A stretch of DNA of 64,000 nt, from NCBI GenBank assembly GCA_965240325.2, contig OZ251222.1, positions 1,426,001 through 1,490,000 of the forward strand, read 5' to 3'. Source of the DNA: Rebecca billardiae RCC1528. Its lineage: Eukaryota > Protista > Haptophyta. The translations under genes and the position numbers were made by a program. Position 1 is the first letter of the stretch; every line of letters starts with the position of its first letter. A model generated the notes under the pieces. It did not search any database. It was not told the origin of the DNA and was given only the letters and a program-made list of their open reading frames with translations. Of the stretch, positions 1-64,000 are shown piece after piece.

Positions 1-516
1 CCTGTCGAAGATGCGAAGAGCGACGACCGCGACGACCGCGTGAACGTCAACGCGCTCGTGCTCAGCGTGACGGCCGTGTGCGATGTCAACGCGACCTGCG
101 CCGATCCCATCATGCCCGGAGCGGACATCGGCAAGCATCCTCGCGACGAACGCTCGGCTGGCGGCAGGAGGACATGCACATGATCTGCTCTGGCGGCTTC
201 GTCGGCGGCGAGGCGCTCGAATACGCCATCGCGGTCGAGATGCGGCACATACAGCGCGTACCCGCGCTTGCGCGGAGCAACGGGCTACCCGCCCCGCCCC
301 GCGTGCTGCATTCCTTCGTGGGTGTGGGCCTCGCTGATCAGCGCACGCCGGACGTGTACGTGTACTCGTGGGAGAACTTCAGGTGTCACTGGTCCGACTG
401 TCCGTCACCCACGGCCACGAGCGAATGTGAAAAGGCGCGAACCCGCAGAGGAAACATTTCGACAGCACTGGCACGGCCCGCCGACTCCCGGCCGCCCGCC
501 AGGGTGCCAGTACAGT
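1..516 (+). repeat. Dispersed repeat, probably a degenerate transposon coding remnant; truncated by the window start
   Basis: Aligns by eye, with indels, to the reverse complement of about 50717-51232. Both copies are frameshifted. Confidence 0.75.
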
Positions 517-719
517 TTTTTTTATTTCGTCAGCATATAGTTATATCATAGAATATAATATTTAATCGTCTAATATATTAAATATATACATATGATAATA
601 TTTATCCCCTTGAGTGTCACGCTGGCTACTGCAGCAAGTACTCTGCGGTCTGCCTTTTAGTTTTACTGTCACTGACGGGACAATACCGTGGGGCGACTCG
701 GATCGCGAGGTGAGTCTCA

Positions 720-2183
720 CTAGCTCCGCCTCTGGAACTTGTTCTCGTGGCTGCCGCCTACTGCGTAGCCGTACGAGCGCGAGTCCATTGGCGGCGTAGC
801 GTAGCGCACGACCGGTGGGCGACCCTGCTCCGAAGCGGAGAGGCGATTCTCGCGCGCGCAGCGCGGCGCTTCGCCGCCCCAGCGCCGCCAGCACGCGCGC
901 GCGATCTGCGCGCGTGCTCGGCGCAGTCCGTCCTTCTCCTTGGACACGTACGCATCCGCGCCGGCCGCAGCGTACATCCGGCGGTCTGCGCTCGAGCCGT
1001 TGCACGAGACGACAAAGGCGACGAGGTTGTGCTCGGCCTCGGGCACCGCGGCGCGCACGCGCGAGATCACGCTCGAGCCCCGGGGCACACCCACGCCGAG
1101 ATCCTGGTCGGAGAAGAGCACGACGGGCCCGGCGCGCACCAGTGCGGCGAGCGTCTCCGCGTATTCGATCAGCTGCGCTCGTTCGCTCTCCTCCGTCGCG
1201 TCGACGGGCGGGAAGACGATGGGCTGCTGGCGCGGGCTGCTGCCGGCCGCGTCGGCTGCGCCCTCGAGCAGCGCGCCCACGCGCGAGCGCATGATGGCGC
1301 GCGTCGTCCGCGAGTCGTCGACGATGAGGACGGTCGCCGACGCCGGGATGCTGAACTCGTCGATCGCGCGCGCCTCGGACGCGCTCAGCATCCCGACCGG
1401 CACGTCCATCCGGCAGAGGAGGTGGCGCGGCGCGCCCTCCGCGTACACAGGCGGCACGACTCGGCCGCCGAGCGCGGCTGCGCAGCGCTGGATGAGAACC
1501 CTGTGGCGCGCGGCGGTCGGGCGCGCGCGGAGAGACACAGGTCAGCCTTTGCGCCGCAACCACCGTCCCCGCCTTCGCACTCCGCACGCCGGCGCGAGCG
1601 CGCACCGCGTGCCGCTCTCCAGCACCTCCGACAGGTCCTCCGCGTCGCACGACAGCGAGTCCGCCACCACGTCGATGGTGAGCGTGGAGTGCGCGAGGGT
1701 GAGGGCAAGCCGCGGGCGCCATTCGATCCCAAGCATGTGTAGGTCACGGCAGGCCGCCGCCACCGCCACTCGGATGGGTGCGGGGTCGACCTCGACGGTG
1801 CCCTCGGTCCACGAGTGCGTGTCTTCTTCCATCATGTCGTCGTCGCTGCCGGCGATGGTGAGGTCGACGTCGGCGTCGTCCTTGTCGACGATCTCGCTCA
1901 AGTGCACGAGTTCGGGTGTCGGCGTGTACGCGCCAGCGACGAGCGCCTCGTGCACCACCGTGCTCTGGAGGCGGTTCATTGCGTCGCGTATCTCGCGCGC
2001 CGCGTCCTCGAGCGCGGGTTGTTGCGGCGTGGGCGCAGCGCGGGCCAGCTCGTCGAGAATGGCCGTTGCGCGGATCAGCGGGTTACGGAAGCCATCCTCG
2101 AGCGAGCACAGCGCGTGGCTGGTGAGCGACGCGCCGCTGCACAAGCTCGCGCGGCTGCCGTCGTCGTTGTGGGAGGCCTGCAT
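720..2183 (-). CDS. Hybrid histidine-kinase-like/response-regulator protein, copy 1; complement(join(720..1500,1606..2183)), 452 aa
   Basis: Receiver motifs VLIVDDS, VLFSDQD, VVSCN, GADAYVSK. HisKA-like LEDGFRNPL and AGAYTPTPELVHL. Intron 1501-1605 (GTGCGC...GCTGAC...CACAG) joins ESGTR to VLIQRCAAALGGRV, a degenerate G2 region. Confidence 0.8.
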
Positions 2184-2325
2184 CGGGCCGCCGGGTGGTC
2201 CACGAGAGGAGTGGATCGACGAGGGGTTGTGTCGCACGCGCGCGCAGAAATCTGTGAGAATTCGGCCGTTTGCGCCGGTTTCAAGCAGCTATTGCCGCAG
2301 CCAGCTTTAACGGTACCCTATTTAA

Positions 2326-3347
2326 GGTGGCACGGCAGGAAACCGCCGGACTGCGACGTAACAGCCATGGCTGCCGCGTGCGCACGCCGATTGGGGGCTC
2401 GTGCGCGCCGAGCGCGTACAGCACGGTCCGGAGCGCATGCCGGGTGGTCAAAGCACGTGCGCCGGCCTCCTGGCTCGCCCCCTGATGAGCTCGTCGCGTC
2501 TCTCCTCACGCTCCAGCCGTGGACCAGCGTGCACACGTGCGGGTCGGCTGGCGATCTGCAGACGCGGTGGATGCGCTGCATGGTTTGTGCGCCACTGGCC
2601 GCCCAGATGGTCAGAGCGTACGGGGGTGGGCGTGCACACGTGCGTCCAGTCGTTTGAACCGCGCGCCGAGGCTGTTTTGGAGGTGTGCACCTACTCGCGG
2701 ATGTCGGCGGCACTCCGTGGGCAGCCCGTGGGGCCAGAGAAGCCACGGCGGGCAGCATTCGGGCGAGATGTACACGGCCCCATGGCGGCAGGCCCCCGAG
2801 CAGCCTGTTCTAGCCACGGACACAGGCGAAGCCCGTATCAATGACCTCGGCGGGACCCGTAGCGTACGCACAGAGCGCTCCCTGCCGTCATGGGGCCATG
2901 TACATCTCGCCCGAATGCTGCCCGCCGTGGCTTCTGTGGCCCCACGGGCTGCCCACGGAGTGCCGCCGACATCCGCGAGTAGGTGCTCACCTCCAAATCA
3001 GCCTCGGCGCGCGGTTCAAACGACTGGACGCACGTGTGCACGTCCGCCCCCGTACGCCCTGACCATCTGGGCGGCCAGTGGCGCACATACCATGCAGCGC
3101 ATCCACCGCGTCTGCAGCTCGCCAGCCGACCCACACGTGTGCACGCTGGTCCACGGCTGGAGCGTGAGGAGAGACGCGACGAGCTCATCAGGGGGCGAGC
3201 CAGGAGGCCGGCGCACGTGCTTTGACCACCCGGCATGCGCTCCGGACCGTGCTGTACGCGCTCGGCGCGCACGAGCCCCCAATCGGCGTGCGCACGCGGC
3301 AGCCATGGCTGTTACGTCGCAGTCCGGCGGTTTCCTGCCGTGCCACC
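2326..3347. mobile_element. Non-autonomous foldback DNA transposon, 1022 bp, TTAA TSD (Kolobok-like termini)
   Basis: Inverted arms 2326-2792 and 2881-3347 (467 bp) with an 88-bp spacer. Termini GGTGGC...GCCACC. TTAA at 2322-2325 and 3348-3351. Sister array units show the empty site CCCTATTTAAATCC. Confidence 0.93.
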
Positions 3348-4559
3348 TTAAACCCTTTAAAAACATTGGCCCTGCTCGCCAGCTCTCCACGAGCTTGATG
3401 ATGAACACACCTGTACTACCACCATAGTAGTAGATCATCATTCTCCAGCAGCTCTTCACGAGCTCATTACGACAAAGTTGAATGAAAGACGACAAACGTC
3501 GTCAGACTGATTCTATGATTTCAGCACGTGCATCACGAGTCACCGAAAAGATGAATACCCATTCAGGCCCTCATCACCTCCTTCATCATCTCCCTATCAG
3601 CTCTCCACAAGCTCATTGCGACCAAGTTGAATCAAGTGCAATAGTACGATCATTGGTTGCTATTGGCGACGTTAAAAATGCAGCTCGCTCGTCGAGCAGT
3701 TGTCGCCGTTTGCTCTCCCACCCTACGCCTTCCCCGCAAACTTAGGGCTTGATTCCCACTCTTCACCCCCGTTTTTGCTGTCGACCTGTCGTCAGGGCGT
3801 TGAGGTGGGCGTTCTGCGCCAGTGTGAGTGCCACGTGGCCTGGTAGCACTGCCTACTCCAGTACTGTACTCTCTGACTTACGTCAGCCCGTGTCGGGTGA
3901 CCTCAGCCGCAGTTGGCATCATCGCGCGCGGGCGCGCACGCACGCCGCTGCTGGCCGGCGACGTGATGAGTGCGTCGGGCAGCGTGTGCGCACGAATCGA
4001 GTGTCAGCAGCAGCGCTCGCTCGCGCTCAGCGGGTATACATGCGTGCTTGCTAGTCATCTGGATCAGCAGGCTACCAGCCGTGGTGGACGTTGCAGCAGA
4101 TGGGGTGAAAGGCTCGACCGCACAACGGGCAAAAGGAGGGCGAGAGCGACGGTAACTGCCACCGTGCCTACGTTCGCGAGAGGGCTGAGCACCTTGACCT
4201 TACGCCTCGCCGTGCGCCGTGGCTGGCCGATGGATTGGATGCACATTCCCCACCTCCAGCGTCGCGCGTGGGCTCTGAGCCGGGTAGTGTCTCAACGGCC
4301 TCGTCGTCTGCCGGTTTGTTGCGCAGGCGGCCAAGTTTGTCGTCCTCAGATGGCCCATCGCTGGGCCCATCGTCTGCTTTGTCACCCATATGATATCGAC
4401 CGTACCGACCCTTCAGCTCGCGACCCTGCGCGCACGGACGCCATCGCGAAGGGTCGGACCCCACCCTTCACGCAATCACGCTCCTGCCCGCGCCGGCCAG
4501 ACATCGAATTTGATATTGAACATCAATGAACTCTACTCAGATCCGAGGACATTGGAGCT

Positions 4560-4766
4560 ATCTCGCCTGCCTGAGCTGTGTGCGTCTCTCATTCTTAGTC
4601 AACTGTAGCTAGTACAGACTACTACTGTCGGAAAGGATGATAACCCGGCGAAACCACTGAGCTAACGGTCCTCGCGAACCGATTTAGCTCAGTCGTTTCG
4701 GGCTCTTCATCTCCTCCCGGACAACTACGAAGAACAAGAGACGCACACAGCCAGCACGGGCGAGAT
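4560..4766. repeat. Imperfect hairpin of about 200 bp in each array spacer (also about 8122-8334 and, partly deleted, from about 11706)
   Basis: TCTCGCC...GCTGTGTGCGTCTCTCATTCTT pairs with AAGAACAAGAGACGCACACAGC...GGCGAGA. Inner stem CGAAACCACTGAGCTAA / TTAGCTCAGTCGTTTCG. Confidence 0.7.
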
Positions 4767-4856
4767 GGACGTATCCGCCGCTTCTACAGTCTACTACTCA
4801 GCTGAGCAGAACCTCTAGGCTACTACCGCCTACTACTAGCTCGGCCAGCGGGGAAT

Positions 4857-4987
<131 letters not shown>

Positions 4988-5296
4988 CCGCGCAGGTCTC
5001 TCTCGGCTCTATACGGTTCACTGCGGCTTCACTGTGAATAAGCAGTGTCACACTCACTGACACTCAAGCGGGCAGCGGCTACTAGCCTTCGTCGGCGGTG
5101 GCCGCGGTGGGCAGGACACACTGTCATAGATCGCGGTATATTAATAGTAGTCGTTCACTTAAATATTCACCAGGCAGCGGAATAATATTCTAGCCGTCGT
5201 AGCTAGACTTTATTCGACACTTTAATAAATTATAATTCTAATAATAATACCAAATGTAGAACTAGGCCCATGACCAGTAAAGAGCGCGAAATAAGA

Positions 5297-6764
5297 CTAC
5301 CACCGCCTCTGGAACTTGTTTTCGTGGCTGCCGCCCACTGCGTTGAAGCCGTACGAGCGCGACTCCATTGGCGGCGTAGCGTAGCGCACGACCGGTGGGC
5401 GACCCTGCTCCGAAGCGGAGAGGCGATTCTCACGCGCGCAGCGCGGCGCTTCGCCGCCCCAGCGCCGCCAGCACGCGCGCGCGATCTGCGCGCGTGCTCG
5501 GCGCAGCCCGTCCTTCTCCTTGGACACGTACGCATCCGCGCCGGCCGCAGCGTACATCCGGCGGTCTGCGCTCGAGCCGTTGCACGAGACGACAAAGGCG
5601 ACGAGGTTGTGCTCGGCCTCGGGCACCGCGGCGCGCACGCGCGAGATCACGCTCGAGCCCCGGGGCACACCCACGCCGAGATCCTGGTCGGAGAAGAGCA
5701 CGACGGGCCCGGCGCGCACCAGTGCGGCGAGCGTCTCCGCGTATTCGATCAGCTGCGCTCGTTCGCTCTCCTCCGTCGCGTCGATGGGCGGGAAGACGAT
5801 GGGCTGCTGGCGCGGGCTGCTGCCGGCCGCGTCGGCTGCGCCCTCGAGCAGCGCGCCCACGCGCGAGCGCATGATGGCGCGCGTCGTCCGCGAGTCGTCG
5901 ACGATGAGGACGGTCGCCGACGCCGGGATGCTGAACTCGTCGATCGCGCGCGCCTCGGACGCGCTCAGCATCCCGACCGGCACGTCCATCCGGAAGAGGA
6001 GGTGGCGCGGCGCGCCCTCCGCGTACACGGGCGGCACGACTCGGCCGCCGAGCGCGGCTGCGCAGCGCTGGATGAGAACCCTGTGGCGCGCGGGCGGTCG
6101 GGCGCGCGCGGAGAGACACAGGTCAGCCTTTGCGCCGCAACCACCGTCCCCGCCTCTGCACTCCGCACGCCGGCGCGAGCGCGCACCGCGTGCCGCTCTC
6201 CAGCACCTCCGACAGGTCCTCCGCGTCGCACGACAGCGAGTCCGCCACCACGTCGATGGTGAGCGTGGAGTGCGCGAGGGTGAGGGCAAGCCGCGGGCGC
6301 CATTCGATCCCAAGCATGTGTAGGTCACGGCAGGCCGCCGCCACCGCCACTCGGATGGGTGCGGGGTCGACCTCGACGGTGCCCTCGGTCCACGAGTGCG
6401 TGTCTTCTTCCATCATGTCGTCGTCGCTGCCGGCGATGGTGAGGTCGACGTCGGCGTCGTCCTTGTCGACGATCTCGCTCAAGTGCACGAGTTCGGGTGT
6501 CGGCGTGTACGCGCCAGCGACGAGCGCCTCGTGCACCACCGTGCTCTGGAGGCGGTTCATTGCGTCGCGTATCTCGCGCGCCGCGTCCTCGAGCGCGGGT
6601 TGTTGCGGCGTGGGCGCAGCGCGGGCCAGCTCGTCGAGAATGGCCGTTGCGCGGATCAGCGGGTTACGGAAGCCATCCTCGAGCGAGCACAGCGCGTGGC
6701 TGGTGAGCGACGCGCCGCTGCGCAAGCTCGTGCGGCTGCCGTCGTCGTTGTGGGAGGCCTGCAT
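5297..6764 (-). CDS. Hybrid histidine-kinase-like/response-regulator protein, copy 2; complement(join(5297..6080,6187..6764)), 453 aa
   Basis: Same motifs as copy 1. The 106-nt intron restores the frame, and the 1-bp indel relative to copy 1 lies inside the intron. Confidence 0.8.
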
Positions 6765-8424
6765 CGGGCCGCCGGGTGGTCCACGAGAGGAGTGGATCGA
6801 CGAGGGGTTGTGTCTCAGACGGGACGGGCACGCGCGCGCAGCAATCTGTGAGAATTCGGCCGTTTGCGCCGGTTTCAAGCTATTGCCGCAGCCAGCTTTA
6901 ACGGTACCCTATTTAAATCCTTTAAAAACATTGACTACCCTGCTTGCCAGCTCTCCACGAGCTTGATGATGAACACACCTGTACTACCATAGTAGTAGAT
7001 CATCATTCTCCAGCAGCTCTTCACGAGCTCATTACGACAAAGTTGAATGAAAGACGACAAACGTCGTCAGACTGATTCTATGATTTCAGCACGTGCATCA
7101 CGAGTCACCGAAAAGATGAATACCCATTCAGGCCCTCATCACCTCCTTCATCATCTCCCTATCAGCTCTCCACAAGCTCATTGCGACCAAGTTGAATCAA
7201 GTGCAATAGTACGATCATTGGTTGCTATTGGCGACGTTAAAAATGCAGCTCGCTCGTCGAGCAGTTGTCGCCGTTTGCTCTCCCACCCTACGCCTTCCCC
7301 GCAAACTTAGGGCTTGATTCCCACTCTTCACCCCCGTTTTTGCTGTCGACCTGTCGTCAGGGCGTTGAGGTGGGCGTTCTGCGCCAGTGTGAGTGCCACG
7401 TGGCCTGGTAGCACTGCCTACTCCAGTACTGTACTCTCTGACTTACGTCAGCCCGTGTCGGGTGACCTCAGCCGCAGTTGGCATCATCGCGCGCGGGCGC
7501 GCACGCACGCCGCTGCTGGCCGGCGACGTGATGAGTGCGTCGGGCAGCGTGTGCGCACGAATCGAGTGTCAGCAGCAGCGCTCGCTCGCGCTCAGCGGGT
7601 ATACATGCGTGCTTGCTAGTCATCTGGATCAGCAGGCTACCAGCCGTGGTGGACGTTGCAGCAGATGGGGTGAAAGGCTCGACCGCACAACGGGCAAAAG
7701 GAGGGCGAGAGCGACGGTAACTGCCACCGTGCCTACGTTCGCGAGAGGGCTGAGCACCTTGACCTTACGCCTCGCCGTGCGCCGTGGCTGGCCGATGGAT
7801 TGGATGCACATTCCCCACCTCCAGCGTCGCGCGTGGGCTCTGAGCCGGGTAGTGTCTCAACGGCCTCGTCGTCTGCCGGTTTGTTGCGCAGGCGGCCAAG
7901 TTTGTTGTCGTCCTCAGATGGCCCATCGCTGGGCCCATCGTCTGCTTTGTCACCCATATGATATCGACCGTACCGACCCTTCAGCTCGCGACCCTGCGCG
8001 CACGGACGCCATCGCGAAGGGTCGGACCCCACCCTTCACGCTCCTGCCCGCGCCGTGGCCAGACATCGAATTTGATATTGAACATCAATGAACTCTACTC
8101 AGATCCGAGAACATTGGAGCTATCTCGCCTGCCTGATGAGCTGTGTGCGTCTCTCATTCTTAGTCAACTGTAGCTAGTACAGACTACTACTGTCGGAAAG
8201 GATGATAACCCGGCGAAACCACTGAGCTCACGGTCCTCGCGAACCGATTTAGCTCAGTCGTTTCGGGCTCTTCATAATCTCCTCCCGGACAACTACGAAG
8301 AAGAAGAGACGCACACAGCCAGCACGGGCAAGATGGATGTATCCGCCGCTTCTACAGTCTACTACTCAGCTGAGCAGAACCTCTAGGCTACTACCGCCTA
8401 CTACTAGCTCGGCCAGCGGGGAAT

Positions 8425-8573
<149 letters not shown>

Positions 8574-8881
8574 CGTCCGCGCAGGTCTCTCTCGGCTCTA
8601 TACGGTTCACTGCGGCTTCACTGTGAAGCAGTGTCACAGGCTCACTCAAGCGGGCAGCGGCTACTAGCCTTCCGCGTCGGCGGTGGCCGCGGTGGGCAGG
8701 ACACATGTCATCGCGGTATATTAATTTAATAGTAGTAGTCGTTCACTTAATATTCACCAGGCAGCGGAATTAATATTCTAGCCGTCGTAGCTAGACTTTA
8801 TTCGACACTTTAAACTTATAATAATTCTAATACCAAATGTATTATAACTAGGCCCATGACCAGTAAGAGCGCGAAATAAGA

Positions 8882-10349
8882 CTACCACAGCCTCTGGAAC
8901 TTGTTCTCGTGGCTGCCGCCCACTGCGTTGAAGCCGTACGAGCGCGAGTCCATTGGCGGCGTAGCGTAGCGCACGACCGGTGGGCGACCCTGCTCCGAAG
9001 CGGAGAGGCGATTCTCGCGCGCGCAGCGCGGCGCTTCGCCGCCCCAGCGCCGCCAGCACGCGCGGGCGATCTGCGCGCGTGCTCGGCGCAGCCCGTCCTT
9101 CTCCTTGGACGCGTACGCATCCGCGCCGGCCGCAGCGTACATCCGGCGGTCTGCGCTCGAGCCGTTGCACGAGACGACAAAGGCGACGAGGTTGTGCTCG
9201 GCCTCGGGCACCGCGGCGCGCACGCGCGAGATCACGCTCGAGCCCCGGGGCACACCCACGCCGAGATCCTGGTCGGAGAAGAGCACGACGGGCCCGGCGC
9301 GCACCAGTGCGGCGAGCGTCTCCGCGTATTCGATCAGCTGCGCTCGTTCGCTCTCCTCCGTCGCGTCGACGGGCGGGAAGACGATGGGCTGCTGGCGCGG
9401 GCTGCTGCCGGCCGCGTCGGCTGCGCCCTCGAGCAGCGCGCCCACGCGCGAGCGCATGATGGCGCGCGTCGTCCGCGAGTCGTCGACGATGAGGACGGTC
9501 GCCGACGCCGGGATGCTGAACTCGTCGATCGCGCGCGCCTCGGACGCGCTCAGCATCCCGACCGGCACGTCCATCCGGAAGAGGAGGTGGCGCGGCGCGC
9601 CCTCCGCGTACACGGGCGGCACGACTCGGCCGCCGAGCGCGGCTGCGCAGCGCTGGATGAGAACCCTGTGGCGCGCGGGCGGTCGGGCGCGCGCGGAGAG
9701 ACACAGGTCAGCCTTTGCGCCGCCACCACCGTCCCCGCCTTCGCACTCCGCACGCCGGCGCGAGCGCGCACCGCGTGCTGCTCTCCAGCACCTCCGACAG
9801 GTCCTCCGCGTCGCACGACAGCGAGTCCGCCACCACGTCGATGGTGAGCGTGGAGTGCGCGAGGGTGAGGGCAAGCCGCGGGCACCATCCGATCCCAAGC
9901 ATGTGTAGGTCACGGCAGGCCGCCGTCACCGCCACTCGGATGGGTGCGGGGTCGACCTCGACGGTGCCCTCGGTCCACGAGTGCGTGTCTTCTTCCATCA
10001 TGTCGTCGTCGCTGCCGGCGATGGTGAGGTCGACGTCGGCGTCGTCCTTATCGACGATCTCGCTCAAGTGCACGAGTTCGGGTGTCGGCGTGTACGCGCC
10101 AGCGACGAGCGCCTCGTGCACCACCGTGCTCTGGAGGCGGTTCATTGCGTCGCGTATCTCGCGCGCCGCGTCCTCGAGCGCGGGTTGTTGCGGCGTGGGC
10201 GCAGCGCGGGCCAGCTCGTCGAGAATGGCCGTTGCGCGGATCAGCGGGTTACGGAAGCCATCCTCGAGCGAGCACAGCGCGTGGCTGGTGAGCGACGCGC
10301 CGCTGCGCAAGCTCGTGCGGCTGCCGTCGTCGTTGTGGGAGGCCTGCAT
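8882..10349 (-). CDS. Hybrid histidine-kinase-like/response-regulator protein, copy 3; complement(join(8882..9665,9772..10349))
   Basis: Same motifs and intron as copy 2; open frame after splicing. Confidence 0.8.
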
Positions 10350-12005
10350 CGGGCCGCCGGGTGGTCCACGAGAGGAGTGGATCGACGAGGGGTTGTGTCT
10401 CAGACGGGACGGGCACGCGCGCGCAGCAATGTGTGAGAATTCGGCCGTTTGCGCCGGTTTCAAGCTATTGCCGCAGCCAGCTTTAACGGTACCCTATTTA
10501 AATCCTTTAAAAACATTGACCCTGCTCGCCAGCTCTCCACGAGCTTGATGATGAACACACCTGTACTACTACCATAGTAGTAGATCATCATTCTCCAGCA
10601 GCTCTTCACGAGCTCATTACGACAAAGTTGAATGAAAGACAAACGTCGTCAGACTGATTCTATGATTTCAGCACGTGCATCACGAGTCACCGAAAAGATG
10701 AATACCCATTCAGGCCCTCATCACCTCCGGTCATCATCTCCCTATCAGCTCTCCACAAGCTCATTGCGACCAAGTTGAATCAAGTGCAATAGTACGATCA
10801 TTGGTTGCTATTGGCGACGTTAAAAATGCAGCTCGCTCGTCGAGCAGTTGTCGCCGTTTGCTCTCCCACCCTACGCCTTCCCCGCAAACTTAGGGCTTGA
10901 TTCCCACTCTTCACCCCCGTTTTTGCTGTCGACCTGTCGTCAGGGCGTTGAGGTGGGCGTTCTGCGCCAGTGTGAGTGCCACGTGGCCTGGTAGCACTGC
11001 CTACTCCAGTACTGTACTCTCTGACTTACGTCAGCCCGTGTCGGGTGACCTCAGCCGCAGTTGGCATCATCGCGCGCGGGCGCACACGCACGCCGCTGCT
11101 GGCCGGCGACGTGATGAGTGCGTCGGGCAGCGTGTGCGCACGAATCGAGTGTCAGCAGCAGCGCTCGCTCGCGCTCAGCGGGTATACATGCGTGCTTGCT
11201 AGTCATCTGGATCAGCAGGCTACCAGCCGTGGTGGACGTTGCAGCAGATGGGGTGAAAGGCTCGACCGCACAACGGGCAAAAGGAGGGCGAGAGCTGACG
11301 GTAACTGCCACCGTGCCTACGTTCGCGAGAGGGCTGAGCACCTTGACCTTACGCCTCGCCGTGCGCCGTGGCTGGCCGATGGATTGGATGCACATTCCCC
11401 ACCTCCAGCGTCGCGCGTGGGCTCTGAGCCGGGTAGTGTCTCAACGGCCTCGTCGTCTGCCGGTTTGTTGCGCAGGCGGCCAAGTTTGTTGTCGTCCTCA
11501 GATGGCCCATCGCTGGGCCCATCGTCTGCTTTGTCACCCATATGATATCGACCGTACCGACCCTTCAGCTCGCGACCCTGCGCGCACGGACGCCATCGCG
11601 AAGGGTCGGACCCCACCCTTCACGCTCCTGCCCGCGCCGTGGCCAGACATCGAATTTGATATTGAACATCAATGAACTCTACTCAGATCCGAGAACATTG
11701 GAGCTATCTCGCCTGCCTGATGAGCTGTGTGCGTCTCTCATTCTTAGTCAACTGTAGCTAGTACAGACTACTACTGTCGGAAAGGATGATAACCCGGCGA
11801 AACCACTGAGCTCACGGTCCTCGCGAACCGATTTAGCTCAGTCGTTTCGGGCTCTTCATAATCTCCTCCCGGACAACAAAAGACGCACACAGCCAGCACG
11901 GGCAAGATGGATGTATCCGCCGCTTCTACAGTCTACTACTCAGCTGAGCAGAACCTCTAGGCTACTACCGCCTACTACTAGCTCGGCCAGCGGGGAATGC
12001 TCTCT

Positions 12006-12050
<45 letters not shown>

Positions 12051-12361
12051 CGTCCGCGCAGGTCTCTCTCGGCTCTATACGGTTCACTGCGGCTTCACTG
12101 TGAAGCAGTGTCACACTCACTCAAGCGGGCAGCGGCTATACTAGCCTTCCGCGTCGGCGGTGGCCGCGGTGGGCAGGACACATGTCATCGCGGTATATTA
12201 ATTTAATAGTAGTAGTCGTTCACTTAATATTCACCAGGCAGCGGAATTAATATTCTAGCCGTCGTAGCTAGACTTCATTCGACACTTTAAACTTATAATA
12301 ATTCTAATACCAAATGTATTATTATAACTAGGCCCATGACCAGTAAGAGCGCGAAATAAGA

Positions 12362-13829
12362 CTACCACAGCCTCTGGAACTTGTTCTCGTGGCTGCCGCC
12401 CACTGCGTTGAAGCCGTACGAGCGCGAGTCCATTGGCGGCGTAGCGTAGCGCACGACCGGTGGGCGACCCTGCTCCGAAGCGGAGAGGCGATTCTCGCGC
12501 GCGCAGCGCGGCGCTTCGCCGCCCCAGCGCCGCCAGCACGCGCGGGCGATCTGCGCGCGTGCTCGGCGCAGCCCGTCCTTCTCCTTGGACACGTACGCAT
12601 CCGCGCCGGCCGCAGCGTACATCCGGCGGTCTGCGCTCGAGCCGTTGCACGAGACGACAAAGGCGACGAGGTTGTGCTCGGCCTCGGGCACCGCGGCGCG
12701 CACGCGCGAGATCACGCTCGAGCCCCGGGGCACACCCACGCCGAGATCCTGGTCGGAGAAGAGCACGACGGGCCCGGCGCGCACCAGTGCGGCGAGCGTC
12801 TCCGCGTATTCGATCAGCTGCGCTCGTTCGCTCTCCTCCGTCGCGTCGACGGGCGGGAAGACGATGGGCTGCTGGCGCGGGCTGCTGCCGGCCGCGTCGG
12901 CTGCGCCCTCGAGCAGCGCGCCCACGCGCGAGCGCATGATGGCGCGCGTCGTCCGCGAGTCGTCGACGATGAGGACGGTCGCCGACGCCGGGATGCTGAA
13001 CTCGTCGATCGCGCGCGCCTCGGACGCGCTCAGCATCCCGACCGGCACGTCCATCCGGAAGAGGAGGTGGCGCGGCGCGCCCTCCGCGTACACGGGCGGC
13101 ACGACTCGGCCGCCGAGCGCGGCTGCGCAGCGCTGGATGAGAACCCTGTGGCGCGCGGGCGGTCGGGCGCGCGCGGAGAGACACAGGTCAGCCTTTGCGC
13201 CGCCACCACCGTCCCCGCCTTCGCACTCCGCACGCCGGCGCGAGCGCGCACCGCGTGCCGCTCTCCAGCACCTCCGACAGGTCCTCCGCGTCGCACGACA
13301 GCGAGTCCGCCACCACGTCGATGGTGAGCGTGGAGTGCGCGAGGGTGAGGGCAAGCCGCGGGCACCATCCGATCCCAAGCATGTGTAGGTCACGGCAGGC
13401 CGCCGTCACCGCCACTCGGATGGGTGCGGGGTCGACCTCGACGGTGCCCTCGGTCCACGAGTGCGTGTCTTCTTCCATCATGTCGTCGTCGCTGCCGGCG
13501 ATGGTGAGGTCGACGTCGGCGTCGTCCCTATCGACGATCTCGCTCAAGTGCACGAGTTCGGGTGTCGGCGTGTACGCGCCAGCGACGAGCGCCTCGTGCA
13601 CCACCGTGCTCTGGAGGCGGTTCATCGCGTCGCGTATCTCGCGCGCCGCGTCCTCGAGCGCGGGTTGTTGTGGCGTGGGCGCAGCGCGGGCCAGCTCGTC
13701 GAGAATGGCCGTTGCGCGGATCAGCGGGTTACGGAAGCCGTCCTCGAGCGAGCACAGCGCGTGGCTGGTGAGCGACGCGCCGCTGCGCAAGCTCGTGCGG
13801 CTGCCGTCGTCGTTGTGGGAGGCCTGCAT
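12362..13829 (-). CDS. Hybrid histidine-kinase-like/response-regulator protein, copy 4; complement(join(12362..13145,13252..13829))
   Basis: Same motifs and intron. Similarity to the other copies decays just upstream of the MQASHN ATG, which supports that start. Confidence 0.8.
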
Positions 13830-14161
13830 CGGGCCGGGTGGTCCACGAGAGGAGTGGAGGAGTGGTGATGTGGGTCTGTGGGAGGCGGCAAATTGTGATG
13901 CTGAGAATCGGCCGTTTGCGCCGGTTGTGGGATTTTGCCGCTGCCGTGTTAAAACCTTTCACATTCTCAATTGGGCTCACATGGTTAGCTAGGTTGGTGT
14001 GCCGTTTGGCCAAACGGCACAGCATCGTTTCTCTATGACAGCGGCTCAATACTTTGTCGATCGGCGAGTCGGCGACCTGAAAGATACCCCCATAGGCATA
14101 TTGATCTTGAATGAAGCGATACCAACGTGTCGCTTCCGTCCCGAGCCGTAATGAAGATCGA

Positions 14162-14834
14162 ACTAAAAAGACCCTTATTCAGGAAAGGGTGTGGCCCCAC
14201 TGCGACCGCCCGGACGAGGGCCGCTCGGAATAGCCGTGAGTGCGACGTCACGCGCCGCTGTTGGGCCTGAGCGCCGCTAGTGAGGCCCTGGCAGCGCCCC
14301 ATACCCACCATGCAGCCGAGTAGCCCTCTCACGCCTCTCACGACAGCCTGTAAGCCACACCGTGAGCAACGCGGCAGCCATCGGAGCCGATCGTCATCAC
14401 ACACACCGTTCAAAATAGAAATGGGAGCAGCTACGGGACGCATCCGCCACTCGTCTCTTCTCTACAGACGTCACCGCGTTGCGTGTTGCTGCTCCGGCGG
14501 CATCAGCACGCACTCACGCCTATTTCGGGCGTGCAAAGAGCAGCGCGTGCAAGCTGTTGCGTTTCACTGCATTGCAGATCGCGCGTCGGTGACAAGGAGG
14601 CAGAGACGACGGATGACAGCATGCCGAAGCGGCGCATGACCTTCCAATTGGTGTGTACTTGCCAACCATCCACCCCGGCGGACGATCCGGCGATGACGCC
14701 GCGACTCTGAGCGCGCACAGTAGGCGAGGTGCGCTGGCGGGACGAGCCGGGCGGCATGCCGCCACTGGGAACCCACTGAAGCCGGGGCCACAACCTTTCC
14801 TGAAGCAAGGGAGTCACCTGAAGGGTCTTTTATA
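14162..14834. mobile_element. Degenerate TIR element / MITE remnant
   Basis: AAAAGACCCTT...TTCAGGAAAGG.GTGGCCCC at about 14165-14198 is inverted at about 14784-14832. A second inverted pair lies at about 14220-14245 / 14509-14532. No clear TSD. Confidence 0.4.
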
Positions 14835-16964
14835 GAGCGCTCGTTGGAACTTGAGCCCGGCTTGGCGCCCACCGGCCCGGGCGGTGCCATGCCGTGGTTT
14901 TGCTGCCGACCAGCTCAAGTTCCACAGCTGGTCAACGTTCGGCTTGCGACCTCGCCGCTGGTGCTTGTAGGAAGGTACACGAAATGTTCGAACTCCCGCG
15001 CGCCCGCTCTGCGCGTGTCGACGCCCTCTGAAGGTGACTCGGGGGGCATGCGGGGCAGACGGGAATGCTGCCGTGGGTCGGCACTCTAGTGACTCTCATC
15101 AGTCGTCCAGTGCGCAGGCCACGTAGCGCGGATGTGGTGCGCGCATGGCCCGGAAACGCGGTCGCGACATGTCTACCTGGTCTACTCAAGGCCTGCCGCA
15201 CCGTGAAGCGAGCGCTCTCAGGAGCGTGTGCCGAGCGTGCCAGCCCCGCCGAGATGGAGCAGTTCCATTCTGGCTCACAAGTTCCCGCAACGAGCGCTCA
15301 AGTTTGAAGTTCCCCGGCGAGCGGTAACCAAGTTGGAAAGGGTCAAAGGTCTGGAGCGGCAAAAGTACGGCAAAGGCCATCAATGAAGTTGTAACTATCG
15401 TCATAAGTTGGAAAGTCTTTTATTAATACGTATTTACAAAAATCAGTAAACCACGCTTAACATTTTCCGATACCTCCTCTATGACAAGTAGTATGGGAAA
15501 AAATGCCGAGGATGAGAGCGAACCTGAAAACATCGTTCAACGTAATGATTTCTTTCGGTCGGTGCAAGTGTGAGCGGTTTTTCTATTAATTTGACGCAGA
15601 TTACGGATACCAGGAGTGGTCACGTCAATTGTCGCAACTTTGCTGGGGGATTTACGACCTGGTCAGGTCGGACAAAACCCGGACCCGTCCGGGTTTTCGA
15701 CCAACCCACAACCCCAACACCCCCACCGCGCCGACCGTCCCGTCGCCGGCGCCCACTCCCACCGTGCCGCCGCTCACGACCTTGGGCAGCTGGCCGACAG
15801 AGGTGCCGCGCGTGATCGCCACGTCGAACTAGAGCCCTCCACACCCCCCAGTCCCCCTCATCCCCCTCGAGGCACTGGGGCCAGCTCCGCCGTCCGCGCC
15901 GCAGCCCGCAACGCCGGCCGCCCCGCACCGCCTGCGCCGCAGCCCGTGTGGCACCCGTGCGACCCGGCGGACCCGTGCCGCCGCCTGTGCTGCGCTGCGC
16001 CCGATCGGCACGAGCACTGCCTCGGCCTGATGCACCGCCTTCGCTGCCTGATGTGCCCCACCGTCGCCGCCGCCGCCGTCGTCGCCGCCGTTACCGACGT
16101 CAGAATCGACATCGGCGGCGGATTCGTGCATCTGGCCCTCGCGTAGACGCGTACGCGCGGGCAGGTGCGCGATCTTAAAGTGCTTCTTCAGGGCGACGCG
16201 GCTGAAGAAGGGCGCGAGCGTCGCGAGCGAGCAAGCGACCGCGCGAGTGAGTTGAGCCAGACGATGTTGGTGGTCTCGCCTCGGCGTGTTTGAGCGGACG
16301 CAAGCGAGCTCGCGCGCTTGCGCGCGCGCCGCACCTTCCTCCGCGATTTCATGTCGGGCGTGTCCGTGCCAAACCAGTGCCGCCTGGTGGGATTCCCGCG
16401 CCAGCTCAGATAGATGACACGCTCCACGCGGCGTCCGCAGTCTCCCTCTAACTCGATCAGAACGCGCCCTTGCCAGTGACCCGGATTACACGCTGTGCTC
16501 ACGTAGGGCCTTGGATGTTGAAGGCCAGACAGATGGTCGGCTGCACCAAACGCATCACCGCGGGGCATGCACTCCGAGGGCACGTCGACGGCATACCAGT
16601 GCCGGAGGGAGAGTTTGCGTCAGATGAGCGTGCACAATGAGGGCACCCGAGATCGTCACATCCATCGTTGGAGTTGAGCGCACAGATCGCAAGAGCTCTC
16701 GCAGGCGAATAGGGCGAGCGACCGCTCGGCGCCCTCCACCCTGGCTTGACCCTGGCACCCTCCAGCCTGGACGCCCACTCCAACCGCCAAGGCCGGGGTC
16801 GGCCCGGGCGGGCCCAGCCCGTCCAAGGGCCGTACCCCGTCGACGCCGCCCCGGCCGGGCATTGCTCCGGGCGCCGGAACTGGAAAAAGCCAAAAAGGCA
16901 TATAACTGTATCATCGATTCATCGTCATCGTCAATAAAAGCACGATGGCGGTGCGATCGGTGCG

Positions 16965-19900
16965 ATGAGTCGAGCCGGCGAGCAGACATCTCCTCCAAGA
17001 GCGCGCGGGGCGTTCTTCGCCGATGATGGCCTTCTCGAACTCGGCCTGCCGAGGGCCTGGTCGATGGCTGACCACGCCGGCCGGGCGCTGCACGCCGAAT
17101 TCACAGATGCGTTCGCTCAGGCGCACGCGGCCGAGGAGGCCGCCGCCGAGGCGCTCTTCTCCGGCCAGGAGCCCTCCCCACTGCTTGACTCGCTCTTCGG
17201 CGCCCTGACGAGTGGCGAGAACGGCAGCGATGGGGCCGCTACCGCCCAGACCGACCCGAGCGGCTCCCCCGCGCGCTCGTCGCGACCGCCGACGCCGGCG
17301 TCTGTGCTTGGGCCCGCGCTCGCCGGTTCGCCTGGCGCACTCCGTCTTGAGCTGCGCGCGCGCGGAGATGAGCCGACGAGAGCGGGGCGCCACGCGTGGA
17401 CCACCGGCGCGGGCGCGGGCGGCGAGAGCCCGCGCATTCGGGCACGCTCGCCCACCGAGGCCGAGGACAGCGCGCGCGCGTGGGAGCGGCTGGGCGCGCG
17501 GCTGAGCGCCAATGGCTTTGGCCCGCCGCCCGCGCGCCGCGCGCCGGCGGGCGCGCGCGCGCATGGCGCCGCCTCGGCGCACGAAGGCGGTGCGCGCGGT
17601 GCGCCGACGAGCGCCGCGCTGCTCGGCGCGCTGGACGCCGTGCTCGACCAGTTCGAGCAGCGCGGCGCCATCGTGCACGACCTGCTCCGGGAGCTGGAGG
17701 GCGCGCGGCAGCGCGCGGCGCAGAGCGCGCACGGGCCGGCGCCGGGGGCGGCGCGCGGCGGCGGGCGCGGCGAGCACGGCGCGGAGGGCGCGGAGGGCGC
17801 GGAGGCCGAGGGCGGCGCAGACGGCGCGGCGCGTGGTCTGCGGGCGCTTCGCGCGCGCGCGGCCGCGCTCGAGCTCGCGCTGCGCGAGCGGGACGCGCTG
17901 ATCGCCGAGCTGCGGCCGAGCGACACACTTGGCGCGGCCTCGGCTTCGGCCGGCGCCGAGCCGGGCGGCGCGGCGCGGAGCGCGCGGCCGCGGCTCCTCG
18001 GCTCAACGGCCGCGTCGCTCGCCGAGACGCACACGGCGAGCCCGCGCTCGGCGCGCGCGCAGCACCCGCCCAGCCCCGAGCGCGACGGCGCGGAGGGCGC
18101 CGCTCGGAGCCCGCCGCCCTCCGCCACACCGCCGCCCAAGGGCGGGCGAAGCGCCGGCGGCGCGCGCCCGCCGCCTCCGCCGCACCGCCACCCTTCGGGC
18201 GAGCTCGCCGTCGCCGCCGCCGCCGCGGCGCGCGCCAGGCTCGAGCTGGAGCGCGAGCGCGCGGCGCGGGCGGAGGAGCAGGCCGAGTCCCGTCGCGCGG
18301 CGTCGCGCGCCGACGCGCGCGTCGCGCGCGCGAGCGAGCGCGCGCGCGCGCTCGAGGCTGAGGGCGCGGCGCTGCGCTTTGAGCTGCGGCTGCGGCCGTC
18401 GGCGGCGGCGTGGGCGGCGGCGGCCGCGGAGATGGGGGCGCTGGAGGAGCGCGCGGCGCGCGCGGAGGGTTCGCGGCAGCGCGCGGAGGCGAGCGCGACG
18501 GTGGCGCGCGCGCGGCTCGACGCCGTCTTCCCCGAGCGGCTTCCCGTCGGGCCGGGCGCCGCCGCGCGTCCGCGCCGCGCGCGCTCGGCGGAGCGCGCGC
18601 GCGGCGGCGCGTGCGCGCCGCCGCTCGCCGACGCCGAGCCGGGCGGCGCGGACGCGGAGGACGAGCTGCGCGCGTACCTGCGCCGCGCGATGCGCGACGC
18701 GGCCGAGGGCGCGGTCTCGGGCATCGCGCGCGCCGAGCCCACCGCCGTCGACGAGTGGCGGCTGCCGCTGGCCGAGCGCGCGCCGGCGCGCTCGCGCGCA
18801 GCGGTGGCGGCGGCGGGCGGCGGCGCGGGCGGCGGCTGGGCCGAGCACGGCGGCGGCGGCGCGGCGCCCGGCTCGCCCGCGGAGGCGCGCGGCCTGGTCG
18901 CCGCCGCGGCGGAGCTGGAGCAGCTGCGCGCGGCGCTCGCCCGCGAGCAGACGGCACACCGGGCCGCGCGCGCCCAGCTCGACGCCGCGCGCCGCCAACT
19001 CGAGCTCGCGACGCGTCGGCTGCAGCACAGCAGTGCGGCCGCGGCGCGCGAGCGCGCGGCGGGCGCGCGCGCGCGGCCGGAGGGCGGCGGCGCGAGCGCG
19101 CTCGCGCTGCGCGAGGCCGACCTCAGCGCGGCGCACGCCGAGCTCTCCGCGTGCGTGCGCGACGCGTGCGCGGCCCTCGGCGTGCGCGGCAGCCGCGCGC
19201 TCGCGCCCGCCGCCGCCAAGCTAGCCAAGGTGCGGCGCGCGCGCGCGGTGCGGTGCGGTGCGGTGCGGTGCGGTGCGGTGCGGTGCGGTGCGGTGCGCGC
19301 CGCCGATTGCTGAGCGCCCGGCGCCGCGCGACCGCCCGCGCGGCCGGAGGGCTCTCAAGACTCGTGCCTCGCGCGCGCGCCCGCGCCCGGGCGGCGCGCG
19401 CGCGCAGCTCGTCGGCGCGATGCCCGCCCTCGACGCCTTCGTGCGCCGCGCGTGCGCCCTGCTCGCGCCGAGCGCGGCGCGCGGCGCGCCCGCCACGCCG
19501 GAGGGCGCGCTGCGCGAGCTCGAGCGATGGCGCGCGGAGCGCACGCGCGTGCAGCTGGCGCTCTCGGTGGGGGGCGCGGCCGAGGCGTCGGGGGCGCGGG
19601 CGTGCGGCGCGGAGAGCGAGCGCGCCCGCGTGCTGCGCGCTGAGCTCGAGCACACCACCGCGCGGCTGCGCGAGGCCGAGCAGCGCCTGCGCTCGGCAGA
19701 CGTTGCGAGCGCCGCGGCCGCGGACGACGGCTCGGCCGCTGCTGCCGCCGACCGGCTGCTGCGGGAGCTGGCGGGCCTGTTCGGCGTGCGCTCGCGCGAG
19801 GGGCTGTACCCGACGGTGCGCGCGGGGCGCGCCGGCCGGCGCAGGCCCTCGGCACGCTGCGCCCGACGCTTGGCGCGACCGCCCACGCCGACCGCCCCAC

Positions 19901-20410
19901 CCGCCCGCCCCGTCGCGTCACGCGGCCCCCCGCCGCGCGCCGGCGCCGCGCGCTCGCCCGCGGCCACGGCCGCGCAGCTCAACCGCGTGCACGCGTTCGC
20001 GCAGGAGCAGAGCGCCTTCCTGCGGCGCGCGCGCGAGCTGCTCGGTCTGCACGAGCGCGCGGGCGTGGCCGAGATCCTGCGCGCGCTGGGCGACCCGGCC
20101 GAGCCCAGCGCGCACGCGCACACGCCTCCAGAGCGCGTGCGCGCCGCGGCCGCTCGCACCACCGGCGGCCGGGCTGGCCCCGTGGCAGCGGCGGCGGCGG
20201 CAGCGGCCTCGTCGCCGCCCGACGCGCCGCGAGCGGTCGGGAGCACTGCGGCGCACGACGGCGGCACCGCTGGTGGCGCCGCCGGCTTTGAGCTCGAAGC
20301 GCTCCCGTCCGAGACGACGGCTTCCATCGAGCTCGCTGAGCGCGAGGACGGCGCCACGACCATCGTGGCCGCACCGCCTCTCGGCGACGACGCTGGCCGG
20401 GGGTACCGGT

Positions 20411-20455
<45 letters not shown>

Positions 20456-20514
20456 GCCGCGACGCCGCCGCCCAGCAGGACACTGGCATCGCCGAGACGA
20501 GCCTGTCGTCGTAG
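16965..20514 (+). CDS. CEP70-like centrosomal coiled-coil protein; join(16965..19229,19408..19815,19978..20514)
   Basis: Long Ala/Arg/Glu coiled coil. AWERLGARLSANGFGP near the N-terminus and LAGLFGVRSREGLYPT-LNRVH...RELLGL near the C-terminus resemble conserved CEP70 segments. Two GTGCG...CGCAG introns; the first contains (CGGTG)n. Confidence 0.65.
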
Positions 20515-20821
20515 CTGGTCCAGCCCTCCAGCCACATTTAATTCATCAGCACTATGCAAGTAGTGCGCGCTGCGCGCTGTGCTCAGGGTGGTGAATCAAT
20601 CGTGACTTGCGGTGATGATGACATCATCTAATTCTGAGGAGCTAGCTCTTCATGCATATCGTGATGGCGGCGGATGATGATGATCAGTGCGCGTATAAAG
20701 AAAGATACGACAGCACCCAGCCCCGACGGCACGGCGAGTGTGACCGATGCGCGCCCGCCCCGGCCCGGGCCAAACTACACTCTGAGACTACAGCTACTGG
20801 TATATACTACTACTACAGGCA

Positions 20822-21314
20822 ATCGCGGGCAATAAGAAGTCAGAGATCTCACGACTAGTCTCGGTTTCTTAGCCGTTCGGTAGCCCGACCGCCTACGGAG
20901 TCTCAGTTTCTTAGCTAGGTCCGCCCGCCGCGCAGGCGCGGGGGGGGCGCAGGGGGGCGGAGCCCCCCGCTGAGTCTTTAGGCCCGGCCGGCAAGGCCGA
21001 AGAAAACATTTGGGCCATTTTGGAGCAAATCTGGCATGATGTTGCATGGATGCTGTGGTGCACTGGCCAGGAGTCAGTCATCAGGAGAAGTCGGGAATCC
21101 TTGGCCTGTACGAGTTCGTAGTCGGGCCGCGCGCCGCCGGTCCCACGGGCACTGCGCCTCGGCGGACCACTCGTCAGCCGCGACGACATAGTCCCGGTTT
21201 CTTAGTGTGACTATGCGTATAGCGAACCAGCCAATCGCAGTCTCAGTTTCTAGGCCAGATCCGCAGATAGCAAGCCCCAGTTTCTTAACGTGACAGCTCC
21301 TTATTGCCCGCGAT
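20822..21314. mobile_element. Small TIR-bounded element with internal repeats
   Basis: Inverted ends ATCGCGGGCAATAAG / CTTATTGCCCGCGAT. Five copies of a GTCTCRGTTTCTTAG-like motif inside. No TSD identified. Confidence 0.45.
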
Positions 21315-21390
21315 CGTGGGCGCGTCCATTTCTCGCTAATCGATGTCTCTTTGCGGTCATCTCAAAATTCGAAACTCGGTCTCTTCGAGC

Positions 21391-21512
21391 CTTGAAAATC
21401 GTCCCCCGTCCCTTTTTTCTTGATCAAAGATCTTTTTGAAACGTGGTTAGGGCCCAGTCCGGCCCACGGAGCGGGCTCCACGCTGCGCGTTCCGCCCTGC
21501 ACCGCGGGCCAT
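21391..21512 (+). repeat. Dispersed transposon-end repeat (possibly a Helitron-like 3' end); inverted copies at about 36643-36705 and 52386-52500
   Basis: Shared CCGCCCTGCACCGCGGGCCAT terminus containing a GC hairpin. Copies 1 and 3 also share GTCCCCCGTCCC...TTGATCAAAGATCTTTTTGA. Confidence 0.6.
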
Positions 21513-21914
21513 AAGCAGCAGCGCGCGCGCGCCGGCAGTAGAGTAGTGATTAACATAAATATATAGTGCCGCGCACTCCGTGACCCGCGTGACCAGCATA
21601 TATTCTCCTGCTGCCGAGTCGTCGCGGGCGGCGCATCATCAGCTGCTATAGCAGTAGCAGTATACTCAGTATATAGGCTTCATCGTCGCCGCGGTCCACG
21701 GGCCAGTAGTCCGGCCCGAATTGCCGTTATTATATTGGCAGTCAGCCGCGAGGCCCCATCATCGGCGGCTACGGTCGTATCGTCAGCATGCATTACGACA
21801 GCAGTACTGTATCAGCGTAGAGTGTCAATGCTGCTGGCGGCCCGGGCGACCAGGCGCCGCCGCCAGGCGGCCATCAGCAGCGCACTGCTCGCACCGCCGA
21901 GTTGCTACTGCTGG

Positions 21915-23198
21915 TCATGGCCGGCGACAGAGCGGAGCGCGCGTCATTTCGAGCGACGTCCCTCGCCAGATGTCGCCCGAGCCCGATGTGACGAGCTGCC
22001 AGCTCGCGCCGTGCAGGTCGGGCGCGGGCGACTCGGCCGCGCCCGGCGTGCGAACACAGCCCGCGGCATCAGCCGCGCCCGCCGCGCCGGCCGTGGCCGG
22101 CGGCGCGGCCACAGCGTCAGGCTGGCGGAGCTGGCGGAGCGCTCGCACCTCCGGCACGTCTACCACGACGGGCGGGTGCACGGGCGCGAAGAGCCCGTCG
22201 CACGTGCTCGCGTTCACGTAGGTCGTGCGCGTGTGCGCGCAGTACGCGGCGCCGTACGCCTGGTGCTGGTGGCCGAACAGGTGCAGCGGCGGGCGCGCGC
22301 GCGACACGTACTCGCGCAGCAGCGGCGCGCCCGTGCCGTCGTGGTCAAGCACGCCGCGCGGCGGGCCGTGCGAGACGAGCACGTCCACGCCCGCGGCCGG
22401 CAGCGCCTCGCGCGCGGCGCGCAGCACCGGGTGGTCGTCCGGCGGGCGGAAGTCCGGCTGGAACGCGCAGTTCTCCGAGGCCGCTGAGTTCTTGAGCGAG
22501 AGCGGCGTGCCGTGCACGCGCAGCCCGCACCCGAGCTCGACGGAGTGGTCGCACAGGTACGTGACGCGCGCGCGGCGCGCGCGCACCCGCGACGCGCCGC
22601 GCTCGAGCGCCGCCTGCACCGCCGACCGCCCCAGCTCGAGCAGAATCCGGTCGTGGTTGCCGCCGACCAGGATGGCGTCCGCGCACGGCAGCGACGCGAG
22701 CCACGCGCCCACGTCCTCGACGCGCGCGAGCCCCGCGCGACCGCCGTCGAGCGCGCCGAAGCCGCGGTCCTCCACGAACACGTCGCCGCAGTGCACCACC
22801 ACGTCCGACTCGGGCACCTCGACCAGCGCGTGCAGGCCGTGCGTGTCGCTCACGACGGTCAGCCGGGTCGCGCCCGAGCGCGGCGGGAGGGAGGCGGCCA
22901 TGCGCGCACGCGCGCCGGCGGGGCAGAGCTCGACGTGCAGGCAGCGCGGCCTCGACGAGAAGAACTTTGCAGCCAGCCGGCGCACGTTGCAGCACGGCCA
23001 CGTGAAGAGCGCGAGCAGCAGCCGGAAGCGCAGGGGCGTCGCGCGGAACCAGCTGCGCACCGCCTGCGAGCGCTGGATCAGCGGGTACACGGTGAACGCG
23101 CCGGAGAAGAGCAGCAGGATGCGCGCCACGCGCACCAGAGCGGGCGTGTGGTGGTCCGCGGGGTACGTGAGCAGGTTGAGCCCGAAGGAGAGGCTCAT
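21915..23198 (-). CDS. Calcineurin-like metallophosphoesterase (MPPED/239FB-like) with a hydrophobic N-terminal extension
   Basis: Motifs SDTH, HCGD, GGNHD, SHGPP, LFGHQH in canonical order. Alternative ATG at 22901; 3' end less certain. Confidence 0.85.
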   Translation of the reverse strand: MSLSFGLNLLTYPADHHTPALVRVARILLLFSGAFTVYPLIQRSQAVRSWFRATPLRFRLLLALFTWPCCNVRRLAAKFFSSRPRCLHVELCPAGARARMAASLPPRSGATRLTVVSDTHGLHALVEVPESDVVVHCGDVFVEDRGFGALDGGRAGLARVEDVGAWLASLPCADAILVGGNHDRILLELGRSAVQAALERGASRVRARRARVTYLCDHSVELGCGLRVHGTPLSLKNSAASENCAFQPDFRPPDDHPVLRAAREALPAAGVDVLVSHGPPRGVLDHDGTGAPLLREYVSRARPPLHLFGHQHQAYGAAYCAHTRTTYVNASTCDGLFAPVHPPVVVDVPEVRALRQLRQPDAVAAPPATAGAAGAADAAGCVRTPGAAESPAPDLHGASWQLVTSGSGDIWRGTSLEMTRAPLCRRP

Positions 23199-23345
23199 GG
23201 CCGCGTGGACGTGGAGGACGCCGTCGTCGCTGGCCAGGCGTCGGAGCGGTCAGCGGAGTGAGGGGACGCGGGAATCCCTGGCCAAATCTCCATCCGCTTC
23301 CCCATCCGGAGACGAGAGTGCCGCCGGACGGAGGCGACGAAGACG

Positions 23346-23696
23346 ATGGCGGCGGCCGCGGCGCCCGCGCTCGATGAGCTCGCTGAGCTGAACAAGAGCC
23401 TGGAGCGGGCGTTGGAGAGCGCTGCCGCGGTCCTCGAAGCCCTGAGTCGCGGCGACGAGGCTGCCATCGGCGACGTCAACAGCCACACGGACGTCTTCGT
23501 CCAGTCTGTGCACACCGTGCGCGCAGGCATCCAAAGACACGCAACGCTGATGGACGCCGTGGAGCCGTCCAGGTCAGGCGACATCGCCGCCTACCGCGAG
23601 GCTCTCGCCCCCGCACGGGCAAGGCTCTACCTGGCCAACATGCGCGCACGGGCTGCCGCGCACGACCTCCGACAGCTGCGGCCGCAGTCTACGTAA
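23346..23696 (+). CDS. Small helical protein, probable Mediator subunit Med11-like, 116 aa
   Basis: ATG-stop ORF with host codon usage. LDELAELNKSLERALESAAAVLEALS...FVQSVHTV resembles the Med11 helical hairpin. Confidence 0.5.
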   Translation: MAAAAAPALDELAELNKSLERALESAAAVLEALSRGDEAAIGDVNSHTDVFVQSVHTVRAGIQRHATLMDAVEPSRSGDIAAYREALAPARARLYLANMRARAAAHDLRQLRPQST

Positions 23697-24215
23697 CTCG
23701 TAAGGAGCGGCGTCGCTCTGACTGAATTACGTCGATAGACTGTGGCAGCAGTCTACATGCAGTATTCGACGCGCCTGATCATGTCGCCATTGCAAGGGCC
23801 TTGGTCATTGTATCACCCGCACCGTAGACGATCTCAGAGCCTTCGGGAATGGACTGGGCGTACTGGCAGAGCCGGAGCGGACACGGTGACACTGACACGC
23901 CGTGCCCGACCGGCCGGAACGGCACTATGGGCATGCCCCCGATGGCCGATTATTGGGCCGACGATCCGTCATGAATGTATGGTGATTGGAGCATTATTAT
24001 AATGGCATTGCAGAATGCAGCAGCCGCCGGCGCGCTAAGGAGTAAGGGTAAGGCGCTTCATTGCCTTCATTCGTCATCGTTCTGCGCGCGTGGAGTTCAA
24101 TACGGGCAGCTTCGATGATCACCCAGGTAACAAGTGCATCGTGCGCACGGCGCACCCGGCCGAGAGTCCTGATAAGATCGTCTTAGAGCGGCGTCCCCCA
24201 AGTGGGACGCGCGGC

Positions 24216-24845
24216 TCACTCTTCGTTGCGCGCCTTGGCCTCCTCAATCGCCATGCGCGTCTCCGCATCCGGGTAGAGACCCTGCGCAATCGTCGCCAGC
24301 TTGTATGCACCGAAGCCGACGATGGCCGGAAATAGGGAGAAGTATGCACGATTCTTGGCGACGGCCGCCAGCAGCAGCGCACCTGCGAGAATGGGCGGCG
24401 GACCCTGCTGAAATCCCGCCTTTTCCGTGCCAACGGCGTCCACCGTTCGCTGCAGCAGAAAGAGGTACACCAGGCCCGCCACAGCGCCAGCGGCATACCC
24501 TGCCAGGTCGCGTGCGTCGCCAAAGGCCCACGCCACCGACGCGCCCAGAGCAGAGAGGAATGCATGATCGAACAGCATCGACAGCTTCTGCTTGTCGTAC
24601 GCCGCCATGCTGCGCGCGCGCTGCTCCTCGACGCGCTTGTCCACGCTATCCAGCCTGACTGCAGGCGAGCCAAACTTGGCCTCCAGCTCGGCCTCAGTCC
24701 AGGCGACAGGTGGCGGAGGCCGTTCGCCCTCCTCAGCTACTGCCAGAAGGTGCGCACGCGATCGGCCCACGACTGTGTGCGGCGCAGGTGCGATCGGGCG
24801 GGGTGCGAACGCACAAACGACCACTCCCAGAGCGAAGAGCGCCAT
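24216..24845 (-). CDS. Plastid ATP synthase assembly factor, CGL160/Atp1 (UncI)-like, 209 aa
   Basis: Signal peptide plus an AFAP transit-like leader. Four hydrophobic segments, including YAAGAVAGLVYLFLLQRTVD and LFPAIVGFGAYKLATIAQ. Confidence 0.75.
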   Translation of the reverse strand: MALFALGVVVCAFAPRPIAPAPHTVVGRSRAHLLAVAEEGERPPPPVAWTEAELEAKFGSPAVRLDSVDKRVEEQRARSMAAYDKQKLSMLFDHAFLSALGASVAWAFGDARDLAGYAAGAVAGLVYLFLLQRTVDAVGTEKAGFQQGPPPILAGALLLAAVAKNRAYFSLFPAIVGFGAYKLATIAQGLYPDAETRMAIEEAKARNEE

Positions 24846-24921
24846 CGCTGACGAGGTCGTGCCCTCCCGCTCGGTGCCCCTGCGGCGGCTGTGGCCCCCA
24901 AACGAGTCCGGGCTGGCGTCC

Positions 24922-27125
24922 GAGGCCACTTCACCAAGGGGAGTCAGGGTACAGCACGTCCAGTTGGGCTGCAGCTGGAGCTTGGGTCCAAAAGCTTCCC
25001 GCCGCGCAGCGGCACTCGCCGCCGCCGCCGCCGTCGATGGGCGGTTGTGGCGCGCACGGCGTGAGCCGCTGCGGGCGCTGAGGTGCGCGCGACGGCGGCG
25101 CGCCCGGCGGCGCTGCTGTAGGAGGCCTCTGCCCTCCTCTCTGCCCCGCGCGCTTCGCTCGTCGTCGCCGTCTCCGCGCCTGCGACCAGCGCGCACGCGA
25201 TCGCCGCACCGCCCGGCAGCCGGGGCAATCTCAGCCGTGACTGCGCATGTGCGTCGCGACCTGGTCGGCCCAGCGCGCGAGGCGCGTGCGGGCGAGGCAG
25301 GGCCAGTGTGGCCGCGCGCCATGCCGCCTCGACCTTGCGCCGGTGGGCATGTCGCCGGCCTTGCACCTCTGTCGACAACGTTGACAACCAATGCGGCACG
25401 CAAGCGCAGACGTCAGTGTGCACGATCGAGGCAGTAGGCGTACAGACGCGATAGTTGCAGAGCCTTTTGTGATCATGCGAGTCATGCATTGTCAGCGACT
25501 CTCGCCCAGGTCGTCTGCGCGCTGAACTGACGTTTTGACTGAGTGCCTCGAGATCGCCTCGACGATGGCCCGTGCATTGCTTGAACACTCACCACAGTCC
25601 AAGCGGGCAACCAGACACATGTGCTCAGTTCCCTGTTGTACGCTCTGATGGGCTTACTTGAGGCGGCATGGCGCGCGGCCACACTGGCCCTACCTCGCCC
25701 ACACGCGCCTCGCGCGCTGGGCCGACCAGGTCGCGACGCACATGCGCAGTCACGGCTGAGATTGCCCCGGCGGCCGGGCGGTGCGGCGCTCGCGTGCGCG
25801 CTGAGTCGCAGGCGCGGAGACGGCGACGACGAGCGAAGCGCGCGGGGCAGAGAGGAGGGCAGAGGCCTCCTACAGCAGCGCCGCCGGGCGCGCCGCCGTC
25901 GCGCGCACCTCAGCGCCCGCAGTGGCTCACGCCGTGCGCGCCACAACCGCCCCTCGACGGCGGCGGCGGCGGCGAGTGCCGCTGCGCCGCGGGAAGCTTT
26001 TGGACCCAAGCTCCAGCTGCAGCCCAACTGGACGTGCTGTACCCTGACTCCCCTTGACTTCACCGAAATCCAGGCTGGGGAGGCTAAACGCTGCACTGGT
26101 GGGGAGGCTAACAGCCTCCCCGCTCTCCCAGCGTGGGGAGGCTAGCGCTCCGCCGCTCCGGTCTTTCGCCGCTGGCAAAACTTTCGAAAACGAAAGTCGC
26201 GCCATGGCGGACCCGGTGTTCCCGCGCGGCGGCGAAAGGGGCGCGGGGCCGGTGGCTCGCGATCCGAAGGGCAGTAGCTCGCGACCTCGCTTGGGCGGCG
26301 GCAGCGGCGCTGTGGCCCGCCGTGCACCATCCGCGCGGCTGTGCGCGATCGCGCGGTCCCGTTCGTCGCCACGTCGCGCGCGACCGTTCACGCCACAGCC
26401 TTTCCGCACTGGCATGCACCCCGTGCAAGCGCATGACGGCGGAGAGCTCAGAGAGCCCGTCACGCGCGTGACGACCGTGTGGGATGGGTTGTGCCGATGT
26501 GAACGCTGCCTTCGTAGGCTTTCTGATGAGCCCATCCAACGTTCAGACCATTCCTAACTGCTGCAAGATGAGTCACCGCCTGCCACGCGGCCATGGAGTT
26601 GTGGACAGTACAGCAGCCATTCATGATCCTCATGCCCGCCTCATGGGCCGGCGCGTGCCTCCCTGACCATGGAGACAAGCTGTACAACCCATCCCACACG
26701 GTCGTCACGCGCGTGACGGGCTCTCTGAGCTCTCCGCCGTCATGCGCTTGCAAGGGGTGCATGCCAGTGCGGAAAGGCTGTGGCGTGAACGGTCGCGCGC
26801 GGCGTGGCGACGAACGGGACCGCGCGATCGCGCACAGCCGCGCGGATGGTGCACGCCGGGCCACAGCGCCGCTGCCGCCGCCCAAGCGAGGTCGCGAGCT
26901 ACTGTCCTTCGGATCGCGAGCCACCGGCCCCGCGCCCCTTTCGCCGCCGCGCGGGAACACCGGGTCCGCCATGGCGCGACTTTCGTTTTCGAAAGTTTTG
27001 CCAGCGGCGAAAGACCGGAGCGGCGGAGCGCTAGCCTCCCCACGCTGGGAGAGCGGGGAGGCTGTTAGCCTCCCCACCAGTGCAGCGTTTAGCCTCCCCA
27101 GCCTGGATTTCGGTGAAGTGGCCTC
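24922..27125. mobile_element. Outer foldback element with GAG...CTC termini and a 5-bp TSD (CGTCC); interrupted by a nested element
   Basis: Left arm 24922-24934 plus 26064-26492 is the inverse of 26684-27125. CGTCC at 24917-24921 and 27126-27130. Confidence 0.9.
24935..26056. mobile_element. Inner foldback element, 1122 bp, CAAGGGG...CCCCTTG termini, 7-bp TSD (ACTTCAC); P/Galileo-like signature
   Basis: Inverted arms at about 24935-25330 and 25660-26056. ACTTCAC at 24928-24934 and 26057-26063. Confidence 0.9.
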
Positions 27126-27590
27126 CGTCCGGACTGCAGCTACAAAGTGGTTGCTCGTACCCATTACACAACGGCAACGGCAACGGCGACGCAGTGGACT
27201 CTAATGCTCACTTTGACAGTCATGCCCACAGCGTGCCTGACGGTCGACGTCGGTGGTCCCCATGATCCAGCCCGCATCGGAGCCCGGCGCCGGGCCAGCT
27301 TGTCCGACGTAAGGCAGCACAGTTCTGCAAGCGCACCGCTCCGACTCCGTACGGCAGCTCAAGCTGCTCCGCGCCAACTGGCGCGCGGGGTCTGCGGGAA
27401 CAAGCGGGCAGCGGCCCCGTGGAGTCCAGCCAGTGCTGCCCCGTTGCCCGTCGCGCGCGCCTGGTGACATCGAGGTCATCTTCGAGCGTTCACTCGCAGC
27501 ACGCGCGGCGCGGCGGCAGGAGACCGCCCCGCCGCGTCGCGCGCGCGCGCCCCGAGCACGCACGGTCGCCGAGCATCGGCTGGGCGGTGC

Positions 27591-30232
27591 TCAGCGCTTC
27601 GGCTTGACGCTCGTGAGGCTGAGCTCGTCGAGCAGCCACGCGTAGTCGAAGGCCAGCTCGCGCAAGTACTTGTAACGGTCGCTCGCGGAGAAGTGGCCGG
27701 CGGAGAGGTCCATCTTGAGCAGCACTTTGCGCGGGTCGGTCGGCGCGTTGGTCCGCTTGGCGCGCAGGTGTTGCACCCACTTCGCGGGCTCCCAGTATGC
27801 GACGCGCGGGTCGTGCAGCCCGCCGGTCGCGAGGATGCTCGGGTACTCCCGCGCGCGCACCTGGTCGATGGGCGAGTAGGAGAGCATGTACTCGTAGTAC
27901 CTGTGCGCGCGTGGCGCCGGGCGTGCGGCGGCGGCGGCGCCCGGTCGGCGAGCGGGCGCGCGCGGGTCGGCGGCGCCAGGCGGGCGGCGCGCGGCGCGCC
28001 GCACTTTGGCTCGTTCGGGTTGCCCCACTCCTCCCACTCGCCGGTCGTGAGCGGGATGCTCGGGTCGCACATCGTGACGATGAGGTCGACGAAGGGGACG
28101 CCGGCGATCACCGCGCGGAAGAGGTGCGGCGCAAGGTTCACCGCGTTCCCCACGAGCAGCCCGCCCGCCGAGCGCCCCTCGCAGCTCATCGCCTCGGGCC
28201 GCGTCCAGCCCGCCGTCACGAGCGCGTCGCCCACGTCCACAAAGTCGTTGAACGTGTTGCGCTTCGTCAGGTACTTGCCGCCCTCCTCGTACCACTGCCA
28301 TCTGCCGTTCTCCGAGCCGCCGCGCACGTGCGCGATCGCGAAGACCATCCCGCGGTCGACGAGCGGCAGCGTGCGGCTCGAGAAGGCGGGCTCGATCGAG
28401 TGGCCATACGAGCCGTACCCGTACAGGTGCAGCGGCGCGGGCGCGGACGGCGCGCCGGACTCGGCGTGCTCGACGCGCACGAGGTCCTTGCGCCAGAAGA
28501 GGGTGACGGGCACCTTGGTGCCGTCGCGCACGACGATGTGCCGCCGCGCGCTCGTGTACAGCGACGGGTCGTAGTTCGGCACGGGCGTCTCCTTCACCAC
28601 GCTCATGCGGCGCGAGTCCATGTGGTAGGCGACGGCGCGGCGCGGCGTGACGGGCGACGAGAAGCCGAGCCTGAGCACGCGCGTGTCCATCTCCTCGTTC
28701 GGGCCGAGGCCGCACTCGTACGCGGCCTCGGGCCACTCCACGCGGTGCCAGCCGCGCACGCGCGGGCCCTTGCCCGCCATCTCGAGCACCCACACCTGCG
28801 TCAGCCCCGCCTCGCGCCCCTTCACGACCACGTACTCGCCAAAGCACGTCGCGTACGAGATCGTGCGCTCCGCGCAGTGCGGCAGCACCGGCTCGCCCTT
28901 GGCGGTGGCGAGCGGCTGCCAGTGCGCGCGGCCCGGCGTGGCGAGCGGCGCGACGACGACCTTCTCGTTGTGCGCCTCGCCCTCGTTCGTCGTGATGTAC
29001 AGCCAGTCGTGCCGGTGGCTCACCGAGTAGCGCAGCTTGTGCTCGCGCGGCTGCACGACGGCGAGCGGCGGCGGCGCCGCGCTCAGCGGGCCGTCGAGCG
29101 GCTTGCCGCGCCGGTCGGTCAGCTCGAGCAGGTGCACCTCCGAGGTCTCGGTCGAGTCGGCGCTGACGAGGAGGAGCCGGCCGTCGCGCGTCTTGCCCAC
29201 CGACACGTAGAACAGCCCGTCCGGCTCGTCGAACAGCTTCACGTCCTGCGCCTGCGGCGTGCCGAGCACGTGCCGCCACACGGCGCACGGCCGGTGCGCG
29301 GCGTCAAAGGTCGAGTAGTACACGGAGCGCTCGTCCGCGCCCCACACGACCTCGCCCGTCGTGTTCTCGAGGGCGTCGTCGAGCGGGCGGCCGGTGGCGA
29401 GCTCGGCGAAGCGGATCGTGTACGTCTCGTACCCCTTGCCGTCGACCGACCAGCCGAGCAGCGTGTGGCTCGGCGAGACCTCGACCGCGCCCACGTCGCA
29501 GTGGTCGGGGTGGCGCGTCGCCACCTCGTTCTCGTCGAGCAGCACCTGCTCGCGCGACTTGCCCGACGCGCCGCGCGGCTTGCGGCAGTGGATGACGTAG
29601 CTCAGCCCCTCGACGGTGCGCGTGTAGTACTCGTACGGCCCGTGCGGGTACGGCGCCGAGTCGTCCGTCTCCTTCACGTGCGAGAGCAGCTCGGCGTACA
29701 GCGCCTCGCGGAACGCCTCGAGGTGCGCGGTCGCGGCCGCCGAGTAGGCATTCTCGGCGCGCAGGTGCGCGAGGACCTCGGCCGACTCGCGCTTGTCGTC
29801 GCGCAGCCAGAAGAGCTCGTCCACCATCTCGATCGGCGGGTCGAACGCGCTCGCGCCGCGCTCCTCGCCCGCGACCGCGCCAATCTTGACGACGTGCGGC
29901 CGGCGCGGCGCGACCGGCGGTTGCACCGAGCCGTCGGCGAGCGCGATCGTCGAGAAGCTCGTCGCCGCGAGCAGGCTGAACGTCGCCGCGGTGCGCGCCC
30001 GCGCGCCGCTCGAGCCGGACGCGCCGTCCCCGCCGCCGCCGCCGTTGGTGCGACGGCCGCCGCCACCCCCACTGCCGCCGCTGCCGCCGTGGCCGCACAC
30101 CCCGCGCGACGCGAGCGCGGAGAAGGGGAACGCGAGCCGCCCGAGACGGACGCCCCTGCCGGCGAGCCCAGCCGGCGCGGCGTGCGTGACCGGCGGGCCG
30201 ACGCGCGCGCACGAGCGGAGCGCGCGCCACAT
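27591..30232 (-). CDS. ptrB: Oligopeptidase B (peptidase S9A), probably organelle-targeted; complement(join(27591..27900,28005..30232))
   Basis: WLRDD, YGYGSYG, AHVRGG, KRNTFNDF, catalytic GRSAGG, HDPRV, AGHF and EWEEWGNP. A 104-nt GT-AG intron restores the C-terminus. Confidence 0.95.
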
Positions 30233-30619
30233 CTCCAAATTGTGCGGCCGCGGCTTCGGGGTTCGGCTCCGCACGGGCAGGCCCCCCTGCCCGTGTGCGC
30301 GCTTGAGAATCCGCCGCCCGGAAACCTCTCTCTCGGTCTCGATCTCCCTTTCTGTGTCTTTTTACCACAATCAAGATCGAATTAGTTCGGTCCTCGACGA
30401 GCCCTGCTGCTTGCCGCGACCGGCTTGGGCTCACTGGACGGCCTGGACGCTGGTCAGGCGACCTGGCGCGGCCCGTCGTCGCCGCCCCGGCTGGTCCGGC
30501 ACCCAGCACACCTACAGACAGATGATGATGCGATAACGACCGACGGCGGCTCGTGACAGCTAATGAATGATGGTCCGCGGCCGGACTGCTGCCAGGCCCA
30601 GGCCCATACGGGCCGCATA

Positions 30620-30807
30620 CTCATTCTATGATTTAACGACACAGGTAGGACGGCGCAGGTCTCCTGATTCGTCGTCGGCCGTGCCCGATCGTCGACACGA
30701 AGTCGGCGTTGGTGGCAGAGCATAGCCTGAACCGCGATCGAATGGCTTGAGCGCGGCCTTGAGCTGCTGGAGCGCGATCCACCTGCGCTGCGCGGCTCGC
30801 ATGGACC
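30620..30807 (-). repeat. Dispersed repeat of about 190 bp (also 54421-54633, 55480-55674, partial inverted at about 33045-33142)
   Basis: Three near-full copies with the same ends: CTCATTCTATGATTTAACGACACAGG...GCGGCTCGCATGG. Confidence 0.85.
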
Positions 30808-30849
30808 TGCTGTACTGCATAGGCCGCACATTCTAATTATAATAATAAT

Positions 30850-30903
30850 TATATATATATAATTATATATATATATCTATATATATATCTATATATATAT
30901 ATA
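30850..30903. repeat. (TA)n microsatellite; others at about 38082-38136 and 42358-42389
   Basis: Read directly. Confidence 0.95.
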
Positions 30904-31372
30904 GTAATTCACTCCGTTTTAAGAGCCCGCGTCACACGGTCACGGACGGAGTGATAGAGTCTCATTGAGTCACGGCACTATGACTAGTCCGACTCAGAGA
31001 CACTCAGTCAGTGCCGCATAGACGTCAGAATCATCTGACTTCTGAGCCGCGCGGTATTCTGAGCCTAACTAGTGTCTAGTCGGAGTCGGAATGATCTGAC
31101 GGGCCTTATTCTATCATGTACAGTTTAGTTAGCTGATAATAATTATAATAACACGACGCTAATGATAAGTTCTTACTGACGTGGTGCACACTTGGCTCAG
31201 AGTCACGCACCGATTTGCGACTTGACTACAGTTTACTATGTTTTAACGTGCACACTTGGTTAGTTGGTTAAGGCGTGATAATGATTGACGCCATCCAACA
31301 CTGCACAAAGGGCACCGCGCCACAAAACAGACCGGCGCAGGCAGGTGAGGGGCGCGTTGTCGCACCTCATCA

Positions 31373-31743
31373 CAGTTTACTACTACTATAATATTATAAG
31401 AATAAGAGATGCACTGCCCAGCTCAGGCAGGCGAGATTGAAGCTGGCAAGTGGCAGGTCTCAAGACTCAACAGGGGAGGTCCCACTCGGCACTCCCAGTC
31501 CCACGGCCACAGTCAGCGGAAGCTGCCTGGCCAGCCACCCGAGCGGACAGGTCGTGAAATACTGTAACTTCTCGTCGCCTGCCTGAGCTGTGTGCGCCAC
31601 TGCGCCTCGCGCTTATTCTTAGTATACTACTACAAGAAACTGTTACTGTCGACGGCTTCATGGGCGGTGACAGTTGGCGGGCGTCAATCTCGCCTGCCTG
31701 AGCTGTGTGCGTCTCTTATTCTTTATTTAAAAATAGTAAACTG
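31373..31743. mobile_element. Second TIR family (MITE-like), consensus end CAGTTTACTAAGAATAAGAGACGCACACAGCTCAGGCAGGCGAGAT
   Basis: Left-oriented end at about 31373-31438. Right-oriented ends at about 31572-31643, 31687-31743, 34066-34117, 56095-56140 and in each array spacer (4560-4605 etc.), most followed by TA. Confidence 0.65.
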
Positions 31744-31820
31744 TAACTACTGTCGACGTAGTCGTCGTGCGCTTTCGATGCGAAAGTGCATCACGAGTCA
31801 CGACGACAATCGATCAAAAC

Positions 31821-32960
31821 ATGGCAGGACGCGGCGGCCTGCTCACGATGCTCGCGGCGTGGTGCTTCGGCGGGCCTCTCGCCCACGCAGGCGGTGAGCG
31901 GCGGCTGTGCCAGGGGCCCGGCTCGGGGGAGCGCTTCCTGTACTACTTCAAGGACACGGGCTGGTGCGCCGGCAGTGGCCACACGTCTTACTCGCATGTG
32001 TGCATGGCCGCGGAGGCGCGCTACCTCAACCGCACGCTCATCTACGACGATCGCTTCTGCAACCATAAGACGCACTGGCTACCTAAGGGCGAGTACTGGG
32101 ACGTCAACAGCGACCCGTCGCGCCGAGACGTGTACGAGGACGCGCTCGCCAACCACATTGACATCACAAAGTGGGAGAGTCTGCCGGCCATCTCGAAAGA
32201 TGCGTGGTTCAGCTCTGAACCGTGCATTCGCGCCAGGCTCGGCGCACAGGCCAGCAAGCAGGGAGTGGCCGAGGCGCGTGCCAGGTTCAACCTGCCCCCG
32301 CGCGTGCTGAAGAACAGCGAGAAGTACAAGTCTTCGCTCGTACTCATCCGCGACCAGTGGCCACGGGCACATGCGAATAAGTTCTGGTTTCACGTGTGCA
32401 AATGGCACGCGAGCGACTTTATGCCGGCAGGCAACAAGGCCAGGGGGGCGGCGCGCGGGATAGCGGGCGAGCAGTTCGTCAAGAGGCACTATGCGTACTG
32501 GCAGCCGGGGACGCAGCTCGTGCGGCGCACGGCGAAGGGCGTGATTGCGAGGCTCGGAACCAACTTCACCGCGGTGCACGTGCGGCGCGGTGACCGCGTG
32601 CGCCCGGCGCAGTGCTACCCTAACGTGACGGAGGTCGACCTGCAGCCCGCGCACATCGCACAGGTGCTGCGAGAGCGCGCTGTGCCGGCGGGCTCGGTGG
32701 TGTATGTGCTCTCGGACGAGCCGACGCCGCACTTCTTCGAGCGCCCACCGCTCTCCACCGAGTACACGCTCCACACGCGCGACACACTGAGAACGGTGCT
32801 CGAGCCCGCGATGCACACCAACTACCAGCTGTTTAGCGTCGAGAGGGCCGTCATGGCGAGGGCGCGCGTCCGCCTCGAGACGTTCAACGACCTGACGGAT
32901 GTGCCTATGCTTGGGATCTGCAGGCACCGGACGGCACGCCGCAGCCGGCGTACGAGATGA
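31821..32960 (+). CDS. Secreted/Golgi GDP-fucose-dependent glycosyltransferase (O-fucosyltransferase-like), 379 aa, intronless
   Basis: Signal peptide; AEARYLNRTL; GDP-fucose-binding motifs FTAVHVRRGD and VYVLSDE; VERAVM...LETF. Confidence 0.75.
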   Translation: MAGRGGLLTMLAAWCFGGPLAHAGGERRLCQGPGSGERFLYYFKDTGWCAGSGHTSYSHVCMAAEARYLNRTLIYDDRFCNHKTHWLPKGEYWDVNSDPSRRDVYEDALANHIDITKWESLPAISKDAWFSSEPCIRARLGAQASKQGVAEARARFNLPPRVLKNSEKYKSSLVLIRDQWPRAHANKFWFHVCKWHASDFMPAGNKARGAARGIAGEQFVKRHYAYWQPGTQLVRRTAKGVIARLGTNFTAVHVRRGDRVRPAQCYPNVTEVDLQPAHIAQVLRERAVPAGSVVYVLSDEPTPHFFERPPLSTEYTLHTRDTLRTVLEPAMHTNYQLFSVERAVMARARVRLETFNDLTDVPMLGICRHRTARRSRRTR

Positions 32961-34188
32961 GCGCTGCCGCCAGGGCGCACTCGACTCACATCAAGAAGTC
33001 CGCCTGCTCGCCGGTCGGGCGAGTTACGGTACTGTACTCAAGACGCGCTCAAGCCATTCGATCGCGGTGCAGGCGGAGCTCTGCCACCAACGCCGACTTG
33101 TCGACGATCGAGCACTGCCGACGACAAATCAGGAGACCTGCGCCCGTGCGCCGTCTCATACTACTATGACGACTGGAATATCGGTACTGACTAATCATCA
33201 CGCCTTAACCCAGTGTGCACGTTATAACTATCATAGTAAACTGTACTGATGTATCGGGGGGAATATGCGCACCCCGGCCGGAGGGCCGGACCGCCCGGAC
33301 TGTACCCGCCGGCCAAACGGCGCCGCCCGGATTCCGATACCCTGCAGCAGCCTCTCTGGCCTGGCGCCCCCGCTCCTGACCAGCCCAGACCCCCGACACC
33401 TGCGGTGCCTGAGTGAGGCCCCGCCCCTGCGCAAGTCTGCCAGGCTGTGCCAGCGCCGCGCGCGCGGAGCAGGCGCCACTGCAGCTCCTTACCAGCGAGA
33501 CGACGCTTCGCGCGCACCCGGCGTGCAGGCACAGCCCGCCCTGGAGCAGCCCGCCGAGGCGGACCTTGGGCAGCAACCATACATGCAGGCCGGCACACGC
33601 GGTGGGGTGGCACCAGTGCCGGCCCCAGCCCGCAAGCGCAAGCAGCCGGACGCCCCGGCCCTCGCCGCTGGTGAGCCAGCGAACCCTCCGGGCAACAGAA
33701 CCCTGCCGCCGGCCTTGAGAGGCCGACACGCCATACCGGGGCACATATCACCTGAGGGCCAGGCCTTCTGTGTGATAAGCTACCCCAGTCATGCTGCTTG
33801 ATACACGCCTTCCCCAACCGACAGTGGGGCTCCACGTTCCTTACTACATCCTCATCCTGTCGGCGCGCTGTTGCATCGGCGCCCAGTCGGCGAGTTCGGA
33901 CGACGACGTTTTGTGGACGACGGTGGGGCGAGGACGACGGGCGCTGGCGCGCCGCGAGGCGGCCGCAGCCCTCATCCAGGCCTCGCAGGCGGACGGCTGA
34001 ACGAATTTTTCCGGCGGCGCTACCATCGGCGACGGCTTCATGGGCGGTGACAGTTGGCGGGCGTCAATCTCGCCTGCCTGAGCTGTGTGCGTCTCTTATT
34101 CTTACAGTAGTGAACTGTAGAGCGGAGTGCATGCTCCTCCGATCATGCCGATTCCCGGGAACGAACGGAAGATCACGCCCACAAGCCG

Positions 34189-36597
34189 ATGACCGACGCG
34201 ACGGGGATGCAGGGCGGGCAGGCAGGCTCGTGCGTCGTCCTCGCGCTGGGCACTCGTGGCGACGTGCAGCCCATGGCCGTCGTCGCGCGCATGCTCGCCG
34301 AGGGCGGCGTGTCGGACGTCCGCTTCGCCACGCACGCGACGTTTGCAGACGCGCTCGCGGACGTGGTCGGCGCGAGCGTGCAGCTCGTGCAGCTCACGGC
34401 GTTGCCAGCGCCGATCTGGGGCGTCGAGCGGTCGGATGGGGGGATGGACGCCGCCGGTCGCGCCTGCCTCCGCGCCGAGTGCGCGCGCGCGTGCGGCGGC
34501 GCGCGCACGATCGTGTTCAACCTGTTCGCCCTCGAGGGGTACGTGCTCGCTGAGGCGCTGGGCGCGCGCGCGCTGGCGTGCTCGCCGTACGTGATCCCGT
34601 ACGCGGCGCCGTCGGGCTTCGAGGCGCGGCTCGAGGCGCGCCACCCCGAGCTGCACCGCGCGCTCGCGCGCCAGCCCGACGGCGGCCTCGTGAGCCGCGC
34701 GGACGTGCTGCACTGGCTGTGGCCTCTCTTTGACGAGCGGCGCTGGGCGAGCTGGCGGGCGGAGCTGAGGCTCGGCCGCGTGCCCTGCCTGGACAGCGAG
34801 GGGCGGGTGAGCCTGGCGCACGCCACGTCGCTGTGCTACCTCTTCTCCGACCTCGTGCTGCCGCGCAGCGGCGGCTGGCCGCGCTGCGCGCACGTGATTG
34901 GCTACGCCGTGCGGGCGCCCGCCGCGCGGGACGTGCACGCGGACGGCGCGCACGCGAACGGCGCGCCGTGCGCCGGCGCGGACGTGTACGCCACGTTCGG
35001 CTCGGCGGCGCTGATCGGCGTGCTCGAGGAGGAAGACGCGCGGCTCGCGGCGCGCGCGCTGGCGAGCGCGTGCGCCTCGCTCGGCGTGCGCGCGCTGCTG
35101 CACGCGCCGCACCGCGGGCCGGTGTCGCGCGCGCTGCGCGACGCGCTCCGCGGCGGCGCGCCCGGCGCCGAGCGCGTGCGCGTGCACGAGGGCGAGCTCG
35201 ACGTGGCGGCGGTGCTCGCGCGCTCGCGGCTGGCGCTGCACCACGGCGGCGCGGGCAGCACGGCGGACGCGCTGCTCGCCGCCGTGCCCTCCGTCGTGCT
35301 CCCGCTCCACTTCGACCAGTACAACTGGGCGGCGCGCGTGTGCGCGCTCGGCGCCGGCGCCGAGCTGCGGCTGCGCGAGCTGCGCGCGCGCCCGCGCGCG
35401 CTCGAGGCCGCGATGGCTGCGCTGCTCGACGGCGGCGGCGGCGCGGCGGGCGCGCGCGCGGCGGCCGAGCGGCGCGGCGCGCTCGCGCGCTCGCTGCGCG
35501 CCGAGGCGTCCGGCAGCACCACGCGCCGCCTGCTCGCGCTGCACGCGGGCGCGCACAGCCCGCGCGCGCCCGACGCGGCGCGCGACGGCGGCGCGGCGTC
35601 GCAGCTGCTGCGCCGCGCGTACGTGGCGCGCGCGGCGCGCGGCACGGCCGCGGCGGCGGACGGCGGCGCGGCGCACGACGCCGCGCGGCACGCCGGCGGC
35701 ACCCTCCGCCTGCCCTGCGGCGCGCGCGTGCGCGTGCCGTGCCGCGCCGAGGGCGCGCACCTGCTGGCTGAGATCTGGGAGCGGCGCGCGTACGCGCGGC
35801 ACGGCGTCGCGGTGTGGCGCGGCGGCGAGGGCGGCGGCGAGGGCGGCGGCGAGGGCGGCGGCGCGGCGGCGCTGGTGGTGGACGTGGGTGCGCACGTGGG
35901 GCTCTTCGCGCTGTGGGCGCGCGCCGAGTGCCGCGGCGCGCGCGTGCTCGCGCTCGAGCCCGCGCCCGAGACGTGCGCCACGCTGCGCGACAACGTGGCG
36001 CGCAACGCGCCGCGCGACGTGAGCGTGGTGGAGGCGGCGGCGGGCGCGAGCGAGGGCTGGCGGCAGCTCACGTACTACCCGCACGCGCCGTGCACGTCGA
36101 CGTGCGCGCCGCGCGAGCGCGAGGCGGCGCACCGCGGCGCGCTCGCGCCCTGGCGGCTCGAGGGCGCGCGCGTGCTGCGCGTGCGCCAGACCACCGTCTC
36201 GGCCGCGCTGCGCGCGCACGCGGCCGAGCCGGGCGGGAGCGACGGCGGCGGCGCGTGCGCGCGCGTGCGGCTGCTCAAGGTGGACGCGGAGGGCGCCGAG
36301 CTCGAGGTGCTGCGTGGCGTGCGCGCGGAGGACTGGGCGCGCATCGAGCAGGTCGCCGTCGAGGTGCACGCGGTGGACGGCCGCGTCGAGGCCGTCGCCG
36401 AGCTGCTGCGCACGGCGGGCGCCTTCGAGCGCGTGCGCGTGGACGCGGACGCGCACATGCTCGCGCTCGGCCTCGACAACCGCATGGTCTTCGCCACGCG
36501 AGAGCCGTCACGGCCAGTGACGGGCCCGGGGAGCCGCGACGCGCGCGGCTCGCCGCGGCCGGTGCCGCCAGGGGCTTCCGCGTGCGGCGCGCACTGA
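34189..36597 (+). CDS. Fusion of a sterol 3-beta-glycosyltransferase-like GT-B domain (GT1/GT28-type) and an FkbM-family SAM methyltransferase, 802 aa
   Basis: N-terminal part: LGTRGDVQP, VRFATH, YATFGS, HHGGAGST, PLHFDQYNW. C-terminal part: VVDVGAHVGLF, VLALEP, LTYYP, LLKVDAEGAELEVLRG, IEQVAVEVH. One uninterrupted ORF. Confidence 0.9.
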   Translation: MTDATGMQGGQAGSCVVLALGTRGDVQPMAVVARMLAEGGVSDVRFATHATFADALADVVGASVQLVQLTALPAPIWGVERSDGGMDAAGRACLRAECARACGGARTIVFNLFALEGYVLAEALGARALACSPYVIPYAAPSGFEARLEARHPELHRALARQPDGGLVSRADVLHWLWPLFDERRWASWRAELRLGRVPCLDSEGRVSLAHATSLCYLFSDLVLPRSGGWPRCAHVIGYAVRAPAARDVHADGAHANGAPCAGADVYATFGSAALIGVLEEEDARLAARALASACASLGVRALLHAPHRGPVSRALRDALRGGAPGAERVRVHEGELDVAAVLARSRLALHHGGAGSTADALLAAVPSVVLPLHFDQYNWAARVCALGAGAELRLRELRARPRALEAAMAALLDGGGGAAGARAAAERRGALARSLRAEASGSTTRRLLALHAGAHSPRAPDAARDGGAASQLLRRAYVARAARGTAAAADGGAAHDAARHAGGTLRLPCGARVRVPCRAEGAHLLAEIWERRAYARHGVAVWRGGEGGGEGGGEGGGAAALVVDVGAHVGLFALWARAECRGARVLALEPAPETCATLRDNVARNAPRDVSVVEAAAGASEGWRQLTYYPHAPCTSTCAPREREAAHRGALAPWRLEGARVLRVRQTTVSAALRAHAAEPGGSDGGGACARVRLLKVDAEGAELEVLRGVRAEDWARIEQVAVEVHAVDGRVEAVAELLRTAGAFERVRVDADAHMLALGLDNRMVFATREPSRPVTGPGSRDARGSPRPVPPGASACGAH

Positions 36598-36973
36598 GGC
36601 CACAGGCTTCTATATACCGGCGGCACCTGCTGCCGCGACTAATGGCCCGCGGTGCAGGGCGGAGCGCGTAGCGTGGAGCCCTCGCCCCGAGGGCTCCACA
36701 CTACGTGCCGGAGTGACGCCCGTCCGTCCAAAAAAACTCGAACGCCCTTTAGGATGCTTAAACGTGACGAACCGTTGGCTCTGGCTCCGGTTGACCCCTG
36801 CCAGTCCGGTCATAGAAACCGGGCGTACCGAAAATGATCTTCGCATTCCTGCGGCCGAATGAACGCCCGAAGTGTCCCACAGGGCTCCAAGTAGGCTGTA
36901 GGGTTACTATGGATGGCCAATAACTAATAATAAGTGCCCACTGCCCAGGGTGTGAAACTCAGTTTGTGACTAC

Positions 36974-37111
36974 TTCAGACTCTATTTCCATAGCTATTTA
37001 CCCAGTCCGGTGACATATTTCCAATAGCTACGGGTGCATCCGGATCGCACCCGGACCGTGTTCTGACCAGAGTCTGAAATGGGTAAATACATAGTAAAAA
37101 TAGAGTCTGAA
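36974..37111. repeat. Short inverted-repeat (MITE-like) hairpin
   Basis: TTCAGACTCTATTT...TATTTACCCA versus TGGGTAAATA...AAATAGAGTCTGAA. Confidence 0.5.
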
Positions 37112-38078
37112 CTATAGAGGAAGTGCTTGTTGGCCCGATATCGCTCTGAAGTCATCATCTAGGCATCCATTGTGATTGAGGTCCTCCTGTGCAGTTTTCA
37201 CGAGTGACTTCATGAAGGAGCTCACAGTGCCCGTCTCTGGCAGGGGTCAACCGAAGCCAGAGCCCGTTACCGAAGCGCGTTTTTTTCGGCGATCAATAAT
37301 GACATTGCGCCGCTTGCAAGGTCATTCACGCCTACACGCCGCCCCCGGTGCACCTATGATACGTTTGGTCTTCACCGACTATTTATTGCATGTAGTCGCT
37401 CTTGGTTAATATGGCCTCTCGCGAGCGCGGCACCGGCCCGCAGAGCCAGAGGCCGCGACTCCAAAAGCTTGGTTGGGCCACGGGGCCGTCGCGCGCCGGT
37501 AGTGGCCGAACTCGCGAACGCGTTGGCCACTTGCGCACCGTTTCAATCCGACGGACTCGGCGCGCGGCTGCGGCGGGTCCCGACGGCCGTCGGCCCTCGT
37601 TTTCCGCTCCCGCAAGCCTTGCCGACAGTTTGCTTGAGACCCCTTCGCCTCGTTGAGAAAGCCGCACAAACCCAGCGAACAGTGGCCGAGATGCTAACAA
37701 GATTGCGACTGGGCCGCGAATCGACATCATCGTGCCTTTCGGGATGACGATTGGCTCTTTTAGCTTCGATTCCAAAGATTCGTAAAGATGCTATTGAGTT
37801 CATAATGTTCATATGTCTCACTTTGTCCCGGCGGGAGAAGTTGAGATGATCCGTCGACCGACCAATGGGAAGGCAGAACCGCGGGCATCGCGAAAAAACG
37901 CGTGATGAATTGTTCGCGGGTTGCGGCCCGACAGCCCGCCCGCCCAGGCCCGACAAAACACGCAGTGGGCCGGACGGCCGAACATTAAAATTAAATTGTT
38001 TTTTAAACTCGGCGTCACTGTTATACGGTGACGCGATATAAAGAGTGTGAACTGTACCGGTGGCGCGGTACTAAGCTA

Positions 38079-38140
<62 letters not shown>

Positions 38141-38358
38141 CATCAGTACTCTCTCTCTCTCCATACTTATTATTATTTAAAATATAGTGCCAGTAGGCAA
38201 TCGCGTTCGATCCCGGATCCGCCATCGGCCATGGGCATGGCACTTGGCAGCGCGGACCGTGTCACGGCTGCCCGAGCGGCGCGCCCCAAGGCTCCCAAGC
38301 CGGGCTGCTGCCGGGCAGCCGGCCGACCCGACGCTGCGCTGCCAGCTTTGCAACGTGC

Positions 38359-39785
38359 TCACGCCGAGCGCGGGGCGAGCAAGGCGAAGCACACGACGGC
38401 GATAGCCCCGACGGTGATTCCTGCGCCCAGGCGCGCGGCTGTACCTGCCATACGAACAGCGGCCAGGGGCAGGGCGCGTCGGGAGCGCAGGTCAAGTCAG
38501 CATCGCGATCGAGAGAGCATGCGCGGCCCCTCGCGATGCGGACGCGCGCCTTACCCCAGTCTAGCCCGCAGCGGCTCACCACGGGCCCAGTGCCCGCCGC
38601 CGTGATGAAGCACGTCGGCTCCTTGCCCGTGCGCTGGCGGTACTCGATCTGGAGCGCAGCGATGAGCTCTGGCGCGCGCTCTGCGCGCACCAGCGCCACC
38701 GTGCAGCCGCCGAATCCGCCACCGGTCATGCGCGCTCCGTACACGCCGTCGACGCTCATGGCGATCTCCACGAGCGCATCGAGCTCCGGCGTGGAGACCC
38801 CAAAGTCGTCGCGCAGCGACTTGTGGCTCTCGAGCATCAGCTGGCCAGCGGACGCGTAGTCGCGGCGGCGGAACGCCTCGACGGCGTTGAGAGTGCGCAC
38901 GTCCTCTGTGATGGCGTGGCGCGCGCGCTTCAGCTCGACCGGGCTGATGTCGTTCTTGCAGGCCTGCAGCTCAGCCATCGTGCAGCCCCGCAGCAGCGGG
39001 TCTGCCGCGGCTGCCGAGCTCGACTCGCTGCTTGGGAAGCGCTTGCGAATGGCGAGCGCGGCCGAATGGCACTCGCGCACGCGGTCTGGATACTCTGAGC
39101 CGGTGAGCTCGTGCTTCATGTTGGAGTTGGTGACGACGAAGGCGACCGACGGGTCGTTCATCGGCACGCGCGTCGTCTCGTACGGCGGCAGGCAGTCGAT
39201 GAGGAGCGCGTGCCCCGCGACGCCGCACGACGAGATCATCTGGTCCATGATGCCGCACGGCACGCCAGCAAAGTCGTGCTCGCACTTCTGGCAGCGGAGG
39301 GCGCGCAACTTCGGGTCGATGCGCAGGCCGTACGCCGTCTCGATGAAGACGGCCGTGGCAACCTCCAGGGAGGCGGAGCTGCTCAGCCCACCGCCCAGCG
39401 GCACGTCGCTCGCGAACGCGAGATCGAAAGAGCCGGTGTGCCCCGGCAGATCGCGCAGGTACTGCGCCACGACACCTTTGACATAGTTGGCCCATGCGGG
39501 CTCCCCACGGGTGAGGCCGGACTTCGTCGCGCGAAACGTCACGACCTGCCGCCCGCCAGCATTCACCGACACGATGCGGCACGTGCTGCCGGATGGGTTG
39601 CGCACGCCGGCCACAGCAGTGCGCTTGTCGATGGCGATCGGCATCACAAAGCCGCCGTTGTAGTCCGTGTGCTCCCCGATCACGTTGACGCGTCCAGGGG
39701 CCGAGACGCAGAATGCCGCTCGCGCGCCAAACGTCTCGGTGAAGAGGGCTGTCGCCTGCTCGCTCGGGGACGCGTCGCGCGCCAT
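38359..39785 (-). CDS. GALK: Galactokinase; complement(join(38359..38444,38555..39785)), 438 aa, hydrophobic C-terminal tail
   Basis: APGRVNVIGEHTDYN, WANYVKG, VPLGGGLSSSAS, CGIMDQ, GARMTGGGFGG. Intron GTAAGG...GCTGAC...GGCAG at 38445-38554. Confidence 0.93.
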
Positions 39786-40148
39786 GCTGCTCAACGTCCG
39801 CACGGTGGTAGGCCCTGGCCCCGGCGACGGCGAGGCGGCCACCGCTCCCGAGCACGGAGTCGGAAAAGCTTGGACGAGGCTCCGCGTGGCCGCCCGGGCC
39901 GGGGGGGGGGGGATGATGGACGATGACCCGATGACAATCAAGACGAACAGGACTGACTAACTCGATCAAGTTGAAAGTTCAGAACTGTATTGACTAGTGA
40001 GTCAGTGTCGCTCACAGTTGACGGTGTGTCGCGTGACTGTGTGACGCATCCATGCACTGAGACTCCGCCTGAACAGCCACAGCCACAGCCACAGCGACCG
40101 ACCGATAACTTGTCGGGAGTGCTGGCATCACAGTGGGAGACGGCGTGC

Positions 40149-40987
40149 TCACTTCGCAGGCTGCTCGAGACCCTGGGCGAGGAAGTACTCCTCGAGAGAA
40201 ACCAGCGATGCGGAGAACATGGGCGTGAACGCCGCGAGCTTGGGCACCGTCTCCTCCTCGGGGCCGCCCATCTTGGCGAAGAAGTCGGCACGGTACGGGG
40301 CAGCTGACATGGCGACCTGCGCGGCGCGCCAGCATGGATGGCGCGCAGAGGTGAGCGCCTTCCACCGTGGCCTGTGTGTGGCCCACATGAGCACGGGCAC
40401 ACGCCTGGTTTCCGCTGGGGGGTTCCGAGGCGCAAGATGGCGCACCTTAAAGACCTGCCGAACGGCGAAGTTGTGGTGCTGCGTGAGCGTTGTTGCGTAC
40501 GCGGCGCGGCCAGCATCGGCGACTTCCATGCCCTTGTTGCCAGTTAGCTGTGCGAGGAGCTGCTCCAGGAACTGCAAAGCCCTGCACGGGCCATGGGGAG
40601 GGGCGGGGATGCAGCAGTTGGGCACATCGTGTGCGGGCGGCAAAATGGCGAGGGCTGGCGCTGCGGCGCATACCGCTTGAGCCACAGCAGGGACATTGCC
40701 GTCGTGCCGTCCTTGTGCGTCACCTTTGCCTCGATGTCTTTCTGCACCATCGCATCGAGTGTCACATCTGGAGGGAAGTTCGCCATGTTGTTCCGGATGT
40801 GCGTCACGTTTCCGACCATGTCTTTCTTCACCATGCCGAGGCCAGAGCCCAGGCAGTCGAAGATGGAGATGATTGCGTCACACGCATCGAGAAACTCCGC
40901 CGCTGGGATGGAACCCTTCTCGCCCACCTTGACAGCCTCCCACTTTGCCAGGCAGTTGGCGGTGTCGAACTTCGGCTCGGCCGCCAT
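40149..40987 (-). CDS. GLTP: Glycolipid transfer protein (GLTP/HET-C2 family); complement(join(40149..40316,40446..40581,40674..40987)), 205 aa
   Basis: [44 protein letters not shown]. Two GT-AG introns give one clean frame. Confidence 0.9.
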
Positions 40988-41069
40988 CCTGACCGGACCC
41001 AGTGCCGGCTGCGGCACAGCCACGGCAGAGGACCGCTGCGAGAGATCGTGTCGCGTCCGCGGCCATATT

Positions 41070-42236
41070 ATGGGCAAGCTCAGGTACACCTGCGAGCGTG
41101 CTTGTGCTCTGCAACGCACAGCCTGCGATCGGCGCGTGGGCGCCGTGCTTTCCCATCACTCTCTCACGCACCACCCACCCACCCCTCCCCACATCTCTCG
41201 CCTCACGCGTGCACCGCGGCGACACCACGCATCCGCCCTCCTGGATATGAGCAGCAAGGACAAGCGGGACATCTACTATCGCAAGGCGAAGGAGGAGGGC
41301 TGGCGCGCGCGGTCTGCGTACAAGCTGCTGCAGCTTGACGAAGAGTTCAACCTGTTTGCAGGTGTCAAGCGTGCTGTTGACCTGTGCGCAGCGCCTGGTT
41401 CCTGGTCGCAAGTCTTGGCGCGCAGGCTCTGCAGCGACGAGGCGCACCGCGAGGACGCTCGGATTGTCGCGGTTGACCTCCAGGAGATGGCTCCCATCGA
41501 CGGTGTGCACACCATACAAGGAGACATAACCTCCGAGCGCACGATCAACGCCGTGCTCGACGCCTTTCGCGCTGGCGACGAGGAGCGCTTGGCCGATCTC
41601 GTCGTGTGCGATGGCGCACCCGACGTGACTGGCATGCATGACATCGACGAGTACATCCAAGCGCAGCTGCTCATGTCAGCGCTGAACGTGACGACGCATC
41701 TCTTGCGGCCAGGCGGCGCGTTCGTGACAAAGATCTTTCGGGGGAAGGACGTCACGCTCCTCTACGCGCAACTGAAGGTTTTCTTCGAGCACGTTGTGTG
41801 TGCCAAGCCCAAGTCGTCGCGCAACTCGTCGGTGGAGGCGTTCGCTGTGTGCCAGGGTTTCCGGCTGCCGGAGGGGTACACGCCCACGACCGTTGAGCCA
41901 CTCTTCACGCAGCAGTACGGGCAGCAGGGCCCGGTGAACCGCGTCATCGTTCCCTTTCTCGCGTGTGGCGACCTGAGCGGTCTTGATGCCGACGCCAACT
42001 ACCCCCTGGTGTTCGAGCTTGCGCCCGCCCCAACGGAGGCGCAGCCCATCGGCATCGACGAGAGCGCGGAGCGCAAACGCGCGACGCCACGCGACGAGGC
42101 GATCGCTGCAGGGTACACATATCTTGAGCCGACGCAGAAGCCAACCAAGCCGGCGTACAAGGCGGCGCTCGAGGAGCAATCCAGGCGAGACCAACGCAAG
42201 CTGTGCTTCGCGGAAGCCGCGCCCGCCCAGGCTTGA
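41070..42236 (+). CDS. TRM7: tRNA (cytidine32/guanosine34-2'-O)-methyltransferase; join(41070..41083,41255..42236), 331 aa
   Basis: Spliced N-terminus [29 protein letters not shown]; [12 protein letters not shown]; CDGAPDVTG; KIFRG; [11 protein letters not shown]. Confidence 0.95.
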
Positions 42237-42411
42237 GGCTATGTACGGTGGCGTCTGTCACTCTGACTCTGACTCTGACCTGCTGTAGCCACTCTGTGCG
42301 GACTGCGTGTGCCGCGTGTCGACAACGGAGTGACAAGTACATGACGGTGACAAACTAATATATATATATATATCAGATATATATATATACTGACACACTG
42401 TAATGCATGTA

Positions 42412-44345
42412 CCAGGTCGTTCCCCCTGCACTGGGAATCCGCGGTTTCGCACTATTCAGAGCACGAGGCCGCGGCATAGCAACGCAGATTTATTCTTCCG
42501 CTTGCTCTATCAGACCACTTGAACGATCTAATCGAGGTTTCCAATTGAAAATGACGAAAGTACATCCATCCATTAGAGAACCCAAATCCCGAGCGCGGCA
42601 AAGCCGTGGAACGCAGTAATCAGCCTCGTCAGCGATAGTCCGCTCACGAAATCGAGGCGCTGGAAATGAGTTCTTCGCGTGCAACCGCGGAGGCGGGAGC
42701 CCTCCCGCGGGTGCGGAGCACCGATTCTGACCCGCCCCCTGCGCCTGCGGCCGGGCGGCGAGTGCGATGCAGCTGGCCCGGCGCTGGGGGGCGCGGATGT
42801 GCTTGCGGAGCCGGCGTGCGTGGACGGGCTGTTGCGGGAGAGTATCTGCCGCCCTCCTGCGCCGCGCGACTTGCGCCACGCCTCTTTCGCCTCGGCTCAG
42901 GGCAGCGCGCACGCGCGCGCCGCCTCCGGGGCCAGCCTTCGGCCTGCGCCGCAGCCGACCGCGCGCGCGCCGTGCGCGGCGTGGTCGGGAAGGAACGGGC
43001 GCGGCTGCCGGGCGAGATGGCGATATCATGTGCGCACGCCATGCCGCCCCGCCACGCCTTGCCGAGCGTGTCGCTGGTCCATTTGCACGCCTCTTCGAGT
43101 TGTCACAAATGGTGTGCACGCGGCCTCGCGGTCGTGAGTCGTGACCGCTGGGGGCCGCGCCCGGGCCAGGGCGCTGCGGGCGCGGATGTGCTTGCGGAGC
43201 CGGCGTGCGTGGACGGGCTGTTGTGGGAGAGTATCTGCCGCCCTCCTGCACCGCGCGACTTGCGCCACGCCTCTTTCGCCTCGGCTCAGGGCAGCGCGCA
43301 CGCGGCGCGTCGCCTCAAGGCCAGCCTTGCCTGCGCCGCAGCCGACCGCGTGCGCGCCGTGCGCGGCGTGGTCGGGAAGGAACGGGCACGGCTGCCGGGC
43401 GAGATGGCGATATCATGTGCGCACGCCATGCCGCCCCGCCACGCCTTGCCGAGCGTGTCGCTGGTCCGTTTGCACGCCTCTTCGAGTTGTCACACTATGA
43501 ATGGTGTGCCACGGCCTCGCGGTCGTGACCCTTGCCGGGACGATCATTGAGACACAGAACAGTGCCAAGCGGGCACGCGGGATACTCTTACATGAATGTT
43601 CATCACCACGTGGTCGTGTAGAAGTGCTGGGTGCGACGCTTTCCTCGCGCGGATGCACTTTCATCATCTTCTTCGAGCTCCGAGGTCTGGCTTCAGGCAC
43701 GACAAGAAATCAGCACTCGTCAACAGCTGTGCGGATCCGTTATCGTGCCCTTTCGCGGCGCCGCGGGGCGGCATGGCGTGCGCACATGATGTCGTCATCT
43801 CGCCCGGCAGCACCCCCCGTTCCTTCCCGACCACGCCGCGCACGGCGCGCGCGCGGTTGCGGCTGCGGCGCGGGCACGGTGCGGCCCTGGCCTCCGAGGC
43901 GGCGCGCGCGTGCGCGCTGCCCTGAGCCGCGGCGAAAAGAGGCGTGGCGCGAGACGCGCGGCGCAGGAGGGCGCCATATACTCTCCCGCAACAGCCTGTC
44001 CACGCAAGCCGGCTCCGCGAGCACATCCGCGCCCGCAGCGCCGTGCCCCGGGCGCGCCGGCCGCCAACGGCGCTCGGCCGCCTTCGCCTGCCCGCCCTGC
44101 CGCCGAGGGCAAAGGTCAAGATTTGGTCGGCCCTCGCCTGCCGAGCCGCCACCGGCCGGGGGCTCCCTGCACCATCTATCTCATTGCGGCTCAATTTTGG
44201 GATTGCGAGACCAGCTCATCGATTGACGCACATCCGCACCCGCGAGACCTGAAAATCTTATTCGCGGGTAGCGACGGGTGCGTCCTGCGGCTGTTTTTCT
44301 CGTATGTCCAAACCGCGGATTCCCAGTGCAGGGGGAACGACCTGG
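42412..44345. mobile_element. Non-autonomous Tc1/mariner-type element, 1934 bp, TA TSD
   Basis: Perfect TIR of about 36 bp (CCAGGTCGTTCCCCCTGCACTGGGAATCCGCGGTTT) flanked by TA on both sides. Internal direct repeats of about 350 bp (42790-43137, 43179-43527) and an inverted copy (about 43762-44035). No transposase ORF recognised. Confidence 0.88.
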
Positions 44346-46222
44346 TAATGTATCAGTTTATCAGTATGACTATGAGCTTCCGAGAATCAGACACGGTCAC
44401 GGGCCGCGTCGTGATGGACCGAGTTACAGCTTAGTCCGACTGAGGCGTCACCGTCACGCGCTGCCACTGCGCGGCGCCTGAATCCCTGATCAGTCGTCAT
44501 CAGATGATTCTGAGAGTTCATGGATCAGTAATCATATTGATTGATCATCAGTGACGACGGTCGATGATGGCTCCCGAGACATCTCAATCTGATGACGGAC
44601 GTTACAACGCTCGTCAAGTCACTTGATGTCTCGTCAAGATGACTGGCAATTAATTAATTCAATTATTATAAATTAATATATTATGCGCGCTAGTAGCTAG
44701 ATCTCTCTCATGACTGCGCAGTCTCGAATCGGACGACGTAGTAGGATTCGCAGGCTGCCTCCGGCTGGCGGCTCCGCTGTCAAATCCCGACCGCAACCGC
44801 GGCTCCGCCGCAGACGCGGTACGCCGCCGGCAGATGTGAGGACCATGTGAAGCGAGTCACACCGGAGTAATCTTTTTCCGTAAGCAGGTTACTCACCACA
44901 TTTGGTTGGGGCCCAAAAACGTCCTTCCACAGCCTAACCACCCAACCATTCCAAGAGTGGCCAGCCGGACTACGATCACCGGACCTAACCAAGGTCGCCG
45001 GACAGAGAGCCAGTGCCCAACCATCACAGCCGGACTGCGCTACCGGACCTAACCAAGTTCACCGGACAGCCGGCTGGTGCCTAACCAGCTAACCTTCCCA
45101 GCCGGACAGCGATTACCGGACCCGTCACCCGTGCTAGCTAAGAATCTTAAAAAAGCATTTCAAAAACATTAAAACAATGCGCTGATGATGTGATCTGAAT
45201 AAAGATGGCTGCCGCTTTGCCGCCTGACGACGAACGTGGGGTGCCCATCCAACCTAACCACCCAACCAAGTTTCGTCGCGGAGCGGACTCGCGGCCTTTC
45301 ATCAAGCGAATCGGCGTTAGCGACGCCCGCGCCGCCCGAGCCAGCGCAGCGCCGGGACGGGCGCGGTAGTGGCTGCGCCAGGAGCGGCAAAGACGCGATA
45401 CTCTCGATGCGGGCGCTCGCGAGGGCGCACGTGCCGCGGCCCCCGCGCCCCCATTTTGTTCCCCGCTGCCGGACACGCACTGCTGCTGCCAGCGGCTTAC
45501 TGAGAACGCCGTCCGCGGCCTCCGCGGGGCTGCGCGCGCCTCGATCACAGCACGAGAGGTGTGCATCCCAGACCTCCCCGCTGTGCATGATGCATGCCGC
45601 GCGTCAGCTGGCTCGAGCTGCCCCACCCGCCCCCGCGCCCCATTTTGCGTCTGTCAACAACAATCCGCACACGACTTCTTCCAGCGTGCCAGACCGCGAG
45701 CGAGCAGCGCCGGCGCCGCGCGGCGAGCCGCCGTGGTGCCGCTCCAGCAGTTGCAGCGGCAGCGGCGCGAAAACGACGGTAGCGTCCCCGCCGCCATAAT
45801 CTGGACTCGCAGTGTGGCTGCTCGCACGAGCTCCCGCACCGCACGGACCAGCTGCGCTCGTGCGACGTGCGCTAACTAACGCGCACACGAGAAAATGGTT
45901 GGGTGGTTAGGTTAGGTTGGCACACCCCACTTCTCAAAGCTCGGTGGGGGCCGGCAGCCATGCTGATGCTCGCGCATGCTGACCACGATGGTTGGGTGGT
46001 TAGGTTGGATGGGCAACCATCTCACGACCAGCCGGCTGGCTGAGAGCCGGCAGCCATGCTGGCGCTCATGCTGGCGACGAAACTTGGTTGGGTGGTTAGG
46101 TTGGATGGGCACCCCTCTCGCGTCCCGTGAGTCCAGGCCGGCCGGCCGCGGCGGCCGCGCGGACGCACGGGACGCATGGACGGCCGGCAGCCTTGCTTAG
46201 CATGCTCGCACTTGCTGGCGAC

Positions 46223-47266
46223 GAAACTTGGTTGGCTGGTTAGGTTGGATGGGCACCCCTCTCGTCACTGGCCGAGCCCGAGAGCCGGCAGCCATGCTGA
46301 TCCTCATGCTGGCTGCCGAAACATGGTTGGCTGGTTAGGTTGGATAGGCACCCCCCTCGTCGCTGGCCGAGCCCGAGAGACGGCAGCCATGCTGATCCTC
46401 ACTTTGCTGGCTGCCGAAACATGGTTGGCTGGTTAGGTTGGATAGGCACCCCCCTCGTCGCTGGCCGAGCCCGAGAGACGGCAGCCATGCTGATCCTCAT
46501 GCTGGCTGCCGAAACATGGTTGGCTGGTTAGGTTGGATAGGCACCCCCCTCGTCGCTGGCCGAGACCGAGAGCCGGCAGCCATGCTGATCCTCATGCTGG
46601 CTGCCGAAACATGGTTGGCTGGTTAGGTTGGATAGGCACCCCCCTCGTCGCTGGCCGAGCCCGAGAGACGGCAGCCATGCTGATCCTCACTTTGCTGGCT
46701 GCCGAAACATGGTTGGCTGGTTAGGTTGGATAGGCACCCCCCTCGTCGCTGGCCGAGACCGAGAGCCGGCAGCCATGCTGATCCTCATGCTGGCTGCCGA
46801 AACATGGTTGGCTGGTTAGGTTGGATAGGCACCCCCCTCGTCGCTGGCCGAGCCCGAGAGACGGCAGCCATGCTGATCCTCACTTTGCTGGCTGCCGAAA
46901 CATGGTTGGCTGGTTAGGTTGGATAGGCACCCCCCTCGTCGCTGGCCGAGACCGAGAGACGGCAGCCATGCTGATCCTCATGCTGGCTGCCGAAACATGG
47001 TTGGCTGGTTAGGTTGGATAGGCACCCCCCTCGTCGCTGGCCGAGCCCGAGAGACGGCAGCCATGCTGATCCTCATGCTGGCTGCCGAAACATGGTTGGC
47101 TGGTTAGGTTGGATAGGCACCCCCCTCGTCGCTGGCCGAGCCCGAGAGACGACAGCCATGCTGATCCTCATGCCGGCTGCCGAAACATGGTTGGCTGGTT
47201 AGGTTGGATAGGCACCCCCCTCGTCGCTGGCCGAGACCGAGAGCCGGCAGCCATGCTGATCCTCAG
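46223..47266. repeat. Tandem satellite, 11 units of 95 or 98 bp
   Basis: Units start at GAAAC at 46223, 46318, 46416, 46511, 46606, 46704, 46799, 46897, 46992, 47087 and 47182. Degenerate units at about 45890-46120 and an inverted piece at about 45238-45278. Confidence 0.97.
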
Positions 47267-47621
47267 TCCTCACAGCATGTACTAGTATCATCATGGTTGG
47301 GGCGGCATGGTTAGGTGCAACTACCCTATAGCTAGGCTGTATTCGCCACCCCCTCAATTTTCCCATAGAAAGGCTTCTATAGCAAACACACCTGGGTATA
47401 GTATAACTCGCTTCCACACCCGATGTGAGAAGTGCCGGATCCACTCATCGTCGAACCGCGCTTGGCCTGCTGCCGCAACCCGCAGTTTGCAAGCTCAGGA
47501 CCTCCCCGGGCTCATCGTGAACGATCGGCGGCGTGACGGTTCTGACATCGGCGTGGATCGCTTGGAAAGCTGCGGAATAGAGCCGGCTGAACCGGCTGAA
47601 CCTGCGGCCGGATCCTTGGGG

Positions 47622-48542
47622 TCAGGCTGCAGGGCGCTCGCCGCCGCCCGACACTGCCGTCGAGTCCGAGGTTGCACCGACCCTCAGTTCGAACACCTCC
47701 TCTGGCAGCGAGGGAACGTGCACGTCCGCCTGCTCCAAGGTCTCAATGTGCTGTCCGGTAGAATCGTGCTCGGCGTCCGTCTCCGCAAGCAGCTGCGCGA
47801 GCTGCGCCTCGAGCCGCTCCACCTTGGCGGAGACGGCAGCACGCGCGTACTCGACAACCTCGCGCGTCTCCTCGTCCATTGCAGCAGCACCCGCTTCCGA
47901 AGAAGCGGCAGCAGCGCCGGTGTTCTTCTCCTGCGAAGCGCCGATCGCGCCAGGCGATGTGGTCGGCAGCGCATCCGGCATCGCCACACTCCGCACGAGC
48001 ACGTTCGCGCCCGGCTGTGCCGACTCGAATCCGCCTGCCGCCACGCTCCAGTTTGGCGGGAGCGTGCCCTGCGCGTCCGCCACTTCGCGCATCGCATCCG
48101 AGATCGACGCATCGGTGAGCCGCGCCCACTGCAAGCTCAGGTGGGTCACGTCGGGGCTACTCGGCATGGCCTCGTTCGACTGCTGGCGCGCCTCAACGAA
48201 ACGGTACGCCTCTTCCTCGGGGAGGCCCATGTCCTCCATCGCGACGATCCACTCGTACACAAAGCGCCAGACTTGCGAGCGGCGCACTGCCTTGCGGCTG
48301 CCGCGAGACAGGTCGATGGCCTCGTCGCGTGCATGTGGATTGCGCTCGAGGTACTTCTGCCGAAGCCGGTCCTCGAGCGCAAACGTGATGCGCGGAAGCG
48401 CGCCCATGCGAGCAGGTGGATTAGGTGGCGGCACTCGCTTGATGGCCCCCCACCATACCGGCTCGGTCGACAGGTTGCCGCGAATGCTGCTCCGCACGCG
48501 CTCCACCATGGATGACTCGAAGTGGATCTTTTTGCGCACCAT
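47622..48542 (-). CDS. Mitochondrial ribosomal protein mS23 (Rsm25)-like, 306 aa
   Basis: VERVRSSIRG...EPVWWGAIKRVPP...PRITFALEDRLRQKYLERNP pattern and MGLPEEEAY; acidic low-complexity C-terminus. Confidence 0.65.
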   Translation of the reverse strand: MVRKKIHFESSMVERVRSSIRGNLSTEPVWWGAIKRVPPPNPPARMGALPRITFALEDRLRQKYLERNPHARDEAIDLSRGSRKAVRRSQVWRFVYEWIVAMEDMGLPEEEAYRFVEARQQSNEAMPSSPDVTHLSLQWARLTDASISDAMREVADAQGTLPPNWSVAAGGFESAQPGANVLVRSVAMPDALPTTSPGAIGASQEKNTGAAAASSEAGAAAMDEETREVVEYARAAVSAKVERLEAQLAQLLAETDAEHDSTGQHIETLEQADVHVPSLPEEVFELRVGATSDSTAVSGGGERPAA

Positions 48543-48809
48543 CTCGACGCTCGCGAGACGCAACCTCGCCCGCTGCCCGCTTCGGCACGCAGATCGCGCG
48601 ATGGCGCTCGATCGATCTGAGTGACGAGCTCGACGAGATCGCTGCCGCTTACACAGTCCGGACTCAGCCGGATTTCCGCTGGATGGAATGGTGCGGTCCG
48701 ACGTGACGAGAGCCAGCACGCTCCACGCGGATCTGCAATCGGCGCCGTCATATTACAGCCATGGGCGATCACGCCATGGCTATCATAAGGCAGGGAAGGT
48801 CATTAGCAG

Positions 48810-49266
48810 TCAATTGATTGCCTCCGCGGTACCTGGGGCCTGTGCAAGCTGCTCCAGTTGCTGCCGCAATGCGTTGTGGAAGTGAGACGTGTAGGCACGG
48901 CTCCTGTTCATCAGCAAGGAGTGCATTGTGTCATACACCTGTGCTGTGGAGCCATTTGTTGCCTCAATCAGGCGGCAGCCTTCGACACTGATCTCGACCG
49001 TCATGCGCTCGTTCTCCTGTCATGGCCGCAGGCACACGCACGGGGTGTCAGTGCCCGCCCGGATATGCGGGGCAACCGCTCATGCAAGCATGCGCGCACA
49101 GCAGCAAGCATGCTGCCCGTCGCTACTTGCCCGGCAATGCGCGCACCAGAGTCTGCAGAGCCAGTTGCGCAGAATGCTCGCTGACGGTATCGGCGACGAG
49201 CTCGATAGACTGCACGCCTGCGCGCACATCGTCGGCGTGCGCCGCAGCCTCCAACGCCCAGTCCAT
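48810..49266 (-). CDS. GSKIP (DUF727)-like protein; complement(join(48810..49016,49147..49266)), 108 aa
   Basis: Spliced product MDWALEAAAHADDVRAGV...LQTLENERMTVEISVEGCRL...YDTMHSLLMNRSRAYTSHFHNALRQQLEQL fits the GSKIP pattern. Intron GTGCGC...GACAG. Confidence 0.75.
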
Positions 49267-49339
49267 CGGTGCGGGCCGCCGGCGGCAGATCATTCTGCCG
49301 AAAGGAAGATTGATACAGTAACTCCGCGGTCGCATCACG

Positions 49340-50527
49340 ATGGAGTCGGCTGGCGAGCGGCGGGAACCATTGATGGCATTGGCATCTATCTCGCGTAAAC
49401 CTGCCCGAGCATCTTGGACGAGGCGGTGCCGCTTGTCGGCACGCGCGCTCACAGCCGCGGCTCTCGGCTTAACAAGCTCAGTGGCCCTGCTCTCCGGTCT
49501 TCTCTTGGCACCGCATCTGCCCGAGGTCATGCCGGCTTCGCAGCATTCCCTCCGGCCTTCTCTCATTGATCGAGGGCGTTCCATAAGTGCCAGCCCCGTG
49601 CAGACGCTCGTGATCGGACTCGGATCTGGGCGGTGCGGCACGCATTCCCTGTCACGGCTGCTTTCCCTTCAGGCAAATGCCTCTGTATCGCACGAGTTTT
49701 CTGCCGATCATGATGCCGGCAGGAGCGAGCTGCGGTGGCATCCCAACACAGAGGACATCCGGCACCTTGACCGACTGTTGGCCGCAAAGCTGGAGGGAGC
49801 TCACGGGCTCGTCGGGGATGTCGCGTACTATTTGCTGCCCTACGCCGATCACATCGCTCGCGCGTTCAAATCGCGCGTGGCCGTGCGCTTTGTTGTGCTG
49901 AGGCGCAACGAACTGGATACCGTCGACTCGTGGGATCGTTTCATCGATTCGGACTTTTGGACAGAGGCGGGGCGCCAGAGGCTTGCGCGCACCCACTCGC
50001 GGAAGAGGGTCCAGCGCGCGGAAACGTTCCCTTCCTACCAAAACTGCAGTAAGCGCGAGGCGCTGTCGTGCTGGTGGCGTGACTACTACGAGGCAGCCCG
50101 CGGTCTCGCAGGCCGCTGGCCATCGCTCGTCAGGGAGTTCGAGATGGAGCGGCTCTTCGGGAACACGAGCGCGGTCGAGGAGCTGCTGACCTTTCTCGGC
50201 CGAGCGCACCCGTTTGTCATCCCCGCCCAAGAGGATGTTTGGCTACGCGGCCGCCATGCCGCGAGGCAAGGCGCAGCAGTACTGCGGCGAAAGCGTCCTG
50301 ACAACAACTTGTTGGACGGTTCTGCTGTCAGAGGCATCAGCGAGCATGGTGGCTTCCCACGGCAGCGGGATGAGGAGCAGGTCAATTTACGGGCTTCGCC
50401 AGGGGTGGGGCTGACGCCGAGCGATGACCTCGGCGCTGCAACTGCACTCATCAGTGCGTGCCAGTGCTACCGCCGAGACTACACAGTCGCAAGCTTCAAT
50501 CTTCATGCTGCTGCTGCTGATGCTTGA
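49340..50527 (+). CDS. Membrane-anchored sulfotransferase-family protein, 395 aa
   Basis: N-terminal hydrophobic anchor; PAPS-loop-like VIGLGSGRCGTHSL; VSHE; RFVVLRR...VDSW; EELLTFLG. Confidence 0.7.
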   Translation: MESAGERREPLMALASISRKPARASWTRRCRLSARALTAAALGLTSSVALLSGLLLAPHLPEVMPASQHSLRPSLIDRGRSISASPVQTLVIGLGSGRCGTHSLSRLLSLQANASVSHEFSADHDAGRSELRWHPNTEDIRHLDRLLAAKLEGAHGLVGDVAYYLLPYADHIARAFKSRVAVRFVVLRRNELDTVDSWDRFIDSDFWTEAGRQRLARTHSRKRVQRAETFPSYQNCSKREALSCWWRDYYEAARGLAGRWPSLVREFEMERLFGNTSAVEELLTFLGRAHPFVIPAQEDVWLRGRHAARQGAAVLRRKRPDNNLLDGSAVRGISEHGGFPRQRDEEQVNLRASPGVGLTPSDDLGAATALISACQCYRRDYTVASFNLHAAAADA

Positions 50528-50716
50528 CCTTTGTCTTTTGCTGCTGATTCGCAGCAAGCGGGCAGCGGCTCGTTCGTCGATCAATGACTCTGATGCGCAT
50601 GCCAAATAATATGTTATCTTTTAATAGTTGACGACTCATGGCGGCTATCATCTATCCGGGCCCGGCTCACATCCTGCTGCGGGGCCAAACTTGTAGTTGT
50701 ACTGAGTAGAAAGTTA

Positions 50717-51530
50717 AAACTGTGCCCTGGCGGGCGGGGGGGTCGGCGGGCCGTGCCAGTGCTGTCGCAATGTTTCCTCTGCGGGTTCGCGTCTTTCCAC
50801 AGCATTCGCTCGTGGCCGTGGGTGACGGACAGTCAGACCAGTGAGTACTCAGTGACACCTGTAGTGAAGTTCTCCCACGTGCGGTACGCGTCCGTGCGCA
50901 TCAGCGAGGCCCACACCCACGAGGGAATGTGCAGCACGCGGGGCGGGGCGGGTAGCCCGTTGCTCCGCGCGAGCGCGGGTACGCGCTGTATGTGCCGCAT
51001 CTCGACCGCGATGGCGTCATCGAGCGCCTCGCCGCCGACGAAGCCGCCAGAGTAGATCGTGTGCATGTCCTCCTGCCGCCAGCCGAGAGCGGTCGTCGCG
51101 AGGATGCTTGCCGATGTCCGCTCCGGGCATGATGGGCTCGGCACAGGTCGCGTTGACATCGTACACAGCCGCCACGTTGAGCACGAGCGCGTTGACGTTC
51201 ACGCAGTCGTCGCTCTTTGCCTCTTCGACAGGTCTGGCGCGCGCGTGTTTGGCGGCACGAGGAGCTGTTGGTTGTGCGCGCGCGCGCGCACAGCGACAGC
51301 GTGTGCCACTCGCGATTGAGAGCGGGCACGAGCTGCTCACGCAGGCACACGAATCGCAGCGCATCCGTCACCGGCGTGACGACGTCCGCCTCGTCCCGCA
51401 GCGCCTGCGCCATGGACGAGGATGGCGCGTCGATGTTGCATGCTCGACGATTCATCTCTCTGCGGATGGCATCACGGGCTTGTCTGTGTCGCGCTGCGGC
51501 GAGGGTCGCCAACTCGCGAAGATGCGGTTA
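50717..51530 (-). pseudogene. Degenerate transposon-like coding remnant, same family as 1-516
   Basis: Reverse-complement similarity to the window start; broken reading frames. Confidence 0.55.
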
Positions 51531-53443
51531 CTGCCACGGCGACAGACCCGGGAGGTGCGTCCGCTGCGCGTCGTACGCCGTTGGCGCTGCGCTTCCGTCG
51601 CATTGGTCACCGTCGACGCCATGCACGCCGGACGTGGGCTTCGGCTGAGGGACCGCGATCGACACTCGAGTGACTCGACAGTCCGGTGCGCGGATTCCGG
51701 CGATCGAGTTCAGAAGGCCGCGCGCCAAATCTTGCGTCGCGTGCGATGGCGCTTCCCGCCCGCGAGACACCTCGTGATGAGGGCCTTTCCGCACCGAGCT
51801 CGACGCGCGGCGGTGGATCGCGCGAGGTGGTTGTCGTGCGCAGCGCTTGATGCTATGGCCCGTGCGAGCGCTCGACGTGCAAGTCGGGCGAGGGCCGCCC
51901 CAGGTCGCACGATCGCGTCGACGCGCCGAGCGTGCCGCTCCAAACAGGTCGATTTAGCCCCCGTTCGACCTGCACGCGAGACGACGAGGGCAGCAATCGC
52001 GAATCGGGCGAAAACACGTCTCGGGAATCATCGCGCGATGTCCACGCCGGCGTTGGATCTGGCGCGCGCCGCCCACGCGCTCCGCGCCATCCGGGAACCC
52101 TTTTTCGGCCGAGCGTCCCCAGTGGTGAGTGGGAGCTGCGAGGGCGCCCGGTAGTGAGCGAAGCGATTTTCTTTTCTTTGCGAGGCGATTTTCTTTTTCT
52201 GAACTTTTCTTATCTTTTCCCCGGGCACTACAAGGGGCGGACCTACGGCCCGCCATAATATTGCGGCCCGCGACTCAGACGACTGTGACGTCATCGTCAT
52301 TCTAATCACACTGCGCTGAGACTCATAATTCAGTTTAGACAGCCGTAGACGCTCACTAACTATAGCTAGCTACTTATACTTATTATGGCCCGCGGTGCAG
52401 GGCGGAGCGCGTAGCGTGCAGCCCTCGCCGAGGGCCCTCACTACGTTGTCAAAAAGATCTTTTGATCAAAGAAAGGGGGACGGGGGACGATTTTAAGGGC
52501 CGTTGGAGCGGGTGAGTACTGAGTTTTCGCTTTTTCGAGGGGTACATTGGCCCATTGCTCTGCATTAGCAAGACGCATTGACGAAATAAGCGCGCCCGCC
52601 AATTCGCCGTATGTCGATGGACGGACGTGGGATCAGATACCCCGGGGGTGAAACAAGTGAGTATTTTTGTCATTCTTGTATGCTGAAGTACGAGTTTGCC
52701 GAGCGACGTTTGATTGTTTCGAGTCCAAAACTTGTTAGAAGAAGGATCCCAGCAAAAGCGTTCATTGGAGCTACGGGAGCTACGACCTAGTCGAGATCGC
52801 CGTAAACGCTATTATCTCGTGTGGTTCTGATTCTTGCCGAAGCAGAGATAACCGTAATCGCTATCATGGGGTGGGTACTCAGGCCGAAGCAGAGATAACC
52901 GTAATCGCTATCTATCTTCATTCGATCACAGCAAAGAAACCAATTTTCGGCGTTACGGTAACCCGTCCGGCGGCGGCCCGCCCAGTCCTTGGGCGGAGCG
53001 TTGTCCTGTTTTTAATCAACCGCCCTCGTCGCTCACCAAAAACCAGTGCAGTCGGGACAGCTTCGCGGGGCCGAGCGTCGTTCAACGCGGCGGTGATCGA
53101 GGTGGAGGCGGTGCACGTCACGCGGCGCAACCCGGCGACGTGGCGCAAGCGCGAGTCGGTGACCCTGCGAGTCTGGCTGGGCGCGTGTCGCTGCCGGAGG
53201 CGCGGTACACGGCGGCGGAGGAGGCGGCCATCACGACGTACATGCGCTCACTCACGGTGCAGGGCAAGGCGGCGGGCAAGCCGATCAACCCGCAGATGCA
53301 CCGCGCGCTCCGCCAGGTGGCCAAGGCGCAGCGCCGCTCGCAGTGAGCGGCAGCGCGCCGCGCGCGCCCGGCGAGCCGCGCGCGCCGCGCGCGCCGCACG
53401 CGCCGAGCGAGGGCGGCGGCGCGGGCGGCGGCGCGGGCGGCGA

Positions 53444-53485
<42 letters not shown>

Positions 53486-53490
53486 TGACT

Positions 53491-53548
<58 letters not shown>

Positions 53549-54420
53549 TGGTGCTGACGACAGTGGTGGTGGCGGCGGCGGTGCTCGCACTGCCGCGCAA
53601 GCGCTCGCGCGCGGCGCGGCTGACACGGGCGCGGCTCACGTCGGCGCGGCCGTGACGACGAGCACGATGCTCGCGGCGCAGACGGCGTGGGCGGCGCAGG
53701 CGGCGCAGGCGTGCGCGGCGCGGTCAGAGCGGCAGCGGCGACGGCGCCTCCGCAGGAGGCGCTCGCGGCAGCCGAGGTCGACGGCTCTCGCGGCTTCCAA
53801 CAACCGCTCAGCCGCGACGACGCGACAAAGGCGGTTGCCACCGCGGCCGAGCGGTGCGCGCTCGCCACCGCGGTCGGCGCTGTGCACGGGCGTGCTGAGC
53901 GGCTGAGCCCCTGGGGCCGCGCGAGCTCGCCCACCTCGCCCGGCGCGCACGCCGACGCCGCCACCGCGGCTCGGCGGCCGGACTAATCTCGGCCCGCGGC
54001 GCGTGCGTCCCCCCGGCGGCGCGCGCCGGCCGCCGCCGCCGCGCAGGCAGTGCACTCGGTGGATGAGACGGCCCTGCTGCGCGCGGAGCGCTGCGCGCCG
54101 CGCGCTGCTCCTGCTGCGGCGCGCAGCAGTCCGCTCGTCCGCCCCGCGGGCTCGCCACGGAGCCGAAGAGGCCGGACTAATCTCGGCCCGCGGCGCGTGC
54201 GTCCCCCCGGCGGTGCGCGCCACCCCGCCGCGGCCCGGCCGCCGCGCAGGCCGTGCACTCAGTGGATGAGGAGACGCAGCCCGTGCGCAGACGAGGAGGT
54301 GCCCATCAGCGCACACTTTACGCGCTGGTGGCAGCAGCTCAGGCAAACGAAGCTTGGCGATGACTCGCGAACTCAGTAGCTACATGTCCTAAGACAGCAG
54401 CAGGCACTGACAGACACTGA

Positions 54421-55674
54421 CTCATTCTATGATTTAACGACACAGGTAGGACGACGCGGCCGCGGGTCTCCTGATTCGTCGGCGGCAGTCACCGCCGGCA
54501 GTGTGAGTGGCCCGATCACGTCGACACGAAGTCGGCGTTGGTGGCAGAGCATAGCCTGCACCGCGATCGGATTGCTTGAGCGCGGCCTTGAGCTGCTGGA
54601 GCGCGATCCACCTGCGCTGCGCGGCTCGCATGGCCCTGCTGTGCCCCGAGCGAGGGCGATGGTGCAGGTCCGGATGTCAGCTGGCAGTCTCAGCCGCTGG
54701 TAGCAGCTGGTCGAGCCTGCCCCGTGCTCCCCGGGCGGTCGCGTACGCGCCTGCCGCTCGAGCCAGCTGGCTGGCTGGCGGCGGCTGGCGCTGCGTCGTC
54801 GTCCAGGGTGCGCTTCGTCCGCTGCTGCGGCAGCTCCTCGTCGTCCAAATCGTCGCCCGGGGGCGAGTCTCGGTCCTCGTGGAGCGGGGCAGCAGGGACT
54901 GGCGTGGGTGCAGCGGTCGGTGCCAGGCGCGCCGCCTTGCGCGCCTGGCGTTCCTTGACGGCGCGTCGAGGAGCGACGGCTCGATGGAGAACGAATCCGT
55001 CGGCCCTCGGCGTCGCGCCGTTGCCCGCGCTTCCCACGCCGGGGCTTCTTCTTCCGCTTCTGAGAGTGCTGCTGCTCGTCGTTCGCCGGCAGCGCCTCAG
55101 CGTCCGAGCCCTGCGCGGCGGGCGGGCGCACCGGCGAGGCCGGCGTGCGCGCTGCGTGCTGGGCGGTCCGCGGGGGAGCAGTAGAAGGCGCGCCACGACC
55201 TCCCTTGCGCCGCCGGCGGGGGCCGGCGGGTTTTCCCTGTGGAGAAGCAGAGCCAGCCTCCTGCGTGGCCGTCCGCTGGCGATGGAGTGCGTCAGCCGCG
55301 TGCCATCCGGAAGCGTGATGGTCCACCAGCGCGAGAGGCCATCCGCGGCGGTGCGCTTCGATCCGTCACACAATGCGCGGTCGGAGAAGCGCAGCTCGCC
55401 GGGGAAAGTCCCCTCGGGCTCGGTGTTCGTGGCGACGCTGGGCATCGTCCGGGTCACGTGGCCATGCTGGACAGACAGACTCATTCTATGATTTAACGAC
55501 ACAGGACCAGTTAGGACGACGCGGGTCTCCTGATTCGTCGGCGGCAGTGCCCGATCGTCGACACGAAGTCGGCGTTGGTGGCAGAGCATAGCCTGCACCG
55601 CGATCGTAAAGCTTGAGCGCGGCCTTGAGCTGCTGCAAAGCGCGATCCACCTGCGCTGCGCGGCTCGCATGGAC
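54421..55674 (-). mobile_element. Segment of about 1.25 kb bounded by two direct copies of the 190-bp repeat (TRIM/Penelope-like layout)
   Basis: Direct repeats 54421-54633 and 55480-55674 flank an open frame (MPSVATNTEPEG...). No recognisable RT or integrase. Confidence 0.4.
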
Positions 55675-56398
55675 TACTCGCCGCCCCAGCCATATTGTGC
55701 AATAAGCGGTTAAACAGTTCTAACGATCCTTCGATCAAGCTCAATAGCAATCTCATATTGAATCTAGAATCTCATACGCGCGCCCTTCAATCGAATATCA
55801 TGATGAACGGTACGGAACTGACAATTTGTGCATGTGCCCGTCCTAATCGTACGTGCGTTAAGTTTTGTCGCAATCATGACCCGTGGCCGTTGCTGCTCGG
55901 TCCAAGGGGGTTCAACCCCCTTGCTCGGTCATCAGTGATTAGTTGTTGTTCGGTCTTTCACACCCGCGCCTTTTACCCCCTAATACTGCTGAAAGATACT
56001 ATACTGACTTTGCGCACGCGCCCCTCCTAATCGTTCGTGCATTAAGTTTCGTCGCAATCATCATGGCCCGTTGCTACCAACCACCATCAAATTAATCTCG
56101 CCTGCCTGAGCTGTGTGCGTCTCTTATTCTTAGTAAACTGTACTCGGTCTTTCACACCCTCCCCATAACAAACTGACCCGCGCGCCCTCCAATCAAAAGT
56201 ATAGCATCAGCAGCATGCCATAATAATATGGTGAAACTTCGCGTCGCGAGGACGACCCGCTTTGCCCACGGTGCCGGTAGATCGACAGTTGGCCACTACA
56301 GCACGCCGCGACGACTGCATGGACTTGCGACGCCGAGGAGGACTGCGCGCGCCGCGTACTGAGCCGCTCTGTGTGAGGTTGGGCTCGTCAAGAAAACG

Positions 56399-57262
56399 AT
56401 GAACGTGAACACGCTCGTATACATCGAGGCAGCTATCGCCGTCGTGCGGGGAAAGCACACGCTCTCGGCGGCTGCCCAGAAGCACGGCCGTGCAGCGTGC
56501 GCCGTGATCTCCCACCTCCTCGACGGGGTCCGCTCTGCGCTGGAGGCGGTGGGCACGCTCGGCGGCGGTGGCGCGAAACGCCTGATCACGGACTTCACCA
56601 CAAGCGCTGCCGCAAACCGCTTCGCGCCGCTCGCAGCGCTCGACGGTGATCAGCCGCCAGCAGCCGCCCGCCCGCCCCGCGGGGGCGGGGGCGCTGATGC
56701 AGGCACACCGCACAGGCGCGCGGCGCGCGGGCCAGCGCGATTCGGCGGCAGGCGCAGGCGTGCCGCGCGAGGGCCAGCGCGATTCGGAGCGGCCCTCCAC
56801 TCCGATGCACTCGGCCTCCAAGCAGCCGAGCGCGCGCCAGGCCGGCATGCTCAGCCTGCCTGGGCACGCGCAACCTCGGCACCACGTGCTACCTCGGCGC
56901 GCTGCTGGCGGCGCTGCTCGCGAGCCCTTCCATCGTCTCGCTCGCCACATCCGCCGCGACGGAGCAGTCCAGCAGCAGCACCGTGTCCGGCGCTCGCTCA
57001 TGTCAACTGTGAGTGGCCCAGCGAGTTGGAGCCAACGCGCAGCTTGCTGGCAGCGATAGAGGAGTACGAGCCGGGGTCGACGAGTTCCATGACCCTGTAC
57101 TCGACGCAGCCATGCTTGCAATCCCCGACGACCAGGTGGAGGGTGGAGGCATCAATGGTAGCGACGTTTCAACCGGTACATGCTGCGGTCGCGGACTGGC
57201 TATCGGCGACAGTCCCGCTGGCACGGCCGCCCGCCGGCCCGGCCCCGGTCGGCGGCAACTGA
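56399..57262 (+). pseudogene. Possible transposon-derived ORF fragment
   Basis: AAIAVVRGKHTLSAAAQKHG resembles a psq-type HTH and NRFAPLA resembles a LINE ORF1 motif; otherwise low complexity. Confidence 0.25.
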
Positions 57263-57653
57263 GTTGATGGCAGCTCAGGCGTCGAAACTGTTACACATGC
57301 CAGACAGCAGACTGCAAGACAGCAGCCGACGGAGGGTGCACCGCGGGTCCCTAACTGCGTTGGTTCTACGGAAGGACCGCGGAACGCGGTCATATATGAT
57401 GTAGTCGCGTCGTCCCGACGATATGACTGTCACGTCAAAGTTCCGAGACTATATTTTGACGGTGCGCACTTATTTAATAGTTATGATTATTCGAATTTTC
57501 GCCCGTCCGTATCCGACGATTCGCGCCGGCCCTTCGGAGGCTTCATGCTTGCACTCTACTGACACTGTACATCAGTTGCACATGACGATGCATCTGAATA
57601 ATCCTATCATATCATCATCGTCATCAATGTCGCCACCATCCTCAGATCAGTCA

Positions 57654-60600
57654 TCAACGCATCGGCGGTGTTCTCGCCATGCCAACGCTGCCGGCAGACA
57701 AGGGCGACGAGACCACCCCACCTGCACGGGCAGCCGAGGGAACGCCGACAGGCAGCGAATGTGCGGCAGCGATCGGCACAGGCTGCGCCCATGCGTCCTC
57801 CTTGGTGCGCAGACTCTGAGCCTGATACGACGACTGCGGTCGCTGCCCCGACGTCGGGGTACGGTGGAAGTGGGCCGTCGACGCCGTGTGCGGGCGCGTC
57901 TGCGCGAGCTGTGGCAAGCCATCGGCTGTGTACGGCCCGCGCGGCTGTGGCGACGCAACCGTGCGCTTCTCGGCGTCAGGCGTGCCAAGCACATGGAGCG
58001 AGACGTGCGGACCGCTGCGCCCTGTAGCTGCCCTCATCGCGGCGGATCTTGGCGCCGCCCCCTCGCGCCCGACTCCCGCCGTGCCCGCGCCGCCCGCCGT
58101 GCGGCCCGCAGCGGGCGGCGCGCCGTCGAGCATGAAGAGCCAGTCTGCACGCTCCTGCTGGTGCGCCTGCATCTGCATCGTGGCGAGCGCGCGGGCCAGG
58201 CGCTCGATCTCGTCGCGCGCGTACCCGGCACTCTCGGTCGCTTGCGCCGCGCGCGCCTGCGCCTGTGCGAGCTCGGATGCGAGCTGGTTGCGCTCGGCGA
58301 AGAGCACGGTGCGCTCGGACGCGACCTCGGCATTCAGGCTGTGCCACGCGCGCGAGAAGCCCGCTTCGCGCGCTCGCAGCGCCGAGCTGCTCTCCATCGA
58401 GTTGATGCGAGCGGCCTGCGCTTCGTCGCGTGCCGCATCGAGCTCGAGACGCGTCTCCTCGAGCGCGGTGCTCTCCGCGGCGAGCTCGCGCCGCGCCTTT
58501 GCGAGCGCGAGGTTGGTGTCCGCGTTGAGCGCAGTCTCCGCGTCCAGCCGGCCCTCCGTGCGCGTGAGTCTCTTCTCGCTGTCGCGCAGCGCGTCGCGCC
58601 ACAGGCCCTCCTCGGCGGAGCGGCGCGCCTCGGCGCGCACCAGCAGCTTGCCGCGCTGCGCCGACTGGCTCGCCTGCTGCCGGAGCATGTCGCTCTCCGC
58701 CTCGGCCGCGCGCGCGCGCGCCTCGCTCTTGGCGGCGGTCTGAACGGCCTCGAGCAGCTTCTCAGACGTCGCCCTGGCGGCCGCCTCGGCCTCGGCCACG
58801 CGCCTCTGGTGCTCCCTCGCCGCCTTGGTCGCCTTGACGAGCGAGGCGGCGAGGCCCTTGTCGGTCGCGACGTCGTACGGCAGCTCGCCCGCGGATCGCC
58901 ACCGCCGCAGCTCGGCGGGCGGCAGCTCCGCGCCGGCGGTGAGGCTCGGCGCCGAGGCTCTGCGCGCGCGCTCGTGCTCGCTCTCCGCGTGGCCGAGCGC
59001 GACGATCGGCGCCACGTCGATGTCGAGCATCTCGGCGACCTGCAGCACGATGCCCTCCAAGCGCGATTGCTGCTGCTTGAGCTGCTCGACACGCGGCGAG
59101 TCGGGTGCCTCGGGCTCCGCCTCCTCCAAGATCGCGCTGCTGCGTGTGCTCGCCCCGCGCGGCTCGGAGGGCAGCTCGACCATCTCGTCCAGAGACTTGC
59201 CCACATCGCCCACCACCACCGCCGAGCCGGCGACGCTCGGCCGAGCGGAGGGCATCGCCGCGCTCAGCCGTGCGGACGGCGTCGCGCTCGCGCGCGGCGT
59301 CCGCAGCATGGACGAGCGCGTGGACGAGCGCGGCTCGGCCGCACGGCCGTGGCGCAGCATCTCCTCCAGCTCGCGCACGCGCTCGCGCAGCAGCTTGAGC
59401 TCGAAGAGCAGCGCGGCGTCGGGGCCGTTGGCCGGGTCGACGCCCTTGGCGCGGCTCTTCTCCTCCGCCTTCTTTGCGGCCTTCTCCGCGCGCTCGAGCT
59501 GCGCCTGCGAGGCCTTGAGCCGGTCGCGCGCCTGCGGCGTCATCATGTCGGGCACGGGCAGGGCGCTCGAGAGCGCGCTGGCGTTGTGCGTCGCCTCGGC
59601 CGCCTCGAGCTCGGTCTCGGCGAGCGCCGCCTTGAGCGTGCTCGCCTCGAGCTGAGCGCGGTGCCGCAGCTGGCTGAGCTCGTCCTCGTACGCCTCCTCG
59701 CGCGCGGCGTGCTTCTCGGCGAGGGCGTCGAGCTCGCGGGTGTGCTGCTCCTCGAGCTCCGCGCGGATCGAGTCGAGCCGCGCCTGCGCCATCTTGAGCG
59801 CCTCGAGCACCTGCTCGTCCACCTCGATGCCCTGCTGGCGCAGCGCGCGCGAGAGCGTCGCCTGGCACGCGGCCGCGACGGCAGCCGCCTCCTTCTCCGC
59901 CCAGTCCTTGCCCCACGCGTTGCGCCAGGCGTCCTTGCGCTCGTTGAGGTGCGCCTCTGCGCGCTGCGCCTGCTGCTGCAGCTTCTGCTGGTGCTCGGCG
60001 CGCAGCTGCTTGACGAACATCTCGTTCGCCGTGCGCAGCTGCTGCATGCGCACGTCCGCCTCCTTCTCCGCCTGCGAGTAGCCGTCCAGGTAGCCCGCCT
60101 CGCGCGTGCACGCGGCCTCGTCGTCCGCCTCGCGCATCAGGATGGGCAGCTCGAGGCGGGCGCGTAGCTCCGCGCGCTCGACGTGCTCCACCTCGGCGCG
60201 CAGCGCGGTCACGTCCGTCGTGTACTTGTAGTCCGCCCGGATCTCGCGGCGCGCCGCCTCGACGCGCTCGATGTGCATCGCGCGCGCGTGCGAGGAGCGA
60301 GCGACCGCTCGCGTGATGCGGCTCTGGCGCAGGCGCTTCTCGTACTCGTCAACCGTGCGCGCAACCGCCGCCTTCTGCGCCTCCTCGGCCCGCTTGTCCG
60401 CCTCCTCCAGCGTCTTCTGGTGCTGCGCGTTCTTGACGGCGAGCGAGAACTGCAGCTCTTTCGAGTTGGCCGCCTCCGCCTCGTTGCGCTCCTGCTGCTT
60501 CTTCAGCTCCTCCTTCAGCTGGTCGCGCGTGCTGATCAGCCGGTTCACGTCGCGCTGCCACTGCGCCTCGCGCGCGGACATCTCCTTCACCTGCCGCAGC

Positions 60601-60821
60601 GCGGCGTCGCGCGCCTTGGTCACGCGGCTGAGCCGCCACGCGTGCGCGACCTGGTCGACTGCAAACTTCGCCTCCTCCTGCGAATGCGCGCCCGAGTCGT
60701 ACGATTGCTCGGCATCGGCCGGCACAGCTGAGGCGTCGCCGTCGGAGCCGACCGACGGCGCGCCGCCCGCGCCCTCCTCCTCCTCCCCCACCGCCCCGTC
60801 GTCGCCGCCGGACGAGGCCAT
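57654..60821 (-). CDS. Large coiled-coil protein of unknown function, about 1055 aa
   Basis: Uninterrupted 3.2-kb ORF, E/A/R/K/Q-rich heptads, host codon usage. ATG at 60821 (the ORF track starts at a non-ATG codon). Confidence 0.85.
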   Translation of the reverse strand: MASSGGDDGAVGEEEEGAGGAPSVGSDGDASAVPADAEQSYDSGAHSQEEAKFAVDQVAHAWRLSRVTKARDAALRQVKEMSAREAQWQRDVNRLISTRDQLKEELKKQQERNEAEAANSKELQFSLAVKNAQHQKTLEEADKRAEEAQKAAVARTVDEYEKRLRQSRITRAVARSSHARAMHIERVEAARREIRADYKYTTDVTALRAEVEHVERAELRARLELPILMREADDEAACTREAGYLDGYSQAEKEADVRMQQLRTANEMFVKQLRAEHQQKLQQQAQRAEAHLNERKDAWRNAWGKDWAEKEAAAVAAACQATLSRALRQQGIEVDEQVLEALKMAQARLDSIRAELEEQHTRELDALAEKHAAREEAYEDELSQLRHRAQLEASTLKAALAETELEAAEATHNASALSSALPVPDMMTPQARDRLKASQAQLERAEKAAKKAEEKSRAKGVDPANGPDAALLFELKLLRERVRELEEMLRHGRAAEPRSSTRSSMLRTPRASATPSARLSAAMPSARPSVAGSAVVVGDVGKSLDEMVELPSEPRGASTRSSAILEEAEPEAPDSPRVEQLKQQQSRLEGIVLQVAEMLDIDVAPIVALGHAESEHERARRASAPSLTAGAELPPAELRRWRSAGELPYDVATDKGLAASLVKATKAAREHQRRVAEAEAAARATSEKLLEAVQTAAKSEARARAAEAESDMLRQQASQSAQRGKLLVRAEARRSAEEGLWRDALRDSEKRLTRTEGRLDAETALNADTNLALAKARRELAAESTALEETRLELDAARDEAQAARINSMESSSALRAREAGFSRAWHSLNAEVASERTVLFAERNQLASELAQAQARAAQATESAGYARDEIERLARALATMQMQAHQQERADWLFMLDGAPPAAGRTAGGAGTAGVGREGAAPRSAAMRAATGRSGPHVSLHVLGTPDAEKRTVASPQPRGPYTADGLPQLAQTRPHTASTAHFHRTPTSGQRPQSSYQAQSLRTKEDAWAQPVPIAAAHSLPVGVPSAARAGGVVSSPLSAGSVGMARTPPMR

Positions 60822-60913
60822 CTCTGCTGCACGCGCAGGCGCAGCGTGGCAGGGTCCACCGCCGTGAGTGAAGATTGGGTGCATCAACGAACTTGTGGCC
60901 TCGTGTAACGACC

Positions 60914-63900
60914 GAGGGAGCACGGCCGAACTCGGACTCGTGTGAAGGTCCCTCCCACTGGGACCTTCACACGTCTCGAGGGACCTTCACACGTTCGACG
61001 AGTGAAGGTCCCTCCGCTGGCGCCGCCCGTTGGCGCTGGATGGGATGGCCGCGTGCGTGCGCGAGCGCCCGCCTCGCGTCGCGCGCCCCGCGCGCAGAGC
61101 GCGCGCTCGGCCGCGCGCGACGCGGCGGAGTCGAGGCTGACATACCCCTGGCCCACTTCGCGCCGCGCAACGCCGCCCACGCCCATCGCCGCTCGCACGC
61201 GCAGGCCTGCCGCGCACGGCTTGGGCTTTTCAGCACAGGCTGGCGGCGGCGCGCCGGGCCGAGGGCTCGGCCAGTGTTGTGCCCCTCGGCCAGGCCGAGA
61301 CTTGGCGGAGGCGCGGGTAGTGCCATCGCCTGCCCAGATCCCGGGCCTCACCGTCAGAGTGTGCACGCGAGGCGCGCTGTCGTGGTCGACAGGTGAGGCG
61401 CCGCGTGCTCGCCCTCGAGCGGGCAGCGGACATACCGGCAGGCGCGCGCGCACACAGCGGGGCTGTCGAGCTGCTTCCGGCTGGGTAGATCGACGGCGCA
61501 TGCCCTGGCCCTGGTCTGGGAGGCGTGCGCGGGTTCGGAGGCCGGTGAACGCTCGGCGCGGACCCACGTGTCTTGCCGGGCACGGTTGCGCGACAGCTCT
61601 GCAGCCAGTCTCGAGGCTGAGTGGCATCAGAGCGCTTGCCGGCGTGCTGGCGGGCTCAGCCGCCGGGCCGATGCCCACGCCTTGGCCGGGATGCGACCGG
61701 CCTCCGCGTCCTCCGCAGCCGCCTGGAGCCGTCGACCCGCTGCCCACGGCCCGCGGCCGGCAGGCCGCTTGGCGGATGGCCAGAGGAGCAGGCGGCCGAG
61801 CCGGCTGGGCGGCAGCGAGGGTGGTGGAGATGGAGGCGGGCTCGGCGGCGGAGGCGGCGGAGGCGGGCTTGATAGCGGGCTCGGCGGCGGCGAGGATGGC
61901 AGGTTCAGTGCTGGCGATGACGGTGGGCTTGGCGGTGAGCTCGGCGGTGGCTGACGTGGCAGACTTGGCGGTGGGATCGGCTGCCGGCGGCTTGGTGGCA
62001 GCGGAGGCGGCGGCGACGGGATCGAGCTCGGCGGCGTGGTCGGAGGCGGTGCTGATGGCGGCGATGATGGTAGCGGGCTTGTTGGCGGCGATGTAGGCAG
62101 CGACGGCTGCGGGCTCAGCGGCGGGCTTTGTGGCGGCGATGTAGGCGGTGATGACGGTGGTGGGCTCAGCGGCGGGGTCGGCAGCGGCGACGGCAGCGGC
62201 AGGCTCGAGGTGGGCTTGGTGGCGGTGATGGCGGCCGGGCTCGGCTATGGACTTTGCGGCGGTGGGCTCGGGGGCGGAGTCGGTGGCGGCGAAGGTGGCG
62301 AACCCAGCGCTAGGCTTGGCGCTGGGGTGGAGGAGATGGGCTTGGTTGTCCGTGGTGGGCTTGGTGGCGGCGATTTGGCGATGATGGCTGTGAGCGGCGG
62401 AGTGGCCATGAGCTCGGCAGAGGTGACGGTGGCTCGGGAACGGTGGCTGGCTCGGCGGCGGCTTCGGCGGCCGCGACGGAGACGGGCTGTGAGGCGGCTA
62501 GGGCGGTGGTGTGGGATGGGATTACTGCGTCACTGTTGCCCTCGGTCAGAGCTTGGCGGGGACACAGCGCGGCCAAGCTCCGGGCGTTGGCGCTGCCGCC
62601 AGGTCGGCCGCAGGCCACCCACTCGTCGGCAAAGCTTGGGCGGCAGCGATGCCCAGACATGAAGGAGGGCACTGCGGGATCGCTGCGTCACCTCGGGAAG
62701 GCTGAGTCCATGAGAGAGATGATCGGCACTGCCCCGTCTGGTGGAGTTCGATGAGCTGACTTAGACTACTTTTGCGACCGTAGGCTGCTGCTCGGCCTTG
62801 TCAGAGTCGACATCCGACCTAGCGCCAGCGCGGCGCAGTACGTATCGATTGAGTCATTGCGCGGACCAGCAGCATGAGACGTCATCGCGACTCGGAGTTC
62901 GTCACGTGCCACTCAACCGCGTCCGACCCGCCCCACTGCCACCTTGGGCAAGCGCCTGCAGACGATACGGCGGGCCAGCATCATAAGCTGCGCTCCTGCT
63001 GAGTGCTGGCTGATGATGACTGCGTCAGACGACTGCGCATTGCAGCCGCAGCCATACCGTACATACGCTCTCAGCGGGACTACGCGCGAGTTGTTCTGCC
63101 TTCTAGCGGTGCCGGCACGTGGCGCGACGATTCTGGCGTCATTATCACTTGACGACTCGACTGATCACGACGAGTGGCCCTTCTCAAGCAAGTGCAGCAG
63201 CATTAGAAGTATAGCCTACACTCGTCCGTCATCGTCTGGTTCCCCTGAGAAGTCTTCTGGAATGCATCAGCGACATGCTCCCGCAGCCTGGTCAGTGGTC
63301 CAAGCCAGTCACATCCGGCAGCCTGACATCATCCCACATGCCGCGTGGGCAGAGAGGCGCGCTATGCCCACGCGACTGGCTTCCTAGAAGCTGCCGTGAC
63401 GGAACGAGTGTCAGCAGTGGACCGCCGGCCGGTGCCGCGCGCCGCACCGCCGGGCCCAATGGCAACGAACACCCGGTGGCCGGCGGTGCGGCCCTAGGCT
63501 AGTGCGGCGGATCTATCGCGTATAGAACGACCGGCCGTGACGCGCTCTGCACCACGTACATTCGGACGCGGCAATGAGCAGCATGCACCACCGTCCGGCC
63601 GTCTCAGGTCGCTGTCGTCGGCAGCCAGCCGGTGCCGGGCACGGTGGCGCCGGGCGCTCGTAGCTGAAGGACCGCGATCAAGGATTGATTGCCAAGTCGT
63701 CAGCCGACGACTGGGAAGTTGAGCCTGATGCTGCCCGCTGCCGGTTCGCGGGACGAATGACGAGCAGCCTATGGCCCGTGAACCTGCGTCAGCTCCTAGA
63801 ACTCTTCCAGACGCGGTGAGGATATCCCTCACGAACTCAGCCCTCTCGCGCTGACGCAGCGCGTCTTGCGGCCTGCTGCGTGCCGCGAGCTATCGGACAG

Positions 63901-64000
63901 CGCGGCCCGCCGGCCGCGGGCCTTGGGCGGCGGGTCGACGGCTCCAGGCGGCTGCGGAGGACGCGGAGGCCGGTCGCATCCCGGCCAAGGCGTGGGCATC
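60914..64000. mobile_element. Large foldback element running off the window end
   Basis: 63902-64000 is the reverse complement of about 61670-61768. The putative left end GAGGGAG is followed by four GTGAAGGTCCC motifs in both orientations (60941-61011). The left boundary is inferred. Confidence 0.65.

What the first reader, a model, noticed from the sequence alone, without database searches (positions are those of the whole stretch)
34189..36597. Single-ORF fusion of a sterol-type glycosyltransferase and an FkbM methyltransferase
Seen: a complete GT-B domain (GTRGDVQP...HHGGAGST...DQ) joined by an Ala/Gly linker to a complete FkbM-type domain (DVGAHVG, EP, KVDAEGAE), with no stop or evident intron between them. 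Known: the first family glycosylates sterols and other lipophilic acceptors with NDP-sugars, and FkbM-family enzymes are SAM-dependent O-methyltransferases. I do not know a characterised protein with this pairing. Inference: a bifunctional enzyme making an O-methylated steryl or lipid glycoside.
Basis: partly seen in the sequence, partly recalled or inferred. Interest (0 to 1): 0.75.

Follow-up and report, generated by a model that had tools for sequence, protein, structure and literature searches.

The report
Algal glycosyltransferase–methyltransferase fusion enzyme gene
This alga has one intact gene that joins a sugar-adding enzyme to a methyl-adding enzyme; the same uncharacterised fusion occurs in many other microalgae, and it probably makes a methyl-capped sugar on a small or lipid molecule that nobody has yet identified.

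Summary
Window 34189-36597 (+) is one uninterrupted 802-codon ORF. It has an N-terminal GT1 (GT-B) glycosyltransferase and a C-terminal FkbM-family SAM methyltransferase, and both keep their signature motifs. Third-position GC stays at 90-100% along the whole ORF, linker included, so the linker is coding, not an intron.

The pairing is not unique. At least about 30 clusters at 50% identity carry it, always in the order GT then MT. Named members come from haptophytes (Diacronema, Prymnesium), eustigmatophytes (Nannochloropsis), a pelagophyte, green algae (Botryococcus, Chlorokybus) and a choanoflagellate transcriptome. I found no paper that characterises it.

"Sterol-type" is only weakly supported. 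The same genome encodes a canonical sterol glucosyltransferase elsewhere (191 bits to yeast UGT51, against 39 bits for this domain). The fusion's GT domains form their own clade.

The closest relatives of the MT domain are bacterial FkbM enzymes. Some lie beside GT1 and deoxysugar genes; others sit inside NRPS adenylation domains, in the layout of the serine O-methylating type.

Best reading (inferred): a soluble bifunctional enzyme that glycosylates a lipophilic or small-molecule acceptor and then O-methylates an aliphatic hydroxyl, probably on the sugar. The acceptor and the sugar are unknown. No RNA run was listed for this genome. A word search of the scan's earlier notes on this genome found no note of this fusion.

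The parts
34189..36597 (+). Complete coding sequence (802 codons plus TGA) of the GT1-FkbM fusion protein; a single exon here
   Evidence: ORF listing. GC3 is 0.97 overall and 0.90-1.00 in every 50-codon block. Homologues start and end at equivalent positions.
34222..35553 (+). GT1 (GT-B fold) glycosyltransferase domain, residues ~12-455
   Evidence: Pfam PF06722, PF04101 and PF03033. Foldseek matches GT1 small-molecule glycosyltransferases (OleD, GtfA/B/D, kitacinnamycin GT, UGT51) at E 1e-16 to 1e-18 and target TM about 0.7.
34249..34272 (+). N-terminal GTRGDVQP motif (residues 21-28), shared with UGT51 and the vancomycin-type GTs
   Evidence: Aligns to GSRGDVQP of UGT51. D25 is present in 26 of 30 family members; the other four are N-terminally incomplete or misaligned rows.
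34516..34539 (+). Family-specific FNLFALEG motif (residues 110-117) in the acceptor-side N-subdomain
   Evidence: F113 is invariant; N111, L112 and A114 are at least 90% conserved in the 30-member alignment.
35239..35319 (+). Nucleotide-sugar donor motif HHGGAGST ... DQ (residues 351-377)
   Evidence: H352, G354, G356, P372, D376 and Q377 are invariant in 30 of 30 members. The stretch aligns to the UDP-glucose-binding region of UGT51.
35554..35694 (+). Low-complexity Ala/Arg/Gly-rich linker (residues ~456-502), coding
   Evidence: pLDDT below 50 for 456-467 and 480-502. GC3 is 0.98-1.00. GC-rich imperfect short-period repeats.
35695..36513 (+). FkbM-family class I SAM methyltransferase domain (residues ~503-775), including an N-terminal beta-hairpin/helix extension (503-531)
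   Evidence: TIGR01444 at 87.4 bits and PF05050. The domain model has pLDDT 90.4. Structural match to FkbM 2py6: Z 15.2, rmsd 2.2 A over 172 residues.
35819..35871 (+). In-frame 12-nt tandem repeat (4.5 copies) encoding the GGEG repeats, in a loop just before motif I
   Evidence: Tandem Repeats Finder. Low pLDDT at 546-554.
35875..35961 (+). SAM-binding motif I VVDVGAHVG (563-571) and the acidic EP (590-591)
   Evidence: G567, G571 and E590 are invariant; D565 and P591 are at least 90% conserved. The motif fits the DVGx(N/H)xG form described for type II O-methylating domains (PMC8341866).
36271..36300 (+). FkbM signature LLKVDAEGAE (residues 695-704)
   Evidence: In the MT-domain alignment K697, D699 and E704 are invariant and E701 is at least 90% conserved; in the 30-member full-length set K697 is 29/30 and D699, E701 and E704 are 28/30. 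E725 is invariant and H227 of the domain numbering (H727 of the protein) is at least 90% conserved.

Best explanation
The ORF is a real, intact, single-copy nuclear gene of a haptophyte-type alga. It encodes a soluble protein with no signal peptide and no membrane span, made of two catalytic domains.

Shown here: an N-terminal inverting-type GT1 (GT-B) glycosyltransferase and a C-terminal FkbM-family SAM-dependent methyltransferase, joined by a disordered linker. The gene belongs to a conserved fusion family that is spread over several algal lineages.

Inferred: the GT domain transfers a sugar from an NDP-sugar to a hydroxyl of a lipophilic or small-molecule acceptor reachable from the cytosol. 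The tethered MT domain then O-methylates an aliphatic hydroxyl, most likely on the sugar just installed, giving an O-methyl-glycoside cap. The fusion keeps the two steps coupled. The acceptor and the sugar are not known, and the acceptor need not be a sterol.
For: Gene and domains:
- One intact ORF with uniform coding periodicity through the linker.
- Both domains pass curated family thresholds.
- The donor-binding and SAM-binding residues are intact and are invariant or nearly so across the 30-member alignment.
- Confident two-domain model. The GT domain is structurally closest to GT1 enzymes that glycosylate lipophilic small molecules. The MT domain is a class I methyltransferase closest in rmsd to FkbM 2py6.
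- The highest hydropathy window is the beta1/motif I strand of the methyltransferase, not a membrane span. The GT fold starts at residue ~14, which leaves no room for a signal peptide.

The fusion is real and old:
- 56 fetched proteins carry both domains, always in the order GT then MT.
- Members are named from Diacronema lutheri, Prymnesium parvum, Nannochloropsis gaditana, Microchloropsis salina, Pelagophyceae sp. CCMP2097, Botryococcus braunii and Chlorokybus atmophyticus. There is also a complete ORF on one Acanthoeca spectabilis transcriptome contig.
- An ESM Atlas cluster of 64 eukaryotic proteins carries both Pfam families.
- The same subclades recur in the GT tree and the MT tree.
- The Prymnesium orthologue has many exons, and one exon spans the linker.
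- The gene is a single intronless ORF on eukaryotic contigs L002 and L004.

Coupling of the two steps:
- In bacteria the nearest stand-alone MT relatives (37-41% identity) lie within 4 kb of a GT1 gene in 6 of 80 loci.
- These sit in sugar-pathway contexts: GT1 + NTP-transferase + FkbM + further MTs in L075; GT1 + TylF macrocin-type sugar O-MT + FkbM + GT1 in L116; NDP-sugar 4,6-dehydratase + EryCIII-type GT + FkbM in L066.
- Other close MT relatives are inserted in NRPS adenylation domains. That is the layout of the type II domains, whose representative KtzH O-methylates the aliphatic hydroxyl of serine, and they share the DVGx(N/H)xG motif (PMC8341866).
- A characterised precedent for a GT fused to the MT that methylates the sugar it adds is chlorovirus PBCV-1 A064R (PMC9614988).
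Against: - No enzymatic or metabolite evidence exists for any family member.
- No RNA run was listed for this genome, so a single transcript is inferred here, not seen.
- Two reviews of microalgal glycoconjugates mention no O-methylated steryl or lipid glycoside of the expected kind, so no known product is waiting for this enzyme.
- The bacterial GT1 neighbours belong to other GT1 clades (28% identity). The 6-of-80 adjacency has no measured background rate.
- The conserved PGNST motif of the MT subfamily reads PCTST here.
- The domain-docking test gave no answer.
- FkbM itself methylates the aglycone of FK506, not a sugar (my knowledge of the family), so the target of methylation is open.
Confidence: 0.55

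Rival explanations
1. One reading: the enzyme is a sterol glycosyltransferase whose product, a steryl glycoside, is O-methylated by the FkbM domain.
For: The best sequence match among solved structures is yeast sterol 3-beta-glucosyltransferase UGT51. The match includes the GxRGDVQP and HHGGxGT...DQ motifs. UGT51 is also among the top structural matches. Steryl glycosides occur in haptophytes such as Pavlova/Diacronema and Isochrysis (PMC6315552).
Against: The UGT51 match is 39 bits and motif-local. A second gene in the same genome (C5:2205079-2206326, minus strand) matches UGT51 over residues 80-508 at 191 bits and passes PF03033 at 67 bits, so the canonical role is already filled. PF03033 is below its cutoff in the fusion (20.1 against 26.2). 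The fusion's GT domains form a separate clade (100% SH-aLRT) from the GT1s that sources label as sterol glucosyltransferase. The review of algal steryl glycosides mentions no O-methylated sugar.
Confidence: 0.12
2. The two domains act on the same acceptor but not in sequence on the sugar. The methyltransferase methylates a hydroxyl (or another nucleophile) of the aglycone, as FkbM does on FK506, and the GT glycosylates a different position. Alternatively, the two activities serve unrelated substrates and are fused only for co-expression.
For: The founding member FkbM methylates the macrolide, not a sugar (established knowledge; it is the family definition of TIGR01444). The closest MT relatives inside NRPS act on amino-acid side chains. 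No interface between the domains could be supported.
Against: The fusion order is strictly conserved, and both domains have co-diverged across distant algal lineages, which argues for a shared pathway. The bacterial contexts pair this MT subfamily with sugar-nucleotide and sugar O-methylation genes.
Confidence: 0.2
3. The enzyme decorates a macromolecular glycan (cell-surface or scale polysaccharide, or a glycoprotein) with a methylated terminal sugar, as proposed for FkbM genes of prasinophytes and their viruses.
For: FkbM methyltransferases of Ostreococcus and prasinoviruses are predicted to methylate glycans (PMC5082852 and PMC5371798). Chlorovirus A064R does this on capsid N-glycans.
Against: There is no signal peptide or membrane anchor, so the protein should be cytosolic rather than in the Golgi lumen. 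Every close structural relative of the GT domain acts on small lipophilic acceptors. No fused copy was found in IMG/VR viral contigs.
Confidence: 0.08
4. The single ORF is misleading. Either two separately transcribed genes happen to be in frame, or this is a decaying, unexpressed copy.
For: No RNA-seq run could be listed for this genome. The linker is low-complexity, and an out-of-frame upstream ATG (34131) opens an overlapping ORF.
Against: There is no stop in 802 codons. GC3 stays at 0.90-1.00 throughout. All conserved catalytic residues are retained. The same fusion occurs in more than 30 divergent clusters, including a transcriptome-derived complete ORF and a multi-exon gene model. The gene is single-copy in the 72-Mb genome.
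Confidence: 0.04

Closest known systems
Chlorovirus PBCV-1 A064R (two rhamnosyltransferase domains plus a methyltransferase domain)
   Same: One polypeptide joins the glycosyltransferase to the SAM methyltransferase that O-methylates the sugar it has just added. This was shown biochemically (PMC9614988). It is the best functional analogy.
   Different: A064R uses a GT-A-fold domain and a novel GT domain, not GT1/GT-B. Its MT was described only as a class I SAM methyltransferase. It acts on capsid N-glycans and is viral. No sequence relationship to A064R was tested here.
Sterol 3-beta-glucosyltransferases (yeast UGT51/ATG26, plant UGT80; CAZy GT1)
   Same: GT-B fold, the N-terminal GxRGDVQP motif and the HHGGxGT...DQ donor motif. 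UGT51 is the best sequence hit among solved structures.
   Different: Only 39 bits to UGT51, and the N-domain model is below threshold. The domain lies in a separate clade. The genome has its own full-length UGT51-like gene elsewhere. There is no PH/GRAM region.
Bacterial natural-product GT1 enzymes with neighbouring sugar O-methyltransferases (macrolide/glycopeptide type: OleD, GtfA-D, EryCIII; TylF-type and FkbM-type MTs)
   Same: The same two enzyme families work in one pathway. In loci L066, L075 and L116 a GT1 gene and an FkbM gene of this subfamily are neighbours, together with NDP-sugar biosynthesis genes. The structures of these GTs are the closest to the model.
   Different: In bacteria they are separate genes, and the adjacent GT1s belong to other GT1 clades (28% identity). 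Here they form one eukaryotic polypeptide.
Type II O-methylating domains of interrupted NRPS adenylation domains (KtzH type)
   Same: An FkbM-type (Pfam PF05050) domain with the DVGx(N/H)xG SAM motif. On the MT tree NRPS-embedded FkbM domains fall in the half that adjoins the fusion family. In the paper KtzH methylates an aliphatic hydroxyl.
   Different: Those domains are inserted between motifs a8 and a9 of an adenylation domain and act on a carrier-bound amino acid. Here the domain follows a glycosyltransferase. That the hits are type II is inferred from their layout and motif, not tested.
FkbM (31-O-methyltransferase of FK506/FK520 biosynthesis), NoeI and RfbT
   Same: Family membership (TIGR01444, PF05050). 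There is a weak, sub-threshold hit to the RfbT model. NoeI and RfbT methylate sugars (my knowledge, not tested here).
   Different: Those are stand-alone bacterial enzymes, and their substrates differ. There is no close sequence identity to any characterised member (no PDB sequence hit).

Membership tests
CAZy GT1 / GT-B nucleotide-sugar glycosyltransferases (Pfam EryCIII-like_C, UDPGT clan) | Curated family model matched above its threshold | tested here: met
   PF06722 at 41.2 bits (cutoff 31.7) and PF04101 at 22.5 bits (cutoff 22).
CAZy GT1 / GT-B nucleotide-sugar glycosyltransferases (Pfam EryCIII-like_C, UDPGT clan) | Two-Rossmann-domain GT-B fold | tested here: met
   The AF2 model has pLDDT mostly above 90 in residues 15-440. 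Foldseek E values are 1e-16 to 1e-18 with target TM about 0.7 to OleD, GtfA/B/D and UGT51.
CAZy GT1 / GT-B nucleotide-sugar glycosyltransferases (Pfam EryCIII-like_C, UDPGT clan) | C-terminal donor-binding motif H-H-G-G-x-G-(T/S) ... D-Q | tested here: met
   Residues 351-358 and 376-377. H352, G354, G356, D376 and Q377 are invariant in 30 of 30 family members.
CAZy GT1 / GT-B nucleotide-sugar glycosyltransferases (Pfam EryCIII-like_C, UDPGT clan) | Glycosyl transfer from an NDP-sugar | not testable with these tools
   Needs an enzyme assay.
Sterol 3-beta-glucosyltransferase (UGT51/UGT80, EC 2.4.1.173) | Full-length similarity to the characterised catalytic domain, including the N-terminal (acceptor) half | tested here: not met
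   39 bits to UGT51, confined to two short motif stretches. PF03033 scores 20.1 bits, below the 26.2 cutoff. The genome's other GT1 gene scores 191 bits over residues 80-508 and 67 bits to PF03033.
Sterol 3-beta-glucosyltransferase (UGT51/UGT80, EC 2.4.1.173) | Phylogenetic placement with sterol glucosyltransferases | tested here: inconclusive
   The fusion-family GT domains form a clade (100% SH-aLRT) apart from bacterial GT1s, some of which sources label as sterol glucosyltransferase. Characterised eukaryotic sterol GTs were not in the tree.
Sterol 3-beta-glucosyltransferase (UGT51/UGT80, EC 2.4.1.173) | Sterol as acceptor | not testable with these tools
   Needs an assay with sterols and UDP-sugars.
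FkbM-family SAM-dependent methyltransferases (TIGR01444, Pfam PF05050) | Curated family models matched above threshold | tested here: met
   TIGR01444 at 87.4 bits (cutoff 37.7), covering the whole 143-position model. PF05050 at 45 bits (cutoff 22.7).
FkbM-family SAM-dependent methyltransferases (TIGR01444, Pfam PF05050) | The two conserved regions: motif I (DVGAxxG, followed by EP) and K-x-D-x-E-G-x-E | tested here: met
   VVDVGAHVG at 563-571, EP at 590-591 and LLKVDAEGAE at 695-704. These positions are invariant or at least 90% conserved in alignments A1 and A2.
FkbM-family SAM-dependent methyltransferases (TIGR01444, Pfam PF05050) | Class I (Rossmann-like) methyltransferase fold resembling a solved FkbM protein | tested here: met
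   The domain model has pLDDT 90.4. 2py6 (FkbM, Methylobacillus) aligns at Z 15.2, rmsd 2.2 A, 172 residues. That is the lowest rmsd among the top matches, although other class I MTs have equal Z.
FkbM-family SAM-dependent methyltransferases (TIGR01444, Pfam PF05050) | SAM-dependent O-methylation | not testable with these tools
   Needs an assay. O-methylation is inferred from KtzH-type relatives.
Algal GT1-FkbM fusion family (unnamed; e.g. Diacronema KAG8459800.1, Prymnesium KAL1521240.1, Nannochloropsis EWM21838.1) | Both domains on one polypeptide in the order GT then MT, with the family motifs FNLFALEG and E..EI....Y ahead of motif I | tested here: met
   The query groups with Diacronema and P0106 in both domain trees: 51% identity to Diacronema KAG8459800.1 over the GT columns and 53% to P0106 over the MT columns.
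PBCV-1 A064R-type GT-MT enzymes | Homology of the domains to A064R (a GT-A rhamnosyltransferase and its methyltransferase) | not tested
   The A064R sequence was not fetched. Its published GT domains have other folds, so only the logic of the fusion is shared, not family membership.

The most novel reading that the evidence does not exclude
The GT1-FkbM fusion family makes a class of O-methyl-glycosylated lipids or small metabolites that has not yet been described. Such compounds would be shared by ecologically dominant marine and freshwater microalgae (haptophytes, pelagophytes, eustigmatophytes, green algae). They could act as membrane or surface components, or as signalling or defence compounds, and might serve as chemotaxonomic biomarkers.
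Probability: 0.3. Interest if true: 0.65.

Novelty: new variant of a known kind. Interest (0 to 1): 0.42.

Why it matters
If the two domains act in sequence, this gene family marks a pathway to methyl-capped glycosides in many abundant phytoplankton groups. The reviews I read describe no matching product. Orthologues exist in organisms that can be grown and, for Nannochloropsis, genetically manipulated. The product could therefore be found by knockout metabolomics or by in-vitro assays. The family would also add a second, eukaryotic example, built from different folds, to the one characterised GT-MT fusion I found in the papers read (chlorovirus A064R). It is not a unique oddity of this genome: it is a conserved family that has been annotated but never studied.

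Tried and rejected
- RNA evidence: the look-up of sequencing runs listed no RNA run for 33900-36900. Read laying was therefore not used, and single-transcript status in this genome remains inferred.
- Domain docking: complex prediction on residues 1-455 against 500-780 gave 'no answer' (score 0.00). This is neither support nor evidence against.
- First whole-protein word search: it returned only 4 hits because low-complexity words swamped the candidate list. The domain-wise search and the exhaustive HMMER search were needed.
- The genome search 'own' failed twice before it worked.
- Viral origin: a scan of IMG/VR found only single-domain relatives at 20-39% identity and no fused copy.
- Conserved synteny: the neighbours here are a galactokinase-like gene, a DUF7075 gene and an FtsJ gene. 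None recurs next to the orthologues in L002, L004, L008 or L009, so I rejected a sugar-gene cluster reading.
- Foreign composition: GC3 of 0.97 is at the top of the local range but still within it; ORFs in this window that match a Pfam family have 0.79-0.95. This is no evidence of recent transfer.
- Sequence search of the MT domain against PDB sequences found nothing. Fold searches show only a generic class I MT plus FkbM 2py6, with no clue to the substrate.
- Literature searches for the fusion found no paper describing it. Two reviews of algal glycoconjugates list no fitting O-methyl steryl or lipid glycoside.
Full report
**Observation**

Window 34189-36597 (+) holds a single ATG-to-TGA ORF of 802 codons.
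- Pfam finds GT1-type C-terminal models: EryCIII-like_C at residues 339-424 (41.2 bits, cutoff 31.7) and Glyco_tran_28_C. It also finds a sub-threshold Glyco_transf_28 N-domain at 16-65, and Methyltransf_21 (FkbM) at 565-733.
- NCBIfam TIGR01444 (fkbM_fam) matches residues 563-727 over its entire model at 87.4 bits, against a cutoff of 37.7.
- Codon-position GC is 0.83/0.61/0.97. GC3 stays at 0.90-1.00 in every 50-codon block, and is 0.98-1.00 across the Ala/Arg/Gly-rich linker. An intron or an intergenic spacer would not keep that periodicity, so the junction is coding.
- GC rises sharply at the start codon and falls after the stop.
- The GT fold begins at about residue 14 and the MT fold ends at about residue 775. 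Homologues start and stop at equivalent positions, so the gene model is complete as a single exon.

**Organism and copy number**

Earlier notes of this scan call the genome a haptophyte-type alga. My own data agree. The closest named relatives are Diacronema lutheri (51% identity over the GT columns of the domain tree) and, more distantly, Prymnesium parvum. The assembly is 72 Mb in 41 contigs, and the fusion gene is single-copy.

**The pairing is a family, not a singleton**

- An exhaustive HMMER search of 1.84 billion representatives gave 37 proteins at E <= 1e-30.
- Among all proteins fetched, 56 carry both domains, and every one has the order GT then MT. After near-duplicates are removed, this is about 30 clusters at 50% identity.
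- Named members:
  - Diacronema lutheri KAG8459800.1
  - Prymnesium parvum KAL1521240.1
  - Nannochloropsis gaditana EWM21838.1
  - Microchloropsis salina TFJ84837.1
  - Pelagophyceae sp. CCMP2097 KAJ1454332.1
  - Botryococcus braunii Bobra.0337s0002.1
  - Chlorokybus atmophyticus Chrsp1S08789
  - a complete 752-codon ORF on one contig of the Acanthoeca spectabilis transcriptome. I cannot exclude contamination for this one.
- Several clusters come from marine metagenomes and sit on contigs with eukaryotic neighbours, where the gene is an intronless single ORF.
- The ESM Atlas holds a cluster of 64 eukaryotic proteins, commonest in Chlorophyta, of which 98% carry PF05050 and 94% carry PF06722.
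- In Prymnesium the gene has about ten exons, and one exon runs across the linker into the MT domain.
- These independent gene structures make a gene-model artefact very unlikely.
- I found no fused copy in IMG/VR viral contigs, and no paper that describes the fusion.

**Domain phylogenies**

In a tree of 94 GT domains, the fusion-family sequences form a clade with 100% SH-aLRT support. That clade also holds some GT-only rows, at least one of which is a truncated prediction of a fusion protein. It is separate from 35 stand-alone bacterial GT1s of the YjiC/'sterol glucosyltransferase'-annotated type.

In a tree of 98 MT domains, 29 of the 30 fusion domains lie on one side. Bacterial stand-alone FkbM proteins and NRPS-embedded domains lie on the other. 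The split itself is weakly supported, at 61.

The same subgroups recur in both trees, for example:
- query + Diacronema + P0106
- the pelagophyte protein + P0006/P0007/P0009
- P0111 + P0123

This fits one old fusion followed by co-divergence.

**Is it 'sterol-type'?**

Only loosely.
- The best PDB sequence hit is yeast UGT51, but at 39 bits and confined to the GxRGDVQP and HHGGxGT...DQ stretches.
- Structurally the domain is as close to macrolide, glycopeptide and enediyne GTs as it is to UGT51.
- The same genome has another GT1 gene, on contig 5. It matches UGT51 over residues 80-508 at 191 bits (E 3e-55) and passes PF03033 at 67 bits. That gene is the natural candidate for the canonical sterol glucosyltransferase.
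- The fusion's acceptor-side half has its own conserved motifs (FNLFALEG; W..W.PLF), which suggests a different acceptor.

**The methyltransferase**

- The domain model is confident (pLDDT 90.4). It is a class I SAM methyltransferase. The solved FkbM protein 2py6 gives the lowest rmsd (2.2 A over 172 residues, Z 15.2), though many class I enzymes reach a similar Z.
- Residues that are invariant or at least 90% conserved across the family are intact here: D565, G567, G571, E590, P591, N602, K697, D699, E701, E704, E725 and H727. One subfamily motif differs: PGNST reads PCTST.
- The nearest relatives outside the fusion family are of two kinds.
  - FkbM domains inserted between AMP-binding and AMP-binding_C in NRPS proteins. 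This is the layout of the 'type II' O-methylating interrupted adenylation domains. Their representative KtzH O-methylates L-serine, and their SAM motif DVGx(N/H)xG is the one seen here (PMC8341866).
  - Stand-alone bacterial FkbM proteins at 37-41% identity.
- Of 80 bacterial loci holding such a relative, 6 have a GT1 gene within 4 kb. Three were examined:
  - L075 (Litorilinea MAG): two MTs, GT1, NTP-transferase and FkbM in one direction.
  - L116 (Thermoanaerobaculia MAG): GT1, TylF-type sugar O-MT, FkbM, GT1.
  - L066 (Streptomyces): NDP-sugar 4,6-dehydratase, EryCIII-type GT and FkbM.
- I have no measured background rate. From general knowledge of how few GT1 genes bacteria carry, 6 of 80 looks enriched. 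The pattern ties this MT subfamily to glycosylation pathways, but the adjacent GTs belong to other GT1 clades (28% identity).

**Mechanism**

Shown:
- an intact two-domain protein whose donor-binding and SAM-binding motifs are conserved;
- no signal peptide and no membrane span. The only strongly hydrophobic window is the beta1/motif I strand of the MT.

Inferred:
- a cytosolic or peripheral enzyme transfers a sugar from an NDP-sugar to a hydroxyl of a lipophilic or small-molecule acceptor;
- its tethered MT then O-methylates an aliphatic hydroxyl, most probably on that sugar.

The logic has a biochemical precedent in chlorovirus PBCV-1 A064R, where the MT domain methylates O-2 of the rhamnose added by the neighbouring GT domain (PMC9614988). 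That protein uses different folds.

I put 0.55 on this reading. The rivals are:
- methylation of the aglycone, or uncoupled activities (0.2);
- the steryl-glycoside version (0.12);
- decoration of macromolecular glycans (0.08);
- an artefact or an unexpressed gene (0.04).

Against all product-level claims: no family member has been assayed, and two reviews of microalgal glycoconjugates list no fitting O-methylated steryl or lipid glycoside.

**What could not be done**

- No RNA run was listed for this genome.
- The domain-docking test returned no answer.
- No PAE was available for the full-length model.
- Neighbouring genes (galactokinase-like, FtsJ, DUF7075) are not conserved next to orthologues, so I read nothing into them.

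**Verdict**

The pairing, however, is a conserved family across many algal lineages. It is already in the databases as hypothetical proteins, and its link to sterols is weak.

It is a new variant of a known kind: GT plus sugar-MT coupling is known from bacterial gene clusters and from one viral fusion. It is moderately interesting because the product is unknown and the family sits in ecologically important algae that can be studied experimentally.

It found only other FkbM-containing fusions in the same genome.

Noticed in passing
G000 contig 5, 2205079-2206326 (minus strand); locus L007:1-2985:-: A second GT1 gene in the same genome is the likely canonical sterol 3-beta-glucosyltransferase. 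It scores 191 bits to yeast UGT51 over residues 80-508 and 67 bits to PF03033. Its open frame is at least 995 codons and runs off the fetched locus.
   Followed up: partly
window 38262-39941 (-): A galactokinase-like GHMP sugar kinase (GalKase_gal_bdg, GHMP_kinases_N and GHMP_kinases_C) lies tail-to-tail 1.7 kb downstream of the fusion gene. This neighbour is not conserved next to orthologues in other species.
   Followed up: partly
window 36777-37264: A ~490-bp element bounded by 28-nt terminal inverted repeats (96% complementary) begins 180 bp after the stop codon. It looks like a MITE or foldback insertion. A 21-nt hairpin lies at 36664-36708 in the presumed 3' UTR.
   Followed up: no
window 34131-34553 (+), frame +2 relative to the gene: Out-of-frame upstream ATGs at 34131 and 34146 open a long ORF that overlaps the start of the fusion gene (part of ORF 33798-34553). 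If the transcript starts upstream of them, they would act as an overlapping uORF. The transcription start is unknown.
   Followed up: no
G000 contig 30, 588105-588791 (minus strand); locus L143:2192-3814:-: A paralogous FkbM-type gene (44% identity to the MT domain, 540-codon ORF) with no GT domain.
   Followed up: partly
window 16965-19313 (+), 27797-30385 (+), 57423-60167 (+): Three long GC-rich ORFs (782, 862 and 914 codons; the window reaches 84.5% GC at 18001-20000) have no Pfam match. ORFs 27797 and 57423 have GC3 of only 0.69-0.73 with GC1 of 0.87-0.95, so the listed frame may not be the coding one.
   Followed up: no
loci L075 (Litorilinea MAG), L116 (Thermoanaerobaculia MAG), L066 (Streptomyces sp. 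NPDC005890): Bacterial gene clusters that combine GT1 glycosyltransferases with FkbM-type, TylF-type and other methyltransferases and with NDP-sugar genes. L116 also has a weak (sub-threshold) match to a PapA-type acyltransferase. They look like pathways for O-methylated (deoxy)sugar glycosides, reminiscent of mycobacterial glycolipid loci.
   Followed up: partly
window 5270-13992: The ORF list shows a roughly 3.5-kb unit repeated three times, with similar ORF sets starting near 5270, 8880 and 12360.
   Followed up: no
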